NCBI GenBank assembly: GCA_040757475.1
Contig: JBFLWW010000002.1
Span: 23,818-87,817, forward strand
Source of the DNA: Nitrospirota bacterium
GTDB lineage: Bacteria; Nitrospirota; Thermodesulfovibrionia; Thermodesulfovibrionales; SM23-35
Direction of reading: 5' to 3'
DNA: 64,000 nucleotides
How positions within the stretch are numbered: the first letter of the stretch is position 1; every line of letters begins with the position of its first letter. Both the position numbers and the translations under genes were made by a program. The notes beneath the pieces were generated by a model. The model made no database searches, had not been told where the DNA came from, and was given only the letters and a program-made list of their open reading frames with translations. Below are positions 1 to 64,000 of the stretch, piece by piece.

Positions 1-24
1 TATAAACCCAAATGTTGCAGAAAG

Positions 25-807
25 ATGAGGGCACGGGTGCTGAGGATATTTCTAATAATCGCCTTTTTATCTATCTCTGCAAGTGCCTACTCCTTTATAT
101 CAGATGCTGAGATTGCAGCTTTTCAGAGGGAACTTGAAGGAAGGCCTGTTGGTGAACGAATTGCCTTCTGGGCAGAGAAGTTTATTGGCACTCCTTACGA
201 CCCTGACTCGCTCGGAGAATATGTGACTAAAAATGTGATTGTTGCTGACGAGCAGGTTGACTGCATGTATCTGAGCTTCAGAACGCTTGAGCTCAGCCTC
301 AGCAGAACCCCTTCTGAGGCTGTGCTGATTGCACTGGATAAACGCTTTATTGATAAAGGCAGGGTCGTAGATGGCAGGGTAATTAATTATGAGAACAGGT
401 TTCAATATGGCGAGGACATGCTCGATAGCGGAAAGTGGGGGAGGGAGATTACAGCACAGATAGGGGTATCTATAGTAGAGATAAAGGGTTCAAGGGGAAG
501 AGAAAAGATAAAGATTATTTCTAAAGAGACTATGCAGACCCTGCTGGATACCGTGATGTCTCCTCCTTTTAAGTGTGCACCCTACCTCCAGAGTGGTGAT
601 TTTATCTTTTTCATCAAAAGCCCTGACAAAAGGCTTGCTGGAGAAATAGTCGGGCATATAGGGATAGTTAAAAAAGAGGGAGATATTTTTTATCTGATCC
701 ATGCCAGCGGACTTAAGAACAGAGAAGGGGTAGTTAAAAAAGTTTTACTTTCTGATTATATAAAATCAATGCCTTTCATAGGGGTAAGGGTAAGCAGGTT
801 CGATTAG
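25..807 (+). CDS. Secreted DUF1460-like (NlpC/P60-fold, amidase-like) protein
   Basis: 260-aa ORF with an N-terminal signal peptide (MRARVLRIFLIIAFLSISASA). Motifs FIGTPYDPDSLGE, VDCMYL and GHIGIV..LIHAS match my recollection of DUF1460. No search was possible. Confidence 0.4.
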   Translation: MRARVLRIFLIIAFLSISASAYSFISDAEIAAFQRELEGRPVGERIAFWAEKFIGTPYDPDSLGEYVTKNVIVADEQVDCMYLSFRTLELSLSRTPSEAVLIALDKRFIDKGRVVDGRVINYENRFQYGEDMLDSGKWGREITAQIGVSIVEIKGSRGREKIKIISKETMQTLLDTVMSPPFKCAPYLQSGDFIFFIKSPDKRLAGEIVGHIGIVKKEGDIFYLIHASGLKNREGVVKKVLLSDYIKSMPFIGVRVSRFD

Positions 808-816
808 GCTCGCCCT

Positions 817-912
817 CTATTTATTCCGCCTCTGGAATTTTGTCTTCTTTCTCAGTTTTTTATGTTTATGCTTGCTCATCTTTTTCTTACGCCATTTTAC
901 AACACTTCCCAC
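817..912 (-). CDS. 31-aa highly basic peptide, bS22 / AURKAIP1-COX24-like (below the ORF-track cutoff)
   Basis: GTG at 912 lies 7 nt after GGAGGTGA. It translates MGSVVKWRKKKMSKHKHKKLRKKTKFQRRNK, with the stop at 817-819. It resembles actinobacterial bS22 as I remember it ([33 protein letters not shown]). Confidence 0.55.
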   Translation of the reverse strand: MGSVVKWRKKKMSKHKHKKLRKKTKFQRRNK

Positions 913-943
913 ATACTCACCTCCTTCTTTAAATGCCTCACCC

Positions 944-3900
944 TTAATCCGCTCGGCTCAAATCCCAAATGAAACTTTCAAGTAGATCCTTCTCTAAAGG
1001 GTCTCCATTGAAAGACAAGGTTAAAACTGGCAAGCCAGTATGCTGAGAGATAAGACTTAGCTGGGTTTCAGCAATTCTGGTCGGCATACACTCAAATGGA
1101 CCCACTATCACCGCTCCAGCAATCTCTCTTTTTTGCCAGAGCAACAAGGGCAAACCAATGGTCAGGGCCGCCTCACCAAGGGGTCTGAGTCTTCGGAGAT
1201 AGGGTTTAGCAGTCTTAAGAATCTCTTCAATTTTATGGTCCTCCGGCCAATCCAGTGACTTAGCAAATATCTTGTATAGCCTCTTTTCGATCATCCTCTG
1301 GAGGAACCAAGTTAAATAGACTTTCCGACGCCTGGTTTTGACAAGGGTCAATCTTTTTAAGCGTTGCCAAGTAGTATAATTTATCCATTCTCTAAAGGGA
1401 GCAAGCTTCACCTTAACATTCAGATCTTCCAATTCTCTAATTATATTATTATTAGAGAAATCGTCCAATCTGACATAAATCTCGCCTGTTAAGAGAACCT
1501 TCGGCTTTCCCTGTTTTGTCCTGTCTCTGGCAATCTTTTGGAAATCAGAAGCTGCTTGAAACGCCAAGGATTTCATTCCCCACAAATCATCCAAGCCAGA
1601 CCAATCGTTGGGGGTCTTTGAGATCATCTCTTCGGATTTTTTTAGATAATGATCAAAAACCTCCTGAGTTGAGCCAGAAATTTCCTCTTCTGGTCGAAGA
1701 TCAAATAGGGCATCCTTAAGGAGATCGGTAAAAACAACGGCTGACCAAAATTTGGCCATTATTGCCCCACCAGCTTCTTCCCCAAGTCGGTAACCAGTTT
1801 CTGAAGTCGGGGAGAGAACCTTGATTCTTTCAGCCAGCCCTAATTTTTCCAGAATTATTTTGGTCAATAATTGGTATTGACCAAATCGGCAAGGCCCCCC
1901 TGCTCGTGGCATAAAATAGTAAAAATCCTCTTGGTGAATTTTTGAATACTTAAGAAGAGAACCTAAAGTCACAATCATTGGTAGGCATTCTTTACCCGAA
2001 GTGTAAAGCCGTCCTATTTTCAAGCATTCCTCATCAGCCATTGGCAGAACCTCGCTATCGACTCCCAGAGCTCGGATACAGGCAGGAGCAATTCTTGTTC
2101 CTTCCCCCATCCAGGGAAACAGAATCTTGCTTTTGGTCCCTTTGACCTCAGTCAGCGAATCGCCTCTAATTTCAAAATGGTTGATATCAAAAAGTTGCTC
2201 TCTTTGCGGCTGCTGATAATTTCTGATGCCATATAAAAATGCCTCCACCCGGGTTTTAAAACCAGCCTGGCCAGTATAGGCATCGGTCTCTAAAACCGCA
2301 TAGGGCTTACCCTGGCTTAGATACTGGAAGAAATGAATCAGAAAACTGTCAGGCCCGCAGGAATAAACCGAAAGCCAAAGGGGATAGATCCCCGGTTGTT
2401 TTCTTATCTCATATGCTACTTTTAATAGTCTATGGCCATAGCCCCAGTAGATATCTCCGAGGACCGGACTTTGGCCAGCCAGAGGGTAACAATCAGCAGG
2501 CAAGGCTATCGCTCCCTTTTCCTGAATAGTCTCGGGAATACCAGCAGCCAATAAAGAGGAATGGACGATATAGGGATGTCCTAGAACGACAACTACTGGT
2601 AACAGGTGTTCTTTAGCAAACCTTATGCTTTCTTCTCCAATCCTGGCAAGATGTTCTTCAAACTCTCTCTGGGCCTTTACTGCCTTTTTAAAGGCAGAAA
2701 GGCTCTTGAGGGGGGAACTGCCGAGCCGAAGACCCAATTTTAAAAATTCCCACCGAGTCTTTTCATATCCCTCCTTAAAATTCAAGAGGGGTTGAAGGAC
2801 TCGAGTAGAGATTTTTGGAGAAAAGAGATCTGGCATTGCCTGAGATAGGGAGCAGACATAACACCGTTTTTCCTCTCGACCGGTAATTTCAATAACCTTG
2901 GGCAGGAAGACAAAATCTTTATCTTCAAGAAATTTTGCTTCGCCGGCCAGAAGCTGAAGGGGTGCACAAAATGCTGACTGGCAGAGTTTTGCTCCTTGTT
3001 CAAGGGATTGCAAACCGGCCGCTTCTGCCCTTTCAACTTTAAACCCTAGCTCTTGGAAAAAGGTAATAACCAGAGGTAAAATTTCTTCTGTTTCCAGACC
3101 GCGAGGAATACCGATAGTCTTGCCCTGCTGGATAGTAAACATCCTACGGGGCTTGGCTGATTTCTTAGAATCAACGATTAATCTCAAAATCAGCCTTTCT
3201 CTTTCCAGGAAGGGCCGTGGAGCCTGGGCTAAAATTGGACTCTTGCCAGTTTTCTCATATTTATCACAAGCCCCGCCCCAGAAAAACTTTCTCTCTTCCT
3301 TAACAGTTCTTACCGTTATCATTTGGATGGAACAGAGATTGCCTTCAAGACAGCCTTCTCTGGAGCGGCAACGAAATTCTTTTTTCTCTAAGACATAACT
3401 CTCCAGAAATCTCCTCAGATCTAAAGGAGGTTTATAAACCAGATCTTCACCAAATTCCTTTTTAGTTAGTATCGCAATCCCCAGAGCTCCCATACTGCCC
3501 GGCGATGGAGGGACAATAATTCTCCTGCCTGTTACCTTAGCCAGGGCACAAGCAAGAGATAGGTTTTCGGCCGGTTTGCCCTGAAGGAATATCTTTTGAC
3601 CATAATCCCTGAGGCCTTTTACCCGATTATTATAATTAAGAATAATCGAGTAATAGAGTCCAGCGGTAATCTCCTCCAGGGTCGCTCCTTTTCTTTTAAC
3701 ATCATCAATCTGTTCGGAAATAAAGACGGCGCAGTATTGTCCAAGCTCAACTAAACGGGGAGATTCCAAGGCCATCTGACCAAGCTGCCTTACATCGTTA
3801 ATACCCAGAAGTTGAAGTTGTTCGGCCAGAAAAGAACCGGTCCCAGCTGAACAAACAGTGTTCATACAAGAATCAATTACCCGGCCAGCTTCTAAACGGA

Positions 3901-5140
3901 TAAATTTGGCATCCTGCCCTCCGATGTCTACCACTGTATCAACCTCGTTATCATAATAGAAGGCACCTTGAGCATGGGCGGCAATTTCATTAAGAACGAA
4001 GATCTGCTCCTGGTTTCCCTCAGGCAGGGAACTCTTTAAGAGATTGCCTACAATCTCCCGACCGGAACCAGTACAGCCAATTGCCTTAATCACTCTTAAA
4101 TATCTGGCCGGAATCTGCTGGACCAGATCTTTTGCAGCCTGAACTGGTTGGCCTTTGGTCTCTGTGTAGGCCTCAAAAACCGGCCCCTTATGGCTGAGGA
4201 TAACCAGCTTTGAACCTGTCGACCCAATATCTAAACCCATGATTAGACTCTCCAACGAATCTTCTTTAAATTCGGGAGGTCTAATTTTATTCACCAGGTT
4301 CAGGTAATTCTTAAGGCCGGGCAGGTATACGAGAGGTGAGACCTGAGCTTTGTTTTGGGGCAAAGAAAAATCTTTGTCTTTTGACATCCTTGCCCCAACT
4401 AAGGCTGCACCTAGGGCCTCAAAATACAAGGCCTGAGGCGGCGCTTCCACCCTGACTCTTGGAGAAAGACCCTCAAAGATTCCTTGAATGGTTCTGATAA
4501 TTCGCTTGGAGGCTGAAAGCCCTCCGATGACTATGACCTGAGGAGATATCTCGGTTTTCAAAGCCAAAGCCACAGCATTTTTAGCCGAAGAATCCAGCAA
4601 CCCGGCGACTACTTCTTTAATCTTATGACCCTGATTTAAAAGATGGGTAAAGTCGGTCTTCATCGTTACCCCACAACGCGAGGTAATTTCCAAACCTTTG
4701 ACTCCTTCCGCTTTTTGATCAGCCTTAGGGAGATCTAAACCAACCCTGGCAAAAATCTGATCTAAGAAGCTACCTACCCCAGCAGCACAGCGAGGATTTC
4801 GTCTAAATTCGCTCGCCCCGGAGGTTTTAACCTTAAGTACGGAAAAACCTCCACCGCCTAATTTAACAACTGATATATCCTGGTCAGGGTAGAGAAATCG
4901 CGTTGCTTCTTCTTGTGCCACTTTTTCAACGACCTGAGGAAAATCCAGGATCTGACGCAGGCGACCGGTGACGATTATCAGGTCTTTTCCTGTGATCTGC
5001 CATTCGGTTTTAAGTCTCTGCCAGATTTTTTCGAATTCCTGCTGATGGACTTGCCAGAAAGTCTCTTTAATCCGTTGACCGTTATCCAACCAAACTGCCT
5101 TAAAACTTACTTTACCTATATCGACCCCGATTACCCTCAT
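944..5140 (-). CDS. Giant acyl-CoA dehydratase activase-type fusion protein (2x BadF/BadG/BcrA/BcrD-type ATPase plus 2x DUF2229/dehydratase-like modules)
   Basis: 1398-aa ORF. It has two ASKHA-fold ATPase starts (MRVIGVDIGK..., LIMGLDIGSTGSKLV...). The size and architecture are typical of proteins annotated as 'CoA-substrate-specific enzyme activase'. Confidence 0.7.
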   Translation of the reverse strand: MRVIGVDIGKVSFKAVWLDNGQRIKETFWQVHQQEFEKIWQRLKTEWQITGKDLIIVTGRLRQILDFPQVVEKVAQEEATRFLYPDQDISVVKLGGGGFSVLKVKTSGASEFRRNPRCAAGVGSFLDQIFARVGLDLPKADQKAEGVKGLEITSRCGVTMKTDFTHLLNQGHKIKEVVAGLLDSSAKNAVALALKTEISPQVIVIGGLSASKRIIRTIQGIFEGLSPRVRVEAPPQALYFEALGAALVGARMSKDKDFSLPQNKAQVSPLVYLPGLKNYLNLVNKIRPPEFKEDSLESLIMGLDIGSTGSKLVILSHKGPVFEAYTETKGQPVQAAKDLVQQIPARYLRVIKAIGCTGSGREIVGNLLKSSLPEGNQEQIFVLNEIAAHAQGAFYYDNEVDTVVDIGGQDAKFIRLEAGRVIDSCMNTVCSAGTGSFLAEQLQLLGINDVRQLGQMALESPRLVELGQYCAVFISEQIDDVKRKGATLEEITAGLYYSIILNYNNRVKGLRDYGQKIFLQGKPAENLSLACALAKVTGRRIIVPPSPGSMGALGIAILTKKEFGEDLVYKPPLDLRRFLESYVLEKKEFRCRSREGCLEGNLCSIQMITVRTVKEERKFFWGGACDKYEKTGKSPILAQAPRPFLERERLILRLIVDSKKSAKPRRMFTIQQGKTIGIPRGLETEEILPLVITFFQELGFKVERAEAAGLQSLEQGAKLCQSAFCAPLQLLAGEAKFLEDKDFVFLPKVIEITGREEKRCYVCSLSQAMPDLFSPKISTRVLQPLLNFKEGYEKTRWEFLKLGLRLGSSPLKSLSAFKKAVKAQREFEEHLARIGEESIRFAKEHLLPVVVVLGHPYIVHSSLLAAGIPETIQEKGAIALPADCYPLAGQSPVLGDIYWGYGHRLLKVAYEIRKQPGIYPLWLSVYSCGPDSFLIHFFQYLSQGKPYAVLETDAYTGQAGFKTRVEAFLYGIRNYQQPQREQLFDINHFEIRGDSLTEVKGTKSKILFPWMGEGTRIAPACIRALGVDSEVLPMADEECLKIGRLYTSGKECLPMIVTLGSLLKYSKIHQEDFYYFMPRAGGPCRFGQYQLLTKIILEKLGLAERIKVLSPTSETGYRLGEEAGGAIMAKFWSAVVFTDLLKDALFDLRPEEEISGSTQEVFDHYLKKSEEMISKTPNDWSGLDDLWGMKSLAFQAASDFQKIARDRTKQGKPKVLLTGEIYVRLDDFSNNNIIRELEDLNVKVKLAPFREWINYTTWQRLKRLTLVKTRRRKVYLTWFLQRMIEKRLYKIFAKSLDWPEDHKIEEILKTAKPYLRRLRPLGEAALTIGLPLLLWQKREIAGAVIVGPFECMPTRIAETQLSLISQHTGLPVLTLSFNGDPLEKDLLESFIWDLSRAD

Positions 5141-5151
5141 CCTTATTAAAA

Positions 5152-5250
5152 TTAAGCAAGTCCGGTGCAGCTGTAGAGCCTGTTTCTCTTTTCATCAAAG
5201 ACAACAAGCTTTACGCTGACAGACCCTGCATCAAGCCCGATGAATTTCAT
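5152..5250 (-). pseudogene. 32-codon N-terminal remnant of a second BadF/BcrA-type activase ATPase
   Basis: It translates MKFIGLDAGSVSVKLVVFDEKRNRLYSCTGLA*. This is a canonical phosphate-1 start of the same ATPase family as the adjacent gene, cut off after 32 aa. Confidence 0.5.
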
Positions 5251-5387
5251 AATAGAGCCCAACAGAATATTTTAGACATTATACCATCAAATAGATGTGA
5301 TTATGAGAAATTAGTTGAAACTTGAGAGTTAGGGTTCAACTGACTATTATAAATGGCGGGGCGAGAAGTTTAGGAACTTCCGGACTG

Positions 5388-5789
5388 CTAAGGAATTTTA
5401 GTAAATCCATATTGCGTAAAGTGTACATCAAAAGAAAATGCAGTTCTAATCTTTAATCGTTCCATCAGAGCAAAACTTGTGCAGTCAGTGAAGGAAAATT
5501 CCTTATCGTCGTATTTCTCAAGAATTTTCCAACCTCTATCCCAGTCACTTTTTGTAATAGGCTCGATTTTGAGAAAAGAGATTGAGTTTAAAATATTTCC
5601 GAACCTTACCGTAGCTTTGGCACCTACAGTCTGTGAAAGAAGGTTATAGGTTTCAACCAGAATCAAGTCAGATGTGATTAGCTCCTCTTTTTTTAGAATA
5701 AGACCTGTATATTGTTTGCTTGCTTCTTCTGCATACTGGTCGTTTTTGTCAGCAATTGCAACCCATGCACCCGTATCAACAAATATCAT
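5388..5789 (-). CDS. vapC: PIN-domain toxin (VapC-like)
   Basis: 133 aa. The N-terminus [17 protein letters not shown] carries the PIN acidic residue and there is a C-terminal FTDCTSF motif. It overlaps the upstream antitoxin ORF by 4 nt. Confidence 0.75.
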
Positions 5790-6028
5790 CGTTTTATTTT
5801 CTTTAACAGTTGGCGTCTTTTTCCATAAAGATATTCATCATGCCTTAGTGCAGTATCTTTGAAACTGCTTCCCCCTATTCCTATGATGCTCAGAGCTTTC
5901 TTAGTCGCATCATCCATCTCGGCTTTTCTCAAGATGGTTAGTTCAACTTTCTCGTGTTCGCCCAGACGTACCTTTTTAATTGGCTTAAAAACCCCGTTTT
6001 CATATATAGCCTCTACGGTTTTTGGCAC
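5786..6028 (-). CDS. Antitoxin (DUF104/AF2212-like N-terminus) paired with VapC
   Basis: 80 aa. [16 protein letters not shown]...VELTI is the DUF104-type antitoxin motif. GGAGG lies upstream of the GTG start. It is translationally coupled to the PIN gene. Confidence 0.6.
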
Positions 6029-6102
6029 CTGTATTCCGCCTCCTTTCTTAAAAATTAGTTTATTTTATCATAAATACCTGCTGTGAGTTATACAGAAAAA
6101 AT

Positions 6103-6423
6103 CTATCTGACAACAGCCCTGAGAACCTTCAGTCCAAGGCGAAGTTTGTCGGGGTCAGCTTCTTTGAGCAGTACATTTATGTTTTCCTTAAGTTCCTTGG
6201 GGCTTTTTGCCTGATGTGCAAACTCAAAGAAGTCTTTTAGTTCAACGTTTAATGCCACAGCGATTCTTTCTAATACATCAAGAGAAGGATAGCTTCTACC
6301 GACTTCTATCCTGCTTAGATGTTTAGAGTCAATATCTACCATTTCAGAAAGTTGGTCTTGCGTTAGTCCTCTTGTTTTCCGTAATTCCTTTATCCTTGCC
6401 CCGAGCAATTCTTTGGTTCTCAT
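6103..6423 (-). CDS. XRE-family helix-turn-helix transcriptional regulator
   Basis: 106 aa. LGARIKELRKTRGLTQDQLSEMVDIDSKHLSRIEVGRSYPSLDVLERIAVAL is a classic HTH_3/Cro-C1 motif. Confidence 0.8.
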   Translation of the reverse strand: MRTKELLGARIKELRKTRGLTQDQLSEMVDIDSKHLSRIEVGRSYPSLDVLERIAVALNVELKDFFEFAHQAKSPKELKENINVLLKEADPDKLRLGLKVLRAVVR

Positions 6424-6495
6424 AAAACCTCCCTAATTATACAAATCATCAACTTTTCAGAGAGGCTTTAGAACAACATAAAATGACGAATAATA

Positions 6496-6526
6496 TTGAC
6501 ATTTTCTACATTTAATGTAGTATAAT
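6496..6526 (+). promoter_or_regulatory. Sigma70-like promoter with an embedded operator palindrome
   Basis: TTGACA (6496-6501), a 19-nt spacer, then TATAAT (6521-6526). The spacer holds the perfect palindrome CTACATT-T-AATGTAG (6506-6520). The site lies in the divergent region next to the XRE gene. Confidence 0.45.
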
Positions 6527-6645
6527 CTGCTTTAAAGATGGGGTTTATTTAGATTATTCGACTTTTAAAAGGGGGTGAGATATCCAAGAAAGTTAAGAAA
6601 TGGGATTAAAAAAATATCGATATTGAAAAAGGCTCACCTGTAGGT

Positions 6646-7599
6646 TTGATCTTTGTTGGGGCAACCAACAATTATCTGGGATACCTCACTTTAGGAAGTG
6701 GCATAGACTCATTACCCCTCACTAAGCTTAGTTCTGGTGTTAACACTATTGATTTACAAACCCTCTCTTCTTCTGGCTTAATTGTGGAGCCTTCTCACAA
6801 TCCTATAGGCCCTGAGTTACTACCGTTAACTCCTGAGGAGCAAACTGCTATAGCTCAAAGTGATGACTTCTTTGCCTCTATTATAAAAAATCCTGATGTG
6901 GACGGTAATGGAACATTAGATTTCCTCGAAGGAAAGTTTTTCAATCTCCAGATTCTCTATTACATAACTGGGGGCAATTTCGCAGGCAATCTTATTCCAA
7001 CAGTCACCACGCCTGCATATATTACCGGTTATAAATTTGCCTTTGGTGCTAAAGATACCGATCGTCCTGATGCCGTATATTTTACAGGCCCCACAGGTTC
7101 TGGACTCTCAAGCTCTCTATCTGAACAGCCTAATGTGTATACTGATAGCACCACATACTTTTCGCCCTATGTAACTAACCCAGTGATTCCACCAGCAGGA
7201 CAATATACTGTATCTTACAAAACCAGTACATTAGCATTTAGCATTTCTGACCAGTCGTCTGCGCCATCTAACGTTGTAATGGCTGTGCCAACTGTAACCT
7301 TGAACGGGGATGGAACTATTCAGAAGATTAGTTGGGTTTATAAGCTTGGAAGCGGAGCTTCAGCAACATTGGATCCTCAAGCTGTTATTAGCGATATTGA
7401 ATTACAGATAGAGGGGAGTGGAACACCGTGCAGTAATTATCCACAGCAAGGAAGAATATATAATTCTGGAAGTCTTTCTGCAACCACAACAGAACATGTG
7501 CTCACTTGTCAGAATCTGAGCTGGTTAAATGTCATTCGGATAGGTATGGCATACAATGATGTCTATGGTAATCACAATGTTGTTACTTATAGCAGATAA
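6646..7599 (+). CDS. Hypothetical protein (no signal peptide; possible Ca-binding DVDGNGTLD loop)
   Basis: 317-aa ORF opening with TTG. No convincing RBS or N-terminal targeting signal. It may be 5'-truncated. Confidence 0.4.
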   Translation: MIFVGATNNYLGYLTLGSGIDSLPLTKLSSGVNTIDLQTLSSSGLIVEPSHNPIGPELLPLTPEEQTAIAQSDDFFASIIKNPDVDGNGTLDFLEGKFFNLQILYYITGGNFAGNLIPTVTTPAYITGYKFAFGAKDTDRPDAVYFTGPTGSGLSSSLSEQPNVYTDSTTYFSPYVTNPVIPPAGQYTVSYKTSTLAFSISDQSSAPSNVVMAVPTVTLNGDGTIQKISWVYKLGSGASATLDPQAVISDIELQIEGSGTPCSNYPQQGRIYNSGSLSATTTEHVLTCQNLSWLNVIRIGMAYNDVYGNHNVVTYSR

Positions 7600-7632
7600 C
7601 AAAACGGTGGAGTCAATGCGTGAATAGGTTAT

Positions 7633-7678
7633 GGTCAGGTCTTGTTTCTTGCAAAAAAGCAAAATGCAAGACCTGACC
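7633..7678. terminator. Hairpin (12-bp stem) after the orphan ORF
   Basis: GGTCAGGTCTTG (7633-7644) pairs with CAAGACCTGACC (7667-7678). There is no clear U-tract. Confidence 0.35.
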
Positions 7679-7741
7679 CCTCGTTGCAGTTAACTTTTGG
7701 ATTTTGACATCTTTTATCCCTTATTGCTATTCTTTCATAAA

Positions 7742-8629
7742 ATGAGAATGTATAAGGTGAATTTCAGCCTGAGAGAGCCGAAGGTGATATTCCTGATTAA
7801 TACATGTATGGGGATACTTCTGATTTTTGCAATTCTCTTTTTTGTCAGAGACATTATTTCAATCTCAATAAGCCATGATAGAAAAACTCCGATGCATGCG
7901 GAGAAATTCAGTCCTACAAGGACAAGTGCCGTGTCCCTGCAGGATTATGCACCTATACTTAAAAATAACCCTTTTGGTTTTCCCGGAGGCGAATTGAAAC
8001 CCATTATTGTCTCATCAGGAGAGGCATCAATCTCAAGGACAGATATATCCCTTATAGGAACTGTTTCAGGGCCAGAAAGTCTGAGCTATGCAATCTTTGC
8101 TGATAAGACAGGCTTTCAGGATGTTTTCAGGGTAGGTAATCCTGTTTTTGGTCTCGGAACCCTAAAAAAGGTTGAAAAGGATAGGGTATTTATAAGTAGC
8201 AGTGGCAGGGATATAGAGATTCCAATAGCAGAGATAACAACAATAAGAGAGATTAAAAGACCACCTACAGGTGAGACAGCTTCTGCTGGTTTTGCGCGGA
8301 AGACGGGTGAGGGAGTCTATACAGTTGACCAGAGAAGGGTTCAACAGGCAATAGAAAACCCCAACCAGATTATGACTGATGCCAGGCTCCTACCAAATAT
8401 TGTTGAAGGCAAACAGGAGGGATTTGTATTAAGGGAGGTGAGGCCTAATGGAATATATCAGAGCCTCGGTCTTCAGAATGGTGATGTCCTTTTAAGGATA
8501 AATGAGTATAATATCTCTAATCCTGAAGCTGCACTTCAGGCATTCACAGCACTTAAGGGGATGGACAGGGTTCAACTTGATATTGTAAGAGTCGGGGCAA
8601 AGATGACTATGACATATCAAATAAGGTAG
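7742..8629 (+). CDS. gspC: Type II secretion system protein C (N-terminal TM, HR region, C-terminal PDZ)
   Basis: The TM segment is VIFLINTCMGILLIFAILFFV. The C-terminal PDZ-like block is GFVLREVRPNGIYQSLGLQNGDVLLRINEYNIS. The start is uncertain (TTG 7697 or ATG 7742). Confidence 0.7.
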   Translation: MRMYKVNFSLREPKVIFLINTCMGILLIFAILFFVRDIISISISHDRKTPMHAEKFSPTRTSAVSLQDYAPILKNNPFGFPGGELKPIIVSSGEASISRTDISLIGTVSGPESLSYAIFADKTGFQDVFRVGNPVFGLGTLKKVEKDRVFISSSGRDIEIPIAEITTIREIKRPPTGETASAGFARKTGEGVYTVDQRRVQQAIENPNQIMTDARLLPNIVEGKQEGFVLREVRPNGIYQSLGLQNGDVLLRINEYNISNPEAALQAFTALKGMDRVQLDIVRVGAKMTMTYQIR

Positions 8630-8753
8630 AAGGGAAAAGGCGGGTATTTTTACCTTGACATGTAGTAGAATATTACCATGAAATTTCATCAAGAAAGCAA
8701 TAAAGAAAAATTCTTCTTGTAAAAAATAAATCTAAGAGGAAGGAGGTGTGAGC

Positions 8754-8873
8754 ATGAAGAGGATGATTCTGACGATAATTATAATTATAATGACCACCTT
8801 TGCAGTAGTTTCATTGAGTGGCTGCGGTGATGGTGGTGGTGCAGGCTCAGGGGTATCTGGGAGTGGAACCTAA
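8754..8873 (+). CDS. Tiny lipoprotein (39 aa; mature part is 16 Gly/Ser-rich residues)
   Basis: AGGAGG precedes the ATG. It translates MKRMILTIIIIIMTTFAVVSLSGC-GDGGGAGSGVSGSGT* and has an LSGC lipobox. It is not in the ORF track. Confidence 0.5.
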   Translation: MKRMILTIIIIIMTTFAVVSLSGCGDGGGAGSGVSGSGT

Positions 8874-8906
8874 ACTTAAAGACAGTAACGAGTGAAAGGA
8901 GGAAAA

Positions 8907-10649
8907 ATGAGAAAAATATTTTATTTTATAGCCATTAGTTTTTTGGGGCTTGTCCTGTTTGTCTCAAATGGCTATGCCCTAACAGCAGGCACTACATACA
9001 CTGTTGAGGTAGATGCCATTGGTTCAAATGGGGTAGTTGTTGACCTTGCAGGGCTTTCAACCACTGCCACAGCAGATGCGAATGGTAAGATTTCATTCGC
9101 CATAACAGGCGTTCCCGACAGGACTGCATATAATTTCCTTGTTATCACCATCAAAAACTCTGACGGCTCAGTTGCAAGGCGTTCCATTGCACCAACGCCA
9201 ACAGCAGGCGGAACAACCACCCTCGGTGTTTCACCTGTTACAGAGGACCAGACAGAGGCTTTCCTTTCTGCAATGCAAACTGCCGGCAGTGATAATCCAA
9301 TACTGGTTGCACTCGGGATGGTAATACTCCGCACAGCAGCCCTTACTCCTACAGAGCTTGGATATGTTGCTACTGGAGGAAGGGCCGCTGCAGCTGGATT
9401 TGAAAATGAACTTACTAATTTAGGTGTTACTGCATCCCAGCTTTCAACATTTAAAAGCGGGATTGTGGACAGGCTCGGCCAGTTTACAGCCTTATATAAG
9501 GATGCAGTTGACTCTACAACTACTATAGCAGCAGCAGAAAATAGGGGAAAGGCAGCAGGACTTTTATTACAAATCCTTATCAGTTCTGCTACGGATGCAG
9601 GCTTCCCTGAAGACTATGTAGAGCTTGCCCTGATGGCTGCAGGGGATGCTGTAGATAATGACCCATCATGGAATAACCTGCCGCTTGAATTTGGAAATGC
9701 AGTTGATGCTGAGATGAGCAGTGCATTCCTAAAGATAAGGGCAGAGAAGGCACTGAAGAAATATACAGAGGCACTTACACTTCTTGGTGCATCAACATCA
9801 CAGGTAAGCAAGTTTACCACAGCGGCGAATAACCTCTTTACAGCAATGGAGAATGCCTTTAAAAAATTTGAACAACTCTTTGCAGATGAAAGTACTATGC
9901 CTGCACCTGCGGAGATAAATGCTGTACAGACCGCTATAGATACTGCGATGCAAACCGCCTTCGATCAGTTCATAACTGATTCTGCATCTACAGGTACTGA
10001 AATAGACACTATGGCAACTGCTATGAAGAACGGATTCTGCGGCGGGGATGATGTATGTAAAGCTATGATTGACACTATGAGAGGGACAAGCGAAAATGAC
10101 AGCATGTTCACATTCAGAAAACAGGATGGGACTGCTGTTTATTGGCCCATAATGATGGCTGTTCCTATGACCTGGATATCAAATATTGTTGCTGCAGGTG
10201 GAAGCCTTACCTATACAAGGGATAACCTTCCTGTGCCTGCTATGTTAGACTGGCTTGACAGCAATGATAATCCCACAGATGCAGATGGTATAAACAACAC
10301 AAGGCATGACTGGGGGGATGTTGGTCCTGCTGGGCCTAACAATGATGCTGGTAATGAAGCTGGTGCCAATAATGTGGCTGGAGACGATGAAGCAATCCCA
10401 GCATCCCTGGCAGCCCTTTTTGGCCTAAGAGAAGATATAATGATAATAGAGTTCACAAAGTATTCTGATTTTAATGCTATAGGAGGACAGCCAACAGCGG
10501 ACCAGATGAAGACAATAATGAATAATTTCACTACAAGATTAGTAGGAAGGGAAACAGCTATTGGAGGGACAACTGACGGCACAACCGCTATCAGCACAGC
10601 GCAGAAAAAGGCGCTTATAACAACCGCACTCTCACCTGATTTTGATTAA
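8907..10649 (+). CDS. Secreted Ala/Thr/Gly-rich protein of unknown function (candidate T2SS-associated)
   Basis: AAAGGAGG precedes the ATG. The signal peptide is MRKIFYFIAISFLGLVLFVSNGYA. I recognise no family. Confidence 0.55.
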   Translation: MRKIFYFIAISFLGLVLFVSNGYALTAGTTYTVEVDAIGSNGVVVDLAGLSTTATADANGKISFAITGVPDRTAYNFLVITIKNSDGSVARRSIAPTPTAGGTTTLGVSPVTEDQTEAFLSAMQTAGSDNPILVALGMVILRTAALTPTELGYVATGGRAAAAGFENELTNLGVTASQLSTFKSGIVDRLGQFTALYKDAVDSTTTIAAAENRGKAAGLLLQILISSATDAGFPEDYVELALMAAGDAVDNDPSWNNLPLEFGNAVDAEMSSAFLKIRAEKALKKYTEALTLLGASTSQVSKFTTAANNLFTAMENAFKKFEQLFADESTMPAPAEINAVQTAIDTAMQTAFDQFITDSASTGTEIDTMATAMKNGFCGGDDVCKAMIDTMRGTSENDSMFTFRKQDGTAVYWPIMMAVPMTWISNIVAAGGSLTYTRDNLPVPAMLDWLDSNDNPTDADGINNTRHDWGDVGPAGPNNDAGNEAGANNVAGDDEAIPASLAALFGLREDIMIIEFTKYSDFNAIGGQPTADQMKTIMNNFTTRLVGRETAIGGTTDGTTAISTAQKKALITTALSPDFD

Positions 10650-10657
10650 GGCATATA

Positions 10658-10685
10658 TAGGGGGCGGGATTTATCCCACCCCCTA
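10658..10685 (+). terminator. GC-rich hairpin terminator
   Basis: TAGGGGGCGGGA-TTTA-TCCCACCCCCTA, a 12-bp stem with one mismatch, lies 9 nt after the stop codon. Confidence 0.55.
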
Positions 10686-10734
10686 TACTACATCATTCTT
10701 ATTACAACTCCTGTATATGCTACTATGATATTAT

Positions 10735-11382
10735 ATGTATGTGAATATCAAAATCTCATTTTTCTATTCCTTTTTCATTCATTTTATTGCTGTTTCACTT
10801 TTTATTTCAGTCTCCAGACCTGACGCAGAGATACCAATTAAATATGTGGATTACTGGGTTGTAGATATTGTTGCAGTTGGGAATGCAAAATCACATGAAT
10901 CATCAGGAGAAACTTCCCAAGAGGTTCAAATGTTAGATGTCGTGCCTCCTTCTTCTGACCCTTCACAGGAGGCAAAGAATATCCTTAAAACAATGGGTGA
11001 TGAGACACAGGTTCAGCGTTGGCAATACCGCTTTATGATGAATATAAATGACCAGATGACTGGCATTAAGATGAGGTATTTCTATAAAAATGTAAGAAAC
11101 TCTGTGGAAGGACTTCTTTATGCTACAATTCCAGAGAAAATAATTGAGGCACTCAATGGAAAATCGGCATCTGTGGAAATTAGCTACTACGAGGATGGAA
11201 GGATTGAAAATGTATCTGTCTCCTCTGATTCGGATAATGAATTTGCAGATATCCTCAAACATAAGATTCAGTGGGACTCTGTGCCCTCACCTGCAAGGTA
11301 TGCCCTCCTCAATAAGGGCATGAAACTCAGAATTTATGTTAACAGCAGAGGAAAGGTTAATGTAGATTTAGAGCTTCTGTAA
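10735..11382 (+). CDS. TonB-like membrane protein (N-terminal anchor, TonB-C-like C-terminal domain)
   Basis: The N-terminus SFFYSFFIHFIAVSLFI is TonB-like. The C-terminus ASVEISYYEDGRIENVSVSSDSDNEFADILKHKIQWDSVPSP fits the TonB_C pattern. Confidence 0.4.
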   Translation: MYVNIKISFFYSFFIHFIAVSLFISVSRPDAEIPIKYVDYWVVDIVAVGNAKSHESSGETSQEVQMLDVVPPSSDPSQEAKNILKTMGDETQVQRWQYRFMMNINDQMTGIKMRYFYKNVRNSVEGLLYATIPEKIIEALNGKSASVEISYYEDGRIENVSVSSDSDNEFADILKHKIQWDSVPSPARYALLNKGMKLRIYVNSRGKVNVDLELL

Positions 11383-11406
11383 AGGTATAAAATTGTCTGT
11401 CAAATC

Positions 11407-11435
11407 TTGACCTGATGTAGTATTCTTACTATACT
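11407..11435 (+). promoter_or_regulatory. Sigma70-like promoter directly upstream of gspD
   Basis: TTGACC, a 17-nt spacer, then TATACT. The -10 ends 1 nt before ATG 11437 and 7 nt before ATG 11443, so the transcript may be leaderless from the second ATG. Confidence 0.4.
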
Positions 11436-11436
11436 T

Positions 11437-13638
11437 ATGACTATGAAAGCGTTTAAAAAGCGTGTTATCTATTATCTGTTATCTGTTATTTTAATTTCAC
11501 TGTTCACTGTTCACTGTTCACTGTTCACTGTTTATGCTGAGACAAAAAAGGCTGATGAGAAGGTTACATTCAATTTCGTGGATGTTGACCTCGCCACTAT
11601 AACAAAATTTATAAGTGATATTACAGGGAAGAATTTTATCTTTGATGAGAGGGTGAAAGGCAAGATAACAATAATAGCCCCTTCTAAATTAAGTGTTGAC
11701 GATGCATACAATCTTTTCACATCCGTGCTTGAGCTTAAAGGCTTCACAGTTGTCCCATCAGGTGTTGACGCATATAAGATTATCCCTGCTATAGAGGCAA
11801 AACAGCGTGGGATACAGCTTGGTGCTGAGAGAGTGCCTGTTAATGAAAGCTACATAGCAAGACTTCTACCTTTAAAACATATATCCTCGGATGATGCCCT
11901 GAGATTTCTCCAACCCCTTATCTCAAAGGATGGTCATATATCCACATTCGGCCCTGGCAACCTTCTCCTTGTTGTTGACTCTGGACTGAATATTGAAAAG
12001 ATTCTTTCAATTATTGAGGCTATAGACCAGCCGTCAGCAAGAGAAGAACCTGAAATTGTCTTTCTCAAACATTCAAGCGCAGATGCCGTTGCAAAGATTC
12101 TCAATGAGGGTTTTGGAAAGGAAAGGACAAGGGCTGTTCCAGGCCAGCCACCACATATTGAGGAAGGCAGGGCAGTGGCTGACCAGAGGCTCAATGCTAT
12201 TGTCCTCTTTGGAGACAAAGGTGTCAGGGAATTCATGAAGGGACTGATAGCCCTGTTAGATGTGCCTTCGCCTGAGGCCCAGGGAAGGATAAATGTCTAT
12301 TTCCTTGAAAATGCTGATGCAACCGAGCTTGCAAAGGTCCTTGAGGGTATGCTGAAGGGTGCACAACCTGCAAGACAGGTCGCCCCTCCTGCACCGGGTG
12401 CTCCGCCAGTCACTCCCTTTGAGGCAGTTGGCGGCATAACCATAACACCTGATAAGGCCACAAATTCCTTTGTGATAGTTGCCTCACCAGCAGACTATCA
12501 GAACCTCTCACAGATTATAAAACAGCTTGATAAAAGGAGAAGACAGGTATTTGTTGAGGCAATGATTGTTGAGGCATCAATTGATAAGCTGAGGGAGTTG
12601 GGTGCAAAATGGAGAGCAACAGGAAGACATGAGGGAGAGCCTATAGTAATAGGCGGTTTCGGAACCATGAACCAGTCAGCACTTCAGTCTGTGATTTATG
12701 GGCTGACAGGTCTTACAGCTGGAGGAATGGGAAATTTCCTTGATATAAAGCTTACCACGCTTGATCCAACTACTGGTAAAGTTACAGAAGGCACTGTCAC
12801 AGTGCCTGGTTTTGCAGCCATCTTTAGCCTCAGTGAGTTTAAGGATGCTGTAAATGTCCTTTCAACCCCCCAGATTCTCACATCTGATAACAAAGAGGCA
12901 GAGATTGTGGTCGGTGAGAATGTTCCATTCATATCAAAAAGGGAAGCTGACCCTGCAAGAACCCTGTCTATGTTCACCACTATTGAAAGAAAGGATGTCG
13001 GAATCACGCTTAAAATAACCCCACAGATAACTGAAGGAGACTATGTCAAGCTTGATATATATCAGGAGATATCAGCGCTGGTATCTCCACCTGCTGGGCT
13101 TGAAGAGGCCATTCTTACAGGCGTGGGACCTACTACAACAAAACGCTCAACAAAGACATCGGTTGTGGTAAAGGACAGGCAGACTGTTGTTATCGGAGGC
13201 CTCATGCAGGAAAGGGATGCGGAGAACCTGACAAAGGTTCCGCTTCTTGGAGATATACCACTTCTTGGATGGCTTTTCAAATATAAGAGTGTCTCAAAGA
13301 AAAAGACAAACCTGCTTGTATTTCTTACACCTCATGTTGTTAAAAAGGCAGAAAATCTTGCGCAGATTACAAGAGATAAAGAGAAGGAGTTTGCAAGGGT
13401 GGAAAAGCAGTATAAAGAAGGAGAGCTTTTAATAAAGTTCAAAGAAGGGGTTTCAGAGGAGAGAGCACTATCAATAATCTCTGAAAAGGGTGCATCAGTT
13501 ATAACATTTATCGAGAACATTAAGGTCTATCATATAAAACTCAGAAAGAGGCAGGATGTAGAAGATGCCCTGAAGGAATTTTCTGAGATGCCAGAGATTC
13601 AATATGCAGAGCCGAATTATGTAATTAAAATAAAGTGA
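11437..13638 (+). CDS. gspD: Type II secretion secretin GspD with an extra C-terminal subtilase-propeptide (I9)-like domain
   Basis: 733 aa with N0-N3 domains and a secretin core (VPLLGDIPLLGWLFKYKS). The C-terminal 72 aa are not typical of secretins. The signal peptide is encoded by a heptamer array. Confidence 0.85.
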   Translation: MTMKAFKKRVIYYLLSVILISLFTVHCSLFTVYAETKKADEKVTFNFVDVDLATITKFISDITGKNFIFDERVKGKITIIAPSKLSVDDAYNLFTSVLELKGFTVVPSGVDAYKIIPAIEAKQRGIQLGAERVPVNESYIARLLPLKHISSDDALRFLQPLISKDGHISTFGPGNLLLVVDSGLNIEKILSIIEAIDQPSAREEPEIVFLKHSSADAVAKILNEGFGKERTRAVPGQPPHIEEGRAVADQRLNAIVLFGDKGVREFMKGLIALLDVPSPEAQGRINVYFLENADATELAKVLEGMLKGAQPARQVAPPAPGAPPVTPFEAVGGITITPDKATNSFVIVASPADYQNLSQIIKQLDKRRRQVFVEAMIVEASIDKLRELGAKWRATGRHEGEPIVIGGFGTMNQSALQSVIYGLTGLTAGGMGNFLDIKLTTLDPTTGKVTEGTVTVPGFAAIFSLSEFKDAVNVLSTPQILTSDNKEAEIVVGENVPFISKREADPARTLSMFTTIERKDVGITLKITPQITEGDYVKLDIYQEISALVSPPAGLEEAILTGVGPTTTKRSTKTSVVVKDRQTVVIGGLMQERDAENLTKVPLLGDIPLLGWLFKYKSVSKKKTNLLVFLTPHVVKKAENLAQITRDKEKEFARVEKQYKEGELLIKFKEGVSEERALSIISEKGASVITFIENIKVYHIKLRKRQDVEDALKEFSEMPEIQYAEPNYVIKIK
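11464..11533 (+). repeat. Heptamer lattice, 10 units (4x GTTATCT-type, 1 transitional unit, 5x ACTGTTC), encoding the gspD signal peptide
   Basis: Read directly from the sequence. It is in register over 70 nt and translates VIYYLLSVILISLFTVHCSLFTV. Confidence 0.9.
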
Positions 13639-15176
13639 AGAATGCAGAAGCCATGAAAACCATCAACAGCATAAAAGACGATGATGTAGAGCCTTCACTT
13701 GTTAAAGAAGTTCCACTCTCTTTTGCAAAAGGCAATCTGATAATGCCTCTTAGAAGGGAAGATGGAGCCCTTCTGGCTGCTGTTGCAGATGAAAAGGGAA
13801 TCCTTGCTTTATTTGAACTGTCTAAACGCTTTGGCCTTAAACCATTACCTCTGAATGCACAATCAGGAGTGGTTATTGATGCTATTAACAGGTTCTATGG
13901 CCAGCTCGGCTCTGCAGAGGAGGTGATGGATAATATAACAGGCGAAGACCTTTCATCTGTTGCCACAGAGTTTGAAAGACCAAAGGACCTTCTTGAGCTT
14001 ACAGAAGAGGCTCCAATAATCAGGCTCTTTAATGCCCTCCTTCAGCAGGCGGTCAAAGAGAGGGCTTCTGATATACATATAGAGCCTTATGAGAAGGAAC
14101 TCGATGTGAGGATTAGGGTAGATGGGATTTTACACAGGGTTTTAAGTCCACCAAAGATAATTCAGGATGCATTGATAAGCAGGGTAAAGATTATGGCAAA
14201 CCTTGATATAGCCGAGAAGAGACTACCTCAGGATGGAAGGATAAGACTTCTTATTGGTGGAAGGGATATAGATGTAAGAGTCTCTATAATCCCAACATCT
14301 TATGGTGAGAGGGCAGTGTTGAGGCTACTTGACAGGAGACAGGGACTTATAGGGCTATGGGAGGTAGGTCTTAACAAGGAGGATGAGAAGCGACTCGAAG
14401 GACTCCTTCAGAGAACAAACGGGATACTGCTTGTTACAGGTCCCACAGGTAGTGGCAAGACAACCACACTCTATGCTGCACTGAACAGGATTCATACAGA
14501 AGAAAAAAATATCATAACTGTTGAAGACCCTGTGGAATACCAGCTTAAAGGTATCGGTCAGATACAGGTTAATCCAAAAATAGGTTTAACCTTTGCGTCA
14601 GGGTTGAGGTCAATCTTAAGGCAGGACCCTGATGTGATAATGGTTGGCGAGATTAGAGACATCGAGACAGCCGAGATAGCAATCCAGGCATCTCTCACAG
14701 GCCATCTCGTCTTGAGCACACTTCATACAAACGACGCCTCATCAGCCATTACAAGGCTTTTAGATATGGGAGTTGAGCCATTTCTTGTGGCATCATCCCT
14801 TGTAGGTGTCCTTGCACAGAGGCTTGTGAGGATTATATGTCCCAATTGTAAAGAATCATACGAACCCTCAGATGCTGAGAAATCATATTTTCTTGACTCG
14901 TCACTTGTCATTCTATACAGAGGCAGGGGCTGTGAGAGATGCAAAGGTAAGGGCTATATTGGAAGGACAGGGATATTTGAACTCCTAATCATAGACAACG
15001 AAATACGCCCTATGATTACAGATAGAGTAGATGCACAGAGTATAAAGAACTTCGCTATATCAAAGGGGGTTAAGAGTCTGAGGATGGACGGGATTAGTAA
15101 AGCCTGTGCTGGCATTACTACATTAGAGGAAGTGCTGAGGGTTACTCAGAAGGATTATGCCAATTTTTTCGTATAG
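13635..15176 (+). CDS. gspE: Type II secretion ATPase GspE
   Basis: Walker A GPTGSGKTT, Asp/His boxes, and a tetracysteine motif CPNC...CERC. Confidence 0.9.
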   Translation: MKNAEAMKTINSIKDDDVEPSLVKEVPLSFAKGNLIMPLRREDGALLAAVADEKGILALFELSKRFGLKPLPLNAQSGVVIDAINRFYGQLGSAEEVMDNITGEDLSSVATEFERPKDLLELTEEAPIIRLFNALLQQAVKERASDIHIEPYEKELDVRIRVDGILHRVLSPPKIIQDALISRVKIMANLDIAEKRLPQDGRIRLLIGGRDIDVRVSIIPTSYGERAVLRLLDRRQGLIGLWEVGLNKEDEKRLEGLLQRTNGILLVTGPTGSGKTTTLYAALNRIHTEEKNIITVEDPVEYQLKGIGQIQVNPKIGLTFASGLRSILRQDPDVIMVGEIRDIETAEIAIQASLTGHLVLSTLHTNDASSAITRLLDMGVEPFLVASSLVGVLAQRLVRIICPNCKESYEPSDAEKSYFLDSSLVILYRGRGCERCKGKGYIGRTGIFELLIIDNEIRPMITDRVDAQSIKNFAISKGVKSLRMDGISKACAGITTLEEVLRVTQKDYANFFV

Positions 15177-16332
15177 AGGTTACAGGATAGATGGCAGTGA
15201 GGCGACAGGCACCCTTGAGGCTGATGGCCTGAATGATGCTGCCTCAAAGGTCAGGAACCTCGGTCTTTTCCCGAAAGAAATCAGAGAATATATTCACAGA
15301 GAAAAGACAGGTTTTTTCCACAAACCTGATACTGCACTTCTTCCTGCAATAACAAGGCAGCTATCGTTGCTTCTTTCCTCAGGGGTACCTCTGATGGAGG
15401 CACTCAGGGCACTTTCTGAAGAGAACAGGGGATTCTGGAAAAGGCGTCTTATTAGTGTAAGAGAACAAGTTGCTAGTGGTACAAGTTTTTCTCGTGCATT
15501 GGAAGAACATAAAAAAATCTTCCCTGAATTCTATATAAATATGGTGGCTGCTGGAGAACATAGCGGGACATTAGATAAGGTCCTTGTGAGGCTTGCCGAC
15601 TTTCTTGAAAAACAGAATGCCATCAGAGCAAAGATAAAGGTATCCATGATGTATCCCATGTTTATGATATGTGTGGGGTTTATTGTGATGTCGTTTCTTT
15701 TTATCTTTGTAATACCAAAAATAGTAAAGATATTTGAAGATACTAAAAGTGCCCTGCCGTTAATAACAATTATTCTTATAAACATAAGCAACTTTTTTCG
15801 TTATTACTGGTGGATACCTCTAATAGCAGTTATTTCAGGAGTTCTTGGTATAAGGAAATTACTGAGAGAACATAGGCTCTTAGTTGATAAAACAATATTG
15901 AGATTGCCAGGTAGCCTTCTACAGGCTTTATATCTTGCCCGATTTTCCCGGAGCCTGAGTTTCCTTTTAGAAGGTGGATTGCCTATGCTTAAGGCCCTTG
16001 AACTTTCAGCAAAATCTACAGGCAACAGAGCACTTGAACTCAAGGTCTTGGCAGCAGGGGAAAAGGTGGCTGAGGGAGGAAGACTTTCTGCATCATTAGA
16101 GGGATTCCCGCCTGTCATGCTCCAGCTCATCTCCGTAGGTGAACGAAGCGGAACCTTGATAGAGGTTTTAAATAAGGCAGCAGACTCTTACGAAGAAGAG
16201 TTCCATAGAAGGGTTCAGAGGGCCCTCTCCTTGCTCGAACCTTCTATGATTTTATTAATGGGTATTGTGGTAGGCTTTATTGTGCTTGCAGTCCTGCTCC
16301 CGATGTTCCAGTTAAACCAGCTGGTGAGGTAA
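15157..16332 (+). CDS. gspF: Type II secretion inner-membrane platform protein GspF
   Basis: 391 aa with duplicated GspF domains. The N-terminus MPIFSYRGYRIDGSEATG is typical. Confidence 0.85.
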   Translation: MPIFSYRGYRIDGSEATGTLEADGLNDAASKVRNLGLFPKEIREYIHREKTGFFHKPDTALLPAITRQLSLLLSSGVPLMEALRALSEENRGFWKRRLISVREQVASGTSFSRALEEHKKIFPEFYINMVAAGEHSGTLDKVLVRLADFLEKQNAIRAKIKVSMMYPMFMICVGFIVMSFLFIFVIPKIVKIFEDTKSALPLITIILINISNFFRYYWWIPLIAVISGVLGIRKLLREHRLLVDKTILRLPGSLLQALYLARFSRSLSFLLEGGLPMLKALELSAKSTGNRALELKVLAAGEKVAEGGRLSASLEGFPPVMLQLISVGERSGTLIEVLNKAADSYEEEFHRRVQRALSLLEPSMILLMGIVVGFIVLAVLLPMFQLNQLVR

Positions 16333-16334
16333 AA

Positions 16335-16769
16335 ATGAGAAAATATGAGAAAGGCTTTACACTTATCGAAATAATAGTTGTAGTTTTCATACTAAGCCTC
16401 CTCGCTGCTATTGTTGCCCCAAGGATTATAGGCAGGACAGAGGATGCCCGCATTGCAGAAGCGAAGGTACAGATAAGAAATTTTGAGACAGCTATAAAAC
16501 TTTTCAAGATGGACAATGGTTTCTATCCTGACACCCAGCAGGGGCTTGCTGCCCTCATTGAAAAACCAACCATCGGCAGAATCCCGAACAACTATAGAGA
16601 AGGGGGCTATCTCGAACAGAGAAAGATACCTATGGATCCGTGGGGCAATCCGTATATTTATGTCGCTCCTGGCCTCCATGGAGATTTTGATATCCTGAGT
16701 CTGGGTGCTGATGGAAAGGAAGGCGGGGAAGGGAAAGATGCAGACATTAAGAACTGGGAGTTACAGTAA
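16335..16769 (+). CDS. gspG: Major pseudopilin GspG
   Basis: The prepilin leader is MRKYEKG/FTLIEIIVV. It also carries the GspG signature DPWGNPY. Confidence 0.9.
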   Translation: MRKYEKGFTLIEIIVVVFILSLLAAIVAPRIIGRTEDARIAEAKVQIRNFETAIKLFKMDNGFYPDTQQGLAALIEKPTIGRIPNNYREGGYLEQRKIPMDPWGNPYIYVAPGLHGDFDILSLGADGKEGGEGKDADIKNWELQ

Positions 16770-17205
16770 AGCGGGATTCACGCTCCTTGAGCTGATAATT
16801 GTTATATTTATACTCTCACTTGTAATGGCTGTGGTCTTTCCATCTTTTTATGGAATTGTAGATGGAAGGCTTAAATCAGAGTCAGGTAAGATTGCGTCTT
16901 TATTAAGGTATCTGAATGATAGCGCAATCTCCAGAAAAGAAACATTTATACTTAAGATTAACCTTGATAGTAATACCTTCTTATGGGAAGGTCCTGATGG
17001 TAAAAGGTCAGAAAGTTTCAATGGTCTTTTAGATATTTTTACAACCTCAACAGGAAGTGTCTCAAGGGGTGAGGTGATACTTTCTTTCGGTCCCCTCGGC
17101 ATTCAGGAGAATCTCAGAATCCACCTGAGGGATAAAGATAAGGAAATGGCGGTTACGCTTAACCCGATGAGTGGAAGGGTAAAAATAATTCAAAGTTCAA
17201 AATGA
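16738..17205 (+). CDS. gspH: Minor pseudopilin GspH
   Basis: The leader is MQTLRTGSYSKAG/FTLLELIIV. It overlaps the gspG 3' end. Its C-terminal IQSSK* and its stop codon lie inside a repeat element. Confidence 0.6.
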   Translation: MQTLRTGSYSKAGFTLLELIIVIFILSLVMAVVFPSFYGIVDGRLKSESGKIASLLRYLNDSAISRKETFILKINLDSNTFLWEGPDGKRSESFNGLLDIFTTSTGSVSRGEVILSFGPLGIQENLRIHLRDKDKEMAVTLNPMSGRVKIIQSSK

Positions 17206-17265
17206 AAAATTCAAAATTAAGGAATTCCAAAATTTTTAATTTTAAATTTTTAATTTTAAATTCCC
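17189..17265 (+). repeat. 77-nt AT-rich inverted heptamer element (11 units, core TTAAGGAATTCC), copy 1
   Basis: TTCAAAG TTCAAAA TGAAAAA TTCAAAA TTAAGGA ATTCCAA AATTTTT AATTTTA AATTTTT AATTTTA AATTCCC. It spans the gspH stop and gspI start. Confidence 0.9.
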
Positions 17266-17609
17266 GCCCACATCAGGTGAGCGGGTTCGCCCTCCTCGAG
17301 GTTATGATTGCAGTTGGCATTGTTGGGGCCCTCCTTGTTACCCTCATATATACATTGAATTATAATCTTGGCATTGCTGAAAGACACGAGACTATTACTG
17401 TTGCAGCTATACTTGCAAGAGATAAAATTTCCGAGATAGAGAAAATGCCTGTTGATTCCAGAGGAGAATTCCCTGAACCTTATTCTGATTATCAATATGA
17501 GACCACAGTCAAAGAATCCGTATATCCTAACATATCAGAAATATCAGTTGTTGTTAGAAAAGGGAAAGAAGAGGTTAAACTCAGCGAATTAATTCAAAGT
17601 GCAAAATGA
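17202..17609 (+). CDS. gspI: Minor pseudopilin GspI (repeat-encoded long leader)
   Basis: ATGA overlap with the gspH stop. The cleavage motif is QVSG/FALLEVMIAVGIV. The first ~22 codons lie in the 77-nt repeat element. Confidence 0.6.
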   Translation: MKNSKLRNSKIFNFKFLILNSRPHQVSGFALLEVMIAVGIVGALLVTLIYTLNYNLGIAERHETITVAAILARDKISEIEKMPVDSRGEFPEPYSDYQYETTVKESVYPNISEISVVVRKGKEEVKLSELIQSAK

Positions 17610-17669
17610 AAAATGCAAAATTAAGGAATTTCAGAATTTTTAATTTTGAATTTTCAATTTTAAATTTCC
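17593..17669 (+). repeat. 77-nt AT-rich inverted heptamer element, copy 2 (about 88% identical to copy 1)
   Basis: TTCAAAG TGCAAAA TGAAAAA TGCAAAA TTAAGGA ATTTCAG AATTTTT AATTTTG AATTTTC AATTTTA AATTTCC. It spans the gspI stop and gspJ start. Confidence 0.9.
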
Positions 17670-18244
17670 GCCTGCCTAAGGCGGGGGGCTTCACCCTCAT
17701 CGAGTTATTGCTCGCATTTGCAATATTATCCGTAATACTTGCAACACTGTATAGCACGTTTTTCCTTTCGCATAAGGCACTGGATGGGATTGACAGCTCA
17801 TTGTTGAAACTCCAAGAATGTCGTGCAACTCTTGATGTCATGAGAAGGGAAGTAGACTCCATTCATTCCCTTTTAAAGGTTGATGACAGGGACATATATG
17901 GCAGGCAGACATCAAGACTTGTCTTTACCGCCTTTTCGTCTTTAAGACCGGGTCTTTCCATGATATCTTATTTTATTGAAGAAAAAGATGGTAAGTTAAT
18001 ACTCCTTAAAGAAATAAATTCTGCCTATATGTCTGATAATAAGGCTGAAAGTGTAGAGATAATAGAAGATGTTGAGGCTTTTATGGTAGAAGTTAAATAT
18101 AATGATAAATGGGTTAAAACATGGGATAGTTTTATAACCCATAGTATTCCTCAAGAGATCAGGATTACATTAACAACAAAGCTAAAAAATAAGACAGTTT
18201 CATTATTTGAAACTGTCAGGCCAAAAATTGGAAGGAGTATATGA
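17606..18244 (+). CDS. gspJ: Minor pseudopilin GspJ (repeat-encoded long leader)
   Basis: ATGA overlap with the gspI stop. The cleavage motif is KAGG/FTLIELLLAFAIL. The first ~22 codons lie in the 77-nt repeat element. Confidence 0.6.
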   Translation: MKNAKLRNFRIFNFEFSILNFRLPKAGGFTLIELLLAFAILSVILATLYSTFFLSHKALDGIDSSLLKLQECRATLDVMRREVDSIHSLLKVDDRDIYGRQTSRLVFTAFSSLRPGLSMISYFIEEKDGKLILLKEINSAYMSDNKAESVEIIEDVEAFMVEVKYNDKWVKTWDSFITHSIPQEIRITLTTKLKNKTVSLFETVRPKIGRSI

Positions 18245-19128
18245 GAGATAATAGAGGGATGGCCCTCGTATTGGTGCTTATGGTGCTTGTCATTATTACT
18301 GCCATGATTATAGAGTTTTCGTATGGTGTTTATACAGGTACAGGTGCACTTTATAACTGGCAGAGCTCTCAAAGACTCTCACTGATGGCAAAATCTGGAA
18401 TTCAAGTATCTCTCGAGAGTATCTCTGATATGAATGCTTCATATCCCTACACATACCCAGGTGTTATAGAGATGCCTGTTAGCCATACGCCCCTGCAGGA
18501 AGATTCTGATGGAACAATTCATGTAAGGATAGAGGATGAGAATTCAAAATTCAATATCAATTCTATTGTATACCCCAACGGCACATTAAATGAAAATGCA
18601 TTTAATTCTTTTAAGAGGCTTCTCTCATATCTTGCTGTGGATTCTGAGGTTGCCAACAGGGTTGCGGACTGGATAGATAAAGACAGCGAGCCGCGCCTTA
18701 TTTATTCTGAAGACAATGCTAAAAATGCGGCTCTCGATAGCCTTGATGAGCTGCTTTTAATAAATGGGGTAGACAGGCATACCTATGATAAGATCTCACC
18801 CTATCTGACTGTGTATGGCAATGGGCTTATAAATATTAACAGCGCAGAAATTCCTGTTCTTGTATGTCTTTCTGATACTATTACAGAGGAGCTTGCAGAG
18901 AGGATAATTCGCTACAGAGATATTATACCTTTTGAGGATACAAGCAAGATTGTAAAGGTTGCTGGCCTTGAGACTGTGGGACAATCCCTTATTGGACGAA
19001 TAACTGTTAAGGGTACAAGTTTTCGTATTATATCAACTGCGGAAGCAGGGGGTGTAAAAAGGATTGTAGACAGCGTTCTTGAAATATCAGGTGGCACTCC
19101 AACTGTCAAATACTGGAAGGAGATATGA
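18241..19128 (+). CDS. gspK: Minor pseudopilin GspK
   Basis: 295 aa. The N-terminus is RG-MALVLVLMVLVIITA. Position and size fit GspK. Confidence 0.65.
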   Translation: MRDNRGMALVLVLMVLVIITAMIIEFSYGVYTGTGALYNWQSSQRLSLMAKSGIQVSLESISDMNASYPYTYPGVIEMPVSHTPLQEDSDGTIHVRIEDENSKFNINSIVYPNGTLNENAFNSFKRLLSYLAVDSEVANRVADWIDKDSEPRLIYSEDNAKNAALDSLDELLLINGVDRHTYDKISPYLTVYGNGLININSAEIPVLVCLSDTITEELAERIIRYRDIIPFEDTSKIVKVAGLETVGQSLIGRITVKGTSFRIISTAEAGGVKRIVDSVLEISGGTPTVKYWKEI

Positions 19129-20210
19129 TGGGGAAGATAGCCTTTTTTGATATGAAGGGAGAAGAAATTACTCTCTATATGTTTGAAAAGAAGGCAGGCA
19201 ACTATGAATTGAAACTAACAACTACCTTTCCGGTCAGGGGATACAGTCCTATTATTATAATAAAAGATTTGCCTGAAGGTATAGAGGAGTCATATCTGAG
19301 TTTACCGTTAAGTTATCTAAATTTCAGGACTGTAGAACTTCCATTTTCTGACAGAAGAAGGATAAGAGAGGTTCTTCCATTCGAGCTAAATAATTTAATC
19401 CTGAATGGCTCTGGTAGTGTGGTTTTTGATAATATTACATTAGGGAATATTAATGGAAAATATAAGGTCCTTGCTGTATACATCGAGAAAATTATCCTCA
19501 GGGAGATTCTGGGAAGGTTCAAGGCATTCAATATATACCCAAAGGTTATAACATCAATAGAGCTTAAACCGCTTGTTGATAACTTCGATATAGAGCATCT
19601 TCTTAATCCAGTAGAGTTGGATAACAAAAAACGAATAGATATAGCTATAAGTGAGATCAAAGGTCACATTATTAACCTGAGGAGAGATGAATTTTCCTAT
19701 ACAAAAGATACCGAAAAAATAAAGAAGTCACTCAGATTGAGTGCAATACTTGCTGCCTTATTGATATTAGTGTTTGCTTCTGACCTGAGTTTAAGAATTT
19801 TCTCAATAAAGAGAGAAGCATCTAATATTAGAGAAGAGATCAGGAAGACATATTCAAGTATGTTTCCACATGAAAGGTCTACAGAGGCGTATGGCCCTGC
19901 GGCTTTAATATATCAGCTCAAATCACATATTAAAGAATTAAAGACTAAGGAAGAGTCTCTCACAGGTGTTTCTCCACTGCGGCTTTTGCTTGATCTGTCT
20001 CGTGTCAGCAGACCAGATATAGCATTTGCTGAGATAACAATAGATAGGGAGCGGGTAATACTGAGAGGTGAGGCTTCATCTCTAAGTGATGTCCAGCAGA
20101 TAAAGGGCAGGCTCGCAGAGTTCCTCACTGATGTCGATATCTCTGACACAAAATCCTCTTTACAGGGCCGGACAGTGTTTACTATTACAGCGAAGGAGAA
20201 GAGGTCTTGA
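19125..20210 (+). CDS. gspL: GspL-like assembly protein
   Basis: 361 aa with a cytoplasmic N-domain, a central TM (LSAILAALLILVFASDL) and a periplasmic C-domain. It is coupled to its neighbours. Confidence 0.55.
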   Translation: MMGKIAFFDMKGEEITLYMFEKKAGNYELKLTTTFPVRGYSPIIIIKDLPEGIEESYLSLPLSYLNFRTVELPFSDRRRIREVLPFELNNLILNGSGSVVFDNITLGNINGKYKVLAVYIEKIILREILGRFKAFNIYPKVITSIELKPLVDNFDIEHLLNPVELDNKKRIDIAISEIKGHIINLRRDEFSYTKDTEKIKKSLRLSAILAALLILVFASDLSLRIFSIKREASNIREEIRKTYSSMFPHERSTEAYGPAALIYQLKSHIKELKTKEESLTGVSPLRLLLDLSRVSRPDIAFAEITIDRERVILRGEASSLSDVQQIKGRLAEFLTDVDISDTKSSLQGRTVFTITAKEKRS

Positions 20211-20710
20211 GAGTAGGGCGATTGTTTTCACGTAATTCGCTGCTGATATGTGGAATCGGAGTGCTTATTGTGCTCGGCATTTTATTGGTTAATGTCCTTT
20301 TATCTGCAAAAACCGAACTCGCACAACTAAGAGTTCAACAGAAAGAGATGTCTTTGCTCAAAGATGAATTTGCGTCGCTCAAAAACAGGGTGGATTCTCT
20401 AAAAGGCAGAAGGTCTCTTACCAAGGTAGGAGGTATTGTTCAGGCGACTGATGAGGTTTTTGCGACTTCAGGCTTGAAAGATAAGATTAAATCTCTAAAG
20501 CCTGTTGGCAGGAGAGAGATAAAGGATGCCCTGGAGGAAGAGGCCGAAGTTCATATAGAAAAGGTAAACATGAATGAGATGATAAACATCTTTTATAAGA
20601 TTGAAAATGCACCTATGATTCTGTCTATAAAAAAGGCAACAATCAAGACATCATTTGAGAACCCTGAGTTACTGAATATCACAATGACCCTCGCATTCGT
20701 TAAAATCTAA
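20207..20710 (+). CDS. gspM: GspM-like protein
   Basis: 167 aa with a single N-terminal TM. It follows gspL. The assignment rests mainly on position. Confidence 0.45.
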   Translation: MRVGRLFSRNSLLICGIGVLIVLGILLVNVLLSAKTELAQLRVQQKEMSLLKDEFASLKNRVDSLKGRRSLTKVGGIVQATDEVFATSGLKDKIKSLKPVGRREIKDALEEEAEVHIEKVNMNEMINIFYKIENAPMILSIKKATIKTSFENPELLNITMTLAFVKI

Positions 20711-20712
20711 GA

Positions 20713-20768
20713 TTCAAAGTGAAAAATAGAAGATTAAAGATTTTCCTTATTTTTACATTTTCGATTTT
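20713..20768 (+). repeat. Degenerate copy of the AT-rich element at the gspM/gspN junction
   Basis: TTCAAAG TGAAAAA TAGAAGA TTAAAGA TTTTCCT TATTTTT ACATTTT CGATTTT. Confidence 0.7.
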
Positions 20769-21516
20769 GGGTTTTATATTTCTTTTCTGGTTAATAGTAA
20801 TCCCGGAGAGTTTAATTACAGATATGATCGAGAGCTCTATCAAAGGTGAAAATGTTCGGATAGGGATTGAGGGTTTCAAAAAAGGTTTATTCTATAATTT
20901 CAGGATTGGGAAAATTTTATTGAATAGCTCTAACGACACGCTGGTGTCTATTGAAGATATTTCTGGTCGTATTAACCTCCTGTTTTTTTTCATAATGAGA
21001 CTAAACATCTCTTTCCATGGAAATATAGGTAACGGTGTAATTCTGGGTAATATAAATCTGTCCGGGAATAAAAATCACATCAGTCTGAACATCAACTCTG
21101 TGAATATAGACAATGTCCCTCTTCTAAGAGTCATAGGTATCGAGGGGAAGGGTGTCCTGTCAGGAGAGTTCAGGTTAAAAAATAGTCAGGGTGACCTTAA
21201 ATTTTTCATAAGGGATGTACAACTAAAAGATACATCTTTTTCTGGTTTCCCAATTCCATTCAGTTTTTTTAATAGCATAAAAGGTGGTATGGTTATAAAA
21301 GGTGACCTGATTGAAGTTAATTCTATTTCATTTGAAGGTAAAGATATTTACGCGAGGGCTAAGGGAAGTGTACAAGGAAATAATCTGGACATAAAATTAG
21401 AATTGATGCCAGAAGCCTCTTTTACCGGTGAATCATACATTTTTACTCTTCTAAGCAATTACAAGATATCTCCTAAATATTATGTAATCCCTATAAAGAC
21501 GCGTATCAGCATATAA
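20719..21516 (+). CDS. gspN: GspN-like protein
   Basis: 265 aa with an N-terminal anchor, last gene of the cluster. The start codon and anchor lie within a degenerate repeat element. Confidence 0.4.
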   Translation: MKNRRLKIFLIFTFSILGFIFLFWLIVIPESLITDMIESSIKGENVRIGIEGFKKGLFYNFRIGKILLNSSNDTLVSIEDISGRINLLFFFIMRLNISFHGNIGNGVILGNINLSGNKNHISLNINSVNIDNVPLLRVIGIEGKGVLSGEFRLKNSQGDLKFFIRDVQLKDTSFSGFPIPFSFFNSIKGGMVIKGDLIEVNSISFEGKDIYARAKGSVQGNNLDIKLELMPEASFTGESYIFTLLSNYKISPKYYVIPIKTRISI

Positions 21517-21637
21517 TCTTAAATTCCAAATAACCAGACATCAATAACCAGATAAGTTCCATCATATCAATATATAGTAGTCTCTCTGTAATCTGGCACC
21601 CCAAATATAGGAACTGTTATTTCTTATTAATTTTTTC

Positions 21638-21666
21638 TTGACAACAGGTTTCTTCTCATCTATATT
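21638..21666 (+). promoter_or_regulatory. dcw (Pmra-like) promoter
   Basis: TTGACA (21638-43), a 17-nt spacer, then TATATT (21661-66). Confidence 0.6.
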
Positions 21667-21667
21667 G

Positions 21668-21692
21668 GTGGTAAAAAGTGGTAGAAAGTGGA
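21668..21692 (+). promoter_or_regulatory. Putative MraZ operator: three GTGG[TA] boxes at 10-bp spacing
   Basis: GTGGTaaaaaGTGGTagaaaGTGGA lies immediately downstream of the -10. This matches the known MraZ-box architecture of direct GTGGG-like repeats with a 10-bp period. Confidence 0.55.
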
Positions 21693-21699
21693 GGGAAGA

Positions 21700-22152
21700 G
21701 TGCCAGCTTTCTCCGGGAAATACTACTACACTGTTGACCCAAAGGGCAGAATTATTATTCCTGCTCTTTTCAGAGAAATCATTTCGACCAATTATAGCCC
21801 AAAGCTATACATTGCTAATGCCCTTTTTGATCGCTGTCTCTACGTATATCCCTTAGAAGAGTGGAATAGACTTCAGGAGCAGGTGCGGACAAAGCCAAGA
21901 TCAGACGAGGCGATTAGGTTCTTTATGAGAAGGGTTATTGCCTCTGCTGTTGAGGTGGAGATGGATAAACAGGGTAGGATTCTGATACCAGTAGCCCACA
22001 GGGAAGATGCAAACATAAATAGTGATGTTGTTATAGTCGGTCAGATAGAAAGGATTGAGCTCTGGGACAGAAATGAATGGGATGCTATGTTTGACCCTAC
22101 AAGGATAGATAAGAAGTCTGTTGAAGAAAGACTTGCGGGTTACGGTCTTTAA
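21700..22152 (+). CDS. mraZ: Transcriptional regulator MraZ
   Basis: Contains YYYTVDPKGRIIIP and a second DKQGRILIP motif. GTG 21700 lies 5 nt after GGAGG. The track start at 21688 is an alternative. Confidence 0.85.
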   Translation: MPAFSGKYYYTVDPKGRIIIPALFREIISTNYSPKLYIANALFDRCLYVYPLEEWNRLQEQVRTKPRSDEAIRFFMRRVIASAVEVEMDKQGRILIPVAHREDANINSDVVIVGQIERIELWDRNEWDAMFDPTRIDKKSVEERLAGYGL

Positions 22153-23028
22153 ATGAAAAAAATGCATCTCCCGGTTCTTCTCAGGGAGGTGATTGAGGCG
22201 CTCAGCCCGAGGTCAGGTGGAATATATATTGATGCAACAATTGGTCTCGGGGGACATTCAGAGGAGATATTAAGGTTGATTGGTCATGGGGGGAAGCTTA
22301 TCGGTATTGACAGGGATGAAGAGGCCCTGAAAATAGTGAGGAAAAGACTTTCAGATAGGAGGGTCATACTGAAGAGTGGAAATTTTTCAGAAATGGAGAG
22401 ATTGCTACATCCACATGGAATCTCTGATGTTGACGGCATCTTGTTTGATCTTGGTGTCTCGATGTTGCAGCTAAAGAATCCAGAAAGGGGATTTAGTTTT
22501 ATTTCTGATGAACATCTGGATATGAGGATGGATAGAAGGCAGGAAGTATCTGCATGGGATGTCGTGAACAGATATTCAGAAAAAGAGCTTGAGCGTATTC
22601 TAAAAGAATTTGGCGAAGAGCGCCTCGCAAGAAGGATAGTAAAGGCAATAGCCAGCTACAGAAGTAAAAAGACGATTGATACCTGTTCTGAACTATCAAA
22701 GATTGTGGAGGGTGTATACGGCAGGAGAGGAAAACTTCATCCAGCAACAAAGACATTCCAGGCATTAAGAATAGAGGTGAATAGGGAGCTTGATGAGCTC
22801 AGGGCAGGGCTCGATTCTTCGTTGAGACTTCTAAAAAGAGGCGGAAGGTTATGCGTTATCTCCTACCACTCACTCGAAGACAGGATAGTGAAAAATTTTA
22901 TAAGAGATAGCGTAAGACAGGGATTTCTCATGGTCATTACAAAGAAGCCTGTCACGCCTATCCCTGAAGAACTTATGGTAAATCCCTCTTCAAGGAGTGC
23001 AAAACTCAGGGCGGCGGAGAGGATATGA
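22153..23028 (+). CDS. rsmH: 16S rRNA (cytosine1402-N4)-methyltransferase RsmH
   Basis: Contains HLPVLLREV and DATIGLGGHS, in the expected dcw position. Confidence 0.9.
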   Translation: MKKMHLPVLLREVIEALSPRSGGIYIDATIGLGGHSEEILRLIGHGGKLIGIDRDEEALKIVRKRLSDRRVILKSGNFSEMERLLHPHGISDVDGILFDLGVSMLQLKNPERGFSFISDEHLDMRMDRRQEVSAWDVVNRYSEKELERILKEFGEERLARRIVKAIASYRSKKTIDTCSELSKIVEGVYGRRGKLHPATKTFQALRIEVNRELDELRAGLDSSLRLLKRGGRLCVISYHSLEDRIVKNFIRDSVRQGFLMVITKKPVTPIPEELMVNPSSRSAKLRAAERI

Positions 23029-23351
23029 TACGCACAGGCAGCAATAAAAATATGTTATCATTTATTGTAAAGTTTTTGTGTGTAGCCCTCCTGCTTTTTG
23101 GTGTGTTCGGTCTTGTATGGCTCAGGTCCAGCATTATAAATTTAGAGTACAATCTCGGTGACCTTGAAAAAAAGAGGATGGAGCATCTTAAAGAGAGGAC
23201 GCTGCTACTTGCTGAAAGGGCAAGTCTTTTGTCTCCGCTCCACCTTACCCATGGCTTTGTCTTTCCTGACAGAGTCAGGGTGATACATGTGAAGAAGCAG
23301 AGAGGACCTGCACCGTACAAGGTTGCTCTTCAGCGCAAGGGAAATGAATAA
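23025..23351 (+). CDS. ftsL: FtsL-like cell division protein
   Basis: 108 aa with a single TM followed by a coiled-coil-like region. It sits between rsmH and ftsI. Confidence 0.55.
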   Translation: MIRTGSNKNMLSFIVKFLCVALLLFGVFGLVWLRSSIINLEYNLGDLEKKRMEHLKERTLLLAERASLLSPLHLTHGFVFPDRVRVIHVKKQRGPAPYKVALQRKGNE

Positions 23352-25044
23352 AAAAAGGGCAATTATTCTGAATACTGTAATTATTTTCAGTTTCTTTGCG
23401 GTATCTTTGCGTCTGACAGACCTGATGATACTAAACCACAAGCGCCTATCTGAGAGGGCAAGAGCACAACATATAAAGGTTGAAGACATCCAGGTGAGAA
23501 GGGGAACTATATCTGACCGGAGAGAAAGAGAAATGGCGGTAAACCTTGAGCTTGAGTCGCTTTACTGTGACCCTGAAAGCCTTATTATTGATGATGTTGA
23601 TGTAAAGAAACTTTCAATGACTATCGGCAGGAAGGCAGAAGTGATTCTATCTAAGATACCCCCGGAGGGAAGGTTTGCATGGATCGAAAGGAAGCTCGAC
23701 TCTGATGTTGCTGGTAAGGTAAGGAGGCTTGATATCAAGGGTCTGGGTTTTCTGCCAGAGGCAAAAAGATTTTATCCAAAAGGAAAGCTTGCCGCTCATA
23801 TCCTCGGTTTTGTTGGTGTGGACAACCAGGCACTTGAAGGAATCGAACTTGAATATGACGAATATCTAAAGACAACCGGGGGGAAAATATTATTCTCAAG
23901 GGATGCAAGTGGCAAAGTTCTATCATCTGGAGTGGATATAAAGGCAAAAGGGAATAATATCGTGCTTACAATAGATGAAGGGCTTCAGTATCTTGTCGAA
24001 AGCGAACTTGAAAAGGCGATGTTGAAATGGAGGTCTTCTGCAGCATCGGCTATCATGATAGACCCATTTACAGGAGAGATACTGGCCCTTGCCAATATAC
24101 CTGCATACGACCCGAACAGTCCCATGAGGGTAAGCGGTTTTGAAAGGAGAAACAGGGCTATTACTGATTGCTATGAACCAGGTTCTGCATTCAAAATAAT
24201 TGTCGGGACCGCTGCACTTGAGGAGAAGATAGTTGACCTCAACACAAAATTTGATTGTAGCAGAGGAGGCGTTGAGGTTGGTGGTAAAGTAATACACGAT
24301 GCCCACAGACATGGTGTACTTACATTCAAGGAGGTTATTCAGAAATCCTCCAATGTTGGTTCTGTCATGATTGGTATGAAACTCGGGAAGGAAAGGGTTT
24401 ATAAATATGCGAAGCTTTTCGGGTTTGGTGAAAAGACAGAGATAGACTTACCAGGTGAGGTTTCAGGATGGATATATCCGCCAGAAAAATGGTCAGGTAC
24501 CTCTATTGGTGCTATATCAATCGGCCAGGAGGTTGCTGTAACACCACTCCAGATACTCAGGGCATATTCCGCAATTGCGAATGGAGGTTTTCTTGTCAGG
24601 CCACATGTTGTCTCTGAGATAAGGTCACCTGAAGGTCAGGTGCTTGTTTCCTTCAGGGGGTATGAAAAGAAGCGTGCAATTTCCACAGAGACAGCCGAGA
24701 CATTCAAAGATATACTGAAGACTGTTGTTGAAGAAGGCGGGACAGGGTGTAGTGCTTCAGTTGAGGGTAATCAGGTAGCAGGCAAGACAGGGACAGCGCA
24801 GGTTATAGACCCAAAGACAGGGAGATATTCAAAAGAAAAATATGTGAGTTCGTTTGTAGGATTTGTGCCGGCTGACAATCCTAAGATGGCTCTTATTATC
24901 GTCATTTATGAGCCTAAAGGCCAGATTTACGGAGGTGTTGTAGCCGCACCTGTTTTCAAGGAAATAGCGAATCAGGCATTGTCATATCTTAATGTGCCGA
25001 GGGAAGACACCCCTAACAAAAATTTTATGCTGGTATCAAGATGA
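23344..25044 (+). CDS. ftsI: Peptidoglycan D,D-transpeptidase FtsI (PBP3)
   Basis: Contains SxxK (SAFK), SxN (SSN) and KTG (GKTGTA). ATG 23344 overlaps the ftsL stop. Confidence 0.85.
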   Translation: MNKKRAIILNTVIIFSFFAVSLRLTDLMILNHKRLSERARAQHIKVEDIQVRRGTISDRREREMAVNLELESLYCDPESLIIDDVDVKKLSMTIGRKAEVILSKIPPEGRFAWIERKLDSDVAGKVRRLDIKGLGFLPEAKRFYPKGKLAAHILGFVGVDNQALEGIELEYDEYLKTTGGKILFSRDASGKVLSSGVDIKAKGNNIVLTIDEGLQYLVESELEKAMLKWRSSAASAIMIDPFTGEILALANIPAYDPNSPMRVSGFERRNRAITDCYEPGSAFKIIVGTAALEEKIVDLNTKFDCSRGGVEVGGKVIHDAHRHGVLTFKEVIQKSSNVGSVMIGMKLGKERVYKYAKLFGFGEKTEIDLPGEVSGWIYPPEKWSGTSIGAISIGQEVAVTPLQILRAYSAIANGGFLVRPHVVSEIRSPEGQVLVSFRGYEKKRAISTETAETFKDILKTVVEEGGTGCSASVEGNQVAGKTGTAQVIDPKTGRYSKEKYVSSFVGFVPADNPKMALIIVIYEPKGQIYGGVVAAPVFKEIANQALSYLNVPREDTPNKNFMLVSR

Positions 25045-26705
25045 AACTTAGAGAACTTCTTCACGGTTGTGATTATATTGACTCCTCACTTGTCACTTGT
25101 CACTTGTCACTCGATACGGACATCTCAGGTGTAGCTTATGATTCGAGAAAGGTGAAAGAAGGTTACCTGTTTGTGGCGATAAAAGGTGAGAAGCACGATG
25201 GCCATGATTTCATCGGTGATGCAATTAAGCGAGGAGCAGTGGCAATAGTGCATGAAAAAACAGTAACGAGTTACGAGTTACGAGTTACGAGTAAAGAAAA
25301 AGACTTGTCACTTGTCACTCGTCACTTGTCACTTATTCAGGTCAAAAACAGCAGAAAGGCACTTGCCTGTATCGCAAATAATTTTTACGGGAGGCCCTCT
25401 GAGAGGCTCACAGTTATAGGTATAACCGGTACAAACGGGAAGACAACGACAACATATCTCCTTAAATCTATACTCGAATCGTGGGGAAAAGAAATCGGTC
25501 TTATTGGAACAATACAATACATGATAAAGGACAAAAGTTACTCTGCATTATATACAACACCCGAGGCATTAGAGTTCCATGGACTTTTAAGAGATATGCT
25601 CTTATCAGGGTGCACGCATATCATATCAGAGGTCTCATCACACGCCCTTGCTCAGAGCAGAGTGGATGGGACTGTTTTTAAGACTGTAGCGTTTACAAAT
25701 CTCACAAGGGAACATCTGGACTTCCATAAAACTTTGGAGGATTACTTCAGGGCAAAGGAGAGACTGTTTAGAGAGCTTCTCGATAAGGATGGGACCTCTG
25801 TAATAAATCTCGATGACCTATATGGAAAAAGACTGATCTCTTCACTCAGCAGCGGGGTCCCCAGAAAGTCGCAAGACTTTCTGGGGCGTATATTAACATA
25901 CGGCCTTGAGACAGGAGCAGACATTATGGCGAGGGATATCAATAGTTCATTCAAAGGGTTGAGGTTCAAAATAGCATTCCGTGGCAGGAATTATAATATC
26001 TCATCTGCTCTGATGGGTCTACCAAATGTATACAATATTATGTCTGCAGCTGGGGCATCAATCTCGATAGGAGTTCCATGGGATATAATTCTTGAGGGTA
26101 TAAAAAATTTAGGCACTGTTACAGGCAGATTCGAAAAGGTTAATCTTGATCAGAATTTTCTGTGTATCGTTGATTATGCCCATACAGAGGATGCCCTCGA
26201 GAGGCTGATATATACAGCGAGGGAACTTATAAATAAGCCTTTAGTCAATAGTCATCAGTCATTAGTGAAAGACAGTAACAAGTTACGAGTTACGAGTAAC
26301 AAGTATGAAGATAAGAACTTGTCACTTGTTACTTGTCACTCGTCACCCCGTATTATTACTGTCTTTGGGTGTGGAGGAGATAGAGATCGCAGTAAGAGAC
26401 CGGGGATGGGTACAGTAGCAACAAGGCTTAGCGATTTTGTGATTATCACCTCTGACAATCCGAGGTCTGAAGACCCGAACAAAATAATTAGAGAGATTGA
26501 AGCAGGAGCTATAAGGAGAAACTATATAATCGAACCTGACAGAGCAGAGGCAATCAAAAGAGCTATTATGCTGGCAGGCGAGGGAGATATTGTCCTTGTT
26601 GCAGGCAAGGGACATGAGGATTATCAGGAAATTAAAGGTGTAAGGTATAGATTTAATGACAGGGAAATATTAGAAAAGGCGATCAAACAAAGAATAAAGT
26701 CGTAA
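25041..26705 (+). CDS. murE: UDP-MurNAc-tripeptide synthetase MurE, carrying three in-frame repeat insertions
   Basis: Contains DSRKV, GITGTNGKTTT, DYAHTEDAL and GCGGDRD. The ORF is 554 aa versus roughly 490-500 aa typical. Confidence 0.9.
   Translation: MKLRELLHGCDYIDSSLVTCHLSLDTDISGVAYDSRKVKEGYLFVAIKGEKHDGHDFIGDAIKRGAVAIVHEKTVTSYELRVTSKEKDLSLVTRHLSLIQVKNSRKALACIANNFYGRPSERLTVIGITGTNGKTTTTYLLKSILESWGKEIGLIGTIQYMIKDKSYSALYTTPEALEFHGLLRDMLLSGCTHIISEVSSHALAQSRVDGTVFKTVAFTNLTREHLDFHKTLEDYFRAKERLFRELLDKDGTSVINLDDLYGKRLISSLSSGVPRKSQDFLGRILTYGLETGADIMARDINSSFKGLRFKIAFRGRNYNISSALMGLPNVYNIMSAAGASISIGVPWDIILEGIKNLGTVTGRFEKVNLDQNFLCIVDYAHTEDALERLIYTARELINKPLVNSHQSLVKDSNKLRVTSNKYEDKNLSLVTCHSSPRIITVFGCGGDRDRSKRPGMGTVATRLSDFVIITSDNPRSEDPNKIIREIEAGAIRRNYIIEPDRAEAIKRAIMLAGEGDIVLVAGKGHEDYQEIKGVRYRFNDREILEKAIKQRIKS
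25080..25114 (+). repeat. Heptamer array (GACTCCT, 3x CACTTGT, CACTCGA) in the murE N-terminus
   Basis: Read directly from the sequence. It translates DSSLVTCHLSLD. Confidence 0.9.
25262..25338 (+). repeat. Composite inverted heptamer element (5x AGTTACG-type, spacer unit, 5x CTTGTCA-type) in murE
   Basis: 11 units on one lattice. It translates VTSYELRVTSKEKDLSLVTRHLSL. Confidence 0.9.
26241..26345 (+). repeat. Composite element of 15 heptamers = 35 codons in murE
   Basis: 4x TAGTCA-type, 5x AGT[TA]AC[AG]-type, a spacer, then 4x CTTGT[CT]A-type units. It translates LVNSHQSLVKDSNKLRVTSNKYEDKNLSLVTCHSS. Confidence 0.9.
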
Positions 26706-26714
26706 TATCTATTA

Positions 26715-27512
26715 TTGGACATAGTGATGGTTATAGAATTAGAAGGGCTAAAGGTCTTCTATGATTTTGCTGGTGAAGGATATACCGTTATCTTGATGCA
26801 TGGGTGGGGAGGAGAAGCAGCAAGTTTCAAGCCAGTTTTTGACTATCTGTCAAAAAGCTATAAGGTATACGCTTTCGATTTTCCAGGATTCGGTAAGAGT
26901 GAACTTCCTATAGAGCCATGGGGAACTGAAAACTATGGGAAATTTGTTACAAAATTCTTTAATGCAATGAATATAAAAAAGGCAAATATAATAGCCCATT
27001 CTTTTGGAGGAAGGGTAGCTATATGGCTGGCTGCGAATTTTCCAGAGACGGTGAATAAACTGGTACTTGTTGACAGTGCTGGTATTAAGCCAAAGAGGAC
27101 ATTAAAGTACCATATTAAAGTGGCAGTTGCAAAGGCTAGCAAGAGAATTTTATCCCGCTCTATCTTTGGCAAATATGGTGAACGCTTACTTAATGGTTTA
27201 TATCGTTTAATTGGCTCTAAAGATTATCAACAGCAAATTGGTATTATGAGGGCTACTCTTGTTAAGGTTGTCAATGAAGACCTAAGATGGCTCTTGTCAA
27301 AGATTATAGCACCTACATTACTTATATGGGGAGAAGATGATAAAGATGTGCCCTTATCTTATGCAAGGATAATGGAAAAAGAGATAAGGGATGCTGGTCT
27401 GGTTGTTCTTAAAGGTGCAGGCCATTTTTCATACCTGGATAGATTTTCAGATTTCTGTTTAATTGTTTCAAAATTTTTTGGTGATATAAAAGGTGTTAAG
27501 AATTATGGCTGA
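26715..27512 (+). CDS. Alpha/beta-fold hydrolase inserted in the dcw cluster
   Basis: Contains HGWGG, the nucleophile elbow AHSFGG, an acid residue in GEDDKDVP and a His in GAGHFS. The start is uncertain (TTG 26715 or ATG 26727). Confidence 0.75.
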   Translation: MDIVMVIELEGLKVFYDFAGEGYTVILMHGWGGEAASFKPVFDYLSKSYKVYAFDFPGFGKSELPIEPWGTENYGKFVTKFFNAMNIKKANIIAHSFGGRVAIWLAANFPETVNKLVLVDSAGIKPKRTLKYHIKVAVAKASKRILSRSIFGKYGERLLNGLYRLIGSKDYQQQIGIMRATLVKVVNEDLRWLLSKIIAPTLLIWGEDDKDVPLSYARIMEKEIRDAGLVVLKGAGHFSYLDRFSDFCLIVSKFFGDIKGVKNYG

Positions 27513-28992
27513 TATTCTATTACCTATAATCGGTGTCATTACTATTGGAGCACTGCTGTTAATTACCATTTTAAGGCTTATTATGTTTCTACACATGCTT
27601 CAACTTGAAGGATATAGGAGTAAAAGATTTATAAAGTGGCTTATCAATAATCCTAATAAAATGTTGGCAGTTAGGACTATTAAAGAACCTAAAAAAAAGT
27701 TAGTTTTCACTGCAAGGGCTACAAGGCTTTTTATCTTGATGCTGATGTTGTTAAGCTCTGTGATATACAATCTCTCAAGGCTTTCTCTAATTATCTTTAT
27801 ATCAGGGATATTCTTAACTAGTTTCTTTGCTCCGTTTTTACTTATATTGTCTAATATCCTGATTTATCCCTTGGAGACAGTAATCAACAATCTATATCTT
27901 AGATCAGCAAAGAAAAAGATCAAAAAGCTGAAGCCTAAGGTAATTGCAATTACGGGGAGTTATGGGAAAACAAGCACAAAAGACTTTCTGGCACATATTC
28001 TCTCAACAAAATATAAGGTTTTGAAAGTCCCGGGGAGTTTCAACACCCCGATGGGTATTTGCAAGATAATAAGGGGTGAGTTAAGACCAGAGCATGAGAT
28101 ATTTATTGTTGAAATGGGAGCGAGAGAGAAGGGTGATATAAAAGAGTTGTGCGAACTACTTAAACCAGAGGTCGGTACAATTACGGCCATAGGTCCACAG
28201 CATCTCGAAATGTTTAAAACCATCGAGAACATAATAGATACAAAGTATGAACTAGTAGAATCATTGCCTGCTAATGGGATAGCAGTATTTAATAATGACG
28301 ATGAAAATTGCAGGCACCTCGCTAATAGGACATATGATAAAAAGGTTCTACGTTATGGAATTAATAAAAATAACAAGAAACTACATCTTATGGCAATGGA
28401 TATTTCTACGAGTAATCAGGGAATTTATTTCTTAGCACAGAATAGTAGGGGAGACGCCGTGCCTTTTCATTGCAAACTTCTGGGTAAGCATAGTGTTTAT
28501 AATATATTAGCAGCAGCTACAGTTGCTTTAGAATTTGGAATGTCCCTCAATGAAATTGCAGAAGCTATAAAGATATTAGAACCTACACCTCATAGGTTAC
28601 AGTTGATTCGCGGGGCAGGAGGGGTAACTGTAATAGATGATGCCTTTAATGCAAATCCAGTAGGTGCAAAGATGGCATTGGAAGTGCTGGGTGAGTTTAA
28701 AGGTGGAAGAAAGGTCTTAGTGACCCCAGGGCTTGTAGAGCTTGGTGAGAGGGAGTATGAGGAGAATAAACAGATAGGAATTACAGCAGCTAAGATATGT
28801 GATTTTGTATTTTTGATTGGGCCTAAGAGGACAAAGCCTATTTTTGAGGGCTTGAAAGAAGCTGGGTTCCCCGAGACAAATATATTTGTCGAAAAAAGTC
28901 TAAATGCTGTAACTGGGAAATTTAAGAGTATATTAAAGGCTGGCGATGTCGTCTTGTTTGAGAACGACCTGCCGGATACATACAATGAGTAA
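27493..28992 (+). CDS. murF: MurF-like Mur ligase with an N-terminal multi-TM extension replacing the usual N-domain
   Basis: About 140 N-terminal residues form hydrophobic helices plus an LQLEGY motif. These are followed by ITGSYGKTSTKD (P-loop), EMGAR and DDAFNANP. Confidence 0.7.
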   Translation: MLRIMADILLPIIGVITIGALLLITILRLIMFLHMLQLEGYRSKRFIKWLINNPNKMLAVRTIKEPKKKLVFTARATRLFILMLMLLSSVIYNLSRLSLIIFISGIFLTSFFAPFLLILSNILIYPLETVINNLYLRSAKKKIKKLKPKVIAITGSYGKTSTKDFLAHILSTKYKVLKVPGSFNTPMGICKIIRGELRPEHEIFIVEMGAREKGDIKELCELLKPEVGTITAIGPQHLEMFKTIENIIDTKYELVESLPANGIAVFNNDDENCRHLANRTYDKKVLRYGINKNNKKLHLMAMDISTSNQGIYFLAQNSRGDAVPFHCKLLGKHSVYNILAAATVALEFGMSLNEIAEAIKILEPTPHRLQLIRGAGGVTVIDDAFNANPVGAKMALEVLGEFKGGRKVLVTPGLVELGEREYEENKQIGITAAKICDFVFLIGPKRTKPIFEGLKEAGFPETNIFVEKSLNAVTGKFKSILKAGDVVLFENDLPDTYNE

Positions 28993-30181
28993 ATTAAAAA
29001 TAGGCGTTATATTTGGTTCCCGTTCCGTTGAACATGAGGTTTCAATCATTACTGCTCATCAGGTTATGCAGGCTATTGATAAGGATAAGTATGAAATTGT
29101 GCCAATTTACATTACAAAAGGGGGATATTGGGTTACTGGCAAAAAACTATTTAATCTTGAAAACTTTAAAGATTTGCCATCATTAATTTCTGATTTAAAG
29201 AAAGTTTATATTGCACCTGACCCCTCTGTTAAATCATTGGTCATGACATCTAAAAGGTGGTTTAAAGGGGCGTCGTTAAAAATAGATGTAGCCTTTCCCC
29301 TCGTTCATGGGACATGTGGTGAAGATGGCACATTACAGGGGCTTCTGGAGTTAGCCAACATACCTTATGTTGGTGCAGGTGTCCTTGGCTCGGCTCTTGG
29401 AATGGATAAAATTGCTATGAAAGCAGTTTTTAAAGAAAACCATTTGCCTGTAGCGAACTATGTCTGGTTTTTAAGGAATGAATGGGAAGATAAGCAAGAA
29501 AAAATAATTGCTAAAATAGAGACAAATCTTAAATACCCTCTTTTTGTAAAACCTGCAAATCTGGGTTCAAGCATAGGCATTTCAAAGGCTAAAAACAGAG
29601 AAGATTTGATGTACTCCGTGGAAGTTGCCAGCCATTATGACAGACGTTTGATAGTAGAGGAGTCGTTAGAGGATGCTATAGAAATAAATTGTTCTGTACT
29701 TGGCAACGAAGACCTAATTCCATCGGTGTGCGAACAACCTGTTTCATGGGAAGAATTCTTAAATTATGATGAAAAATATTTGAGGGGCGGTAAGACCTCA
29801 GGTTTGAAAGGTGCGGATCGCCGAATACCTGCTCCAATTTCTCAAGAGCTTACAGAAAAGATTCAGAAATTAGCTATTGATACATTCAGGGCTGTTGATT
29901 GTCGTGGTATTGCCAGAGTAGATTTTCTTGTTAATACAGAGAAGAGCAAGATATTTATAAACGAAATAAACACCATACCCGGTTCTATCTCTTTTTATTT
30001 ATGGGAGGCTACTGGCATCAAATTCTCAGAACTGGTTGATAGGCTTGTTGATTTAGCTATAGATGCATATAAAGAAAAAAGTAAGACAACTTATTCCTAT
30101 GATTCAAAATTACTGAAACACATTAGTAGCCCTTCCCCAAAGTTAGGTATTAGGGGTATGAAAAAGGTTCTGGAGGCGTAA
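28985..30181 (+). CDS. ddl: D-alanine--D-alanine ligase (long form, 398 aa)
   Basis: Starts MSKLKIGVIFGSRSVEHEVS. Contains HGTCGEDGTLQGLLE, an ATP-grasp fold and NEINTIPG. The ATG overlaps the murF stop. Confidence 0.85.
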   Translation: MSKLKIGVIFGSRSVEHEVSIITAHQVMQAIDKDKYEIVPIYITKGGYWVTGKKLFNLENFKDLPSLISDLKKVYIAPDPSVKSLVMTSKRWFKGASLKIDVAFPLVHGTCGEDGTLQGLLELANIPYVGAGVLGSALGMDKIAMKAVFKENHLPVANYVWFLRNEWEDKQEKIIAKIETNLKYPLFVKPANLGSSIGISKAKNREDLMYSVEVASHYDRRLIVEESLEDAIEINCSVLGNEDLIPSVCEQPVSWEEFLNYDEKYLRGGKTSGLKGADRRIPAPISQELTEKIQKLAIDTFRAVDCRGIARVDFLVNTEKSKIFINEINTIPGSISFYLWEATGIKFSELVDRLVDLAIDAYKEKSKTTYSYDSKLLKHISSPSPKLGIRGMKKVLEA

Positions 30182-30182
30182 C

Positions 30183-31265
30183 ATGCTATATAGCCTTCTT
30201 TACAGCATGCATGACTTGTTTTCACCCCTGAATGTGTTCAGGTATATCACATTCAGAACGTCGCTCGCTGTGTTTACAGCGCTGATGCTTGCATTGATAT
30301 TAGGTCCATCAATTATAGGCAGGCTCAAACAGTTAAATGTAACACAGCAGATAAGAGACGATGGTCCACAGATACATATGGGCAAAGCAGGCACTCCTAC
30401 AATGGGGGGGATCCTGATTATAATCTCTATCCTTCTATCTATCTTGCTATGGGGTGACCTGAGGAATATGTATATATGGGTTATGATTATTTCCCTCGCA
30501 GGGTTTGGTGGTATTGGTCTACTTGATGACTATTTGAAGATTGTAAAGAAAAACTCGAAAGGTCTGCGTGCATGTTATAAGTTTGGTGCACAGATAGCAC
30601 TTGCACTTTTAATTGGTATCTTTCTTTACATGAACCCTAAGGACCCTTACAGCGATGTTCTCAGCGTACCATTCTTCAAAAAATGGCTTTTTGATCTTGG
30701 GTGGTTTTATATACCGTTCTCGATTATTGTGATTGTGGGCTCATCAAATGCAGTTAATCTGACAGATGGTATTGATGGCCTTGCCATAGGGCTTGTGGGT
30801 ATAGCGGTCATGGCAAATGGGGTACTGGTTTATATATCAGGGCATAAGGGGCTTGCCCAGTACCTGCAGGTTCTCTATCTGCCAGGCACTGGAGAGCTTA
30901 CAGTTTTCTGTGGCGCTATGTTAGGTGCTTCTTTAGGTTTTCTCTGGTATAACTCATATCCTGCAGAGGTATTCATGGGAGATGTTGGTTCACTTGGACT
31001 TGGTGGTTCGCTCGGTGCGCTTGCAGTAATTACAAAGCACGAGATTGTTCTTGCAGTTGTAGGTGGGATATTTGTAATAGAGACCCTTTCTGTTGTCTTT
31101 CAGGTGGCATCATTCAGGCTGACCGGCAAGAGGATATTCAAAATGGCACCTATCCACCACCACTTTGAGTTAAAGGGATGGCCAGAATCAAAAGTTATTG
31201 TAAGGTTCTGGATAGTTGGAATTATACTGGCTCTGTTGAGCTTAGCAACATTAAAGGTGAGGTGA
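30183..31265 (+). CDS. mraY: Phospho-N-acetylmuramoyl-pentapeptide transferase MraY
   Basis: Contains GTPTMGG, NAVNLTDGIDGLA and HHHFE. Confidence 0.9.
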   Translation: MLYSLLYSMHDLFSPLNVFRYITFRTSLAVFTALMLALILGPSIIGRLKQLNVTQQIRDDGPQIHMGKAGTPTMGGILIIISILLSILLWGDLRNMYIWVMIISLAGFGGIGLLDDYLKIVKKNSKGLRACYKFGAQIALALLIGIFLYMNPKDPYSDVLSVPFFKKWLFDLGWFYIPFSIIVIVGSSNAVNLTDGIDGLAIGLVGIAVMANGVLVYISGHKGLAQYLQVLYLPGTGELTVFCGAMLGASLGFLWYNSYPAEVFMGDVGSLGLGGSLGALAVITKHEIVLAVVGGIFVIETLSVVFQVASFRLTGKRIFKMAPIHHHFELKGWPESKVIVRFWIVGIILALLSLATLKVR

Positions 31266-31267
31266 TT

Positions 31268-32281
31268 ATGAGAAAGTCATTAGTCATTAGTCATCAGTCA
31301 TCAGTCATAATAAGGAAAAGATTATTATTTATTGTAGTCTTTTTACTTCTCACTTCTCACTTTTCACTTTCAACTTTGTTTGCTGATGAGATCCATTCCC
31401 GTGCCGCCCTTGTTATGGATGCGTCAACAGGAAAGGTGCTTTATGCAAAAAATCTAAACCTTAAGCTTCCTCCTGCGAGTACAGCAAAGCTGATGACTGC
31501 TATTGTGGCAATTGAAAAGGCAGACCTCAATGATGTTATTACGATAAGCAAAAGAGCAGTCAGTGTTGCTCCAACAAAGGCTGGATTTAAGGCAGGAGAA
31601 AAGGTGACAATTGAGACGCTTCTTTATGCAGCGCTTCTCAGGTCTGCAAATGATGCTGCTACAGCCCTTGCAGAAGCTGTAGCTGGTTCAGAAGCTAAGT
31701 TTGTCCAGCTTATGAATAGAAAGGCGATTGCTATTGGAGCAAAGGATACAAAATTCATAAACCCACATGGACTTCCTGGCCCTGACCAGTATATTACAGC
31801 CCATGACCTTTCAAAGATAATGAGACATGCGCTCAAATATCCCAGACTAAAAGAGATCATCGGGACTCGTGTTGCAGAGGTCTCAATAAAAAGGGGGAAG
31901 TCCATATCTCTTGAAAACACAAACAGACTTTTGTGGGTTGACGAATACCTTGTGGGTGGTAAGACAGGATATACCCGTAAAGCAAGGCATTGTTTTGCAT
32001 GTGCCTGTAAACGCAAAAAGAATACAGTTGTAGTTGCCCTCCTCGGCAGTCCAAGCAGGGAAAACCTATGGAAAGAAGCAGAATTACTGATTGATAAGGG
32101 ATTCCAGATAATGGCAAATAAAGAAGAACCTGTCATCTATTTTACAAAGGCAGATTATGATGCACTTAATGTGAAGAAGGCATCCTATAAGAAAAGTTCA
32201 AAGTTCAAAAGTTCAAAGTTAAAGGCTTCATCACTTAAGTATAGGGTTGCAAAGAAAGGTGAGGATGGGAATAAAGGATAA
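31268..32281 (+). CDS. dacA: D-alanyl-D-alanine carboxypeptidase (S11, PBP5/6-like) with repeat-encoded signal peptide and tail
   Basis: Contains SxxK (ASTAK), SxN (SAND) and KTG (GKTGYT). ATG 31268 follows AAGGTGAGGTGA. Confidence 0.8.
   Translation: MRKSLVISHQSSVIIRKRLLFIVVFLLLTSHFSLSTLFADEIHSRAALVMDASTGKVLYAKNLNLKLPPASTAKLMTAIVAIEKADLNDVITISKRAVSVAPTKAGFKAGEKVTIETLLYAALLRSANDAATALAEAVAGSEAKFVQLMNRKAIAIGAKDTKFINPHGLPGPDQYITAHDLSKIMRHALKYPRLKEIIGTRVAEVSIKRGKSISLENTNRLLWVDEYLVGGKTGYTRKARHCFACACKRKKNTVVVALLGSPSRENLWKEAELLIDKGFQIMANKEEPVIYFTKADYDALNVKKASYKKSSKFKSSKLKASSLKYRVAKKGEDGNKG
31274..31308 (+). repeat. Heptamer array (3x AGTCATT, 2x AGTCATC register) at the dacA N-terminus
   Basis: aagtcat tagtcat tagtcat cagtcat cagtcat, which translates KSLVISHQSSVI. 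Confidence 0.9.
31340..31374 (+). repeat. Heptamer array (TTCTCAC/TTTTCAC) forming the dacA signal-peptide h-region
   Basis: tttttac ttctcac ttctcac ttttcac tttcaac, which translates FLLLTSHFSLST. Confidence 0.9.
32193..32221 (+). repeat. AAAGTTC array in the dacA C-terminal tail
   Basis: aaagttc aaagttc aaaagttc aaagtta, which translates SSKFKSSKLK. Confidence 0.85.
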
Positions 32282-33674
32282 AAAAGTAACCGTAGTAGGC
32301 CTTGCCAGGAGCGGCGTAGGCGCAGCAAACCTTTTATCAGAACTCGGAGCTGATGTAACAGTAACAGACAAAAAAACAGAATATGAATTAAAGGATTTTG
32401 TAAAAAAGCTTAATCCTTCTATAAAACGTGCATTAGGAGGACACCCGGAAGATATATTCACATCAGCTGATATGATAGTCGTCAGCCCTGGTGTTCAGCT
32501 TGACACTCCACCCATTACTAATGCAAAAGCAAAAGACATCCTAATAATTGGCGAGCTTGAACTTGCATATCAGATAATAAGTTCAAAGTTCAAAATTCAA
32601 AGTTCAAAGTTTCCAAAATTTTTAGCAGTAACAGGTACAAATGGGAAGTCTACTACTACAACATTACTCGATCTTATGCTAAAGAAATGTGGGTTCGAGA
32701 CCCTTTTAGGAGGGAATATAGGGAATGCCCTGACCTCGTCACTTCTCACTTCTCACTTCTCACCTGATTACATTGTTGCTGAGGTATCGAGCTTTCAGCT
32801 TGAGTCAATAAAGGATTTCAGGCCAAAGGGTGCTGCTATCCTTAACATTACTCCTGATCACCTTGACCGATACTACTCACTCGAAGAATACAGAGATGCA
32901 AAGGCAAAGATATTTGAAAACCAGCAGGAGGACGATTTTCTGGTAATTAATGCAGATGACCCTGAAACAATGAAAGTTCAAAGTTCAAAGTTCAAAGTTC
33001 AAAGTGAAAAACCAAAAGTCTTTTACTTTAGCCGTAAGAAAGAGGTCAAGGGTATTTATTTCAAAGATGGACGAATCTATTGTAATTTCCCTGACTCCTC
33101 ACTCCTCACTCCTCACTTCCCACTTATAAAGGCTGATGAGATAAAGATAAAGGGTGTCCATAACCTGGAGAATGCCATGGCTGCTTCGGCCATGGCTCTC
33201 CTTGCAGACTGCCCCCTAAAGGCAGTGATAGATTCCTTGAGAGAATTTCCTGGTCTTGAGCACAGGCTTGAATTTGTCAGGGAGATAAATGGCATCCGAT
33301 ACATCAATGATTCAAAAGGGACTAATGTAGGTGCAGTCATCAAGTCACTTGAAAGCTTTACGAAGCCGATTGTTTTAATCGCGGGTGGAAGAGATAAGGC
33401 AGGAGATTTTTCGTTATTGGGACATTTAGTGAGAGAAAGGGTGAAGGCAATTATATTAATTGGTGAGGCAAGTGAAAAGATAAAAAAAGCCCTCGGTGAC
33501 CTTACAGAGACAGTGATGGCAAAAGACTTAAGAGATGCTGTAATAATATCACATAACAAGGCAGTGAATGGCGATGTAGTCCTGCTTTCGCCGGCATGTG
33601 CAAGTTTTGACATGTTTATGGACTTCGAGGACAGAGGAAGACAGTTTAAAGATATTGTATGGAGTTTGAAATGA
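32265..33674 (+). CDS. murD: UDP-MurNAc-L-Ala--D-Glu ligase MurD with four in-frame repeat arrays
   Basis: Contains VVGLARSG, VTGTNGKSTT, EVSSFQLE and DSKGTN. The start is probably ATG 32265, overlapping the dacA end. Confidence 0.9.
   Translation: MGIKDKKVTVVGLARSGVGAANLLSELGADVTVTDKKTEYELKDFVKKLNPSIKRALGGHPEDIFTSADMIVVSPGVQLDTPPITNAKAKDILIIGELELAYQIISSKFKIQSSKFPKFLAVTGTNGKSTTTTLLDLMLKKCGFETLLGGNIGNALTSSLLTSHFSPDYIVAEVSSFQLESIKDFRPKGAAILNITPDHLDRYYSLEEYRDAKAKIFENQQEDDFLVINADDPETMKVQSSKFKVQSEKPKVFYFSRKKEVKGIYFKDGRIYCNFPDSSLLTPHFPLIKADEIKIKGVHNLENAMAASAMALLADCPLKAVIDSLREFPGLEHRLEFVREINGIRYINDSKGTNVGAVIKSLESFTKPIVLIAGGRDKAGDFSLLGHLVRERVKAIILIGEASEKIKKALGDLTETVMAKDLRDAVIISHNKAVNGDVVLLSPACASFDMFMDFEDRGRQFKDIVWSLK
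32581..32611 (+). repeat. GTTCAAA array in murD (before the P-loop)
   Basis: gttcaaa gttcaaa attcaaa gttcaaa, which translates SSKFKIQSSKF. Confidence 0.9.
32739..32766 (+). repeat. TCACTTC array in murD (after GNIGNAL)
   Basis: 3x tcacttc plus tcacctg, which translates SLLTSHFSP. Confidence 0.9.
32973..33007 (+). repeat. AAAGTTC array in murD
   Basis: 4x aaagttc plus aaagtga, which translates KVQSSKFKVQSE. Confidence 0.9.
33093..33125 (+). repeat. CACTCCT array in murD
   Basis: gactcct cactcct cactcct cacttcc cactt, which translates DSSLLTPHFPL. Confidence 0.9.
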
Positions 33675-34864
33675 AATATGATAAGTGGATGCTTTTTGTC
33701 ACAATTCTCCTTATAGGTTTTGGTGCACTTATGATATACAGCTCCACATCTGTTATCACACCTGTGCTTGCAAAGAAAAATGTCACAGAATTTTATTATT
33801 TCAAAAGGCATATGTTTACGATGCTTATCGGTTTTGGGATTATGTTTTTTGCCTACAGGCTAAAACTTTCTACAATTAAGAAGATGGCCGTGCCCCTCCT
33901 GATTTTTTCTTTTGTATTACTAATATTAGTTTTTGTGCCTGGCATAGGTGTCTCTGCCAATAATGCAAGGAGGTGGATAAGACTCTGGCCCTCTACATTC
34001 CAGCCATCAGAGCTTGTTAAGCTCTCCATGGTCATATTTCTTGCAAAGTATATGTCAATGTTAGAGTATAGAACAGACAGCCTTGTCTCTTTTATAAAAC
34101 CTGTTCTTGTAATGGCGGTATTTCAGGTGGTTTTTCTCAAACAGCCTGATTTTGGGTCTGTGATAAGCCTTATGCTTCTGACATTTATAATGTTATTTCT
34201 TTCAGGCATAAGGCTCAGATATCTTGCATATCTGTCAGTGCTTGCCCTGCCTATAATATACAAACTTATCATGGAGCCTTACCGCCTCAAAAGGGTTATG
34301 GCATTTCTCGATCCGTGGAAAGACCCTCAGGGAAGCGGATTCCAGCTTGTACAATCTTTTATAGCCCTCGGCAGCGGAGGGCTAACAGGCGTTGGACTTG
34401 GAAAGTCCAGACAGAAATTAGCCTTCCTACCCGAATCCCATACGGATTTCATATTCTCTCTAATCGGGGAGGAACTCGGCTTTATAGGTGTGCTGGTCGT
34501 TATAACGCTTTTCTTGTTCTTGTTTATCAAGGGGATATCCATTGCAAACAGGTCAAGGGACAAGTTTGTCTATTATCTTGCATTCGGACTTTCACTGATG
34601 ATCTCTTTGCAGGCGCTAATTAATTTTGCAGTTGCAACAGGCATGGTACCAACAAAAGGTTTGCCACTGCCGTTTATTAGCTATGGGGGTTCATCTCTCT
34701 TTGTGAATATGGCTGCTATAGGGATACTGCTTAATATATCGAAGGGAGAGGAGAACAGAAAGATTGCAGATATAGACCCAAAAATGATTGTGAGGAGGAA
34801 GGCCCGATTAAAAATTCAAAATGCAAAATTCAAAAATCAAAATTACGGAATTCCTTTATTTTGA
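33659..34864 (+). CDS. ftsW: Peptidoglycan glycosyltransferase FtsW (SEDS) with repeat-encoded C-terminal tail
   Basis: SEDS motifs are present (RWIRLWPSTFQPSE, LPESHTDFIF, PLPFISYGGSS). Confidence 0.9.
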   Translation: MEFEMKYDKWMLFVTILLIGFGALMIYSSTSVITPVLAKKNVTEFYYFKRHMFTMLIGFGIMFFAYRLKLSTIKKMAVPLLIFSFVLLILVFVPGIGVSANNARRWIRLWPSTFQPSELVKLSMVIFLAKYMSMLEYRTDSLVSFIKPVLVMAVFQVVFLKQPDFGSVISLMLLTFIMLFLSGIRLRYLAYLSVLALPIIYKLIMEPYRLKRVMAFLDPWKDPQGSGFQLVQSFIALGSGGLTGVGLGKSRQKLAFLPESHTDFIFSLIGEELGFIGVLVVITLFLFLFIKGISIANRSRDKFVYYLAFGLSLMISLQALINFAVATGMVPTKGLPLPFISYGGSSLFVNMAAIGILLNISKGEENRKIADIDPKMIVRRKARLKIQNAKFKNQNYGIPLF

Positions 34865-34888
34865 ATTTTTAATTTTAAATTTTAAATT
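34808..34888 (+). repeat. AT-rich inverted heptamer element (core TTACGGAATTCC) at the ftsW 3' end
   Basis: About 12 units in register. The ftsW stop (34862-64) lies inside the element. The left arm translates RLKIQNAKFKNQNYGIPLF*. Confidence 0.9.
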
Positions 34889-34894
34889 GAAAGT

Positions 34895-36025
34895 ATGAGG
34901 GTAATAATAGCAGGAGGAGGTACAGGTGGACATCTTTTCCCAGGCTTGGCAATAGCTGAGGAGTTTAAGAGAAGGGATGAAAAAACAGAGGTTATATTTG
35001 TCGGGACAGAGCACGGTATAGAGGCGAAGGTAATCCCGAGAGAAGGATACCCGATAAGACTTTTAAGGGCAGAGGGCATCGTGGGCGTATCTGTAATCAA
35101 AAAGGTAAGGGCGGCCGTCAAGATGTTCCTTTCTGTGATTGATTCCTACAGGATCCTCAGGGCAGTGAAGCCTGCTATAGTTATAGGGGTCGGAGGATAT
35201 GCATCAGGGGTATTTGTATTTACTGCATATCTCATGTCAATACCAACAATGATACACGAGCAAAATTCTGTTCCCGGCCTTGCAAATAGAATCCTCGGAA
35301 AATTCGTGAGGGCAATATGCACAACATATCAGGAGAGTCTCTCATTCTTTCCAAGGGCCAGGAGTTTTCTTACAGGAAACCCTGTAAGGATGCAAATACT
35401 AAAGGGCAGCAGGGATTCTGCATACAGACTCTTCTACCTCGACAGTGATCTATTTACAGTATTTATCTTCGGAGGGAGTTTGGGTGCATCGAGTATAAAC
35501 AGGGCTATGGTAGATGCCCTCAATTATCTATATGACCTGAGAGACAAGATCCAATTTCTCCACCAGACAGGAGAAAAAGATTACGAAAATATTCGTGAGG
35601 TATACCGAAGGCTGGGGTTTAAAGGGATGGTCGCTTCGTTTATATATCAGATGGCTGAGGCATATGCAGTTGCAGATATAGTTATTTCAAGGGCGGGTGC
35701 AACAGCCCTGTCAGAACTGACTGCTATCGGAAAGCCTGCAATATTAATCCCTTATCCATATGCAGCAGGACAACATCAGGAATTGAATGCAGGTAAGCTC
35801 GTTGAGATGGGTGCAGCTAAGATGATACTTGACAGTGAGCTTAGAGGCGAATCTCTTGCCAGTTATATAAGAGAATTGTATATGAATAAGGCACTGAGAG
35901 AGGAGATGCAGAAACAGAGCCGCTCGCTTGGAAGGCCTGAGGCATGCAGTAAGGTGGTTGATATAGCAATGAGCTTCATAAGACAGTCAATAGTCAGTAG
36001 TCATCAGCCAAAAGGAGAGGGATAG
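34895..36025 (+). CDS. murG: UDP-GlcNAc--lipid I transferase MurG
   Basis: Contains GGTGGHLFPGLA and QHQELNA. Confidence 0.9.
   Translation: MRVIIAGGGTGGHLFPGLAIAEEFKRRDEKTEVIFVGTEHGIEAKVIPREGYPIRLLRAEGIVGVSVIKKVRAAVKMFLSVIDSYRILRAVKPAIVIGVGGYASGVFVFTAYLMSIPTMIHEQNSVPGLANRILGKFVRAICTTYQESLSFFPRARSFLTGNPVRMQILKGSRDSAYRLFYLDSDLFTVFIFGGSLGASSINRAMVDALNYLYDLRDKIQFLHQTGEKDYENIREVYRRLGFKGMVASFIYQMAEAYAVADIVISRAGATALSELTAIGKPAILIPYPYAAGQHQELNAGKLVEMGAAKMILDSELRGESLASYIRELYMNKALREEMQKQSRSLGRPEACSKVVDIAMSFIRQSIVSSHQPKGEG
35984..36011 (+). repeat. AGTCA-type heptamer array forming the murG C-terminal tail
   Basis: cagtcaa tagtcag tagtcat cagccaa, which translates QSIVSSHQP. Confidence 0.8.
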
Positions 36026-37437
36026 TGTTTGAGAGATACAGAGTAATACATTTTGTTGGAGTAGGTGGCATAGGGATGTCAGGTATTGCAGAACTCCTTC
36101 ACAACCTCGGCTATGAGGTTACAGGCTCAGATTTAAGGGATTCAGAGACAACAAGGAGATTGAGAGAATTAGGCATGAAAGTCTATATAGGCCATAAGGC
36201 AGAGAATATAGACAATGCCCATGTGGTGGTTGTATCCTCAGCAGTCCTGGGTAATAATCCTGAAGTGCTTGAGGCAGAGAGAAGATCTATACCTGTAATT
36301 CCGCGTGCAGAAATGCTCGCAGAGCTGGCAAGACTGAAATACGGGATACTTATTGCAGGTGCACATGGCAAGACGACTACAACCTCATTAATATCCACTA
36401 TCCTTGCACATGGAGGCTTTGACCCTACAGTTGTTATTGGTGGAAAACTTAAGGGATTAGGTAGTAATGCAAGGCTTGGTGAGGGAAAATTTCTTGTTGC
36501 AGAGGCTGATGAGAGTGACGGTTCATTCCTGAAACTCTCTCCAACTATTGCGGTTGTCACAAATATAGACAGGGAACACATGGATTTCTTCAAGACAATG
36601 GATTCATTGAAAGAGGCATTTCTATCCTTTATGAATAAGGTCCCATTTTATGGTGTATCAATAGTGTGCATTGAGAACGAACATCTCCGTGAACTTTTAC
36701 CATCTATCCACAGGAGATACATCACTTATGGACTCTCTCAAGATGCGGAGCTTTGTGCAACAAATATAAAAAGGGGCTTTATGTCAATGAGTTTTGATGT
36801 GTTGCATAAAGGAGAAAACATTGGGAATTTTACTATCCCTGTCATAGGGATACATGATGTCCTTAATAGTCTTGCGAGTATCGGGACAGCATTAGAACTC
36901 CAGATGGATGTATCGAAGATAAAGGATGCATTGAAGGGTTTCAGCGGTATACAGAGGAGGTTTGAGTTCAAAGGGGAAGCTGGAGGCATAAGGGTATTCG
37001 ATGATTACGGTCACCACCCCACAGAGGTAGAGGCAACCTTGAAGGCAGGGAAGGAAGGACTCTTAAATACTCAGAAGTCAAAAGTCGAGGGTCGAGAGTC
37101 AGGAAGATTATTTGTCATTTTCCAGCCTCATAGGTATACGAGGACAAGAGACCTGATGCAGGAGTTTTCTCTTTCATTTAAGGATGCAGATTCTCTCGTC
37201 CTTCTGGATATTTATTCTGCAGGAGAGAAACCTATAGAAGGCGTAAGCTCAGCAACATTGTGTGAAAGTATTAAAAAAGCAGGTCATAAAAGTGTTGTGT
37301 ATATGAAAGATAGGAAAGATGCGATAGGACATATTATCTCAAATATACGTGGGGGCGATGTACTGCTTACGCTTGGTGCTGGAGATATATGGAAAGTGGG
37401 GGAAGAGATACTCAATAAGTTAAAAATGAAGGGTTAA
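36025..37437 (+). CDS. murC: UDP-N-acetylmuramate--L-alanine ligase MurC
   Basis: Contains HFVGVGGIGMSG, GAHGKTTTTS and FQPHRYTRT. Confidence 0.9.
   Translation: MFERYRVIHFVGVGGIGMSGIAELLHNLGYEVTGSDLRDSETTRRLRELGMKVYIGHKAENIDNAHVVVVSSAVLGNNPEVLEAERRSIPVIPRAEMLAELARLKYGILIAGAHGKTTTTSLISTILAHGGFDPTVVIGGKLKGLGSNARLGEGKFLVAEADESDGSFLKLSPTIAVVTNIDREHMDFFKTMDSLKEAFLSFMNKVPFYGVSIVCIENEHLRELLPSIHRRYITYGLSQDAELCATNIKRGFMSMSFDVLHKGENIGNFTIPVIGIHDVLNSLASIGTALELQMDVSKIKDALKGFSGIQRRFEFKGEAGGIRVFDDYGHHPTEVEATLKAGKEGLLNTQKSKVEGRESGRLFVIFQPHRYTRTRDLMQEFSLSFKDADSLVLLDIYSAGEKPIEGVSSATLCESIKKAGHKSVVYMKDRKDAIGHIISNIRGGDVLLTLGAGDIWKVGEEILNKLKMKG
37073..37100 (+). repeat. Degenerate period-7 array (NNNNGTC x4) inside murC
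   Basis: agaagtc aaaagtc gagggtc gagagtc, which translates QKSKVEGRES. Confidence 0.65.
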
Positions 37438-37461
37438 AAGTGAAAAGTGAAAAGTTAAAAG
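37434..37461 (+). repeat. TGAAAAG array (reverse orientation of TCACTTT) at the murC/murB junction
   Basis: ttaaaag tgaaaag tgaaaag ttaaaag. It contains the murB GTG start and translates VKSEKLKE. Confidence 0.85.
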
Positions 37462-38366
37462 AAATATTTTCTAAGTGCTCCTTTGAAGGCGAGGTTAAAA
37501 TTATGGAGCTGATGAAGAATCATACCTCGTTAAGGATTGGAGGCCCTGCTGATGTCTTTACTATACCTCAGAACATGGCATCAATCAGGGATGTGATAGG
37601 CATTTTAAAAGAAAGGCATATACCATTTTCCCCTCTCGGCGGAGGAACAAATATCCTGGTGAAAGATGGAGGCATAGAAGGGGTTGTTATATCATTCAGG
37701 TCTTTTAAACGGATTGAGGCTATAAGAGAAGAGGACAAGTATGTGGATTTATCTGTCGAGGCAGGAACACCACTTCAGGGGCTTGTGAACTTTTCAAAAT
37801 GGAATGGTTATTCAGGGATTGAAGGCCTTGCAGGTATACCTGGCTCTGTTGGTGGAGCAGTATGTGGGAATGCAGGTTCTTTCGGATATGAGATAAAAGA
37901 TGTGCTTGTATCTGTTGCAATAATGGATGCTGAAGGGAAACTTAATATACGTAGGGTAGAGGACCTCGGATTCGGGTACAGGAAGTCTAATATTTCCCAG
38001 AATGAGATGATTATGAGTGCAAACATCAGGCTGCGAAAGGGTAAGAAGGAGGAGGTGTTGGCTACGATAGAAGATTTCTTGAAAGAGAGGCGTAAGAGGC
38101 AGCCAATTTTAGAACCATCTGCTGGATGTGTATTTAAAAACCCTGACGGTTTATCTGCAGGTAGGTTGATAGATGAAGCAGGCTGCAAAGGTATGAGGAT
38201 TGGTGATGTTGAGGTGAGCAACCTTCATGCAAATTTTTTCATAAATAAAGGGAAGGCAAAGGCATCAGATTTCATTAGGCTGATGGAGGAGGTTGCTTAC
38301 AGGGTCAAGGAGAAATTTGGGATTGTGCTTGAGCATGAGATAAGGATAATAGGAAGAGATGCGTAG
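37440..38366 (+). CDS. murB: UDP-N-acetylenolpyruvoylglucosamine reductase MurB
   Basis: Contains HTSLRIGGPADVF, GGGTNILV and SAGCVFKNP. Confidence 0.9.
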   Translation: MKSEKLKEIFSKCSFEGEVKIMELMKNHTSLRIGGPADVFTIPQNMASIRDVIGILKERHIPFSPLGGGTNILVKDGGIEGVVISFRSFKRIEAIREEDKYVDLSVEAGTPLQGLVNFSKWNGYSGIEGLAGIPGSVGGAVCGNAGSFGYEIKDVLVSVAIMDAEGKLNIRRVEDLGFGYRKSNISQNEMIMSANIRLRKGKKEEVLATIEDFLKERRKRQPILEPSAGCVFKNPDGLSAGRLIDEAGCKGMRIGDVEVSNLHANFFINKGKAKASDFIRLMEEVAYRVKEKFGIVLEHEIRIIGRDA

Positions 38367-39063
38367 GGTCGTTATTTTTCTAATTATCTCTGCACTTGTA
38401 ATAAGCGTATCTGTTTATATTTCAGGCACAATAAAATCAGTATTCCCAATTAAACATTTTATATTTAGTGGGAACAAACATCTAACAGATGATGAACTCA
38501 AGATACTCGCGGGTCTTTACGGAGGTGAAGGACTGATTACGATTTCAAGCAAAGAGGTAAGTCAAAGGTTGCTCAAATCCCCATGGATAAGATCTGTGAG
38601 CCTGAGAAAAGAATTTCCTGAGACACTATCAGTAGTGATAGAGGAGGCGGTGCCACTTGCGCTTCTTGACATGAATGGCCATCTCTTCCTGATAGACGAC
38701 AATGGCAAACTTCTTGAAGAGCTTAAGGATGGGTCTGTGCCTTTTATCCCGATAATTACAGGGAATCCGTTTAAAGAAAGGGAGGCTTTTTCTGAGGCAC
38801 TCAATCTTGTAAACGTGATGAAGTCTAAAGGGCTTTCATCAGGGAAAGACCACATTGAGGTAATTGCACAGAGGCCGCAGGAACTCGCAGTAAACATTGA
38901 TGGAATTATTGTGAAGATAGGAACTGGTGGATATCAGGAAAAACTTGAAAGGCTGATTGAGCTGGAGGATGAGATAAAGAGGAGGAATATCGCTGTTGAT
39001 TACATAGATCTAAGATTTACAAACAAGGTGATATTGAAACCGATAAAAGAGGTTGTTAAGTGA
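38359..39063 (+). CDS. ftsQ: Cell division protein FtsQ (TM + POTRA)
   Basis: N-terminal TM, then the POTRA-like block IKHFIFSGNKHLTDDEL, in the expected dcw position. Confidence 0.75.
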   Translation: MRRVVIFLIISALVISVSVYISGTIKSVFPIKHFIFSGNKHLTDDELKILAGLYGGEGLITISSKEVSQRLLKSPWIRSVSLRKEFPETLSVVIEEAVPLALLDMNGHLFLIDDNGKLLEELKDGSVPFIPIITGNPFKEREAFSEALNLVNVMKSKGLSSGKDHIEVIAQRPQELAVNIDGIIVKIGTGGYQEKLERLIELEDEIKRRNIAVDYIDLRFTNKVILKPIKEVVK

Positions 39064-40265
39064 ACAGTGGAAGTATAGTCGTTGGCCTTGATGTTGGAAC
39101 TACAAAGATATGCGCTGTTGTTGGAGAAGTGACCGAGGACAGTATAGATATACTTGCAGTCGGCACATCCCCATCAATAGGCCTGAGGAAGGGCATGGTC
39201 ATAAGTATAGAATCCACTGCGGAGTCCATAAAGAAAGCAGTGCAAGAGGCTGAATCACGCGTAGGGGTTGAAATAAGGGCTGTATATGTTGGCATTACAG
39301 GTGGACACATTAAAGTGTTTAAAAGTTACGGTGCTGTAGGCATAAAAGGTAAAGAGGTCACACCTCTGGATATTGAGCGTGTAATAGATTCAGCAAAGGC
39401 TGTGTATGTGCCCCTCGACAGGGAAGTTCTCCATATAATCCCAACAGAATTTATACTGGACGGACAGGACGGAATCAAGAACCCTGTTGGAATGATAGGG
39501 AGAAGGCTTGAGGCAAAGGTTCATATAATCACAGGTGCAGTGACATCTGTTCATAACCTTCTTAAATGCTGCGAAAAGGCAGGTCTTGAAGTCATTGACA
39601 TAGTCTTCGAACCCCTCGCATCAGCAGAGGCAACTCTAACGCATAATGAGAAAGAACTCGGAGTTGCACTTATAGATATGGGGGGCGGTACTACAGATAT
39701 AGTCCTGTATAAAGATGGATGGCTACGGCACACATCAATCCTTACGATTGGAGGGAATCATTTAACAAATGATGTGGCAGTTGGCCTCAGGATTCCTGTG
39801 TCCGAGGCTGAGAGGATTAAAAAGAGCTTTGGCTTTGCTACAGCAAGTATGGTAGGTGATTCCGAAGAGATAGATATATCTCAGGGAGGACAGTTGAGAA
39901 GGATACCGCGCAGATATTTATCAGAGATTATACAGCCGAGGTGTGAGGAACTATTAGAATTAATAAAAGGAGAATTGAATGCCTGCTCAGGATACGATAT
40001 CGCAGCATCTGGTGTTGTACTTACAGGAGGCGCCTCTCTGCTTAATGGCCTTGACAGAATGACTGAGACAATACTTGGCCTTCCTGTCAGGATGGGGATT
40101 CCTGAAAACGGAGGGGCCAATATAAACAGTCCAATATACGCAACAGGTGTGGGTCTTGTACTTTATGGCTTAGAGACAGAATATAGGTCCTATATGACCT
40201 ATGGGGATAATTTTACAGGGATATTTGGAAGGATGAAAGGTTGGGTAATGGAAATATTTAGATAA
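39060..40265 (+). CDS. ftsA: Cell division protein FtsA
   Basis: Actin-like motifs VGLDVGTTKICAVVGE and DMGGGTTD. Confidence 0.9.
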   Translation: MNSGSIVVGLDVGTTKICAVVGEVTEDSIDILAVGTSPSIGLRKGMVISIESTAESIKKAVQEAESRVGVEIRAVYVGITGGHIKVFKSYGAVGIKGKEVTPLDIERVIDSAKAVYVPLDREVLHIIPTEFILDGQDGIKNPVGMIGRRLEAKVHIITGAVTSVHNLLKCCEKAGLEVIDIVFEPLASAEATLTHNEKELGVALIDMGGGTTDIVLYKDGWLRHTSILTIGGNHLTNDVAVGLRIPVSEAERIKKSFGFATASMVGDSEEIDISQGGQLRRIPRRYLSEIIQPRCEELLELIKGELNACSGYDIAASGVVLTGGASLLNGLDRMTETILGLPVRMGIPENGGANINSPIYATGVGLVLYGLETEYRSYMTYGDNFTGIFGRMKGWVMEIFR

Positions 40266-40279
40266 AGGAGGTATTTATT

Positions 40280-41437
40280 ATGTTCGAGATTGAAGAGGTA
40301 AAAGGACAGACAGCAAAAATAAGAGTTATAGGTGTAGGAGGTGGGGGGGGGAATGCGGTCAATAACATGATAGCATCTAACCTCCAGGGAGTTGATTTTA
40401 TAGCTGTTAATACAGACATGCAGGTTCTCGAAACCTCTCTTGCGCCTACTAAGGTACAAATAGGTGCCACCCTTACAAAAGGGTTAGGGGCAGGCTCAAA
40501 CCCTGAGATCGGAAGAACTGCAGCCCTTGAAGACAGAGCAGCAATCATTGAATGCCTTGAGGGCTCTGATATGGTTTTCATAACTGCTGGTATGGGTGGA
40601 GGTACAGGTACAGGTGCAGCACCTGTAATTGCAGGTATCGCAAGAGAACTTGGGGCCCTTACAGTTGCAGTTATCACAAAGCCATTTTTCTATGAAGGGA
40701 AAAAGAGGTCAATTAATGCAGAGGAGGGCATTAAGGAACTGAAGAAATATATTGACACCCTTATCGTCATCCCGAATGATAGAATCAGCCTTGTTGTTGA
40801 AAAGGGGACCCCTATGCTCAAATCCTTTGCTGTGGCTAATAATGTCCTGAGACAGGCAGTACAGGGGATATCTGACATCATCCTGATCCCGGGCCTGATC
40901 AATGTTGACTTCGCAGACATTAAGACAATTATGGAGAATATGGGACGTGCTCTCATGGGCTCCGGATCAGGCAAAGGAGAAGGAGGAGCACTCGAGGCAG
41001 CCAGAAAGGCTATATCAAATCCCCTTCTCGAGGATTCCTCAATTGAAGGGGCAAAAGGTATCCTCATCAATATTACAGGTGGCCTTGAACTCTCATTGAG
41101 CGATGTGGAGAATGCGACCTCTCTTATCCATGATTCCGCACACGAGGATGTAAATATAATATTCGGTGCAGTGATAAACCCTGATATAACTGATGAGGTA
41201 AGCGTTACTGTGATTGCAACAGGCTTTGATGAACATAAAGAGAAGGTAGAACTACCACGGATAAAGAAGTGGACACCTTTCAGGGAGCCGGCAAGCTTTA
41301 AAGGAGCGGACAGGGTTCTTGCAAAAACTCTGAGAACAGATTATGAAATAGATGTAATGTCAACAGACCTTATGCCATATGAAGACCCTATTGATATACC
41401 AACGTTTTTGAGGAAGTCACACCAAAGAGAAATTTAA
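40280..41437 (+). CDS. ftsZ: Cell division GTPase FtsZ
   Basis: Contains GVGGGGGNAVNNM and GMGGGTGTGAAPVIA. AAAGGAGG lies upstream. Confidence 0.95.
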   Translation: MFEIEEVKGQTAKIRVIGVGGGGGNAVNNMIASNLQGVDFIAVNTDMQVLETSLAPTKVQIGATLTKGLGAGSNPEIGRTAALEDRAAIIECLEGSDMVFITAGMGGGTGTGAAPVIAGIARELGALTVAVITKPFFYEGKKRSINAEEGIKELKKYIDTLIVIPNDRISLVVEKGTPMLKSFAVANNVLRQAVQGISDIILIPGLINVDFADIKTIMENMGRALMGSGSGKGEGGALEAARKAISNPLLEDSSIEGAKGILINITGGLELSLSDVENATSLIHDSAHEDVNIIFGAVINPDITDEVSVTVIATGFDEHKEKVELPRIKKWTPFREPASFKGADRVLAKTLRTDYEIDVMSTDLMPYEDPIDIPTFLRKSHQREI

Positions 41438-41488
41438 TCATAAGGGAATGCTAACACCATTATTGGGGTTTTAAGCTTCCCTCCACCG

Positions 41489-41509
41489 GGGGCTTCCAAA
41501 GGAAGCCCC
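41489..41509. terminator. Bidirectional hairpin between ftsZ and the 5S rRNA
   Basis: GGGGCTTCC-AAA-GGAAGCCCC, a 9-bp GC-rich stem. Confidence 0.5.
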
Positions 41510-41538
41510 TCCCCCCTTCTGTTATCTATTAATCTTAA

Positions 41539-41657
<119 letters not shown>

Positions 41658-41685
41658 TTTTTTATAGAAATAACATCAGAATATT

Positions 41686-41736
41686 AAAAATTGCAAATTG
41701 AAAATTTTAAATTTCAAATTTAAAATCTAAAAATTC
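41686..41736. repeat. AAATTNN heptamer array between 5S rRNA and tRNA-Ala
   Basis: aaattgc aaattga aaatttt aaatttc aaattta aaatcta aaaattc. Confidence 0.8.
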
Positions 41737-41812
41737 TGGTGGAGGTGAACGGGATCGAACCGATGACCTCCTGCTTGCAAAGCAGGCGCTCTCCCATCTG
41801 AGCTACACCCCC
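41737..41812 (-). tRNA. tRNA-Ala (anticodon UGC), CCA encoded
   Basis: Reads GGGGGTGTAGCTCAGATGGGAGAGCGCCTGCTTTGCAAGCAGGAGGTCATCGGTTCGATCCCGTTCACCTCCACCA. The G3:U70 Ala identity pair is present. Confidence 0.95.
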
Positions 41813-41849
41813 ACTCAAAAATTTGCAAAGCAAATTTTTGAGTTTAAAA

Positions 41850-41926
<77 letters not shown>

Positions 41927-41957
41927 CAGAAAAGTAGGTTTTCAAAGAACACTTAAC

Positions 41958-41987
41958 AATATAACTAATATTATTCAACTTTGTCAA
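41958..41987 (-). promoter_or_regulatory. Sigma70-like promoter for the tRNA-Ile/tRNA-Ala/5S unit
   Basis: On the minus strand: TTGACA (41987-41982), an 18-nt spacer, then TATATT (41963-41958). It lies about 30 nt upstream of tRNA-Ile. Confidence 0.5.
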
Positions 41988-42059
41988 ACACTCGAATTGC
42001 CTCATCAAAAATAAATCTACACGAAATAAATCGGTTTGTTGCCTCAATATTTGTCGAAC

Positions 42060-42848
42060 CTATCGTCGAAAGTTCCAATGAGGTGAAAGATACTTTTTAG
42101 CCTCAAGCTCCTGTGCAAAAGATACCTCCTCCTGAGAAGGAGATGAAGGTGTAAACCTTATATCAAAGGCTTCTTCAAAAGAAATCCTGATAGCATTTTT
42201 TAGTTCATCAGGGTTTAAATTAGGTAATACCTCTTTTAATCCAGTAATTGCCTCTCTTATCCCATGAGTGGACTCGAGTTTGAATATCTTAATCATCTCA
42301 TCCTTATCGAGGATATATGGGATGGACCCCTGCTGAAGCAGGCCATCAGGCCAGCGTTTCTGTGCAGAGCCTATAACCTTCTTATTGTTTATAGTAATCT
42401 CTCCGTATGATGTGGATTGAAAACACAAAGGACTTTTGGAGTAACGAGTTTTTCTGAGCAATTTTAACTCTGGCGAGAGACCAATTTTTGATAGTGCAAG
42501 ACTCAGGGCAGTGCTAATCTTTTTATAGCTGTCGAGTAATCCCTTTGAGAATAGCCCCCATGTTGTTTTCACAGAAAAACTGTATGTGATATCATGGCTA
42601 TGCAGAATTGCACGGCCTCCAGTAAGCCTTCTGACAATTGGAATCTGTTTCTCAATGCAGTAATCAATGTCAATATCACTGATCTTCTGAAAGCATCCGA
42701 GGCTCACTGATAGTATATTCCATCCATAGAGCCTCAATGTTGGAGGTACATTATCCTTTCTGACAGCAGTTGTAATCGCCTCATCCAGAGCCATATTGCA
42801 GGCTGCGCTGCGTGACCCAGTATCAATAAAACGCCAGACATCAGTCAT
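42060..42848 (-). CDS. Lipoate-protein ligase / octanoyltransferase family protein (BPL/LPL catalytic domain only)
   Basis: 262 aa. Contains RRLTGGRAILH and the catalytic Lys block KKVIGSAQKR. Confidence 0.75.
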   Translation of the reverse strand: MTDVWRFIDTGSRSAACNMALDEAITTAVRKDNVPPTLRLYGWNILSVSLGCFQKISDIDIDYCIEKQIPIVRRLTGGRAILHSHDITYSFSVKTTWGLFSKGLLDSYKKISTALSLALSKIGLSPELKLLRKTRYSKSPLCFQSTSYGEITINNKKVIGSAQKRWPDGLLQQGSIPYILDKDEMIKIFKLESTHGIREAITGLKEVLPNLNPDELKNAIRISFEEAFDIRFTPSSPSQEEVSFAQELEAKKYLSPHWNFRR

Positions 42849-42918
42849 GAAAAACTATAAACTACATGTCCACAAGATGTAAACCCCCTGATATTGTCAA
42901 GGAAATTTTCTATGTGGT

Positions 42919-43569
42919 ATGCTTATTCGTATGCCTTTTACAGTTTGGTTTTTTTCACTTCTCACTTTTCACTTTTCACTTTTTGCTGTCTCTTTTGCTG
43001 CCTCATCCGTTGAGGAGGACATCGCAAGAATCCAGAAGGCTTATGATAGCATTAAAGACATTAAGGGAAGTTTTGTACAAAAGAGCCATATAAAGGACCT
43101 GAAGCGAACAGATACTTATAAAGGAGAATTCTTTATAAAGAGGCCACAGAAGATGAGGTGGGAATATAAAGGCGATAAAGCTCAGGAGGTAATCATCAAC
43201 AACAAGGATATCATAATATACCAGAAGGAAGAAAGGCAGGCGTTTAGAGGTAAATTTGATAGAGATACATATGGTCAGGCACCCATAGCCCTCCTCAGCG
43301 GATTCAGAGACATACAGAAGGAGTTTGTTGTATCAAAGAAAAATAGCACTCTTCTGCTTAAACCAATAAGGCCGATGGGAAATATCCTGTCTATTAAGAT
43401 AGAGCTTTCTGATAATAAATTCCCTATCAACTCATTTACCATAAACGACACGCACTCAAATTTGATAAAGATTATGCTGAAGGGCGTGAAGATAAATACA
43501 GGCTTGAAGGATTCTATTTTCGAGATTTCATTACCAGAAGACACGAAAATAGTGGATGAATTTCTTTAG
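42919..43569 (+). CDS. lolA: LolA-like periplasmic lipoprotein carrier
   Basis: Signal peptide, then IKGSFVQKSHIKDLKRTDTYKGEFFIKRPQKMRWEY, a LolA-type pattern. The signal-peptide h-region is a heptamer array. Confidence 0.6.
   Translation: MLIRMPFTVWFFSLLTFHFSLFAVSFAASSVEEDIARIQKAYDSIKDIKGSFVQKSHIKDLKRTDTYKGEFFIKRPQKMRWEYKGDKAQEVIINNKDIIIYQKEERQAFRGKFDRDTYGQAPIALLSGFRDIQKEFVVSKKNSTLLLKPIRPMGNILSIKIELSDNKFPINSFTINDTHSNLIKIMLKGVKINTGLKDSIFEISLPEDTKIVDEFL
42951..42985 (+). repeat. C(T)TTTCA heptamer array forming the LolA-like signal-peptide h-region
   Basis: tttttca cttctca cttttca cttttca ctttttg, which translates FFSLLTFHFSLF. Confidence 0.9.
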
Positions 43570-43595
43570 GAAATTGTTGGAATTATAGAATTTAC

Positions 43596-43624
43596 TTGAA
43601 TTTTTTAAATAAATTTTATATAGT
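43596..43624 (+). promoter_or_regulatory. Sigma70-like promoter of the sensor-kinase operon
   Basis: TTGAAT, a 17-nt spacer, then TATAGT. Confidence 0.5.
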
Positions 43625-43653
43625 TTAAAATAAAGGCAGATAACCAATGATAA

Positions 43654-45123
43654 GTGTTGATAAAGACAGCATTGAATAAGAAAAGCTTGGCCTATTCCCT
43701 TTCTGCCGGGCTTCTGACAGGGCTCTTTATTGTCCTTGTTCTTACCCTGACCAGATTCCTTTCTGACTTTGCCGGCATTTCATCTTTTAAAATCTCTATC
43801 ATTTCTGCACTCATCATTGCCCTTTTATTTAGCCCCCTCAAAAACAGGATTCAGACCCTTGTAGATAAAGTATTTTACAAGACAACATACGATTATTACG
43901 CCACCATACAGAAAGTAAGCCATAAGCTTGCTGCAACAATTGATGTAAAGAACATATATAGCTTTATTGCTGATACTGTTTTCACAACACTGAAGCCAAA
44001 AAGTGCTTATCTGTTATCAGCCGATGTTAAAGGCTATAAGGTAGTACATTTCAGGTTACCAAAAGATAGACTACCTGATGAAGGCACAGTCCAATACCAT
44101 ATATTAGATAAAAACTCTGAACTGGTTAAATTTCTAAAAAACAGGAATGATATTATCATTATTAAGGAAGAGCTACCGGGTATTGTAAACCAGGATAGAG
44201 CAGATATTATTGCAGAAGAACTAAGCCCTTTTAAAGGCGAAGTTGTAGTACCGATATTTATAGATAGCAGATTAGCCCTTTTATTAATCCTCGGAGAAAA
44301 ATTATCAGGCGACATTTTCTCTGACGAAGACATCAACCTGCTCAACACCATAGCGAATCAGTCTGCCATTGCTATAAAGAATGCCGCCCTTTATGAAGAG
44401 AAAATCCATTCAGAAAGGCTTGCGTCAACAGGCATGATGGCAGCCACCCTTGCCCATGAAATTAAAAATCCCCTTGCCTCAATAAAGGTATTCACCCAGC
44501 TCATCCCTGAGAAATATTACGACAAAGAGTTCAGAGAGACATTCTCAAAAATTGTTTCGGGTGAAATCCAGAGGATAGATAAGCTTGTTACCGAACTGCT
44601 GGATTTTTCCAAGCAACCTCCGATAGCGATAAGCAATATTACTGCCTCAAACCTGCTTGACGATACACTGGAGTTGTTCAAGGGGCAGTTTGAAGAAAAT
44701 AGCATAAAGATAATCAAAGATTACAGAGACAATTGCGATATAGCTGGAGACCCACAGAGGCTGAAGCAGGCATTAATCAACATAATAATAAACAGCTACC
44801 AGGCCATGAACTATGGAGGAGTATTAAATGTTACAATAGCCCACGAAGGTGATTATGTTAATATATCTGTCAATGATAATGGTGTCGGCATACCAGAGGA
44901 TGATCTTGAGAGGATATTTGACCCGTTCTTTACAACAAAACAGAGGGGAGCTGGTCTTGGCCTTGCCATAAGTAAAAAGATAGTGGAAGACCATGGAGGA
45001 AAAATAATGGTAACAAGCAGGAGGTCTGAGGGTACAACATTTGTCCTGTCTTTGCCCTCATTTAAGGAGATAAACTCTGGAGTGATTGATGGAGCTTATA
45101 GCGCTTCTGAGCGACAGAGATGA
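43654..45123 (+). CDS. Membrane sensor histidine kinase (TM - GAF - HisKA - HATPase_c)
   Basis: The H-box is LAHEIKNPLASI. The N, G1 and G2 boxes are intact (NSYQAM, DNGVGI, GAGLGLAI). Confidence 0.85.
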   Translation: MLIKTALNKKSLAYSLSAGLLTGLFIVLVLTLTRFLSDFAGISSFKISIISALIIALLFSPLKNRIQTLVDKVFYKTTYDYYATIQKVSHKLAATIDVKNIYSFIADTVFTTLKPKSAYLLSADVKGYKVVHFRLPKDRLPDEGTVQYHILDKNSELVKFLKNRNDIIIIKEELPGIVNQDRADIIAEELSPFKGEVVVPIFIDSRLALLLILGEKLSGDIFSDEDINLLNTIANQSAIAIKNAALYEEKIHSERLASTGMMAATLAHEIKNPLASIKVFTQLIPEKYYDKEFRETFSKIVSGEIQRIDKLVTELLDFSKQPPIAISNITASNLLDDTLELFKGQFEENSIKIIKDYRDNCDIAGDPQRLKQALINIIINSYQAMNYGGVLNVTIAHEGDYVNISVNDNGVGIPEDDLERIFDPFFTTKQRGAGLGLAISKKIVEDHGGKIMVTSRRSEGTTFVLSLPSFKEINSGVIDGAYSASERQR

Positions 45124-47050
45124 AATAATCGCCGGGGTAAAAAGGAGTCTCAGAGGTTATGCCGTATACCCGCTGAGGTCACGAGGAGAGCTCGAGGACT
45201 TACTCATAAATATGCCCATAAACCTCCTGATAGTGGATACTCTTTCCTTCAGACCTTCGCAGGCAGAAGAAATCATTCAATATTTTGACCGCGATGCAGT
45301 TATATTGATTACACATGAAAATTTCAATAAGGAAAGATTATCATGGATTTCGAATATAGTTAATATCAAATCAATCCCCGAAGAACTCTTAGGGGTTGTT
45401 GAGAGAATGATAGAAAAAAAGAGGTATCAAGATAAAATAGACATACTAAGCACTATCAGTCGTAAGCATCCTGCCGGACCATCATTCCATGATGTCACTG
45501 AAATAATAGAATCCCCTGGTGGGAGGCTCCTGCACGAGCAGGTACTGATAAATTTTGCAAAGACCCTTACAGCAAGCTTTGACATAAAAAAGCTTTTTAT
45601 ACATTTCATGGACTCTGTCATGGAAATCACACGTGTCAGTAAGATGTCCATTATACTTAAGGAAAAGAATGTTTTCACTATTAGGGCATACCGGGGAATA
45701 GACCCTTATATTGCAGAAAACATAAGGCTAACCAACGATAGTGCCTTAATCAAATGGCTTGCGAGACACGGCAGGATAATGCACAAATCCCTTAGCATTG
45801 ATGATAAATTACAAATGGATATCCTCAGGGAGATGGAGCTACTACAGTGCGTAATCTCCTTTCCCATAATATACAAAGGCAAACTTATAGGGATTTTCAA
45901 CATTAACAATAAAATTACAGGCGAACCATTCAATAAGGGTGAGCTTGAGGTTATTTATATGCTTTGTAATTACCTTGCTACAGCAGTAAAGGACATTGAC
46001 CTTTACCATCAGATACAGTACCAGAAGGAATTCACAAAAAATATCCTCTCCAACATGCAGAGCGGAGTCATCACGATAAACAGGGATAAGCACATCAGCC
46101 TATTCAACCAGAGGGCATCTGAGATTTTAAATATAAATCCTGCGGAGATGATAGGGAGTGACCTGAGAAAACTTCCGTCACCACTGTGTGACATACTCTA
46201 CGAAACTATGACTGAAGGCACCTCTTACAAACGGCATGAAATAGTAATACAACCCAGCAAACTTCCCCTTGGTATAAACAGCTACAGGCTCACAGATGAA
46301 GACAAAAATCCAATCGGTGCGGCCATTGTATTCGCAGACCTTTCTGACCTGAAAAGGCTTGAGGAAGAGAGGAGGAAGGCAGAAAGACTTGAGGCCATCA
46401 ACATCCTCACAGGTAAAATAGCACACGAAATAAAAAACCCCCTTACCGCAATACAGACATTTGCGCAGCTTTTCAATGAAAGGTATGGCGATGAAGAATT
46501 CAAAAACTTTTTTACTACAAGCATTATGCGGTCAATACATCAGATTGACAACCTTGTTGATAAATTAGTTATCTTCTCAAGCCCTCTGGACTACAGATTC
46601 GAGAAGATAGATATTAATGAAATAATTGATGATGCTATAACCCAGGCATGGAAAGATATACCACCGGGGGTAAGCTTGGGGAGGTTGATTAAAGAAAACA
46701 TCAAGAGGTCAGTATTTGTGTCAGCAGACAGAAGGCTTTTGACCAAGGCACTTTATTACCTTATACTTACAGGTGCTGAGAGATCACCAAAAGACGAGTC
46801 TGTCTTAATAGGTGTAAGGTCACCTGAAGATAAAAATTCAGGTATTGAAATATCAATAAGGTTTTCTGGCATGGCATTTACTGACGAAGAGAAAAACCGC
46901 ATATCAAGGCCATTGCTCGATATGGATACCTTCGGTATAGAACTCAATGTGCCTATCAGCCAAAAGATTATAGAAGAGCATGGCGGCAATATTCAGATCA
47001 GGAGTGGAGATGAAGGTAATACCTTTGTTATCACCCTTCCTATTCATTGA
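45089..47050 (+). CDS. Cytoplasmic histidine-kinase-like protein (pseudo-receiver - GAF - PAS - HisKA - degenerate HATPase)
   Basis: The H-box IAHEIKNPLTAI is present. The ATP-lid G1/G2 motifs are not recognisable (RFSGMAFTDEE in place of DxGxG). It overlaps the upstream kinase by about 35 nt. Confidence 0.7.
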   Translation: MELIALLSDRDEIIAGVKRSLRGYAVYPLRSRGELEDLLINMPINLLIVDTLSFRPSQAEEIIQYFDRDAVILITHENFNKERLSWISNIVNIKSIPEELLGVVERMIEKKRYQDKIDILSTISRKHPAGPSFHDVTEIIESPGGRLLHEQVLINFAKTLTASFDIKKLFIHFMDSVMEITRVSKMSIILKEKNVFTIRAYRGIDPYIAENIRLTNDSALIKWLARHGRIMHKSLSIDDKLQMDILREMELLQCVISFPIIYKGKLIGIFNINNKITGEPFNKGELEVIYMLCNYLATAVKDIDLYHQIQYQKEFTKNILSNMQSGVITINRDKHISLFNQRASEILNINPAEMIGSDLRKLPSPLCDILYETMTEGTSYKRHEIVIQPSKLPLGINSYRLTDEDKNPIGAAIVFADLSDLKRLEEERRKAERLEAINILTGKIAHEIKNPLTAIQTFAQLFNERYGDEEFKNFFTTSIMRSIHQIDNLVDKLVIFSSPLDYRFEKIDINEIIDDAITQAWKDIPPGVSLGRLIKENIKRSVFVSADRRLLTKALYYLILTGAERSPKDESVLIGVRSPEDKNSGIEISIRFSGMAFTDEEKNRISRPLLDMDTFGIELNVPISQKIIEEHGGNIQIRSGDEGNTFVITLPIH

Positions 47051-47086
47051 ACCAACAGGCATTTCGTATAGAAAGGAAAAGCACGG

Positions 47087-48109
47087 ATGAATAATGAAGG
47101 AAAGATTCTTATCGTAGACGATGAACTCGGGCCGAGAGAAGCCATAAGGATGATACTGAAGGACAGGTATGATGTGACAACTGCATCAGGGGCAAGAGAA
47201 GGGTTCAGCCATCTAGCAAAAAACAGATTCGACCTGATAGTCCTCGATATCAAGATGCCGGACATGGATGGCATTACTGCTTTAAAAGAGATAAAAAGGA
47301 TGTATCCTGATACCGAGGTCATCATGATAACAGCCTATGCCAGTATCGAAACAGCAAGGAGTGCTATTCGTTTCGGCGCCCTTGATTATCTGATAAAACC
47401 CTTCGATAAGGACGATGTGATAAATGTGATCGAACGCGGACTGCTAAAAAGACGCAATCTGAAAAAATCTATATCAGAGTATGAGAATCTATTACATACT
47501 AAAAAATATCTTGAAGACCAAATAGAAACTGCCAGACAGAATTTTATAATATGTTATGAAGGGACCATAAAGGCTTTGATACGTGCAATAGATGCTAAAG
47601 ACCACTACACCTTTGACCACTCTGAACATGTAGCAAAACTATCCTCAGCAATAGCAGATGAACTCGGATTTTCAAAAATTATGAGAGATAAACTCGAACA
47701 GGCAGCCATCATACACGACATAGGGAAGATAGGGGTAAACGAGCAGATATTAAGAAAAGAAGGGTTACTCACTACAAGTGAATTTGCTGAGATAAAGAAA
47801 CACCCTGAGATTGGCGTCAGGATTGTCAATGCAGTCCCTTTCCTTGAAGATACAGTCCAGGTAATCCTCTACCACCACGAGAGATTTGACGGCACAGGAT
47901 TTCCTGAAGGACTTAAAAGAAATGAGATACCATTGCAGGTGAGGATTGTTACAATCGCAGATGCTATAGACGCTATGATGCATGACAGACCGTACAGAAA
48001 GGCCCTCTCTCATAGCCAGCTCATTGACGAGCTCAAGAAAGGTGCTGGCATCCAGTTTGACCCTGAGATTGTAAGCCTGATAACAGACAAAAAAATTAAC
48101 CTGTTTTAA
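47087..48109 (+). CDS. Response regulator with HD-GYP phosphodiesterase domain (RpfG-like)
   Basis: The REC domain has ILIVDDE and DLIVLDIKMPDMDG. The HD-GYP domain has HDIGKIGV and HHERFDGTGFP. Confidence 0.85.
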   Translation: MNNEGKILIVDDELGPREAIRMILKDRYDVTTASGAREGFSHLAKNRFDLIVLDIKMPDMDGITALKEIKRMYPDTEVIMITAYASIETARSAIRFGALDYLIKPFDKDDVINVIERGLLKRRNLKKSISEYENLLHTKKYLEDQIETARQNFIICYEGTIKALIRAIDAKDHYTFDHSEHVAKLSSAIADELGFSKIMRDKLEQAAIIHDIGKIGVNEQILRKEGLLTTSEFAEIKKHPEIGVRIVNAVPFLEDTVQVILYHHERFDGTGFPEGLKRNEIPLQVRIVTIADAIDAMMHDRPYRKALSHSQLIDELKKGAGIQFDPEIVSLITDKKINLF

Positions 48110-48122
48110 CACAAGCAATACG

Positions 48123-49214
48123 GTGATGTTAATCCTTGGAATAGATACCTCCTGTGATGATACATGTGCGTCAGTCGTCGAAGACGGGGTCAGAATAATC
48201 TCCAATATCGTCTCGACCCAGACAGAGATACATAAGAAATACGGTGGCATTGTGCCTGAGCTTGCATCAAGAAGACACATAGAGATGATATGGCCTGTTG
48301 TTGATGAGGCAGTGAAAGGCGCAGGGATTGAACCTGAAGACCTGTCTGCTATAGCAGTATGCCATGGTCCAGGACTGATAGGTTCCCTCCTCATAGGCTG
48401 TTCCTTTGCAAAGGCGATATGCTATTCAAAAAATGTCCCTCTTGTTACTGTAAACCACCTTGAGGGTCATATATTCTCTTGTTTTTTAAGGGAAGGGGGT
48501 TTCATGGAGGAAACTCCGTTTCCCCCATGCACTCCTGAATTTCCATTCCTATCCCTCATCGTCTCAGGAGGCCACACATGCCTCTACAGGGTTGATGGCT
48601 TTGGTAGATATAGAGAACTCGGCAGAACACGGGATGATGCTGCAGGTGAGGCATATGACAAGGTCTCAAAACTCCTTGGTCTCGGATACCCTGGCGGCCC
48701 TGTTATAGATAAACTCGCACAGGATGGAAACCCTGATGCAGCAGATTTCCCGAGGCCGTATCTGCCTGAATCCTTTGATTTCAGCTTCAGCGGACTTAAA
48801 ACCGCAGTGCTGAATTTCGTAAAAACAACAGTCATTAGTCAACAGTCATTAGTCAGTAGTCAAAAAACCAGTGACCAATGTCCAATGACCAATGACCAAT
48901 CCCACTTGTCACTGGCGGATATTGCTGCATCATTTCAGGCATCTGTAGTAGATGTACTTGTAAAGAAAACAGAATGGGCAGTAAAAAAAGAACGGATAAA
49001 AAGGGTTGCCCTCTCAGGTGGAGTCTCTGCAAACAGTGAATTGAGAAAAGGGATGAAGGGAATGGGTGATGCGATAGGAGTGGAGATATTTATACCTCCT
49101 GTATCATTGTGCACAGATAATGCTGCCATGATTGCTGGAGCTGGATATCATCATTTCAATGCCGGCAATATTGCAGGGCTTGATCTCAATCCACAGGCGT
49201 ATCTGCCGCTATAA
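48123..49214 (+). CDS. tsaD: tRNA N6-adenosine threonylcarbamoyltransferase TsaD with an 84-nt in-frame repeat insertion
   Basis: Contains ILGIDTSCDDT, HLEGH, SGGHT and FSFSGLKT. The ORF is 363 aa versus about 335-340 aa typical. Confidence 0.9.
   Translation: MMLILGIDTSCDDTCASVVEDGVRIISNIVSTQTEIHKKYGGIVPELASRRHIEMIWPVVDEAVKGAGIEPEDLSAIAVCHGPGLIGSLLIGCSFAKAICYSKNVPLVTVNHLEGHIFSCFLREGGFMEETPFPPCTPEFPFLSLIVSGGHTCLYRVDGFGRYRELGRTRDDAAGEAYDKVSKLLGLGYPGGPVIDKLAQDGNPDAADFPRPYLPESFDFSFSGLKTAVLNFVKTTVISQQSLVSSQKTSDQCPMTNDQSHLSLADIAASFQASVVDVLVKKTEWAVKKERIKRVALSGGVSANSELRKGMKGMGDAIGVEIFIPPVSLCTDNAAMIAGAGYHHFNAGNIAGLDLNPQAYLPL
48827..48910 (+). repeat. 12-unit (84 nt = 28 codons) composite inverted heptamer element inside tsaD
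   Basis: aacagtc attagtc aacagtc attagtc agtagtc aaaaaac cagtgac caatgtc caatgac caatgac caatccc acttgtc. Confidence 0.9.
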
Positions 49215-49216
49215 AT

Positions 49217-49244
49217 AGTTTCTTGAGTTACAAACCAAGAAACT
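49217..49244 (+). terminator. Hairpin after tsaD
   Basis: AGTTTCTTG (49217-25) pairs with CAAGAAACT (49236-44) around a 10-nt loop. There is no U-tract. Confidence 0.3.
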
Positions 49245-49271
49245 CAATGAACTCAACAAACTCAATAAACT
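49241..49271 (+). repeat. 9-nt tandem repeat (AACTCAATG / AACTCAACA / AACTCAATA / AACT)
   Basis: Read directly from the sequence. It lies just upstream of a TTGTAA-18-TATAAT promoter (49271-49300) for thiD. Confidence 0.6.
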
Positions 49272-49308
49272 TGTAAATCCCTTTCCTGCAAGGGTATAAT
49301 GCCTTAAG

Positions 49309-50073
49309 ATGAAAATTGCTCTATCAATAGCCGGTTCTGACCCAACAGGGGGTGCTGGACTACAGGCAGATTTAAAAGTCTTCAGAGCCTTTGAGGTACA
49401 CGGGCTTTCTGTGGTATCTGCCATTACTGCACAAAATACAGAAGGTGTAGATTCCATCTTGCCTGTTGACAAAAATTTCTTTGAAAAACAGCTTGATATA
49501 CTTCTATCCGATATCAGGCCGGATGCAATAAAAATAGGGATGCTCTATAGCAGGTGGGCTGTTGAACTTGTTGCTAAGATGTTAAATAGTTATTCATTGA
49601 GCAACCTTGTTATTGACCCTGTTGGTGTCTCATCATCAGGCACAAGCCTTGTTGACAATGAAACCTTAGATGCGATAAGGGAAAGACTCTTCCCTTATTC
49701 GAGGGTTATAACACCAAATATCTATGAAGCATCAGTGCTTACCTGTATTAACATAGAAGATAAGGATGATATGGGGAAAGCCGCCAGGGTCTTGAAAGAT
49801 ATGGGGCCTGAGGTTGTTGTCATTACAGGAGAACATCTGGATAGAGTTGTTTTAGACCTTTATTACAACGGGGACTTTCGCCATCTCGAGAGTGAAAAAA
49901 TAGAGGGCGAATATCATGGGACAGGCTGTGTATTTTCTGCAGCCATCACTGCATTGCTCGCCCTCGGCAATAATAGCCCTCTCGAATCTGTCAGAAGGGC
50001 AAAGGAATTCATGAATAATGCAATAAAGAAGGCTTACCATCCCGGCAGAGGGATGGGATTACTCTATATATAA
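49309..50073 (+). CDS. thiD: Hydroxymethylpyrimidine/phosphomethylpyrimidine kinase ThiD
   Basis: Contains IAGSDPTGGAGLQADLKVF and GTGCVFSAAI. Confidence 0.9.
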   Translation: MKIALSIAGSDPTGGAGLQADLKVFRAFEVHGLSVVSAITAQNTEGVDSILPVDKNFFEKQLDILLSDIRPDAIKIGMLYSRWAVELVAKMLNSYSLSNLVIDPVGVSSSGTSLVDNETLDAIRERLFPYSRVITPNIYEASVLTCINIEDKDDMGKAARVLKDMGPEVVVITGEHLDRVVLDLYYNGDFRHLESEKIEGEYHGTGCVFSAAITALLALGNNSPLESVRRAKEFMNNAIKKAYHPGRGMGLLYI

Positions 50074-50082
50074 TAAGGTAAC

Positions 50083-51426
50083 ATGCCGAAGGTAAAGACC
50101 TTTTATCAATGCCAGTCCTGTGGCTATACAAGCCCTAAGTGGCTCGGTAAGTGCCCTGACTGTGGGACATGGAATAGCCTTGTTGAAGAAAGGAAAGAGG
50201 CGGTTAGGAGTCTCGGCAAATCCGAACCAATATCCCTGAGTTCAATCACAGGTGAATACAAACAGAGAACATCCACAGGGATAAAAGAGCTCGACAGGGT
50301 TTTAGGAGGTGGGGTCGTCGCTGGTTCTGTTGTTCTCGTTGGAGGTGACCCTGGCATAGGAAAGTCCACACTGCTAATACAGGCAATCTCAGGCCTTTCA
50401 AAAAAATGCGGAAAGGTTCTTTATGTATCAGGTGAAGAATCTCCCGAGCAGATAAAGCTCAGGGCAGATAGACTCTCGATTAATTCATCCGAGATAATCC
50501 TGCTTTCAGAGACTTCACTCGAAGGCATTGTTGATACTGCCTCAAAAATCTCTCCAAAGGTAATGGTCGTGGATTCTATCCAGACTGTCTATACACAGGA
50601 ACTCGTCTCTGCCCCGGGCTCTGTAGGCCAGGTAAGGGACTGTGCAACAAAATTAATGCTCTTTGCAAAAAGGTCAGAAGTCCCTGTGTTCCTGGTCGGC
50701 CATGTCACAAAGGAGGGGGCAATCGCTGGTCCACGTGTACTTGAACATATTGTTGACACAGTCCTTTATTTCGAAGGCGACAGGGGATATTCATATCGAA
50801 TACTTCGGACCGTAAAAAACCGCTTCGGCTCAACAAACGAGATAGGGGTCTTTGAGATGTCTGATTCCGGTCTTCGAGAAGTGGAAAACCCGTCAGAGTT
50901 ATTCATTTCAGAAAGACCATTGAATGTTTCAGGTTCAATAGTTGTTGCCAGCCTTGAAGGCACAAGACCTATTATGGTGGAGATGCAGGCACTTGTCTCA
51001 CCGACTAACTTCGGTATACCTCGTAGAACAACCATAGGTGTTGACTTTAACAGGGTAAACCTCCTCGTTGCTGTGCTTGAAAAAAGGGCAGGATTCCACT
51101 TAGGAGGTATGGATATATTTGTAAATGTTGTTGGTGGACTCAGGATAATCGAGCCTGCTGTTGACCTCGGTATTGCTACAACAATAGCCTCATCTCTCAG
51201 AGAAGTATCTGCAGACCCCAGAACCTTTGTCTTTGGCGAGATTGGCCTTTCAGGGGAGATCAGGGCAGTTACTCAGGCAGAACAAAGACTGAAGGAGGCA
51301 TCAAAGGTAGGGTTTAAGCAGGCTGTTATACCTCTGGCTAACCTTGAAAAAATAAAAAACAATTTCGGATTAAAAATAACAGGAGTAAAAGATATTGAAG
51401 ACGGTCTCACAGCTCTCCTCCATTAA
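50083..51426 (+). CDS. radA: DNA repair protein RadA
   Basis: Zinc finger CQSCGYTSPKWLGKCPDCGTWNS, Walker A GDPGIGKST, the KNRFG motif and a Lon-like C-terminal domain. Confidence 0.9.
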   Translation: MPKVKTFYQCQSCGYTSPKWLGKCPDCGTWNSLVEERKEAVRSLGKSEPISLSSITGEYKQRTSTGIKELDRVLGGGVVAGSVVLVGGDPGIGKSTLLIQAISGLSKKCGKVLYVSGEESPEQIKLRADRLSINSSEIILLSETSLEGIVDTASKISPKVMVVDSIQTVYTQELVSAPGSVGQVRDCATKLMLFAKRSEVPVFLVGHVTKEGAIAGPRVLEHIVDTVLYFEGDRGYSYRILRTVKNRFGSTNEIGVFEMSDSGLREVENPSELFISERPLNVSGSIVVASLEGTRPIMVEMQALVSPTNFGIPRRTTIGVDFNRVNLLVAVLEKRAGFHLGGMDIFVNVVGGLRIIEPAVDLGIATTIASSLREVSADPRTFVFGEIGLSGEIRAVTQAEQRLKEASKVGFKQAVIPLANLEKIKNNFGLKITGVKDIEDGLTALLH

Positions 51427-51434
51427 AACTAAAT

Positions 51435-51525
51435 TAGAAATGAGAAATGGGAAATGGGAAGTAGGAAATGGGCGGTTAAGATTTTACTTCTTACTTCTCA
51501 CTTCTTACTTCTTACTTCTCACTTT
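51435..51525 (+). repeat. 13-unit composite inverted heptamer element (GGAAATG-type arm / TTACTTC-type arm) downstream of radA
   Basis: tagaaat gagaaat gggaaat gggaagt aggaaat gggcggt taagatt ttacttc ttacttc tcacttc ttacttc ttacttc tcacttt. Confidence 0.9.
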
Positions 51526-52099
51526 ATTCTCCTGTGCAGCACCACGGGTGGAGATACCCGTATATGAAGGAGTTGATGTAAAGGATGTCCTTTCTTCGAA
51601 AAACCGTATTTCAGCCATAGAGACCACATTTTCCATCATCTTTGAAAAAAATGATACTGAGATAAGAGGAGATGCAACACTGAATATCTCCCGTAATGGA
51701 AACCTGAGCCTGCGTGTCTATTCCCTTGGATTTCTTGCACTTGAACTCACATCTGATAATGGCATTATAAAAAGCAATCCGAGTCTTGACAGGAACAAAA
51801 ACGCAATCCTTACATCCGGCCTGAAAGACTGCCTTTTCTGGTGGGATATAAAAGACTTTGAGATTGATGAAAGAGATGATACCTACATCCTTAAAAATCT
51901 TTCGAGAAAGATATGGATAGACAGAAAAACAATGCTTCCCCGGAAACAGATAATCTCCCTTGAAGATGGCAGAGAATTAAAGGTGTATTATGAAGGTTCT
52001 GAGAAGGAAGGTGATATCTGGTATCCTGCAAAAATGAGGATAGAACTCTCTAAATATTCTGTGACATTGAGGATTAAGGGTATATCATTCACTATTTAA
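51440..52099 (+). CDS. Outer-membrane lipoprotein, LolB/DUF4292-like (putative); signal peptide wholly repeat-encoded
   Basis: Starts MRNGKWEVGNGRLRFYFLLLTSYFLLLTLFSC with an LFSC lipobox. The family call is weak. Confidence 0.45.
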   Translation: MRNGKWEVGNGRLRFYFLLLTSYFLLLTLFSCAAPRVEIPVYEGVDVKDVLSSKNRISAIETTFSIIFEKNDTEIRGDATLNISRNGNLSLRVYSLGFLALELTSDNGIIKSNPSLDRNKNAILTSGLKDCLFWWDIKDFEIDERDDTYILKNLSRKIWIDRKTMLPRKQIISLEDGRELKVYYEGSEKEGDIWYPAKMRIELSKYSVTLRIKGISFTI

Positions 52100-52903
52100 A
52101 CCGAGGTCTACTGCTACAGTCTTTATTATCGAACCGTTTATAACCTCTGTTTTAAACAGATAACCCTCAAGTAGTGCATTATCACAGATAGTGTTTATCA
52201 GCCTCGGCACACCTTTTGAGTAGTTGTAAATAAGCATTATAGCCTCATCCGAGAATATATCTCTATTGCATCCCGCAATTCTAAGTCTGTGTTTTATGTA
52301 ATCCCTTGTATTATCCTCAGAGAATGACTTCAGTTTTACTCTAACAGCCACCCTCTGTTTAAGAGGTTCATCTAAAGAGAGGACATCTTCAAGCTCTGTC
52401 AGGCCAAAAAATACAAAATTTATCATCTTTCCTTCAGAGATCTCCATATTCAGAAGCCCCCTGAATTCCTCCATAAGCTCCCTCGAGCTCAGCATCTGGA
52501 CCTCATCAATAAGCACAACTGCTGTTTTCCCATGTTCATTTATCTCGTGTAGCCTTTTATACATCTGACTGAGAAGTTCAATCTTATTTTCCTTCAGGTC
52601 CTTTACACCAAGCTGTATCGCAAATTTTCTGAGCAGCCACTCTGCGCTGACAGACGAGTGAATTACTACAAGGAGTGCTGCCTCATATATTTCCTCATTC
52701 AACTCCTCAAGGAGCCTCCTTGCAAGTGTCGTCTTTCCGGTCCCTGCATCCCCTATAACAACAGCAAGGCCTTTTTTGGTATCTATGGCATATCTCAACC
52801 TTATAAGGGCCTCTGAGTGCTGGATACTGTTATAATAAAACCTGCTGTTAACCACATTCGAGAATGGGTGTTCTTTAAGGTTATAGTATTCTAAATAGTC
52901 CAT
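52085..52903 (-). CDS. ExeA/GspA/MshM-like AAA ATPase
   Basis: Starts YYNLKEHPFSNV. Walker A is GDAGTGKTT and Walker B is VVLIDEVQ. 272 aa. Confidence 0.75.
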   Translation of the reverse strand: MDYLEYYNLKEHPFSNVVNSRFYYNSIQHSEALIRLRYAIDTKKGLAVVIGDAGTGKTTLARRLLEELNEEIYEAALLVVIHSSVSAEWLLRKFAIQLGVKDLKENKIELLSQMYKRLHEINEHGKTAVVLIDEVQMLSSRELMEEFRGLLNMEISEGKMINFVFFGLTELEDVLSLDEPLKQRVAVRVKLKSFSEDNTRDYIKHRLRIAGCNRDIFSDEAIMLIYNYSKGVPRLINTICDNALLEGYLFKTEVINGSIIKTVAVDLGLNSE

Positions 52904-52909
52904 ATCTTC

Positions 52910-54814
52910 TTATAGATAGGAGATCCTCTCCTTCTTGCCTTTTACCTTTTCCTGCTGTGGCACCTTTATCACTGCCCTAATCTTATTTATTTTATCAGAT
53001 ACAGCTCTGAATCCTCTATTCCACTCATATATCTCGGTGTATGAATCAAGTGCCTCCTTAAGGTTTCCGTTCCTCTCATAGGCTTCAGCAAGATTATATC
53101 TCATTGCCCAGTAAAACTCATCCTTCTTTTCCATGTTCTTAATGGCATTGTTCAGGGCGTCGATAGCAAGGGAATAAAGACCCTTTTCCATATAACAGAT
53201 GCCGAGCATACTGGATGCCCGTATAAACATGTCTGGGTCAGTCAGCGATAGCTGGAATTCCCTTATTGCATCATCTATAAGCCCTGTTTCCTTGTATGCC
53301 ATACCGAGATTGTAATGTGTCTTATCAGCGAGCCTCGGGTCCTCAGGATATATCTCAAAGGCCTCTTTAATTATATGCTCACTTTTTTCAACATCACCTA
53401 TCCTCCTGTAGAGCTCATACAGGATAAGGCATTCTGTTACCGCCATCTCTTTATCAGCTATATTCACATAAAGAGACTTAAGTTTTAAGTGGACATCAAT
53501 GTTTTCAGGGTCTTTCAGCCTGAGGTCATCAAGAATAACCCTTGCCTTTTCATAAAGACCATAGCTAAGAAATATCTCTGCCTCTTCAAGTATCTCATTA
53601 AATGTTTTTTCGCCTGTTATCGAAATACGCTCCACACCGCTCTCTTTTTCGAGTTCATTCACTCTGGCACTGAGGGAATCATCAAATCTTATCTGCAGGG
53701 CATCCTTATAACAGTTGAGGGCCTCCTTTTGCATGCCCTTTGCTACGAGCACATCACCGAGGGCAACCAGTTCGTTATATGCCTGGATGTTTTCACCGAG
53801 CTGTCTATAAAGAGACGCCAGTCTCTTGCATGTCTCCACTGGGTCTATATCTTTGAAGGATGTCAGGAGTTTTATAGCATCATCGTATTTTCCGCCAAGT
53901 ATCATTTCATCAAGCACAGGGAGATACTCTGCCCATGCCTTTTCTCTCTCACCTTCCCTGATATAGATTTCTCCGAGAAATCTCTTCACATTGATATTAG
54001 ATGGTTCTATCTCAGTGACCTTTCTGAGACATTCCTTTGCCTTATCAAACCTCCCGTCCACCATATAAATCTCAGTACACCTCAGAAGTATGTCTGCATC
54101 ATGGGGTAAAAGTGTAGCAGCATCTTCCATATGTTTAGTAGCTCGTTTGATATCACCGGCCTTCTCGTATAAATAACTGAGACCCATGAGTGCCTCTTTG
54201 TTTAAAGGATGGACATCAAGGACTTTTCTGAAATATCCCTCTGCCTTTCCTATATCACCCTTTTCATCATAAAGCCATGCAACATTAAGATATTCCTTTA
54301 CTGCCTCTGATTTCAGGCCTTCATCTATAAATATCTCCGCTACCTTTTCTTTAAGAGGTATATCGGTTGGAGAAAGGTTAAGTATTCTATTATATACGTC
54401 AAGGAGTTTTTCCTTCCTGTCCTCCGCTGACAGACCATTAACCACTGCCAAATAATACTTTATGGCATCTTTATAATACTTAATAGCATCTGTTGTGATA
54501 CCCTTTTCCACGCTGAGTTCTCCCAGTGCAAAGAGGGCATCAGCATCCGAGGGATTTATATTCAGTATCTTTTTATAAAGTGCAACAGACTTCAGGGAAA
54601 AACCCTCTTCCCTGAAGTATTTTGCAGCCCTGTGAAAAGAATCTACCGCATTCTTCCTGTCACCCCTTTTAAGATAGAGGTCGCCGACGGTATTATAGAC
54701 ATTACCATCAGGGGACTCATTTATAAGTTTTTCCCACTCTGCAATAGCCTTATCTACCTGACCCCTCGCAAGATACTTCTGGGCCTCTTTTATTATGGCT
54801 GCTTTATCTGGCAT
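52910..54814 (-). CDS. Multi-TPR repeat protein (MshN-like partner of the ExeA-like ATPase)
   Basis: About 635 aa of TPR units. It lies 6 nt upstream of the ATPase gene on the same strand. The start is probably MPDKAAII at 54814. Confidence 0.65.
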   Translation of the reverse strand: MPDKAAIIKEAQKYLARGQVDKAIAEWEKLINESPDGNVYNTVGDLYLKRGDRKNAVDSFHRAAKYFREEGFSLKSVALYKKILNINPSDADALFALGELSVEKGITTDAIKYYKDAIKYYLAVVNGLSAEDRKEKLLDVYNRILNLSPTDIPLKEKVAEIFIDEGLKSEAVKEYLNVAWLYDEKGDIGKAEGYFRKVLDVHPLNKEALMGLSYLYEKAGDIKRATKHMEDAATLLPHDADILLRCTEIYMVDGRFDKAKECLRKVTEIEPSNINVKRFLGEIYIREGEREKAWAEYLPVLDEMILGGKYDDAIKLLTSFKDIDPVETCKRLASLYRQLGENIQAYNELVALGDVLVAKGMQKEALNCYKDALQIRFDDSLSARVNELEKESGVERISITGEKTFNEILEEAEIFLSYGLYEKARVILDDLRLKDPENIDVHLKLKSLYVNIADKEMAVTECLILYELYRRIGDVEKSEHIIKEAFEIYPEDPRLADKTHYNLGMAYKETGLIDDAIREFQLSLTDPDMFIRASSMLGICYMEKGLYSLAIDALNNAIKNMEKKDEFYWAMRYNLAEAYERNGNLKEALDSYTEIYEWNRGFRAVSDKINKIRAVIKVPQQEKVKGKKERISYL

Positions 54815-54877
54815 CTGTATATTATTGAAAGGTATCACAATCAGCAACAAGTGTCAATAATCAGCTCTTAACTATTC

Positions 54878-54907
54878 TTGACTTCTAAATAATCTCTCGG
54901 ATAAGAT
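54878..54907 (+). promoter_or_regulatory. Sigma70-like promoter upstream of rpiB
   Basis: TTGACT, an 18-nt spacer, then TAAGAT. Confidence 0.4.
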
Positions 54908-54925
54908 ACTAAAATTGAGGTTAAA

Positions 54926-55384
54926 ATGACGATTGCGATTGGTTGTGACCACGCAGGGATTGAACTTAAAAATGAAGTTATCTCCCTCCTCGGTAGTCTT
55001 GGAGTTGAGTGTATTGATTATGGCACAAATGTCTCTGAATCAGTAGATTATCCTGATTTTGGTGAAAAGGTTTCTGAGGCAGTCTCTTCGGGGAAAATAG
55101 ATAGAGGGATACTCATCTGCGGCACAGGGATAGGCATGTCTATAGTCGCCAATAAATTTCCCCGTATAAGGGCATCCCTGTGCAATGACCTTTTCACTGC
55201 AAAAATGAGCAGATTGCACAATGATGCCAATATCCTCGTCCTCGGTGGAAGGATAGTAGGAAAAGACCTTGCAAAAGAGATTGTAAGGATATGGATCAGC
55301 ACTCCCTTTGAAGGGGAAAGACATTGCATAAGGCTTAAAAAGATATTACAGATAGAGGAACGTTTAACTAAACATGGATCTTGA
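54926..55384 (+). CDS. rpiB: Ribose-5-phosphate isomerase B
   Basis: Contains [13 protein letters not shown] and [17 protein letters not shown]. Confidence 0.9.
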
Positions 55385-56612
55385 AAATCTCAAACGCTCC
55401 GACCCACAGGTTTTTGAGGCAATACAGAAGGAAATAGAAAGGGAAAGGGGTAAGATAGTACTCATCGCCTCTGAGAATTATGCAAGCATTTCTGTACTTG
55501 AAACACAGGGCTCGGTCTTTACAAACAAATACGCAGAGGGCTATCCCGGGAAAAGGTATTATGGAGGATGTGAATATGCTGATATTGTCGAAAACCTTGC
55601 AATAGAAAGGGCAAAGGAGCTATTCGGTGCAGAGCATGTGAATGTCCAGCCTCATTCAGGTACCCAGGCTAATATGGCAGTTTATTTTTCTGTTCTTAAA
55701 CCAGGAGACACGATATTGGGCATGGATCTGAGTCATGGTGGACACCTCTCCCACGGTGCACCTGTAAATTTCTCAGGCATATTTTACAGAACTCTCCCTT
55801 ATGGTGTTAACAGGGAAAGCGGCTACATAGACTATGATGACATAAGACGCCTTGCTCTGGAGAATAAACCAAAGATGATTCTCGTAGGTGCGAGCGCATA
55901 CTCAAGGATCCTTGATTTCAAGGCCTTCTCCGAGATAGCAAAGGAGGTTGGTGCATACCTGATGGCAGATATCGCTCATATTGCAGGCCTCATTGCAGCA
56001 GGTTTACACCCCTCTCCTGTGCCATATGCAGATTTTGTTACCACAACAACACACAAGACCTTCAGAGGGCCAAGAGGCGGCATGATAATGTGCAAAGCAG
56101 AATATGCAAAGGCAGTGGATAGAATGATATTCCCAGGGATACAGGGGGGGCCACTTGTGCATGTCATTGCCGCAAAGGCAGTTGCCCTGAAAGAGGCATT
56201 GAGCCAGGAATTTAAAGACTATCAGGCCACGGTTGTTAAGAACGCAAAAAAACTTGCAGAAGAGTTAATAAAAAAGGGCTTCAAGATTATATCCGGCGGC
56301 ACAGACACACATCTGATGCTTGTCGACCTGACCAATAAAGACATTACAGGAAAGGAAGCTGAAGAGTCTCTCGACATGGCAGGTATAACCGTAAACAAGA
56401 ATGTAATCCCGTATGATGAAAGGCCACCCACAATAACAAGTGGTATCCGACTTGGCACACCCTGCGTTACAACAAGGGGTATGGGTGAGGTAGAGATGAC
56501 AGAAATAGCAGAGATACTCTCGTTAGTAATACAAAATAAAGATAATACCGAGACAATTAGGGCTCTCTTAGAAAGGGTAAAAATTCTTTGTGATAAGTTC
56601 CCTATATACTAA
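55374..56612 (+). CDS. glyA: Serine hydroxymethyltransferase
   Basis: Contains [16 protein letters not shown] and [13 protein letters not shown]. Confidence 0.95.
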
Positions 56613-56622
56613 ATATACTAAA

Positions 56623-56709
56623 TGCAAAATTCAAAAAGCAAAATTCAAAAATCCAATTCAAGATTTAAAATTTCCTTAATTTTGCATTTTTCATTTTTAA
56701 TTTAAAATT
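56623..56709. repeat. AT-rich inverted heptamer element in the glyA-nrdR spacer
   Basis: Positions 56673-56696 are the exact reverse complement of 17604-17627 (24 nt). Confidence 0.9.
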
Positions 56710-56713
56710 TACT

Positions 56714-57169
56714 ATGAAGTGTCCTTTCTGTGGAAATATAGAAGATAAGGTCATTGACTCGAGGACGAGTAAAGAGGGCGATGCAATACGCCGTAGGCGT
56801 GAGTGTCTGAAATGCAGGAAGCGATTTACATCTTACGAACGCGTAGACGATGTTATGCCGATGGTAGTCAAAAAGGATGGAAGACGTGAACCATTTGATA
56901 CAACTAAAATTCTGAATGGCCTGAAAAAGGCGTGTGAGAAAAGGCCGATAGGTGTCGGTACACTTGAAGGTATCGTGGACTCAATCGAGAAAAAGCTAAT
57001 CGGTCTCGGTGTGAAGGAGATTCCAAGCACATGGATTGGTGAAGAGGTGATGTCTGCACTTAGAGAACTTGATAAGGTTGCGTATGTGCGGTTTGCATCT
57101 GTTTATAGACAGTTCAAGGATATAAATGAACTGATGAATGAAGTAAAGACCCTGTTTGAGCATAAATAG
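56714..57169 (+). CDS. nrdR: Transcriptional repressor NrdR
   Basis: Starts MKCPFCGNIEDKVIDSR, with a CxxC...CxxC zinc ribbon and an ATP-cone. Confidence 0.9.
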   Translation: MKCPFCGNIEDKVIDSRTSKEGDAIRRRRECLKCRKRFTSYERVDDVMPMVVKKDGRREPFDTTKILNGLKKACEKRPIGVGTLEGIVDSIEKKLIGLGVKEIPSTWIGEEVMSALRELDKVAYVRFASVYRQFKDINELMNEVKTLFEHK

Positions 57170-57175
57170 ACACTT

Positions 57176-57249
57176 TGGGGAGTCGTTCAGTGGTAGGACG
57201 GCAGACTCTGGATCTGCTTACAGGGGTTCGAATCCTCTCTCCCCAGCCA
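57176..57249 (+). tRNA. tRNA-Gln (anticodon CUG), CCA encoded
   Basis: Reads TGGGGAGTCGTTCAGTGGTAGGACGGCAGACTCTGGATCTGCTTACAGGGGTTCGAATCCTCTCTCCCCAGCCA. The cloverleaf folds by hand. Confidence 0.9.
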
Positions 57250-57252
57250 GTC

Positions 57253-57328
57253 GGTCCTATCGTCTAGAGGCCAAGGACATAGCCCTCTCAAGGCTAAAAC
57301 ACGGGTTCGAATCCCGTTGGGACCGCCA
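57253..57328 (+). tRNA. tRNA-Glu (anticodon CUC), CCA encoded
   Basis: Reads GGTCCTATCGTCTAGAGGCCAAGGACATAGCCCTCTCAAGGCTAAAACACGGGTTCGAATCCCGTTGGGACCGCCA. Confidence 0.9.
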
Positions 57329-57334
57329 GATAAA

Positions 57335-57982
57335 TCAAGGTAGATATCGCTCCAATGGATTACATATCCTGCATGGACGATAACCTTCATCTAATGCCTC
57401 ATCAATAGATTTAAAGACCGCTTTATTTCTATTGGCTATCCGTTCAGCATGGGGGCATTCTATACGATGAAATTTTTTGATCCTACCTTCACTCTCTCTT
57501 TTAGAGGCAATATATTCTTTACTCGGATTCTTTAGTGGCAGTGCCCATATTCCAAGTTTATTCTTCCTTGCCTCATTCTCATATTGAAATAAAAGGGCAT
57601 CTTTAGACCTATTTGGGCCGAAGGGACTGTATAATGCAAAGCCCCTCCTTACAAGTTCTCCGTTGATAAAGGTTTCACCAACATACACATACGCAAGCAG
57701 CCTGTTATCATGTTTTACCTGTTTATCATATTCGAGCCTTACAGTCTTCCCTTCTACAAGTCTCCGGTTAGCCTCTGTCGCCTCTTTATAGAATGCCTCT
57801 GCTCCCCTCTTAGAATATCTGGTCTCGGGTGCATCAATTCCGATATACCTGACAAGTTCTCCACTCTTGAGCTCTATAGTATCACCGTCAATAATCTTCT
57901 TGACAACTCCCTGAGATGGGTAATCCTCCCCATAAAGAACAACAGGTATCAAAAGAAATACTAATATTATCAGCCTTTTCAT
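57335..57982 (-). CDS. Secreted thermonuclease (SNase)-family nuclease with a C-terminal Ada-type Cys-rich tail
   Basis: Signal peptide, then DGDTIELKSGELVRYIGIDAPE (SNase). The C-terminus is HRIECPHAERI...YRPCRICNP. Confidence 0.7.
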   Translation of the reverse strand: MKRLIILVFLLIPVVLYGEDYPSQGVVKKIIDGDTIELKSGELVRYIGIDAPETRYSKRGAEAFYKEATEANRRLVEGKTVRLEYDKQVKHDNRLLAYVYVGETFINGELVRRGFALYSPFGPNRSKDALLFQYENEARKNKLGIWALPLKNPSKEYIASKRESEGRIKKFHRIECPHAERIANRNKAVFKSIDEALDEGYRPCRICNPLERYLP

Positions 57983-58067
57983 GATCCCTCCTTAATAAGC
58001 TATCAGATTTCTAAGAATACATCAAATTATTTTGACTGTTAAGAGATGAACAATTATAATTACACCG

Positions 58068-58667
58068 ATGAAAGACATCATAAAAGCAATCCCCAATACC
58101 TTTATACCACTCTTTGTTGCGATTGATGTGTTTGTTGTTCTACCCATCTTTATCTCCCTGACTGAGGAGATGTCAAAGTCAAAGAGACAGACAGTCATCA
58201 GAGAGTCAATACTCACAGCCCTGATTGTAAGCCTTTTATTTATAGCACTTGGAGAGGCAATATTTAAGATATTAGGGATTACCACAGATGATTTCAAGAT
58301 TGCCGGGGGGCTTGTCCTCCTCATCATTGCAATCCTCGACCTTATAAAGCATGGGGAGGAACGGAGAAAACCTATGGGTAAGATGGGTGTGGTGCCTATC
58401 GGAGTTCCTTTAATCGTAGGACCCGCAGTGCTCACAACTATCCTGGTACTCGTAGACCATTACGGTATCATTCCAACAATCATTTCCCTCATGCTGAATC
58501 TATTTATCGTCTGGGCCTCATTCATCAATGCCCAGCGGATTATAAATCTATTTGGAAAAGGTGGAATCGCTGCAATCTCAAAGGTTATGGCACTCCTCCT
58601 CGCATCAATCGCAATAATGATGATACGTATTGGCATTGAGAACATCCTTCGGCGCTATATAAGTTGA
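58068..58667 (+). CDS. marC: MarC-family (UPF0056) integral membrane protein
   Basis: 199 aa with 6 predicted TM helices. The N-terminus FIPLFVAIDVFVVLPIF is typical of the family. Confidence 0.75.
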   Translation: MKDIIKAIPNTFIPLFVAIDVFVVLPIFISLTEEMSKSKRQTVIRESILTALIVSLLFIALGEAIFKILGITTDDFKIAGGLVLLIIAILDLIKHGEERRKPMGKMGVVPIGVPLIVGPAVLTTILVLVDHYGIIPTIISLMLNLFIVWASFINAQRIINLFGKGGIAAISKVMALLLASIAIMMIRIGIENILRRYIS

Positions 58668-58700
58668 TACACTCGCTGACAAGAGATTATAGAGCTTTAG

Positions 58701-59633
58701 TTACACTGTTATCCCATCTATCCTCGTAAGCCCGGCATCTATCGCCATCCTTATTGCTTCTCTGTATTCTTTCTCGGTAATCCTTCTGTTTATAGGAGGA
58801 TTATCGAATGCCTTAAAGCATGGATGGTATTGGTCCATAATATTGATATAGGTATTCTTAGAGATCTCCTCAGCAATGAATCTAACAACACCTGCAGTAC
58901 CTGCAATCCCCTCCGGGAGCACAAGATGCCTCACGAGAAGTCCTCTCAGGGCAATCCCCCTCTCATCAAGGATAAGGTCGCCAACCTGCCTGTGCATCTC
59001 CTTTATAGCAGCCATTGCAACCTCAGGATAATCTCTGGCATCTGAGTATCTGGAAGCCATCTCAGGGTCTGAGTATTTAAAATCAGGCATGTATATATCA
59101 ACAACACCCTCAAGAAGCTCTATAGAATGAAGGGATTCATATCCACCGCAGTTATAAACAACAGGGATGTTCAGTCCCCTCTCTGAAGCAATCTGTATAG
59201 CCCTAAGTATCATCGGCATCTGATGTGTTGGTGTAACAAGGTTTATGTTGTGACATCCTCCACGCTGTAATGCAAGCATAATCTCTGCAAGTTTTTCAAA
59301 AGATATCTCACTGCCCTCTCTGAGATGGCTTATCGAGTAGTTCTGACAGAAGATACAGCCGAGGTTACAGCTACCGAAGAAGATGGTGCCAGAACCAAAC
59401 CTTCCAACGAGTGGCCTCTCCTCACCAAAATGGGGCCCCCAGCTCGATATGAATGGCTTATCTCCGGTCTCACAGAAGCCTCTCTCCCCTGAAGTCCTGT
59501 CAACACCACAACTCCTCGGACATAATGTGCAGCTTTTGAGTATCTCCTCTGCCTCCCTGACCTTACCAGAAAATACCCCGGGAGGTAGAAGGAGATAAGA
59601 TGGAGTAAATTTATCTTGTAAGCCTTTCAGCAA
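58701..59633 (-). CDS. Radical SAM protein (PflX/pyruvate formate-lyase-activase-like)
   Basis: Contains the CNLGCIFCQN CxxxCxxC motif and an upstream CTLCPRSCGVDR cluster. Confidence 0.75.
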   Translation of the reverse strand: MLKGLQDKFTPSYLLLPPGVFSGKVREAEEILKSCTLCPRSCGVDRTSGERGFCETGDKPFISSWGPHFGEERPLVGRFGSGTIFFGSCNLGCIFCQNYSISHLREGSEISFEKLAEIMLALQRGGCHNINLVTPTHQMPMILRAIQIASERGLNIPVVYNCGGYESLHSIELLEGVVDIYMPDFKYSDPEMASRYSDARDYPEVAMAAIKEMHRQVGDLILDERGIALRGLLVRHLVLPEGIAGTAGVVRFIAEEISKNTYINIMDQYHPCFKAFDNPPINRRITEKEYREAIRMAIDAGLTRIDGITV

Positions 59634-59661
59634 TTTCCTTTGGAATCACCTACCCGTCCGT

Positions 59662-59690
59662 TTGACTTAACTCAGGTTTAACATTATAGT
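59662..59690 (+). promoter_or_regulatory. Sigma70-like promoter about 170 nt upstream of lysS
   Basis: TTGACT, a 17-nt spacer, then TATAGT. Confidence 0.5.
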
Positions 59691-59753
59691 ATAATTTAAA
59701 AATTTTGGTTTTTTCGTATAAAAGTTGAAAAGTATATTTATTATAAAAGCAGT

Positions 59754-59831
59754 CTGGATTCCTGCTTCCGCAGGAATGACACTTCGAAAATTGCCCTTCC
59801 TTATGTCATTCCCGTGAAAACGGGAATCCAG
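59754..59831. repeat. Inverted pair of 28-nt 'GGAATCCAG / GTCATTCC' palindromic repeat units
   Basis: CTGGATTCCTGCTTCCGCAGGAATGACA (59754-81) and TGTCATTCCCGTGAAAACGGGAATCCAG (59804-31). This is the same family as the widespread repeat that yields spurious 'LDSRFRGND / IPAFAGMT' ORFs. Confidence 0.7.
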
Positions 59832-59862
59832 AGTTAACAAACTTTAAAAGAGGTATTTTCAG

Positions 59863-61344
59863 TTGAAAGAAATTAGAGAAATCAGTGAGCTGATAGCACA
59901 GCGAATCAAAAAACTTGAGGAATTACGGCAGTCAGGAATTGAACCATTCAGTAGCTCGTTTTATGCAGAAAACCATGCATCAGAACTCCTGAATAAATTC
60001 GAAACTACAACAAGAGAAACCCTCGAAGCCAATCCTGCTTTATGCTCCTTAGCAGGTAGGATTATTTCTATGAGGGACTTTGGCAAGGCTGCCTTTGCCC
60101 ATATCCGGGATGCTACAGGGAAGATACAGGTCTATTTCAAAAAAAATATCCTTGGCGAAAAACAGGGTATCGTTAAGAAGCTCGACATTGGTGATATAAT
60201 CGGCCTGAAAGGCAGACTATTCAGAACTAAAACTAATGAACTCACTGTTGAGGTTAATGATTTTGTTTTCCTGACAAAATCTCTGAGACCCCTTCCTGAG
60301 AAGTGGCATGGCCTTAAGGATACAGAGACGAGATACAGACAGAGGTATGTTGACCTGATCGTAAACCCTGAAGTCAGAGAGACTTTTGCAAAAAGGAGTG
60401 TGATAATTAAGGCAGTCAGAGACTTCCTCGAGTCAAAAGGTTTCATTGAGGTCGAGACACCTATGATGCAGCAAATCCCTGGAGGGGCAACTGCAAAGCC
60501 ATTTAAGACCCGCCATAGCGCCCTCGGTATAGACTTATATCTCAGGATTGCTCCAGAGCTTTATCTAAAAAGGCTCCTTGTTGGTGGCTACGAACGGGTA
60601 TACGAGCTCAACAGGAATTTCAGAAATGAGGGTATATCAACAAAACACAACCCTGAATTCTCAATGCTCGAATTTTATATAGCATACAGGGACTATCACT
60701 TCCTTATGTCATTTACCGAGGAACTAATCACCTATGTTGCAGACACAATCATCGGGACATTAAAAATACCGTATGGAGATACAATTATAGACCTTACCCC
60801 TCCCTGGCCGAGAATTCCAATGCTCAATGCATTAATGCAGAAGGGGGTGCCACCAGAGATATTTAATGATAGAGAAAAGGCAAAAGCATGGGCAGAGGAA
60901 AATAATATAGAAATAAAAGAAGGTGCACCTCTTGGAAAGGTCCTTGATGAGATTTTTAAAAAAATAGTAGAACCAGAACTCGTACAGCCAACCTTTATAA
61001 TAGACTACCCTGTTGAACTTTCACCTCTTGCTAAGAAGAAACCAGACAATCCGGCGCTTGCCGAGAGATTTGAACTCTTCATTACATCCAGGGAGATTGC
61101 TAATGCATTCTCCGAACTCAATGACCCTATGGAACAGAGACAGAGGTTCCTCGCACAGTTAGAGGCAAAGGCAGAAGGTGATGAAGAGGCAGGCTGGATG
61201 GATGAGGATTTTATCAGGGCACTCGAATATGGTATGCCTCCTGCAGCAGGGGAAGGCATCGGGATAGATAGGCTTGTGATGCTACTGACCAATTCACAAT
61301 CAATAAGGGATGTTATACTATTCCCACAGCTTAAACCAGAGTAG
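59863..61344 (+). CDS. lysS: Lysine--tRNA ligase (class II)
   Basis: OB-fold N-domain plus class II motifs (FRNEGIS, GIGIDRLVMLL). TTG start. Confidence 0.9.
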   Translation: MKEIREISELIAQRIKKLEELRQSGIEPFSSSFYAENHASELLNKFETTTRETLEANPALCSLAGRIISMRDFGKAAFAHIRDATGKIQVYFKKNILGEKQGIVKKLDIGDIIGLKGRLFRTKTNELTVEVNDFVFLTKSLRPLPEKWHGLKDTETRYRQRYVDLIVNPEVRETFAKRSVIIKAVRDFLESKGFIEVETPMMQQIPGGATAKPFKTRHSALGIDLYLRIAPELYLKRLLVGGYERVYELNRNFRNEGISTKHNPEFSMLEFYIAYRDYHFLMSFTEELITYVADTIIGTLKIPYGDTIIDLTPPWPRIPMLNALMQKGVPPEIFNDREKAKAWAEENNIEIKEGAPLGKVLDEIFKKIVEPELVQPTFIIDYPVELSPLAKKKPDNPALAERFELFITSREIANAFSELNDPMEQRQRFLAQLEAKAEGDEEAGWMDEDFIRALEYGMPPAAGEGIGIDRLVMLLTNSQSIRDVILFPQLKPE

Positions 61345-61357
61345 TAATGAAACATCA

Positions 61358-61484
61358 ATTCAAAATGCAAAATGCAAAATTAAAAATTTCAGAGCAAAAT
61401 TCAAAATTAACCACAATCTTAACTATGCATGTTCTTTTAATTTTGAATTTAAATTTTGCATTTTTAATTTTAAATTTTAAATTT
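61358..61484. repeat. Largest AT-rich inverted heptamer element (127 nt) in the lysS-lolC spacer
   Basis: The left arm is caaaatg/caaaatt units (61358-61409). The loop is 61410-61435. The right arm is aattttg/aatttta units (61436-61484). Confidence 0.85.
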
Positions 61485-61489
61485 GTTAG

Positions 61490-62719
61490 ATGAACCTCCC
61501 ATATCATTTATTCATAGCTCTCAGGTACCTTAAAGCCAAGAAAAGACATAGAGGCATTTCTGTGAACACAATTATTTCCACAGGAGGTGTTGCAGTTGGT
61601 GTCATGGCACTCCTCGTTGTCCTGTCTGTAATGAGCGGATTCCATGAAGATCTTCAGAAAAAGATACTCGGAGTAAGGGCACATGTGATCATACTCACAC
61701 ATAAAGGCATGATGTCTGGATATAAAGATGTAATCGAAAAAATAAAGGAGGAAGAGAATATCATATCATCTGCCCCATTTGTCCATGGTCAGGTGATGGC
61801 ATCATTCGGCAGAAGGGCTCATGGCGTCTTTCTGAGAGGCATAATGCCTGAAATGGAGATAAAGACAACAGAGATATTAAGATACATCAAGGAAGGCAAT
61901 CTCGAAGACCTTACGACAAAAGATGGAATCCCTGGTATTATACTCGGAAGGGAGCTCACAAATATCCTCGGTGTATTTAAAGGAGATATCATTAATATTG
62001 TATCACCTGCTGGAGAGATAGGCCCACTCGGAATGCTTCCGAAGGTCAAACAGTTCAGGGTTGCTGCAATATTTGAGGTCGGAATGTTTGAATATGATTC
62101 GAACCTCGTCCTGACAGACATTAGGCCCGCTCAGGAATTCTTCGGCATAAAGGAAGATATAACAGGCATTGAACTCAGGCTTAATGATATATATAAGGCA
62201 CCTATTGTCAGGGAGAGAATACAGAAAAAACTGGAGTTTCCTTTCTATGCAATAGACTGGATGCAGATGAATAAGAACCTGTTTTCAGCCCTGAAATTAG
62301 AGAAATTCGCCATGTTCATAATACTAATCCTCATAATCCTCGTGGCATCATTTAATATAGTAAGCACACTTATAATGAATGTGATAGAAAAAAGCAGAGA
62401 GATAGCAATCTTAAAGGCAATGGGTGCAACAAACAAAGGCATCATGGCCATCTTCATGCTTCAGGGTTTATTCATCGGGCTCTTTGGTACGATTATAGGA
62501 GTGAGCGGTGGATATTTACTGAGTTATATTTTAAACACATATCAAGTTATCAAACTGCCTCCTGATATTTACTATCTGAGCCATCTTCCTGTAAAGATGA
62601 AGCTATTTGACTTCATAACAGTATCCCTTTCTGCAATCATGATAAGTTTTCTTGCGACTATTTACCCTGCATGGCAGGCAGCAAGGATCAATCCCGTAGA
62701 GCCATTGAGATATGAGTAA
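61490..62719 (+). CDS. lolC: Lipoprotein-releasing ABC transporter permease LolC/E
   Basis: 409 aa with a MacB-like periplasmic domain and an FtsX-type C-terminal 4-TM bundle. Confidence 0.8.
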   Translation: MNLPYHLFIALRYLKAKKRHRGISVNTIISTGGVAVGVMALLVVLSVMSGFHEDLQKKILGVRAHVIILTHKGMMSGYKDVIEKIKEEENIISSAPFVHGQVMASFGRRAHGVFLRGIMPEMEIKTTEILRYIKEGNLEDLTTKDGIPGIILGRELTNILGVFKGDIINIVSPAGEIGPLGMLPKVKQFRVAAIFEVGMFEYDSNLVLTDIRPAQEFFGIKEDITGIELRLNDIYKAPIVRERIQKKLEFPFYAIDWMQMNKNLFSALKLEKFAMFIILILIILVASFNIVSTLIMNVIEKSREIAILKAMGATNKGIMAIFMLQGLFIGLFGTIIGVSGGYLLSYILNTYQVIKLPPDIYYLSHLPVKMKLFDFITVSLSAIMISFLATIYPAWQAARINPVEPLRYE

Positions 62720-62724
62720 GAAAG

Positions 62725-63021
62725 ATGTTTAAGCTCATAAAAAGAGTTATATGTCTTCTGCTAATTATTGGAGTTCTCTTCATTACCCTTTCATTATGGC
62801 AGGGCGGAAAGCCTTTCAGGTGGGTCGGCAAAAAATCAGAAAAGGCAGGAGAAGTTATTAAAGAGAAAAGTGAAGCAATAAGCAAAGAGGCAGACAGAAT
62901 AAAAGAAAAGACAGAACAGATTAAGGATGCAACAAAAAAGGTGACTAAAGGCATTGAGAAAACAGGTGAAAAGATAAAAGGTATCAGAGGGAAAAAGGAT
63001 GAAAATGAAGCAAAGAAGTGA
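62725..63021 (+). CDS. Small membrane-anchored Lys/Glu-rich protein
   Basis: 98 aa. An N-terminal TM (VICLLLIIGVLFITLSL) is followed by about 65 residues of K/E-rich low-complexity helix. It is coupled to lolC and lolD. Confidence 0.5.
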   Translation: MFKLIKRVICLLLIIGVLFITLSLWQGGKPFRWVGKKSEKAGEVIKEKSEAISKEADRIKEKTEQIKDATKKVTKGIEKTGEKIKGIRGKKDENEAKK

Positions 63022-63734
63022 AAGGGGCAAAGGTGATTGAGATAAAGGATTTAAAAAAATCCTTTATTACAGATGCTGGTGAGCTTCAGGTACTGAAGGG
63101 CATTGATCTTTCAATAAAGGAAGGAGAAATAGTTGGGATAGTCGGTGCATCAGGTGTAGGGAAAAGTACGCTTCTGCATATCTTAGGTGCACTGGATAGG
63201 CCGACCTTCGGCAAGGTCTTCTATAATAGCACTGATATTTTCTCCCTTGATGAAGATTCACTCGCCTCCTTCAGAAACAATACTATCGGCTTTGTCTTTC
63301 AATTCCATCATCTACTCCCTGAATTTACAGCCATTGAGAATGTTATGATGCCAGGACTTATCAATGTAAGTTCAAAAGTTCAAAAGTTCAAAAGTTCAAA
63401 GTATAAAGAAATCCTTGAAAGGGCAGGAAGACTTCTCGATGAGCTGGGTTTATCCGAAAGAAAAAGACACAGGCCAGGAGAACTATCCGGAGGTGAACAG
63501 CAGAGGGTTGCGGTTGCAAGGGCACTTGTCCTTGAACCAAAGGTTGTCCTTGCAGACGAGCCCACAGGTAATCTTGACACAGCAACAGGTGAGGAATTAT
63601 TTAACCTCCTTATCAACCTTAATAAAGAAAAAAGGATTACATTCGTCATTGTCACACATAATGAGACCCTTTCAAATCACTGCCACAGGGTTCTCAAAAT
63701 GGTGGATGGGAGAATAGTTGCAGGTTTGGGGTAA
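63018..63734 (+). CDS. lolD: Lipoprotein-releasing ABC transporter ATP-binding protein LolD with an in-frame repeat insertion
   Basis: Walker A GASGVGKST, signature LSGGEQQRVAVARAL, Walker B VLADEPTGNLD. Confidence 0.9.
   Translation: MKGAKVIEIKDLKKSFITDAGELQVLKGIDLSIKEGEIVGIVGASGVGKSTLLHILGALDRPTFGKVFYNSTDIFSLDEDSLASFRNNTIGFVFQFHHLLPEFTAIENVMMPGLINVSSKVQKFKSSKYKEILERAGRLLDELGLSERKRHRPGELSGGEQQRVAVARALVLEPKVVLADEPTGNLDTATGEELFNLLINLNKEKRITFVIVTHNETLSNHCHRVLKMVDGRIVAGLG
63371..63401 (+). repeat. TTCAAAAG octamer array (3x 8 nt plus one 7-nt unit) inside lolD
   Basis: ttcaaaag ttcaaaag ttcaaaag ttcaaag, which translates SSKVQKFKSSK. Confidence 0.9.
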
Positions 63735-63776
63735 ATTTGACTAAATTGGCCGGGTGTTTTATAGTCTACAAATAAT

Positions 63777-64000
63777 ATGGTACAGGGTATGACAGGCTTT
63801 GGCAGTGCAGAAAAGAATGGCTTCAGGGTTGAAATCCGTTCTCTGAACCACAGGTTTATTGACATAGCGATAAAGATACCCCCTTATCTGAACTACCATG
63901 ACATACCTTTAAGAAACATCCTTAAAGAGAGATTTCATAGAGGTAGGTTTGATGTCTCTGTCTTGATAACCGGTCATGAGCCAACACAGCTAAGTATAAA
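63777..64000 (+). CDS. yicC: YicC-family protein (5' part, runs off the window)
   Basis: Starts MVQGMTGFGSAEKNGFRVEIRSLNHRFIDIAIKIP, a typical YicC N-terminus. Confidence 0.75.
   Translation, partial: MVQGMTGFGSAEKNGFRVEIRSLNHRFIDIAIKIPPYLNYHDIPLRNILKERFHRGRFDVSVLITGHEPTQLSI

Follow-up and report, generated by a model that had tools for sequence, protein, structure and literature searches.

In-frame inserts, most of them hairpin-forming heptamer arrays, in the murE gene of a Nitrospirota bacterium

At least four short inserts lie in frame within the murE gene of the 64-kb stretch of Nitrospirota DNA analyzed here (the window); most are made from 7-nt tandem repeats that form hairpins (Table 1). 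The blocks are not specific to MurE, as their repeat family is spread through the genome and the clade. We favor the reading, with a probability of roughly 70%, that they are selfish or neutral quasi-palindromes of heptamer arrays that a functional enzyme tolerates in its permissive loops. An earlier note on this DNA had described three interruptions of MurE. All three are real, and their period-7 arrays lie where the note placed them, but it overlooked a fourth insert, and the blocks are part of a genome- and clade-wide repeat system that extends beyond its three-block view.

Table 1. Positions of murE and of its inserts in the window.
Feature	Position	Strand	Content	Basis
murE CDS	25041..26705	+	554 aa	ORF, Pfam, PDB matches, AF2
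Block i, lone right arm	25080..25114	+	(TCACTTG) x3.7; encodes DSSLVTCHLSLD (aa 14-25)	TRF, unit listing
Block ii, left arm	25262..25289	+	AGTAACG, AGTTACG x3	
Block ii, A-rich center (hairpin loop)	25290..25303	+	AGTAAAGAAAAAGA	
Block ii, right arm	25304..25338	+	CTTGTCA x2, CTCGTCA, CTTGTCA, degenerate CTTATTC	
Fourth insert, perfect 12-bp inverted repeat	25859..25886	+	CCCCAGAAAGTC-GCAA-GACTTTCTGGGG	
Block iii-a, TTAGTCA-type array	26241..26268	+	TTAGTCA, ATAGTCA, TCAGTCA, TTAGTGA; encodes LVNSHQSLV	
Block iii, left arm	26274..26301	+	AGTAACA, AGTTACG x2, AGTAACA	
Block iii, A-rich center, 16 nt	26302..26317	+	AGTATGAAGATAAGAA	
Block iii, right arm	26318..26345	+	CTTGTCA, CTTGTTA, CTTGTCA, CTCGTCA	

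The gene lies in the dcw cluster, with ftsI upstream and genes for an alpha/beta hydrolase and MurF downstream, in the order mraZ-rsmH-ftsL-ftsI-murE-(hydrolase)-murF-ddl-mraY and onward. Its 554-aa ORF is as the earlier note gave it, and by sequence the product is UDP-MurNAc-L-Ala-D-Glu:meso-DAP ligase. Mur_ligase, Mur_ligase_M, and Mur_ligase_C (PF01225, PF08245, PF02875) all score above the Pfam cut-offs; the match to the last of these begins at profile position 37 and is split by the inserts. PDB entries for MurE align with E values of 1e-77 to 1e-95. AlphaFold2 (AF2) predicts a normal MurE fold, with a mean pLDDT of 84 and TM scores of 0.83-0.90 against structures 4bub, 2xja, 1e8c, and 4c12. 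The translation contains GITGTNGKTTT and TSDNPRSEDP, whose residues are invariant across the 120 clade homologues that were aligned, all of which keep the C-terminal domain. The P-loop has the form GxxGKT/S, and the DNPR motif goes with meso-DAP specificity. Relative to the nearest relative, L081, the murE core has a dN/dS of 0.18, indicating purifying selection. Because the ORF and the catalytic residues are intact, the core is constrained, and the predicted fold agrees with those of solved MurE structures, murE does not look like a pseudogene, a possibility that the earlier note had entertained.

Alignments with PDB entries, with MurE from other phyla, and with the 120 homologues place the inserts in frame between conserved MurE motifs, as proposed earlier. 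Homologues from other phyla are gapped at the block positions, and the segments do not align to MurE sequence there. The PDB alignments skip from query residue 394/396 to 436, which makes block iii a clean insertion, and leave a 13-aa gap at block ii. In the AF2 model, residues 402-432 form the block iii loop between the helix at 383-398 and the strand at 438-444, with pLDDT below 50; 10-residue windows over the remaining inserts average 64-83. The inserts are thus predicted to occupy permissive surface loops, with the core fold kept.

Taken individually, the inserts differ in completeness. Block i consists of the units GACTCCT, CACTTGT x3, and CACTCGA, and TRF reports it at 25086-25111 with period 7, 3.7 copies, and 100% match. 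The array had been counted as an interruption and is indeed present, but it is a right arm alone and exceeds the modal length of the clade by only ~5 aa. Alone, it yields no hairpin in RNA folding (z +0.9). It is best described as a half-element; the orthologous site of L082 has a left arm, a GC-rich core, and an arm of the block i type. Block ii agrees with its earlier description, comprising 77 nt in 11 heptamers, namely five units of the AGTTACG type (the last, AGTAAAG, falling in the A-rich center), AAAAAGA, and five of the CTTGTCA type. Its arms together encode VTSYELRVTSKEKDLSLVTRHLSL (aa 75-98). The fourth insert contains an inverted repeat with a single exact match where 0 are expected, folds at -23.5 kcal/mol (z -5.4), and contributes part of GVPRKSQDFLGR (aa 273-284), where site length in the clade runs from 11 to 48 aa (pLDDT ~64). 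Block iii is, as had been counted, exactly 105 nt of TTAGTCA-type, AGTWACR, A-rich center, and CTYGTCA arrays. The peptide of block iii-a recurs at the equivalent site in four relatives (P0004, P0007, P0017, P0038), and the composite at 26274-26345, which an inverted-repeat search also recovers (inverted repeat I12), closely copies block ii, including the non-heptamer center. The true excess at this third site over insertion-free homologues is ~37 aa. The earlier note had further placed block ii on an unbroken lattice and counted a 15-heptamer composite; the array content stands, but because the two arms are not in the same relative register in block ii as in block iii, these descriptions hinge partly on the choice of boundaries.

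AGTTACG and CTTGTCA arms occur together in two places. They are reverse complements of each other, though imperfectly so, and the pair counts already reported are correct, namely five Watson-Crick pairs, one G-T pair, and one T-C mismatch per unit in block ii. Over 30 positions, the arms of block ii form 23 Watson-Crick and three G-T pairs with four mismatches; those of block iii form 22 and three with eight mismatches over 33 positions. In RNA folding, the block ii hairpin reaches -29.7 kcal/mol (z -4.2) and the block iii composite -27.7 kcal/mol (z -5.1).

Stop codons appear to shape this imperfect pairing. The claim that an exactly complementary arm (tandem CGTAACT) would bring in TAA is correct, and tandem CTTGTCA or CTCGTCA is free of stops in every frame. 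A ribosome on a heptamer array meets all three frames, so units containing TCA, TTA, or CTA can have no exact-complement partner within an ORF. Such a filter would bar exactly complementary arms, as TCA needs TGA opposite and TTA needs TAA. The murE frame crosses all blocks without a stop. In five coding arrays of the window, a variant unit stands exactly where the consensus would give an in-frame stop. The third unit of block iii-a, for example, has T>C where TAG would fall in frame (26256), and in the left arm of block iii the TAA-bearing variant is confined to positions at which TAA is out of frame. Since these five arrays dodge their own consensus stops, coding heptamer arrays appear to be translated. 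Intergenic AT-rich arm pairs are 81-88% Watson-Crick, with one 16-nt stretch at 100%, and the upstream ORF terminates where the stop-containing arm starts. Translational bypassing, as in byp-like elements, need not be invoked, as every block is in frame and stop-free.

The window contains 23 period-7 arrays, compared with none in 20 dinucleotide shuffles, and 0-1 arrays for each other period within 4-12. Two-unit patterns of CTTGTCA and AGTTACG match 18 and seven times, against 0.48 and 0.09 expected. Loci of related Nitrospirota hold 47 period-7 arrays in 201 kb, and loci of other phyla 19 in 807 kb. Hosts in the window include murD, with four single arms that lack partners, tsaD, gspD, pseudopilin leaders, gene junctions, and lolA and a dacC-like gene, both in their signal regions. 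The majority of arrays lie inside ORFs, at least 11 of them deep within murE, murD, and tsaD, in a window that is ~93% ORF by a rough map and in which the placement of N-terminal arrays depends on the choice of start codon. With tandem 7-nt units in at least three copies and enrichment specific to period 7, these arrays look like STRR-type repeats; the predominantly intergenic placement expected of such repeats is not seen in the window. STRR heptamers were reportedly described in cyanobacteria by Mazel et al. in 1990, and we take CAACAGT of the window to match STRR3 and TGACCAA to be the reverse complement of STRR2. The AGTTACG/CTYGTCA composite, present twice in murE along with one half copy, also occurs in eight metagenome contigs. 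Two of these copies lie inside ORFs, one for a P-type ATPase and one for a CobB-like protein, and others are intergenic. A search of the literature found nothing linking heptamer repeats with Nitrospirota or Thermodesulfovibrionia.

Among relatives, compared throughout from metagenome assemblies, the four MurE sites range over 2-57, 10-43, 11-48, and 8-53 aa in the 120 homologues, the last range being that of site 3. Over 100 related assemblies reuse them as hypervariable cassette positions, and some clade members (P0053, P0105, P0115) are almost free of inserts. P0016 and P0037 share 98.2% nucleotide identity, yet have unrelated cassettes of 105 and 45 nt at one junction. A 69-nt segment of P0009 or P0020 is missing from the other, and P0017 and P0036 differ by a 7-aa (21-nt) indel. 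The protein cores of MurE pairs with unrelated cassettes are 99.3-99.5% identical. L081, the closest relative of the window (core 91% aa identity, dS 0.26), differs at all three blocks. Judging from these alignments, insert content turns over much faster than the remaining gene. Strain differences in length are all frame-preserving (21, 24, 60, and 69 nt). GC-rich hairpins such as ACCCCCTCCCTAACCCTCCCCCCTCGAGGGGGAGGGCAGGGGTGGGGGGGA are found at many sites in relatives, nested within other repeats and present or absent between close strains; the window lacks this core even when three mismatches are allowed. The nested hairpins resemble cyanobacterial small dispersed repeats, reportedly the subject of Elhai et al. 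2008.

The favored reading has several parts. The family comprises heptamers in short tandem arrays, commonly arranged as two arms of rough complementarity that flank a short center, and in relatives the arm pairs may also house small GC-rich palindromes. The inserts would bring no benefit to MurE and persist as selfish or neutral DNA, and survival in an essential gene would be limited to stop-free variants that preserve the frame, which would account for the variant units at would-be stops. Array length would change by slippage in 21-nt (three-unit) steps, and whole cassettes would be copied between sites or swapped by recombination at conserved flanks. A Pfam scan of ~42 ORFs in the window found no transposase, reverse transcriptase, or RAYT. 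Target-site duplications are not evident, either at the edges of the blocks in the window or when filled and empty sites are compared in P0009/P0020 and P0016/P0037, and for this reason we only infer that the arrays are mobile. AAAAAC on either side of block ii was rejected as such a duplication, being conserved MurE coding sequence. Recombination among old alleles, instead of new insertion, could underlie the differing cassettes of near-identical genes.

Other accounts of the inserts have some evidence in their favor. The hairpins may serve as cis-acting RNA in a long dcw transcript, in pausing, stabilization, or RNase processing, with the peptides a tolerated side effect. In murE, the sense folds surpass shuffled sequences, and they also surpass the antisense folds (z -2.0 and -2.9) since the wobble positions become G-U pairs in sense RNA; similar composites sit at gene junctions within the same operons, which leaves room for an RNA-level role in murE itself. 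This strand bias is not general, however. The tsaD composite favors the antisense strand (-34.6 kcal/mol, z -8.6; sense -19.2, z -6.0) and that at 51425-51530 folds about equally on either strand, so selection on sense-strand RNA was rejected as a general rule. Nor is content conserved, either between the window and L081 or within the nearly identical pairs, while block i and each of the four murD arrays consist of one arm that has no partner. In Rfam 15, no family reaches its gathering threshold (best scores of 20-26 bits versus thresholds of 33-80), and the sub-threshold matches include miRNA-precursor models, which reflect only a hairpin. We consider an RNA function an unlikely explanation. 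Improbable, too, is slippage in place as the sole process, in which the arms would become complementary through intrastrand template switching and nothing would move between sites. The three-unit indel between close relatives and the greater uniformity of arrays within one genome than between orthologous arrays agree with it, and the literature reviewed in PMC4679880 puts heptamer over-representation down to slippage. Slippage alone does not readily produce the two-arm composite twice in murE with a similar non-heptamer center, place it again on other contigs in unrelated genes and between genes, or replace entire cassettes at the same junctions of genes that share 98% DNA identity.

That the peptides are adaptive features of MurE, such as flexible linkers or docking loops for the divisome or other Mur enzymes, seems very unlikely, even though more than 100 assemblies have in-frame inserts at these sites, site 3 is on the C-terminal domain, and MurE-MurF complexes are known (PDB 8f5d). 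The DNA repeat unit dictates the peptide, and the peptides are wholly different between near-identical proteins; the same ones appear in the unrelated P-type ATPase and CobB-like protein. Some homologues do nearly without inserts, and the predicted confidence for block iii is below 50. An artifact, in the form of mis-assembled short repeats in a metagenome bin or a decaying murE, is scarcely credible. The sequence does come from a metagenome-assembled genome (MAG), and short repeats can confuse assemblers, but the same architecture recurs, always in frame, in independent NCBI, JGI, ENA, and Logan assemblies. The blocks span 28-105 nt, which we assume to be less than a typical read, stop avoidance is position-specific, and the ORF, its invariant catalytic residues, and a dN/dS of 0.18 argue against decay. 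A more speculative proposal, which we rate as rather unlikely, is an active process that writes or moves heptamer quasi-palindromes. These would act as landing pads for small GC-rich palindromes, and on the timescale of strain divergence the process would rewrite defined surface loops of essential proteins and build signal peptides and prepilin leaders. A hairpin-recognizing single-strand transposase or template-directed repeat synthesis would be candidates, and essential genes would offer the elements deletion-proof refuges.

The murE inserts have a close descriptive parallel in the Rickettsia palindromic elements (RPEs; Ogata et al. 2000). Passages in PMC10969869 and PMC3184786 describe RPEs as in-frame palindromic inserts in unrelated housekeeping genes, present in many copies per genome, whose translated extra peptides were judged compatible with the host fold. 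The murE inserts are likewise palindromic, dispersed in multiple copies, in frame, stop-free, and absent from orthologues, and by prediction they also spare the fold. RPEs, in contrast, are unique-sequence families of ~105-150 bp without tandem 7-nt units, in an intracellular alphaproteobacterium, whereas the murE case reuses a few sites clade-wide with contents that differ between near-identical strains. The likeness is one of description, and sequence homology to RPEs is unlikely given the heptamer construction. The units themselves recall the TAACTGA direct repeats of Beggiatoaceae, cyanobacteria, and Bacteroidetes (MacGregor 2015, PMC4679880), a paper that does not include Nitrospirota among its phyla (0 mentions). 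Those repeats are mostly single direct arrays in intergenic DNA, often just upstream of start codons, and within ORFs they lie at protein ends, including the end of MurG (PMC4679880). Both systems have tandem 7-nt units, short arrays, and heptamer-specific enrichment, and in both, stop codons decide which orientation enters an ORF; TCAGTTA, the reverse form of TAACTGA, resembles AGTTACG and TTAGTCA of the window. Here, however, the arrays lie inside catalytic domains of essential enzymes and are frequently paired as complementary arms that mark hypervariable cassette sites. By analogy, the arrays resemble RPEs built from cyanobacterial or Beggiatoa-type heptamers.

Other known systems fit less closely. 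The GC-rich hairpins of relatives are like REP/REPIN elements (PMC3116915) in being nested, strain-variable, and present at many sites, but their cores are missing from the window, no RAYT or other partner enzyme was found among its ~42 scanned ORFs, and in relatives the cores are translated. Phase-variable contingency loci share in-ORF tandem repeats with a unit that is not a multiple of three; murE, by contrast, is essential, its arrays are short and interrupted, and the 120 homologues give no sign of on/off frame switching by single-unit changes. Set against MITEs, the murE arms are inverted repeats, but in the form of variable-length tandem arrays and not of defined termini, and no target-site duplication is evident.

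These inserts indicate that non-triplet repeats and hairpin-forming pairs can colonize the interior of essential enzyme genes. Stop-free units, inexactly complementary arms, and variant units at would-be stops provide a signature by which coding repeats may be recognized. MurE is an antibiotic target, and the data point to four places in it where insertions of up to ~50 residues are tolerated, a natural map of permissive sites. As the cassettes differ between genes that are 98-99% identical, the sites are sensitive markers for strains, and they are evidence that some process turns the contents over quickly. For the annotation of MAGs, heptamer elements lengthen proteins, split HMM matches, and can give rise to spurious hypothetical proteins. 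Because some arrays encode signal peptides and pseudopilin leaders, the repeats may be a source of simple functional peptide segments. Lengths at site 3 have modes near 19, 25, 33, 41, and 48 aa. Together with the 7-aa indel and two 105-nt cassettes, these modes only hint that inserts might grow in multiples of 21 nt, and the 45-nt and 69-nt cassettes break such a rule.

The murE product carries all three Mur ligase Pfam domains, and solved MurE structures are strong matches to it in a PDB search. Six arrays of period 7 lie within the gene, in block i (25080-25114), block ii (25262-25338) and block iii (26241-26345); the right composite of block iii (26274-26345) consists of a left arm, an A-rich centre and a right arm. 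The earlier note had read these blocks as heptamer-built interruptions of MurE. Cutting them into heptamers confirms this make-up unit by unit, and homologues from other phyla show gaps at all three places instead of sequence aligning to the segments. The PDB alignments have a 13-residue gap at block ii and leave block iii unaligned: they jump from query residue 394-396 to 436, with the DYAHTEDALERL helix before the gap and the RIITVFGCGGDRD strand after it. An AlphaFold2 model, with an alignment of 120 homologues as input, has a mean pLDDT of 84 and a pTM of 0.83, and compares with MurE crystal structures at target TM-scores of 0.83-0.90. The pLDDT is under 50 at residues 402-432, in the stretch that joins helix 383-398 to strand 438-444; 10-residue windows over 11-20, 71-100 and 271-280 average 64-83.

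In ungapped antiparallel comparison, the block ii arms form 23 Watson-Crick and 3 G-T pairs over 30 positions (4 mismatches), and the block iii arms 22 and 3 over 33 (8 mismatches). The pairing proposed earlier for each unit (five Watson-Crick pairs, one G-T, one T-C) holds for the block ii arms. The proposed stop-codon logic stands as well: TAA arises when the exact complement, CGTAACT, is repeated in tandem, and tandems of CTTGTCA or CTCGTCA are stop-free in all frames. The arrays are far beyond chance, two-unit patterns giving 18 and 7 matches in the window versus 0.48 and 0.09 expected. Built entirely of consensus units, five coding arrays would acquire one or two in-frame stops; in all five a variant unit sits exactly at the would-be stop (e.g., TCAGTCA at 26255, CCAATGT at 48875). 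This indicates that coding arrays are probably translated, with selection limited to frame and stops.

Coordinates of murE, its arrays (called with Tandem Repeats Finder) and related features
Feature	Position	Strand	Unit or description
murE ORF	25041-26705	+	554-aa product
murE period-7 array	25086-25111		TCACTTG, 100% match
murE period-7 array	25262-25292		AGTTACG
murE period-7 array	25303-25334		ACTTGTC
murE period-7 array	26241-26266		TTAGTCA
murE period-7 array	26274-26305		AGTAACA / AGTTACG
murE period-7 array	26317-26346		ACTTGTC
Fourth murE insert	25859-25886		perfect 12-bp inverted repeat, CCCCAGAAAGTC-GCAA-GACTTTCTGGGG, GCAA loop
MurD gene	32247-33674		four single-arm arrays
MurD arrays	32579-32613, 32735-32762, 32973-33007, 33090-33117		AAGTTCA, TCACTTC, AAAGTTC, CCTCACT
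TsaD composite	48826-48902		CAACAGT/CATTAGT and TGACCAA arrays; encodes TTVISQQSLVSSQKTSDQCPMTNDQS
Signal-region heptamer arrays	11461-11532, 31275-31372, 42952-42986, 51431-51525		TTCACTG, TCACTTC and similar
AT-rich arm pairs, type II secretion pseudopilin stop/start junctions	17187-17262, 17603-17667		(AAAATTC)n-GGAATTCC-(GAATTTT)n
Further AT-rich arm pairs, gene ends and intergenic gaps	34807-34888, 41683-41735, 56605-56704, 61350-61484		

The fourth insert, which encodes part of GVPRKSQDFLGR, is not built of heptamers. With a folding energy of -23.5 kcal/mol (z -5.4), it is a single exact match in the window (0 expected) with no second copy there, and occupies a position that varies from 11 to 48 aa across the clade.

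One of the 120 homologues, found in an NCBI Nitrospirota MAG, is identical in sequence; the other 119, among the matches listed, are relatives of 488-620 aa. The alignment of the 120 reveals four variable sites (2-57, 10-43, 11-48 and 8-53 residues), filled with translated heptamer arrays (e.g., SLVNSHQSLV, VTNDQCPMTNDQ, SEVRSQKSEV, SRITHHAS, IRNSKFEIRNSK), translated GC-rich palindromes (e.g., TPSLTLPPRGGGQGWGG, LPPHPPLTKGGYRGG) or combinations of arm, core and second arm. At site 1, the related locus L082 reads GTGACAAGTAACGAGTTGCAGGAC-GC core-GACTCGTCACTCATCACTCGTCACTCGTTACTT; there the window has the right arm alone, which makes block i a half-element. Cassette turnover is fast relative to the rest of murE. 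Homologues P0016 and P0037 (L091, L092) share 98.2% nucleotide identity (seven differences, all isolated), and at one site 3 junction a 105-nt cassette of arms and GC-rich core in one faces an unrelated 45-nt GC palindrome in the other. A 69-nt core is present in one of P0009 and P0020 (L093/L094) and absent from the other, some GC-rich cores hold a further nested 24-nt insert (PACHPSGS), and a seven-residue difference between P0017 and P0036 equals three heptamers. All three blocks differ between the window and its closest relative, L081. Separately, an alpha/beta-hydrolase gene lies between murE and murF of the dcw cluster in the window (26715-27512) and L081 (6472-7257); in L082 it is missing and murF directly follows murE.

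The murE blocks belong to a genome-spread repeat system, the genome being seen here as a 64-kb window. The window holds 23 period-7 arrays, versus 0 in dinucleotide shuffles and 0 or 1 for each other period within 4-12; 47 such arrays were counted in 201 kb of related Nitrospirota loci and 19 in 807 kb of loci belonging to other phyla. The MurD arrays (relative positions 0.24, 0.35, 0.52 and 0.60) lie within or between domains and are separate single arms; therefore unpaired arrays exist too, 90-130 nt apart. In TsaD, the unit CAACAGT resembles the cyanobacterial repeat STRR3 and TGACCAA resembles the complement of STRR2, taking those units as reported by Mazel et al. 1990. Other arrays encode the hydrophobic cores of N-terminal signal peptides in GspD secretin, D-Ala-D-Ala carboxypeptidase, LolA and a putative lipoprotein with an LFSC lipobox, whose charged n-region comes from the left arm and h-region from the right. 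Because gene starts in the ORF map are approximate, any array close to an N-terminus may lie in part outside the translated sequence. Several gene junctions also hold arrays. These are AT-rich pairs with arms 81-88% Watson-Crick complementary (100% over one 16-nt stretch), and the upstream ORF terminates at the start of the stop-containing arm; at 34807-34888 the ftsW ORF crosses the left arm and ends at the onset of the right. Two pairs bridge consecutive pseudopilin genes and seem to encode leaders (MKNSKLRNSKIFNFKFLILNS.., MKNAKLRNFRIFNFEFSILNF..) that are unusually long at ~24 aa and precede the N-methylation motif.

The best-supported reading treats the blocks as heptamer-array quasi-palindromes, selfish or neutral, which a functional MurE tolerates in permissive loops. 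A frame-and-stop filter would shape them in murE, slippage would change arrays in 21-nt steps, and whole cassettes would be copied or exchanged. Growth in place by slippage alone is a weaker account: there is evidence that composites have been copied, block ii and the right part of block iii aligning over their full length, with ACAGTAAC at the start of each and a shared A-rich centre that is not heptameric. Eight metagenome contigs match a pattern requiring both arm types. Two ORFs contain an AGTTACG/CTYGTCA composite, one of them for a P-type ATPase (...LVTRYELRVTSKDLRQHTELVTRHPSLVT...) and the other CobB-like, and the composite also occurs between genes; apart from it, the two ORFs (L087, L089) carry inserts that are GC-rich palindromes (PPNPPLSKGGWGD among others), and therefore several enzymes of these organisms have multiple inserts. 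No target-site duplication was seen at the block edges in the window or at the filled and empty sites of P0009/P0020 and P0016/P0037, and a Pfam scan of ~42 window ORFs found neither transposase nor reverse transcriptase.

That the blocks act as regulatory RNA hairpins is also less well supported. As sense RNA, block ii folds at -29.7 kcal/mol (z -4.2) and the block iii right composite at -27.7 kcal/mol (z -5.1), with weaker antisense folds (z -2.0, -2.9); block i alone gives no fold (z +0.9). The tsaD composite folds much better in antisense (-34.6 kcal/mol, z -8.6) than in sense (-19.2 kcal/mol, z -6.0), and the composite at 51425-51530 nearly equally on either strand, so the simplest account of the murE strand bias is that it follows from which substitutions eliminate stops. 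Rfam gave no family at or above threshold for these hairpins. Adaptive peptide loops are likewise a weaker explanation of inserts whose content is replaced between strains as similar as P0016 and P0037. Weaker, too, is the view that the blocks are an artefact or murE a pseudogene. All compared sequences are metagenome assemblies; nucleotide-binding and catalytic residues are invariant in the 120 homologues, and outside the variable sites the MurE core is 91% identical to that of L081 (P0002; dS 0.26, dN/dS 0.18). By these sequence measures, murE does not look like a pseudogene.

Rickettsia is known to have in-frame palindromic repeats (RPEs) within housekeeping genes, and ORF-internal repeat fusions have been reviewed (PMC10969869, PMC3184786). 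An enrichment of heptamer direct repeats has been described for Beggiatoaceae, cyanobacteria and part of the Bacteroidetes; that study treats stop-codon logic, reports a few instances in ORFs, located at the ends of the proteins (MurG being one), and does not mention Nitrospirota (PMC4679880). Our literature search found no account of heptamer arrays as complementary arm pairs inside catalytic enzymes, of clade-wide reuse of the same insertion sites, or of cassette replacement between near-identical strains. We regard the murE inserts as differing from ordinary members of any known family, yet not as a category of their own.

The sole non-heptamer array found is a perfect period-8 array (AAGTTCAA, 4.1 copies) at 63368-63400, inside the ORF 63018-63734, which looks like an 8-nt variant of AAGTTCA. 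Unrelated to the heptamers, an intergenic 29-nt inverted repeat at 59753-59832 has in each arm a small GC hairpin of its own (CCTGCTTCCGCAGG, CCCGTGAAAACGGG) and is reminiscent of a REP-like double hairpin.

Follow-up and report, generated by a model that had tools for sequence, protein, structure and literature searches.

A hydrolase-MurF-Ddl cassette with a predicted membrane-anchored MurF at the murF position of the dcw cluster in a Nitrospirota bacterium

Introduction

In the dcw cluster of a Nitrospirota bacterium of the order Thermodesulfovibrionales, three genes stand between murE and mraY, where a standard murF is expected. The locus therefore raises the question of what these genes encode, whether they are the only source of MurF and Ddl in the genome, and how they came to occupy this site. 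We analysed the block in its surroundings, a stretch of 64,000 nucleotides that is called the window below, and compared it with related and distant genomes.

Results

Positions 26715-30181 hold three co-oriented, translationally coupled genes (hydrolase, murF and ddl) flanked by murE and mraY. The open reading frames and the Pfam matches agreed with the sequence-only reading that these three genes stand where a standard murF is expected. The features of the locus are as follows.

25041..26705, + strand: murE, upstream flank, vertically inherited (NF001126, 557 bits)
26715..27512, + strand: EstV-like serine alpha/beta hydrolase (Pfam Abhydrolase_1, E = 2.2e-30)
27493..28992, + strand: predicted membrane-anchored MurF (Mur_ligase_M, E = 3.1e-46; Mur_ligase_C, E = 8.5e-15)
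27505..27939, + strand: predicted N-terminal membrane module of MurF, residues 1-145 of the 495-aa form (hydropathy and charge counts)
28985..30181, + strand: long DdlA-like D-alanine--D-alanine ligase, 398 aa (NF002528, 372.8 bits)
30183..31265, + strand: mraY, downstream flank, vertically inherited (Pfam Glycos_transf_4 and MraY_sig1)
38359..38366, + strand: overlap of murB (37440-38366) and ftsQ (38359-39063), the site of the relatives' short ddl, which is missing here

The hydrolase frame opens at a TTG codon (26715), and its homologues suggest that the true start is the ATG at 26727. The murF frame opens at a GTG codon (27493), and the likely start of the protein is the ATG at 27505, which gives 495 aa. 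The hydrolase and murF genes overlap by 8 nt (ATGGCTGA, 27505-27512), the hydrolase stop codon (27510-27512) overlapping murF at its ATG. The murF and ddl genes also share 8 nt (ATGAGTAA), with the ddl ATG at 28985; both this overlap and the Ddl length of 398 aa had been read correctly from the sequence. The mraY ATG lies 1 base past the ddl stop codon. The outer junctions of the block, 9 nt and 1 nt long, hold no additional open reading frames, and no mobile-element genes or boundary repeats marking an insertion were found at its edges. Also encoded in this dcw cluster are an S11 D-Ala-D-Ala carboxypeptidase and a PBP transpeptidase, which speaks for an ordinary precursor end. The murE gene of the window contains in-frame heptamer-array insertions.

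The usual N-terminal domain of the ligase had been described as replaced by about 140 residues of transmembrane helices with an LQLEGY motif, and we indeed found about 145 residues forming three hydrophobic helices and a basic loop. Pfam assigned only Mur_ligase_M and Mur_ligase_C to the protein, with no match to PF01225 (Mur_ligase N-domain). The alignment to TIGR01143 begins at model position 64, so that positions 1-63, which stand for domain 1, are unmatched, and it is because domain 1 is missing that the score (256.1 bits) falls below the cut-off of 288.6. Nevertheless, the ligase scored far higher as MurF (256 bits) than as MurD (106) or MurE (83), and the MurT model NF052464 gave only a distant match (E = 2.3e-8). 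The ten best structural matches were all MurF (10/10), and the PDB MurF chains align to the query only from residue ~124-150 onward. The M and C domains resemble those of canonical MurF (E. coli 1GG4, P. aeruginosa 4CVK-4CVM, A. baumannii 4QF5, T. maritima 3ZL8) in sequence (E = 1e-33 to 6e-40) and in fold, the AF2 model (pLDDT 84) reaching TM 0.6-0.67 over ~365 columns with the crystal structures. The site between murE and mraY and the P-loop, which is invariant in the membrane form (GSYGKTSTK), are also the same. However, domain 1 of canonical MurF (~80 residues, binding the UDP moiety) is absent, the three-helix module of ~145 residues is found instead, and the C-terminus ends with a conserved LFENDLPDxYxE.

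Hydropathy and charge predict that TM1 of the module is followed by a basic cytoplasmic loop, then by TM2 and TM3 and lastly by a juxtamembrane helix that is also basic. The loop, at residues 27-70, includes 10 K/R versus 2 D/E and carries the motifs LHxLQLEGY..R..W and KKxLVxTARAxR. Over 15 sequences the module has 23 invariant columns, and its profile matches 1466 cluster representatives at E <= 1e-3. The AF2 model of the module is helical (pLDDT 85), and no structural analogue of it was found in the PDB. In the Atlas, a single cluster matched its structure above TM 0.5 (TM 0.59 over 107 residues); this cluster carries Mur_ligase_M, and its commonest phylum is Campylobacterota, the phylum being known for just 2 members. 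Atlas feature matches scored 0.87 and 0.96. These matches bear only indirectly on a possible homology of the module to the N-terminal part of Campylobacterota MurF. Judged from these profiles and models, the ligase appears to be a MurF in which domain 1 has been swapped for a conserved module of three transmembrane helices.

The HGWGG and AHSFGG motifs noticed earlier in the alpha/beta hydrolase were found. The best NCBIfam model for this protein is the EstV family lipase NF058580 (132.7 bits, below the 300-bit equivalog cut-off), as it is for 13/13 cassette hydrolases. Among 13 hydrolase homologues from 6 lineages, HGWGG (H29-G30-W31-G32), Ser96, Asp209 and His237 are invariant, and the gene almost always lies directly upstream of the membrane murF. 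We infer that the hydrolase, which has an intact Ser-Asp-His triad, is an obligate companion of the membrane MurF.

The Ddl passes the NCBIfam cut-offs of NF002528 (372.8 bits; cut-off 262) and TIGR01205 (315.5 bits; 245.65), whereas all Van-type models stay below theirs (VanG 272 against 495, D-Ala-D-Lac 233 against 550). The omega-loop Lys-Tyr (K215/Y216 in E. coli DdlB) marks specificity for D-Ala-D-Ala over D-Ala-D-Lac. This KY is present in all cassette Ddls, within D(E/D)KY in nearly all, and likewise in the short Ddls of the relatives. The protein thus keeps the D-Ala-D-Ala signature and is predicted to be a D-Ala-D-Ala ligase. The closest PDB entry is S. aureus Ddl (258 bits); H. pylori Ddl (2pvp) scored 113 bits.

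We searched the 96%-complete genome for a second canonical copy of either gene and found no second murF-like open reading frame and no second ddl, so the cassette copies are the sole ones in it. The trio is also the sole MurF/Ddl in Scalindua rubra, Caldanaerobacter subterraneus, G283 (a genome from another family of the same order) and one Poribacteria genome searched, and the membrane form is the sole MurF in G001 and G014. The order hydrolase-murF-ddl was observed at ~80 loci from Nitrospirota, Brocadiia, Poribacteria, Bacillota and Gammaproteobacteria, and the membrane form was absent from the 72,556 plasmids searched. A membrane-anchored MurF is not the norm of the phylum Nitrospirota, the module being present in 2/301 genomes sampled. 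The proposal that the trio carries out a modified last cytoplasmic step, with a depsipeptide or another dipeptide, was not borne out: the Ddl keeps its D-Ala-D-Ala signature, and several genomes have no MurF/Ddl besides the trio.

The cassette occurs in many phyla, and a membrane MurF has previously been noted in Helicobacter; this kind of enzyme is known but poorly studied. In H. pylori the ddlA-estV-murF cluster is presumably HP0738-HP0740, with HP0739 as EstV. The passage of PMC9448923 that cites Blair et al. 2018 reports four N-terminal transmembrane domains in H. pylori MurF. In C. jejuni, an alpha/beta hydrolase (Cj0796c) that may be essential sits between ddl (Cj0798c) and murF (Cj0795c) (PMC5530802). 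Our cassette likewise combines a MurF bearing N-terminal transmembrane helices (three predicted here) with an adjoining ddl and an EstV-type hydrolase, although the hydrolase here is below the EstV cut-off. However, the order in Helicobacter and Campylobacter is ddl-hydrolase-murF, the Ddl described here is nearer to the S. aureus or DdlA type than to H. pylori Ddl, and the membrane MurF is located here within a complete dcw cluster. MurT, of the lipid II amidotransferase MurT/GatD, is a Mur-ligase homologue that lacks domain 1 and acts on lipid II, and PgsB/CapB are membrane-anchored Mur-ligase homologues without the UDP-binding N-domain. The present ligase resembles both in having the Mur-ligase central domain without that N-domain and in its predicted association with the membrane, and MurT is among its distant structural matches (7q8e). 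Unlike MurT, it is of the MurF lineage and is paired with a Ddl, with no GatD-like partner.

The relatives differ from this genome at both the murF and the ddl site. In 28/30 family/order relatives the MurF was matched only at residues ~145-490 (25-38% identity), and the canonical copies of 445-480 aa are 31-38% identical in the M and C domains only. We read nine of the relatives' murF loci, seven of which have a canonical MurF: murF adjoins mraY in 7/7 of these, with murE alongside in 6/7, and the flanking genes found at all nine loci are 57-85% identical to those of the window. The relatives have the order murC-murB-ddl-ftsQ with a ddl of 307-314 aa, whereas here no short ddl is found between murB and ftsQ and murB directly abuts ftsQ. 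The cassette of G283 occupies this dcw site as well.

The flanking genes and the cassette have different affinities. The identity of murE is 69-76% to same-family relatives versus 43% to Scalindua rubra, and that of mraY 83-84% versus 45%, while the three cassette proteins each share 72-75% identity with their Scalindua-type anammox homologues. The hydrolase, MurF and Ddl trees agree mutually, and each of them supports a clade of the subclade sequences, G283 and the Scalindua group (99/97, 99 and 97). That the Nitrospirota sequences are monophyletic was rejected by the AU test (p = 0.0066), for which the group was chosen with the tree already at hand. The cassette thus does not follow the lineage of its murE and mraY neighbours.

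The G+C content of the block is 37.2%, compared with 41.3% for the genome, 41.6% for murE and 43.0% for mraY, which puts it among the 2.1% of 3.47-kb windows in the genome that are poorest in G+C. The dip reported from hand counts (33-35% against 42-43%) is thus real but had been overstated about twofold. Each cassette gene lies at about the 5th percentile of G+C and at the 3rd to 16th percentile of GC3, whereas the codon-usage distance of the block was unremarkable and not an outlier. The cassette has 35-40% G+C in every subclade member, with flanks of 43-47%, and the dip at the cassette recurs in G001, G014-like MAGs and L023. The Scalindua cassette has the G+C of its surroundings (34-38%), and the G+C of the G283 cassette is host-like. 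TRF found no period-7 arrays at positions 26347-31274, which confirms the absence of heptamer arrays from the block. However, 30% of random 3467-bp placements within the window are also array-free, and gaps of 4-7 kb without such arrays are common there; the absence of repeats alone, taken earlier as a sign of late arrival, therefore carries no weight. The horizontal replacement of murF and ddl that had been proposed is nonetheless supported by the canonical murF and short ddl of the relatives, the identity to Scalindua, the trees and the G+C content. Given the outcome of the compositional statistics, the lineage of the cassette and its rarity in the phylum, replacement therefore stands unrefuted on these three points.

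Discussion

Taken as a whole, the locus is probably a coupled cassette of hydrolase, membrane MurF and long Ddl that was acquired horizontally, displaced the canonical murF and the short ddl and now supplies the sole Ddl and MurF of this bacterium. Horizontal acquisition with replacement of murF and ddl is well supported. In a small Thermodesulfovibrionales subclade, made up of this genus with a few lineages close to it, the cassette took the place of the ancestral canonical murF at its original site between murE and mraY, and loss of the ancestral short ddl from between murB and ftsQ would have followed. The nearest relatives outside the subclade are Scalindua-type anammox Planctomycetota, and the low G+C of the cassette fits a genome of that type rather than the present host. 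Transfer from a Scalindua-type donor would be one possible direction. In the Ddl and hydrolase trees, however, the Scalindua group is nested among Nitrospirota sequences, and G283 has a cassette of host-like G+C at the same site; the cassette may therefore have originated within the order and later been exported to Scalindua. As to function, the Ddl would make D-Ala-D-Ala and the membrane MurF would attach this dipeptide to the MurNAc-tripeptide precursor on the inner side of the membrane, beside MraY; the UDP-linked form of this substrate and the membrane topology are predictions, as are the enzymatic activities and any role of the hydrolase.

In a vertical history the membrane form would be ancestral, its low G+C would stem only from expression level or amino-acid composition, and it is the relatives that would have acquired their canonical murF and ddl later. 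Such a history would agree with the shared dcw site of the cassette in G283, which belongs to another family of the order, and with the ordinary codon-usage distance. We consider it highly improbable, since the module occurs in just 2/301 of the phylum genomes sampled, 28/30 near relatives are canonical while the flanking genes at the nine loci are 57-85% identical, identity to Scalindua is 72-75% for the cassette versus 43-45% for the flanks, GC3 is low and not merely overall G+C, and monophyly of the Nitrospirota sequences was rejected by the AU test. There is hardly more reason to regard the cassette as an accessory or resistance-type pathway with an altered terminus (D-Ala-D-Lac, D-Ala-D-Ser or another dipeptide) in which the hydrolase strips the normal terminus. 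The combination of a ligase, a hydrolase and sometimes murF gives van operons a superficial likeness to the cassette, and the Ddl matches Van-type models at E 1e-50 to 1e-81, but these scores are far under the Van-type cut-offs, whereas those of the Ddl models are passed, and the Lys-Tyr pair typical of D-Ala-D-Ala ligases is kept in the omega loop. Moreover, the block is without dehydrogenase, racemase, VanX/Y or VanRS genes, its hydrolase is a serine alpha/beta hydrolase rather than a VanX/Y metallopeptidase, and neither this genome nor several others have any MurF/Ddl besides the trio.

The remaining alternative concerns the substrate and is unlikely, although less so than the two just discussed: the membrane MurF would add D-Ala-D-Ala to the lipid-linked (undecaprenyl-PP) MurNAc-tripeptide (lipid I/II) after MraY, with the hydrolase as a catalytic partner that processes or proofreads this lipid-linked intermediate. 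The complete replacement of the UDP-binding domain 1, the conserved basic motifs at the cytoplasmic membrane face, the module's want of a solved analogue, the tight linkage of the hydrolase to the ligase and the precedent of MurT, which also lacks domain 1 and acts on lipid II, would fit this reading. On the other hand, the M and C domains have true MurF as their closest match, by sequence as well as by fold, a membrane anchor by itself explains channelling of the product to MraY, and MraY would be required to accept the tripeptide precursor efficiently. We favour a membrane MurF that acts ahead of MraY on the UDP-linked precursor. If the lipid-linked reading were true, MurF would act after MraY, contrary to the textbook order, in anammox bacteria, Campylobacterota, Poribacteria and many others.

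The murE-mraY interval of the dcw cluster

A complete dcw cluster lies on the plus strand of the window, and its murE-mraY interval contains three extra genes, here called the cassette.

Gene order of the dcw cluster in the window
Upstream of murE, + strand: mraW, ftsL, PBP
25041-26705, + strand: murE
26715-27512, + strand: alpha/beta hydrolase with motifs HGWGG and AHSFGG
27493-28992, + strand: Mur ligase, Pfam central and C-terminal Mur ligase domains only
28985-30181, + strand: Ddl, 398 aa, above the NCBIfam Ddl cut-offs
30183-31265, + strand: mraY
31178-32281, + strand: S11 D-Ala-D-Ala carboxypeptidase
Downstream, + strand: murD, ftsW, murG, murC, murB, ftsQ, ftsA, ftsZ

The murE and hydrolase ORFs are 9 nt apart, the hydrolase and ligase genes overlap by 8 nt (ATGGCTGA), as do the ligase and ddl genes (ATGAGTAA), and one base separates the ddl stop codon from the mraY ATG. 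Homologues suggest that the true start of the hydrolase is the ATG at 26727 and that of the ligase the ATG at 27505, which would give a MurF of 495 aa. The sequence-only reading had described a hydrolase, a Mur ligase and a 398-aa Ddl overlapping the ligase by 8 nt; the Pfam, NCBIfam and motif assignments and the junction itself bore this out. When compared with the MurF model TIGR01143, the ligase aligned from model position 64 onward and scored 256 bits, below the cut-off of 288.6 bits. All cassette hydrolases tested (n=13) shared an invariant catalytic triad and oxyanion motif. The mraY-S11 carboxypeptidase-murD arrangement was also observed in G283, a genome of the same order but another family, and in most of the same-family and same-order loci read.

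The membrane N-domain of MurF

The usual N-terminal domain of the Mur ligase had been read as replaced by transmembrane helices with an LQLEGY motif, in agreement with the Pfam, TIGR01143 and hydropathy results. According to hydropathy and charge analysis (495-aa numbering), this N-domain (residues 1-145) comprises a first hydrophobic helix (residues ~4-26), a strongly basic, presumably cytoplasmic loop (residues 27-70; 10 K/R versus 2 D/E), two further helices (residues ~72-90 and ~93-118), and a basic juxtamembrane helix running into the P-loop. The alignment of 15 homologues revealed 23 invariant positions, some of them in the motifs LH.LQL.GY..R...W and KK.LV.TARA.R of this loop and others in P.E...N..Y...A, ahead of the ligase domain. 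At the level of sequence, the N-domain is a conserved module, more than a simple anchor.

Structure prediction of the N-terminus, proposed in the sequence-only reading, yielded a confident helical model (AlphaFold2 pLDDT 84 for the full-length protein, and 85 when the N-domain was modelled by itself), and the predicted ligase part superposed on solved MurF structures. The fold search of the N-domain against the PDB gave no match at E <= 0.001, and the only structural match in the Atlas above TM 0.5 was a cluster carrying Mur_ligase_M, whose commonest phylum is Campylobacterota (phylum known for only 2 members). The N-domain profile matched 1466 cluster representatives (50% identity clusters) at E <= 1e-3, and thus the membrane-MurF form is common. 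Searching among proteins of short length returned fragments only, mostly from Poribacteria. The 282-aa protein P0297, encoded on a Logan contig of 2396 bp, combines alpha/beta hydrolase Pfam domains with a match to the N-domain profile at 66% identity, covering 65% of the query; this is either a fusion of the two or the product of a gene call across a frameshift. Another protein, P0226, turned out to be a chimeric or mis-assembled ORF.

Displacement of murF and ddl in comparison with relatives

We searched 30 relatives for the cassette MurF. A full-length membrane MurF was present in two, a genome of the same genus (96% identity) and one of another genus of the family (84%), and in the remaining 28 the match was confined to residues ~145-490, with 25-38% identity (31-38% where the copy is a canonical MurF). 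The loci of nine relatives were read, and in the seven with canonical MurF, murF adjoined mraY in every case and had murE alongside in 6/7. The flanks of the relatives' loci were 57-66% (MurE) and 78-85% (MraY) identical to those of the window. In the relatives with canonical murF, a short ddl of 307-314 aa occupies the murB-ftsQ interval; in the window, murB abuts ftsQ and the short ddl is missing. The membrane-anchored form is not the norm of the phylum, a possibility raised earlier, as the N-domain was found in only 2 of 301 sampled genomes, the window genome and G283. In the latter, the dcw position of the cassette is the same and canonical MurF is absent.

Composition and heptanucleotide arrays

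The G+C content of the cassette block is 37.2% compared to 41.3% in the genome, which places it among the lowest 2.1% of equal-sized windows. Taken singly, each gene ranks at about the 5th percentile in G+C, and GC3 ranges from the 3rd to the 16th percentile. The sequence-only reading was thus right about the direction of the G+C shift, but had overstated its size. Codon usage was suggested there as a further check, and the codon-usage distance of the cassette proved ordinary.

Heptanucleotide arrays, counted from the TRF list, flank the cassette on both sides.

Tandem heptanucleotide arrays in the dcw genes
25086-25334 and 26241-26346: inside murE
31275-31377 and 32193-32224: inside the DD-carboxypeptidase gene
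32579-33117: murD
34807-34844: ftsW
35985-36003: murG

TRF detected no period-7 arrays between 26347 and 31274, so that the block is repeat-free as first described. However, an interval of the cassette length placed at random was equally free of arrays in 30% of cases; their absence therefore carries no weight as an argument for replacement, and we rejected it as a sign of recent arrival. The arrays in the dcw genes are in-frame insertions of 3.6-5.5 copies, often paired ~10 nt apart. In MurE they occupy three loop positions, where close relatives have different insertions and more distant relatives none; these insertions make the window MurE 554 aa long.

Distribution and origin of the cassette

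The order hydrolase-murF-ddl was found at about 80 loci: in about 65 Poribacteria inside the dcw cluster, in Scalindua-type Brocadiia outside it, and in Caldanaerobacter, Tissierellia, one Acutalibacteraceae MAG and one gammaproteobacterial MAG. Endothiovibrio also has a membrane-type ligase. No membrane MurF was found on 72,556 plasmids. The three cassette proteins of the window are 72-75% identical to those of the Scalindua type, compared to 45% for MraY and 43% for MurE, and 59-62% identical to those of G283.

The trees of the hydrolase, MurF and Ddl all recovered, with strong support, a group of G283, the Scalindua group and the window's subclade (its genus and a few neighbouring Thermodesulfovibrionales lineages), the canonical MurF and short Ddl of the relatives forming very long branches. 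By identity, too, the cassette proteins side with Scalindua, unlike the flanking MurE and MraY. For the ligase, the AU test rejected a single Nitrospirota clade (p = 0.0066), the group having been named after the tree was seen. We reject vertical inheritance of the cassette because of its distribution, its contrast in identity to the flanks and this test. The horizontal replacement of murF and ddl proposed from sequence is supported by the relatives' loci, the same identity contrast, the trees and composition.

We conclude that a transfer of the cassette took place, in one direction or the other, between the lineage of Scalindua and the Thermodesulfovibrionales subclade. In all members of the subclade the G+C of the cassette is 35-40% versus 43-47% in the flanks, which corresponds to the local G+C of Scalindua-type genomes (34-38%) and favours an AT-rich, Scalindua-like donor. 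In G283 the cassette composition matches that of the host.

In the Scalindua-type locus L020, a 50-aa N-terminal Ddl fragment (5787-5939) lies just upstream of the cassette, and in L029 and L030 this position is taken by an additional short ddl-like ORF (32% identity; e.g., L030:3326-4336). Such sequences may be what is left of a ddl that was displaced, and they bear on the direction of transfer. The Tissierellia MAG G034 (C70:17054-19086 and C196:18082-20231) has a canonical ddl-murF pair plus a membrane-MurF cassette, its canonical MurF scoring 422 bits, over the cut-off; this double set is possibly an intermediate state before displacement. In Scalindua rubra (G031, C29:13814-18225), murE and mraY are about 2.4 kb apart and the cassette lies about 12 kb further on the same contig.

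Product chemistry and proposed mechanism

The suggested search for a second canonical murF or ddl revealed no further MurF-like ORF or Ddl in the genome, which is 96% complete, and several phyla have the membrane form as their only MurF. The cassette Ddl retains the omega-loop Lys-Tyr that is characteristic of D-Ala-D-Ala ligases and scores far under every Van-type cut-off of NCBIfam. These observations reject a Van-type resistance function and do not support the modified last cytoplasmic step proposed initially. Moreover, the same dcw cluster holds a PBP transpeptidase and a DD-carboxypeptidase, which points to an ordinary D-Ala-D-Ala terminus.

The reading with the best support is an ordinary pathway in another form. 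D-Ala-D-Ala would be synthesised by Ddl and joined to the MurNAc-tripeptide precursor by the membrane-anchored MurF, at the membrane and next to MraY, with the hydrolase as the putative obligate partner of the MurF/Ddl pair. That the lost UDP-binding domain instead reflects a lipid-linked substrate of the membrane MurF appears improbable. The complex prediction for MurF and the hydrolase scored 0.00, which has no bearing on binding either way.

Comparison with Helicobacter and Campylobacter

The cassette MurF likely belongs to a "Helicobacter-type" family. A passage in PMC9448923, citing Blair et al. 2018, reports four N-terminal TM domains in H. pylori MurF, which resembles the window MurF in this respect. 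In C. jejuni the possibly essential alpha/beta hydrolase Cj0796c is encoded between ddl and murF (PMC5530802), whereas the order in the window is hydrolase-murF-ddl. The NCBIfam EstV family model was the best match for all 13 cassette hydrolases tested, all under its cut-off; H. pylori EstV is described as a characterised short-chain carboxylesterase in a passage of PMC3741291 citing Ruiz et al. 2007. Our literature search for membrane-bound or atypical MurF found nothing beyond the H. pylori remark, and a paper on MurE-MurF architecture makes no mention of transmembrane forms.

Significance

The membrane-MurF trio is known already but poorly studied: the membrane-anchored form is very widespread yet understudied, and the hydrolase is almost always linked to it. 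MurF and Ddl are antibiotic targets, and the substrate of the membrane form and its need for the hydrolase are therefore of practical interest. The window adds an evolutionary case and no new system, its main value being a well-documented in-situ displacement with an inter-phylum link. A foreign cassette of functionally linked genes replaced two essential genes, murF and ddl, together and precisely at the ancestral locus, with a similarity that crosses phyla (Nitrospirota and anammox Planctomycetota) and a compositional scar left behind, which makes this a clean case for the study of swaps of essential pathway steps.

Follow-up and report, generated by a model that had tools for sequence, protein, structure and literature searches.

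Heptanucleotide arrays translated within dacA and other genes of a Nitrospirota lineage, and the absence of in-frame stop codons from their units

The dacA gene of a bacterium of the Thermodesulfovibrionia (Nitrospirota), a host genome rich in period-7 arrays, opens with two tandem arrays of heptanucleotide units, which raises the question of how a repeat whose unit is not a multiple of three can stand in an open reading frame. The original prediction held that both arrays are translated and that substitutions occur exactly where the unit would otherwise create an in-frame stop codon, owing to purifying selection for read-through after array formation. The locus was analysed within a 64-kb stretch of DNA (the window) and compared with related loci from other genomes (L001, L002 and so on).

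The dacA reading frame (31268..32281, + strand, as are its parts and the arrays given below) encodes an S11 D-Ala-D-Ala carboxypeptidase of 337 aa that matches Pfam PF00768 (Peptidase_S11; E = 2.4e-58), with the domain starting at residue 39. Its ATG (31268..31270) lies downstream of a Shine-Dalgarno-like motif, AAGGTGAGGTGA (31254..31265), within the last codons of mraY (stop TGA, 31263-31265); the gene caller chose the same start in L001 (337 aa), and the motif followed by ATG is kept in nine array-bearing orthologous loci. No in-frame ATG, GTG or TTG follows 31268 until a TTG at about 31376, the use of which would remove the signal peptide. Array A1 (31275..31308) consists of two AGTCATT units, two AGTCATC units and a terminal AGTCAT(A), translated as KSLVISHQSSVI in the n-region of the signal peptide, while array A2 (31339..31377) consists of CTTTTTA, CTTCTCA, CTTCTCA, CTTTTCA and CTTTCAA, units of the TCACTTC (ACTTCTC) type that are translated as VFLLLTSHFSLSTL in the h-region and read (V)FLLLTSHFSLSTL from the ATG at 31268. 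Both have a period of 7, with 4.9 and 4.6 copies and TRF scores of 54 and 43, respectively. That dacA starts with two translated heptanucleotide arrays, forming n- and h-region sequence, is thereby borne out, but the statement that its first 36 codons are almost entirely array-derived went too far, as array sequence accounts for about 26 of the 39 codons of the signal peptide.

The 39 codons in question (31268..31384) encode MRKSLVISHQSSVIIRKRLLFIVVFLLLTSHFSLSTLFA / DEIHSRAALVMD, the putative cleavage site being placed by alignment with array-less relatives, which carry an ordinary h-region (...FLPFLSTAFA/ET) where A2 stands. Judged by a basic n-region, an h-region that is hydrophobic over about 10-20 residues and, ahead of the mature protein, small residues at positions -3 and -1, the DacA N-terminus (MRK…RKR / LLFIVVFLLLTSHFSLSTLFA / DE…) fits a Sec signal peptide, predicted to be cleaved at LFA/DE. 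A scan for promoters and terminators around dacA yielded nothing informative. At the other end of the gene, just upstream of murD, an (AAAGTTC)n array (32192..32224) lies in the part encoding the C-terminal tail of DacA (KSSKFKSSKLK), and L002 differs in this region by +6 and +48 nt.

One substitution in A1 bears on stop codons. In unit 3, the codon at 31295..31297 reads CAG, which the T variant would turn into an in-frame TAG; in unit 4, the codon at 31301..31303 is TCA, and a T at its middle base (31302) would yield TTA (Leu), a stop-neutral change. The proposal that both GTCATCA units avoid TAG hence survives for unit 3 (CAG for TAG) and fails for unit 4 (Ser for Leu), and the consensus GTCATTA on which it was built is arbitrary: the position concerned is T in two units, C in two and A in one, and the TRF consensus is the stop-free AGTCATC. 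At the murC/murB junction, an (AAGTGAA)n-type array (37417..37461) spans the murC stop (TAA, 37435-37437) and the murB start (GTG, 37440). The start of murB reads GTG AAA AGT GAA AAG TTA, and in its third unit a T replaces the G of the majority unit that would make an in-frame TGA at 37455, giving the TTA codon at 37455-37457. This TTA instead of TGA had been predicted correctly, and the same array with the same TTA is conserved in L008, a relative roughly 70% identical.

These arrays belong to a marked excess of a single period. The window contains 23 period-7 arrays, compared with zero to two at each of the remaining periods between 4 and 15 and none in shuffled sequences, and 49 were counted in the window and L002-L008 together, with none in the outgroup loci, so that their occurrence is restricted to a lineage. 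Of the arrays examined in the window, 5 of 35 are fully intergenic; the majority lie within long ORFs, including murD, murE, murB and tsaD, and homology confirms that arrays occupy internal positions in MurD, MurE and TsaD. Many of the window arrays are located at gene junctions. Four arrays in murD (32579-32611, 32739-32763, 32973-33019 and 33090-33124) were aligned with solved MurD structures: three represent loop insertions of 10, 6 and 9 residues and one overwrites native residues with the length unchanged, with in-frame MurD homology on both sides, and the same four sites are hypervariable among orthologs. Six arrays occur inside murE (25086..26346), among them the quasi-complementary pairs at 25262-25334 and 26274-26346, and paired arrays also lie inside tsaD (48826..48900), where the in-frame unit of (ACCAATG)n is TCCAATG, converting TGA to TGT. 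Including dacA, four array signal peptides are found in the window; the others are that of the GspD secretin, encoded by (TGTTATC)n and (TTCACTG)n arrays (11463..11532; VIYYLLSVILISLFTVHCSLFTVYA/E), that of LolA, whose core FSLLTFHFSLF is encoded by a (TCACTTT)n array (42952..42983), and that of a LolA-like lipoprotein, whose N-terminus (…FYFLLLTSYFLLLTLFSC) is encoded by (AAATGRG)n and (TTACTTC)n arrays (51431..51524).

A 21-nt super-period, as expected from frame-preserving duplication of three units, gave no general signal in genic arrays, in which identity at lags of 7, 14 and 21 was 0.912, 0.910 and 0.912; it appeared in only a few arrays (51484, 37417 and 26274). Rfam returned only 5S rRNA and tRNAs in the window, none overlapping an array. 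The recurring elements observed were confined to AT-rich hairpins with a GGAATTCC centre, which recur at gene junctions, and a GC-rich palindrome of L002. An ORF of 1397 aa at 944-5137 was considered as an alternate RNA polymerase beta-prime subunit, a protein linked to heptamer repeats by MacGregor, and rejected, as it is in fact a BcrAD/DUF2229 CoA-enzyme activase and not RpoC.

Comparison with related genomes reveals rapid turnover of the arrays at fixed sites. L001, from another sample and an independent assembly, is 99.97% identical to the window over 6.7 kb, with only two differences, both outside arrays. Array units vary by site and between sister genomes: in the sister genome L002, flanks 95-96% identical to the window enclose (AAGTTWA)n at dacA in place of (AGTCATY)n; arrays are thus replaced wholesale. 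In L005, L017 and L018, the dacA array is exactly (TCAGTTA)n and reads MKKLSVISYQLSV, whereas the window units AGTCATY and TCACTTC are related to TAACTGA/TCAGTTA without being identical. L005 and L017 (98.8% identical) differ by one substitution cluster in the dacA arrays, but similar clusters are present outside arrays, so the comparison argues only weakly for array-specific acceleration. Despite unit turnover, neither the window nor any of the nine array-bearing orthologous dacA loci has lost the reading frame, and wherever a gene differs in length between the window and L002 the difference is a multiple of 3, never of 7. Because the L002 units at the same site are entirely different, an order in which an array forms and is then repaired is unsupported; of the proposed purifying selection after array formation, it is the selection that stands, on the count given below, and not the timing.

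Stop triplets were counted in 10 genic arrays with a stop triplet in the majority unit, drawn from the window and related loci. Predicted stop triplets were kept at 0/13 in-frame positions, at 30/39 out-of-frame positions of the same genic arrays and at 29/43 positions (67%) of intergenic arrays, giving Fisher P values of 8e-7 for in-frame versus out-of-frame and 1e-5 for in-frame versus intergenic, with orthologous arrays entering these counts as non-independent observations; retention out of frame and in intergenic arrays did not differ significantly (P = 0.46). Since the loss of stop triplets is frame-specific, mutational bias does not account for the pattern, and the proposed comparison of genic with intergenic arrays thus comes out, in miniature, in favour of selection. 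Stop-avoiding variants also occur in dacA of L002 and L008, in tsaD and in murD of L004 and L005; in L008 dacA, for example, CAGAATA stands where CAGTAGT would yield TAG. Avoidance is not limited to patched in-frame copies, as entire arrays likewise consist of stop-free derivative units. T-type units differ from TAACTGA at stop-forming positions, and in paired arrays a perfect complement of the 5' array would bear sense-strand stops in 10/11 cases, while the actual 3' array is stop-free in 9/10 such pairs, with the differences falling on stop-forming bases. The sense strand is stop-free and the antisense strand contains stops in about 31 genic arrays, with the reverse in five. As the genes that hold the arrays are all on the + strand, a strand-specific mutational preference for pyrimidine-rich units is not fully separable from selection.

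These observations support the conclusion that selection against in-frame stops acts within translated arrays. An open ORF cannot hold an in-frame stop, however, so the census result comes close to tautology: the absence of in-frame stops is nearly implied by a real ORF, is expected and adds little. Moreover, only open ORFs enter the in-frame count, and for N-terminal arrays this renders the statistic circular in part. What carries weight instead is the translation of the arrays, as judged from the conserved Shine-Dalgarno motif and ATG, the signal peptide and the homology flanking internal arrays.

The account that we regard as probable combines a period-7 process peculiar to the lineage, translation of the dacA arrays and retention only of variants that keep the frame and are free of stops. 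A lineage-specific process, akin to that behind the STRR and TAACTGA repeats of cyanobacteria and Beggiatoaceae, would create and homogenise short tandem arrays of 7-nt units, many of them inside genes; in dacA, the Sec signal peptide would owe the greater part of its n-region to A1 and its hydrophobic core to A2. As 7 is not divisible by 3, the frame changes from each unit to the next and all three are used in turn, so any stop triplet in the unit falls in frame once per three units. To persist in a functional gene, an array would have to keep the frame and carry either a non-stop variant at the in-frame sites or a stop-free unit throughout, the C at 31295 in dacA and the T at 37456 in murB being such non-stop variants. 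The molecular process may be slippage, template switching or gene conversion, although simple slippage gives no account of unrelated units at the same site amid flanks 95-96% identical or of the many arrays that come as quasi-complementary pairs. On this account, no function beyond tolerance need be supposed for the arrays.

Several other explanations have to be set against this account. Chance or mutational bias, in which neutral unit heterogeneity matches the in-frame stop positions by accident, would suffice for each gene taken singly: in dacA, two of four junctions are changed and the probability that the in-frame junction is among them is P = 0.5, the corresponding chance figure for a stop-removing coincidence at murB is 1/3, unit 4 of A1 carries the same C without effect on stops, and intergenic arrays are heterogeneous too, keeping 67% of predicted stop triplets. 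The contrast between frames across 10 arrays already disfavours it, as does conservation of the murB variant in L008, and we hold it to be extremely unlikely. It is also very unlikely that the arrays are untranslated, forming a 5' leader or a regulatory element (RNA or DNA) that precedes the true dacA start. Such an arrangement would agree with the Beggiatoaceae TAACTGA arrays, which are mostly intergenic and just 5' of start codons (PMC4679880), with the junction position of many window arrays and with the pseudopilin genes at 17202 and 17606, for which a start downstream of arrays is plausible. At dacA, however, no alternative start codon is available between 31268 and about 31376, A2 itself is the hydrophobic core required for export of a periplasmic enzyme, 10 loci share the ATG, the Shine-Dalgarno motif and the open frame although their units have turned over, and the arrays show neither an Rfam family nor a conserved RNA structure. 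An ORF whose 5' end carries a non-triplet tandem repeat has, in turn, the classical layout of a phase-variable contingency locus, and dacA would then be toggled as a 7-nt unit is gained or lost. Against this, copy number does not differ between the window and L001 (99.97%), between L004 and L016 (100%) or over the first 1.9 kb of L017 and L018, no 7-nt indels separate L005, L017 and L018 in the dacA region, in-gene indels between relatives are all multiples of 3, and the same arrays occur in murD, murE, murB and tsaD, typically essential genes; phase variation therefore appears as improbable as chance.

The remaining alternative concerns the origin of the arrays, and is compatible with selection: paired arrays would be the arms of hairpin elements, small in-frame cassettes inserted or exchanged at fixed, permissive sites by recombination or transposition, with stop avoidance acting as a filter on the surviving cassettes. 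Rickettsia palindromic elements, or the small dispersed repeats that nest in cyanobacterial heptamer arrays, would be comparable. In its favour, folding of the murE pairs yields regular period-7 hairpins (z = -5.0 and -4.1), complementarity is higher between cognate arms (5.3/7) than between non-cognate ones (4.6) or in random heptamers (4.1), and A1 and A2 pair in dacA of L002 (z = -2.4) and L008. The L002 signal-peptide segment (about 130 nt) is 92% L004-like within flanks that are 95-96% window-like, and L003 and L015 show the same incongruence. A 30-nt GC-rich palindrome, absent from the window, is present at two places in L002, nested in both cases in a heptamer array within murE or murD, and the AT-rich hairpins recur at gene junctions. 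On the other side, the window dacA arms reach a complementarity of 4/7, equal to random, and fold weakly (z = -1.4 to -2.7), pairing solely AGT with ACT triplets; a Pfam scan of window ORFs showed no transposase; in murD, one array replaces native residues without a change in length; and the mosaicism could also have arisen if sites converged on a few favoured units, or if mixed strains were assembled into one MAG. A conserved A1-A2 RNA hairpin was rejected after the dacA 5' regions of nine loci were folded, as the window lacks the pairing (z = -1.4). Cassette exchange is accordingly a possible but doubtful origin. A more elaborate form is unlikely: rather than passive products of slippage, the arrays would be arms of a class of actively exchanged tiny in-frame cassettes peculiar to the lineage, namely period-7 quasi-palindromes, some with nested GC-rich hairpins. 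Recombination or template switching would replace them again and again at fixed sites of essential genes; they would have been co-opted for the signal-peptide cores of DacA, GspD, LolA and the lipoprotein, and their 3' arms would be systematically recoded from TAACT to TCACT so as to remain free of stops.

Of greater interest than stop avoidance is its setting. In a Nitrospirota lineage, core enzymes of cell-wall synthesis and tRNA modification contain translated 7-nt arrays, such arrays also provide the hydrophobic cores of several export signals, and genomes about 95% identical in the flanks bear unrelated arrays at the same sites. If true genome-wide, this would amount to a natural experiment on the tolerance of proteins for repeat-derived sequence and on the coexistence of a non-triplet repeat process with reading frames, and would add another phylum to the unexplained distribution of heptamer repeats (cyanobacteria, Beggiatoaceae and some Bacteroidetes). 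A search for literature on heptamer repeats in Nitrospirae or Thermodesulfovibrio found nothing.

Two other kinds of in-gene repeat offer partial parallels. Rickettsia palindromic elements are dispersed palindromes of 100-150 bp with conserved sequence that reside as in-frame selfish DNA in protein-coding genes. The present arrays resemble them as short repeated DNA standing in frame in housekeeping genes, where surface loops tolerate it and selection keeps it open, and as frame-preserving insertions relative to orthologs (the murD arrays), but they are arrays of 20-45 nt built from variable 7-nt units, with no conserved element body. With contingency loci they share a non-triplet tandem repeat at the 5' end of an ORF; they differ in the absence of copy-number polymorphism between near-identical genomes, in their presence in housekeeping genes and in a frame that is always preserved.

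Closer counterparts are the dispersed heptamer families. Cyanobacterial STRR heptanucleotides were reportedly described by Mazel in 1990, and small dispersed repeats (SDR) are said to be embedded in them, in work attributed to Elhai in 2008. STRRs have been described chiefly as intergenic markers, and we know of no description of their translation into signal peptides and enzyme loops. The arrays reported here likewise form dispersed heptamer-array families, several units contain AGT/ACT, CAACAGT is found at 48826, and the small GC-rich palindromic element inside L002 heptamer arrays recalls SDR within STRR. Direct repeats of the heptamer TAACTGA occur in marine Beggiatoaceae, some cyanobacteria and Bacteroidetes (MacGregor 2015, PMC4679880); in BOGUAY, all but 25/169 sets are intergenic and one unit dominates, and within ORFs the orientation of the repeats is governed by stop codons, the stop-free reverse orientation encoding LSVISYQ in variable loops (PMC4679880). 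The likeness extends to tandem 7-nt units in two to six copies, many sets per genome and frequent placement at gene starts or junctions, to LSVISYQ, with which the N-terminus of L005 DacA, MKKLSVISYQLSV, agrees exactly, and to the use inside ORFs of a stop-free orientation or variant (here about 31 arrays versus five, with 0/13 in-frame stops kept). In contrast, the present arrays are mostly intragenic, with many related units and frequent quasi-complementary pairs, and Nitrospirota is not among the phyla reported in PMC4679880. The logic of stop avoidance in heptamer repeats is already described in other bacteria, and what the present arrays add is a further lineage, together with a form of these repeats, otherwise known from cyanobacteria and Beggiatoaceae, that lies mostly within genes.

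The gene mraY ends in a TGA (31263-31265, plus strand), and on the same strand the 337-codon dacA ORF begins at an ATG at 31268, with AAGGTGAGGTGA lying within the last codons of mraY, all as read from the sequence. The dacA product is a Peptidase_S11 protein (PF00768, E = 2.4e-58) whose domain starts at residue 39. Two heptanucleotide arrays stand at its start, both on the plus strand: A1 (31275-31308; units AGTCATT, AGTCATT, AGTCATC, AGTCATC and AGTCAT), translated in frame as KSLVISHQSSVI, and A2 (31339-31377; TCACTTC-type units), translated as VFLLLTSHFSLSTL. The window holds 23 period-7 arrays, a number beyond chance: any other period between 4 and 15 has 0-2 arrays, and shuffled sequence yields none. 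Because an assembly from an independent sample (99.97% identity over 6.7 kb) differs from the window only outside the arrays, at two positions, the arrays are not assembly artefacts.

Several further features concern array distribution and form. Minus-strand genes (944-5140, 42060-42848, 52085-54850 and 57335-59633; ~11.5 kb) contain no period-7 array, where the density in plus-strand genes (~0.5 per kb) predicts about six; this could reflect gene content, chance or a repeat process that favours one strand. The sole strong period-8 array of the window, a perfect (AAGTTCAA)x4 at 63368-63400, encodes VSSKVQKFKSSK within the gene of an ABC-transporter ATPase. An exact 21-nt super-period at 51484-51524, (TTACTTC TTACTTC TCACTTC)x2, is consistent with a frame-preserving three-unit duplication; such a super-period was not found as a general pattern across arrays.

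The succession of mraY and dacA with the same Shine-Dalgarno-like motif, ATG and two heptamer arrays recurs in nine further loci, drawn from Nitrospirota/Thermodesulfovibrionia MAGs and metagenomes, and the frame is open in all. More distant relatives (L007, L019-L031, L009 and L010) carry no arrays at dacA. Array-less relatives possess an ordinary signal peptide, MRSKKGHTKVFLYGLACFASIFLPFLSTAFA|ETINARAAVVME, which aligns with …FSLSTLFA|DEIHSRAALVMD of the window, and sequence reading revealed no alternative in-frame ATG, GTG or TTG upstream of the h-region. For these reasons, A1 probably lies within the n-region of the dacA export signal and A2 probably constitutes its h-region. One dacA homolog, on a metagenome contig (L035, Ga0209048_10008560), is apparently split by a multi-kb insertion with a putative transposase-like ORF, unrelated to arrays. 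The GspD secretin, LolA and a LolA-like lipoprotein, all exported and all encoded in the window, likewise have array-encoded signal peptides, and arrays also occur in cytoplasmic enzymes, including murD, murE (six arrays), tsaD and an ABC ATPase. When MurD is compared with its homologs of solved structure, three of the murD arrays prove to be insertions that lengthen loops by 10, 6 and 9 residues, and one substitutes for native residues with length unchanged; the hypervariable sites among murD orthologs are exactly these four array sites.

The original prediction held that substitutions in the dacA and murC/murB arrays remove in-frame stops; the observation is real, albeit partly mis-stated. 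In dacA it stands for the codon at 31295, where the T found in units 1-2 would turn CAG into TAG, and fails for unit 4, whose C (31302) occupies the second position of a TCA codon, so that a T would yield TTA. The GTCATTA-type consensus invoked there is one side of a 2:2:1 tie, and the TRF consensus is the stop-free AGTCATC. It can equally be said that the TAG-creating T variant is confined to out-of-frame positions in A1, and for dacA taken alone the coincidence of substitution with the in-frame site has P = 0.5. At murB the claim is borne out: the gene begins GTG AAA AGT GAA AAG TTA (GTG at 37440), and the majority unit would place TGA at 37455. The related locus L008 has the same junction array and the same TTA, with a conserved downstream peptide, KLK(E/D)IFS, and in the window and L008 alike both the murC stop codon and the murB GTG are provided by the array.

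For 10 genic arrays (window and related loci) with a sense-strand stop triplet in the majority unit, idealised arrays were built and the predicted stops surviving in the real sequence were counted. None of 13 in-frame stops was kept, against 30/39 in the other two frames (Fisher P = 8e-7) and 29/43 in intergenic arrays (P = 1e-5); out-of-frame and intergenic retention did not differ significantly (P = 0.46). This is a small-scale version of the originally proposed check, and it rejects mutational bias. Individual cases include CAGAATA in L008 dacA in place of CAGTAGT, which would give TAG, and TGA to TGT in the tsaD array; dacA of the sister genome L002 and the murD genes of L004 and L005 follow suit. 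Since ORFs are defined by their lack of stops, the test contains some circularity; it draws its weight from the translation evidence and from internal arrays whose frame is fixed by homology on both sides. Unit choice is also under selection: ~31 genic arrays have units that are stop-free on the sense but not the antisense strand, and 5 show the reverse. Within genes, L002 departs in length from the window only by multiples of 3 and never by a multiple of 7.

Many arrays are paired, a purine-rich one preceding a quasi-complementary pyrimidine-rich one, and the two murE pairs form regular hairpin folds (z = -5.0 and -4.1). Complementary positions average 5.3/7 in cognate pairs, 4.6 in non-cognate pairs and 4.1 in random heptamers; the dacA pair of the window, at 4/7, lacks quasi-complementarity, its pairing being limited to AGT/ACT triplets. 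In 10/11 pairs, a 3' array exactly complementary to the 5' one would introduce sense-strand stops, and in nine of those 10 the actual 3' array is stop-free. Mismatches in the best-matched pairs fall at stop-forming bases (e.g., TAACT to TCACT), and pyrimidine-rich units differ from canonical TAACTGA at both stop-forming A positions. Beyond the patching of single units, stop avoidance may thus involve the recoding of entire arrays, as judged from few, partly non-independent pairs.

A family of AT-rich hairpins has arms of (AATTCAA)n and (AATTTTR)n heptamer arrays, several with a central AAGGAATTCC. The elements (17187-17262, 17603-17667, 34807-34892, 41683-41735, 56620-56703 and 61357-61484) occupy gene junctions, namely ftsW/murG, the pseudopilin genes, the 5S rRNA-tRNA gap and the regions upstream of ORFs 56714 and 61490. 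Both pseudopilin ORFs seem to begin within such an element (MKNSKLRN… and MKNAKLRN…); the TTG directly preceding the GG|F prepilin site is another plausible start.

The window and L002 share 95-96% identity in the mraY 3' end and mature dacA, but 57% across A1 and 76% across A2, with A1 units of (AGTCATY)n and (AAGTTWA)n, respectively; across an 8-kb comparison, nearly all large differences lie at array sites. A ~130-nt segment of L002 is L004-like (92% identity over the A2 half), whereas the flanks of these two share 73-77%, and the sister pair L003 and L015 displays the same incongruence of array segment and flanks. Across 31208-31450 (L002, L004, L003, L015 and L006), two alternative A1 types, AGTCRTY and AAGTTNA, do not follow the phylogeny of the flanks in two sister pairs, a pattern suggestive of recombination, alleles of long standing or repeated switching. 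These comparisons argue that, at fixed sites, entire arrays were replaced or switched, rather than formed once and patched. The interpretation as selection for read-through is right, though nearly self-evident and following a logic already in the literature; its placement after array formation is not supported. No 7-nt indels were found between near-identical assemblies, which argues against phase variation, and arrays appear stable over short time scales.

Inserts of other kinds also occur at array sites. In murE (25859-25886), a 4-nt loop closed by a perfect 12-bp stem (CCCCAGAAAGTC GCAA GACTTTCTGGGG) occupies the exact position of (AAACTCA)5 in L002, so that the two genomes have inserts of different kinds at this site. 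L002 also carries a 30-nt GC-rich palindrome (…GGCCTCGCTNNGCGAAGCGGGGC…) twice in 8.3 kb (927-949 and 7868-7890, aligning to window ~26250-26340 and ~33105), each copy in frame within a murE or murD heptamer array with the array unit on both flanks; it was found neither in the window nor in the other 36 loci.

TAACTGA heptamer repeats are known from Beggiatoaceae, cyanobacteria and some Bacteroidetes; their orientation in ORFs is limited by stop codons, the reverse orientation encoding LSVISYQ, and a few sets were found within ORFs, in variable loops (MacGregor 2015, PMC4679880). In three related loci (L005, L017 and L018) dacA starts with MKKLSVISYQLSV, coded by exactly (TCAGTTA)n, the same kind of element as these repeats. 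The present arrays differ in their host phylum, Nitrospirota, for which literature searches returned no report of heptamer repeats, in that arrays within genes, translated as parts of housekeeping proteins and signal peptides, predominate, and in how often arrays form inverted pairs. Further analogues are the cyanobacterial STRRs, in which small dispersed repeats are nested, and the Rickettsia palindromic elements (RPEs). The wider phenomenon to which the dacA arrays belong constitutes a moderately interesting variation on heptamer repeats already known.
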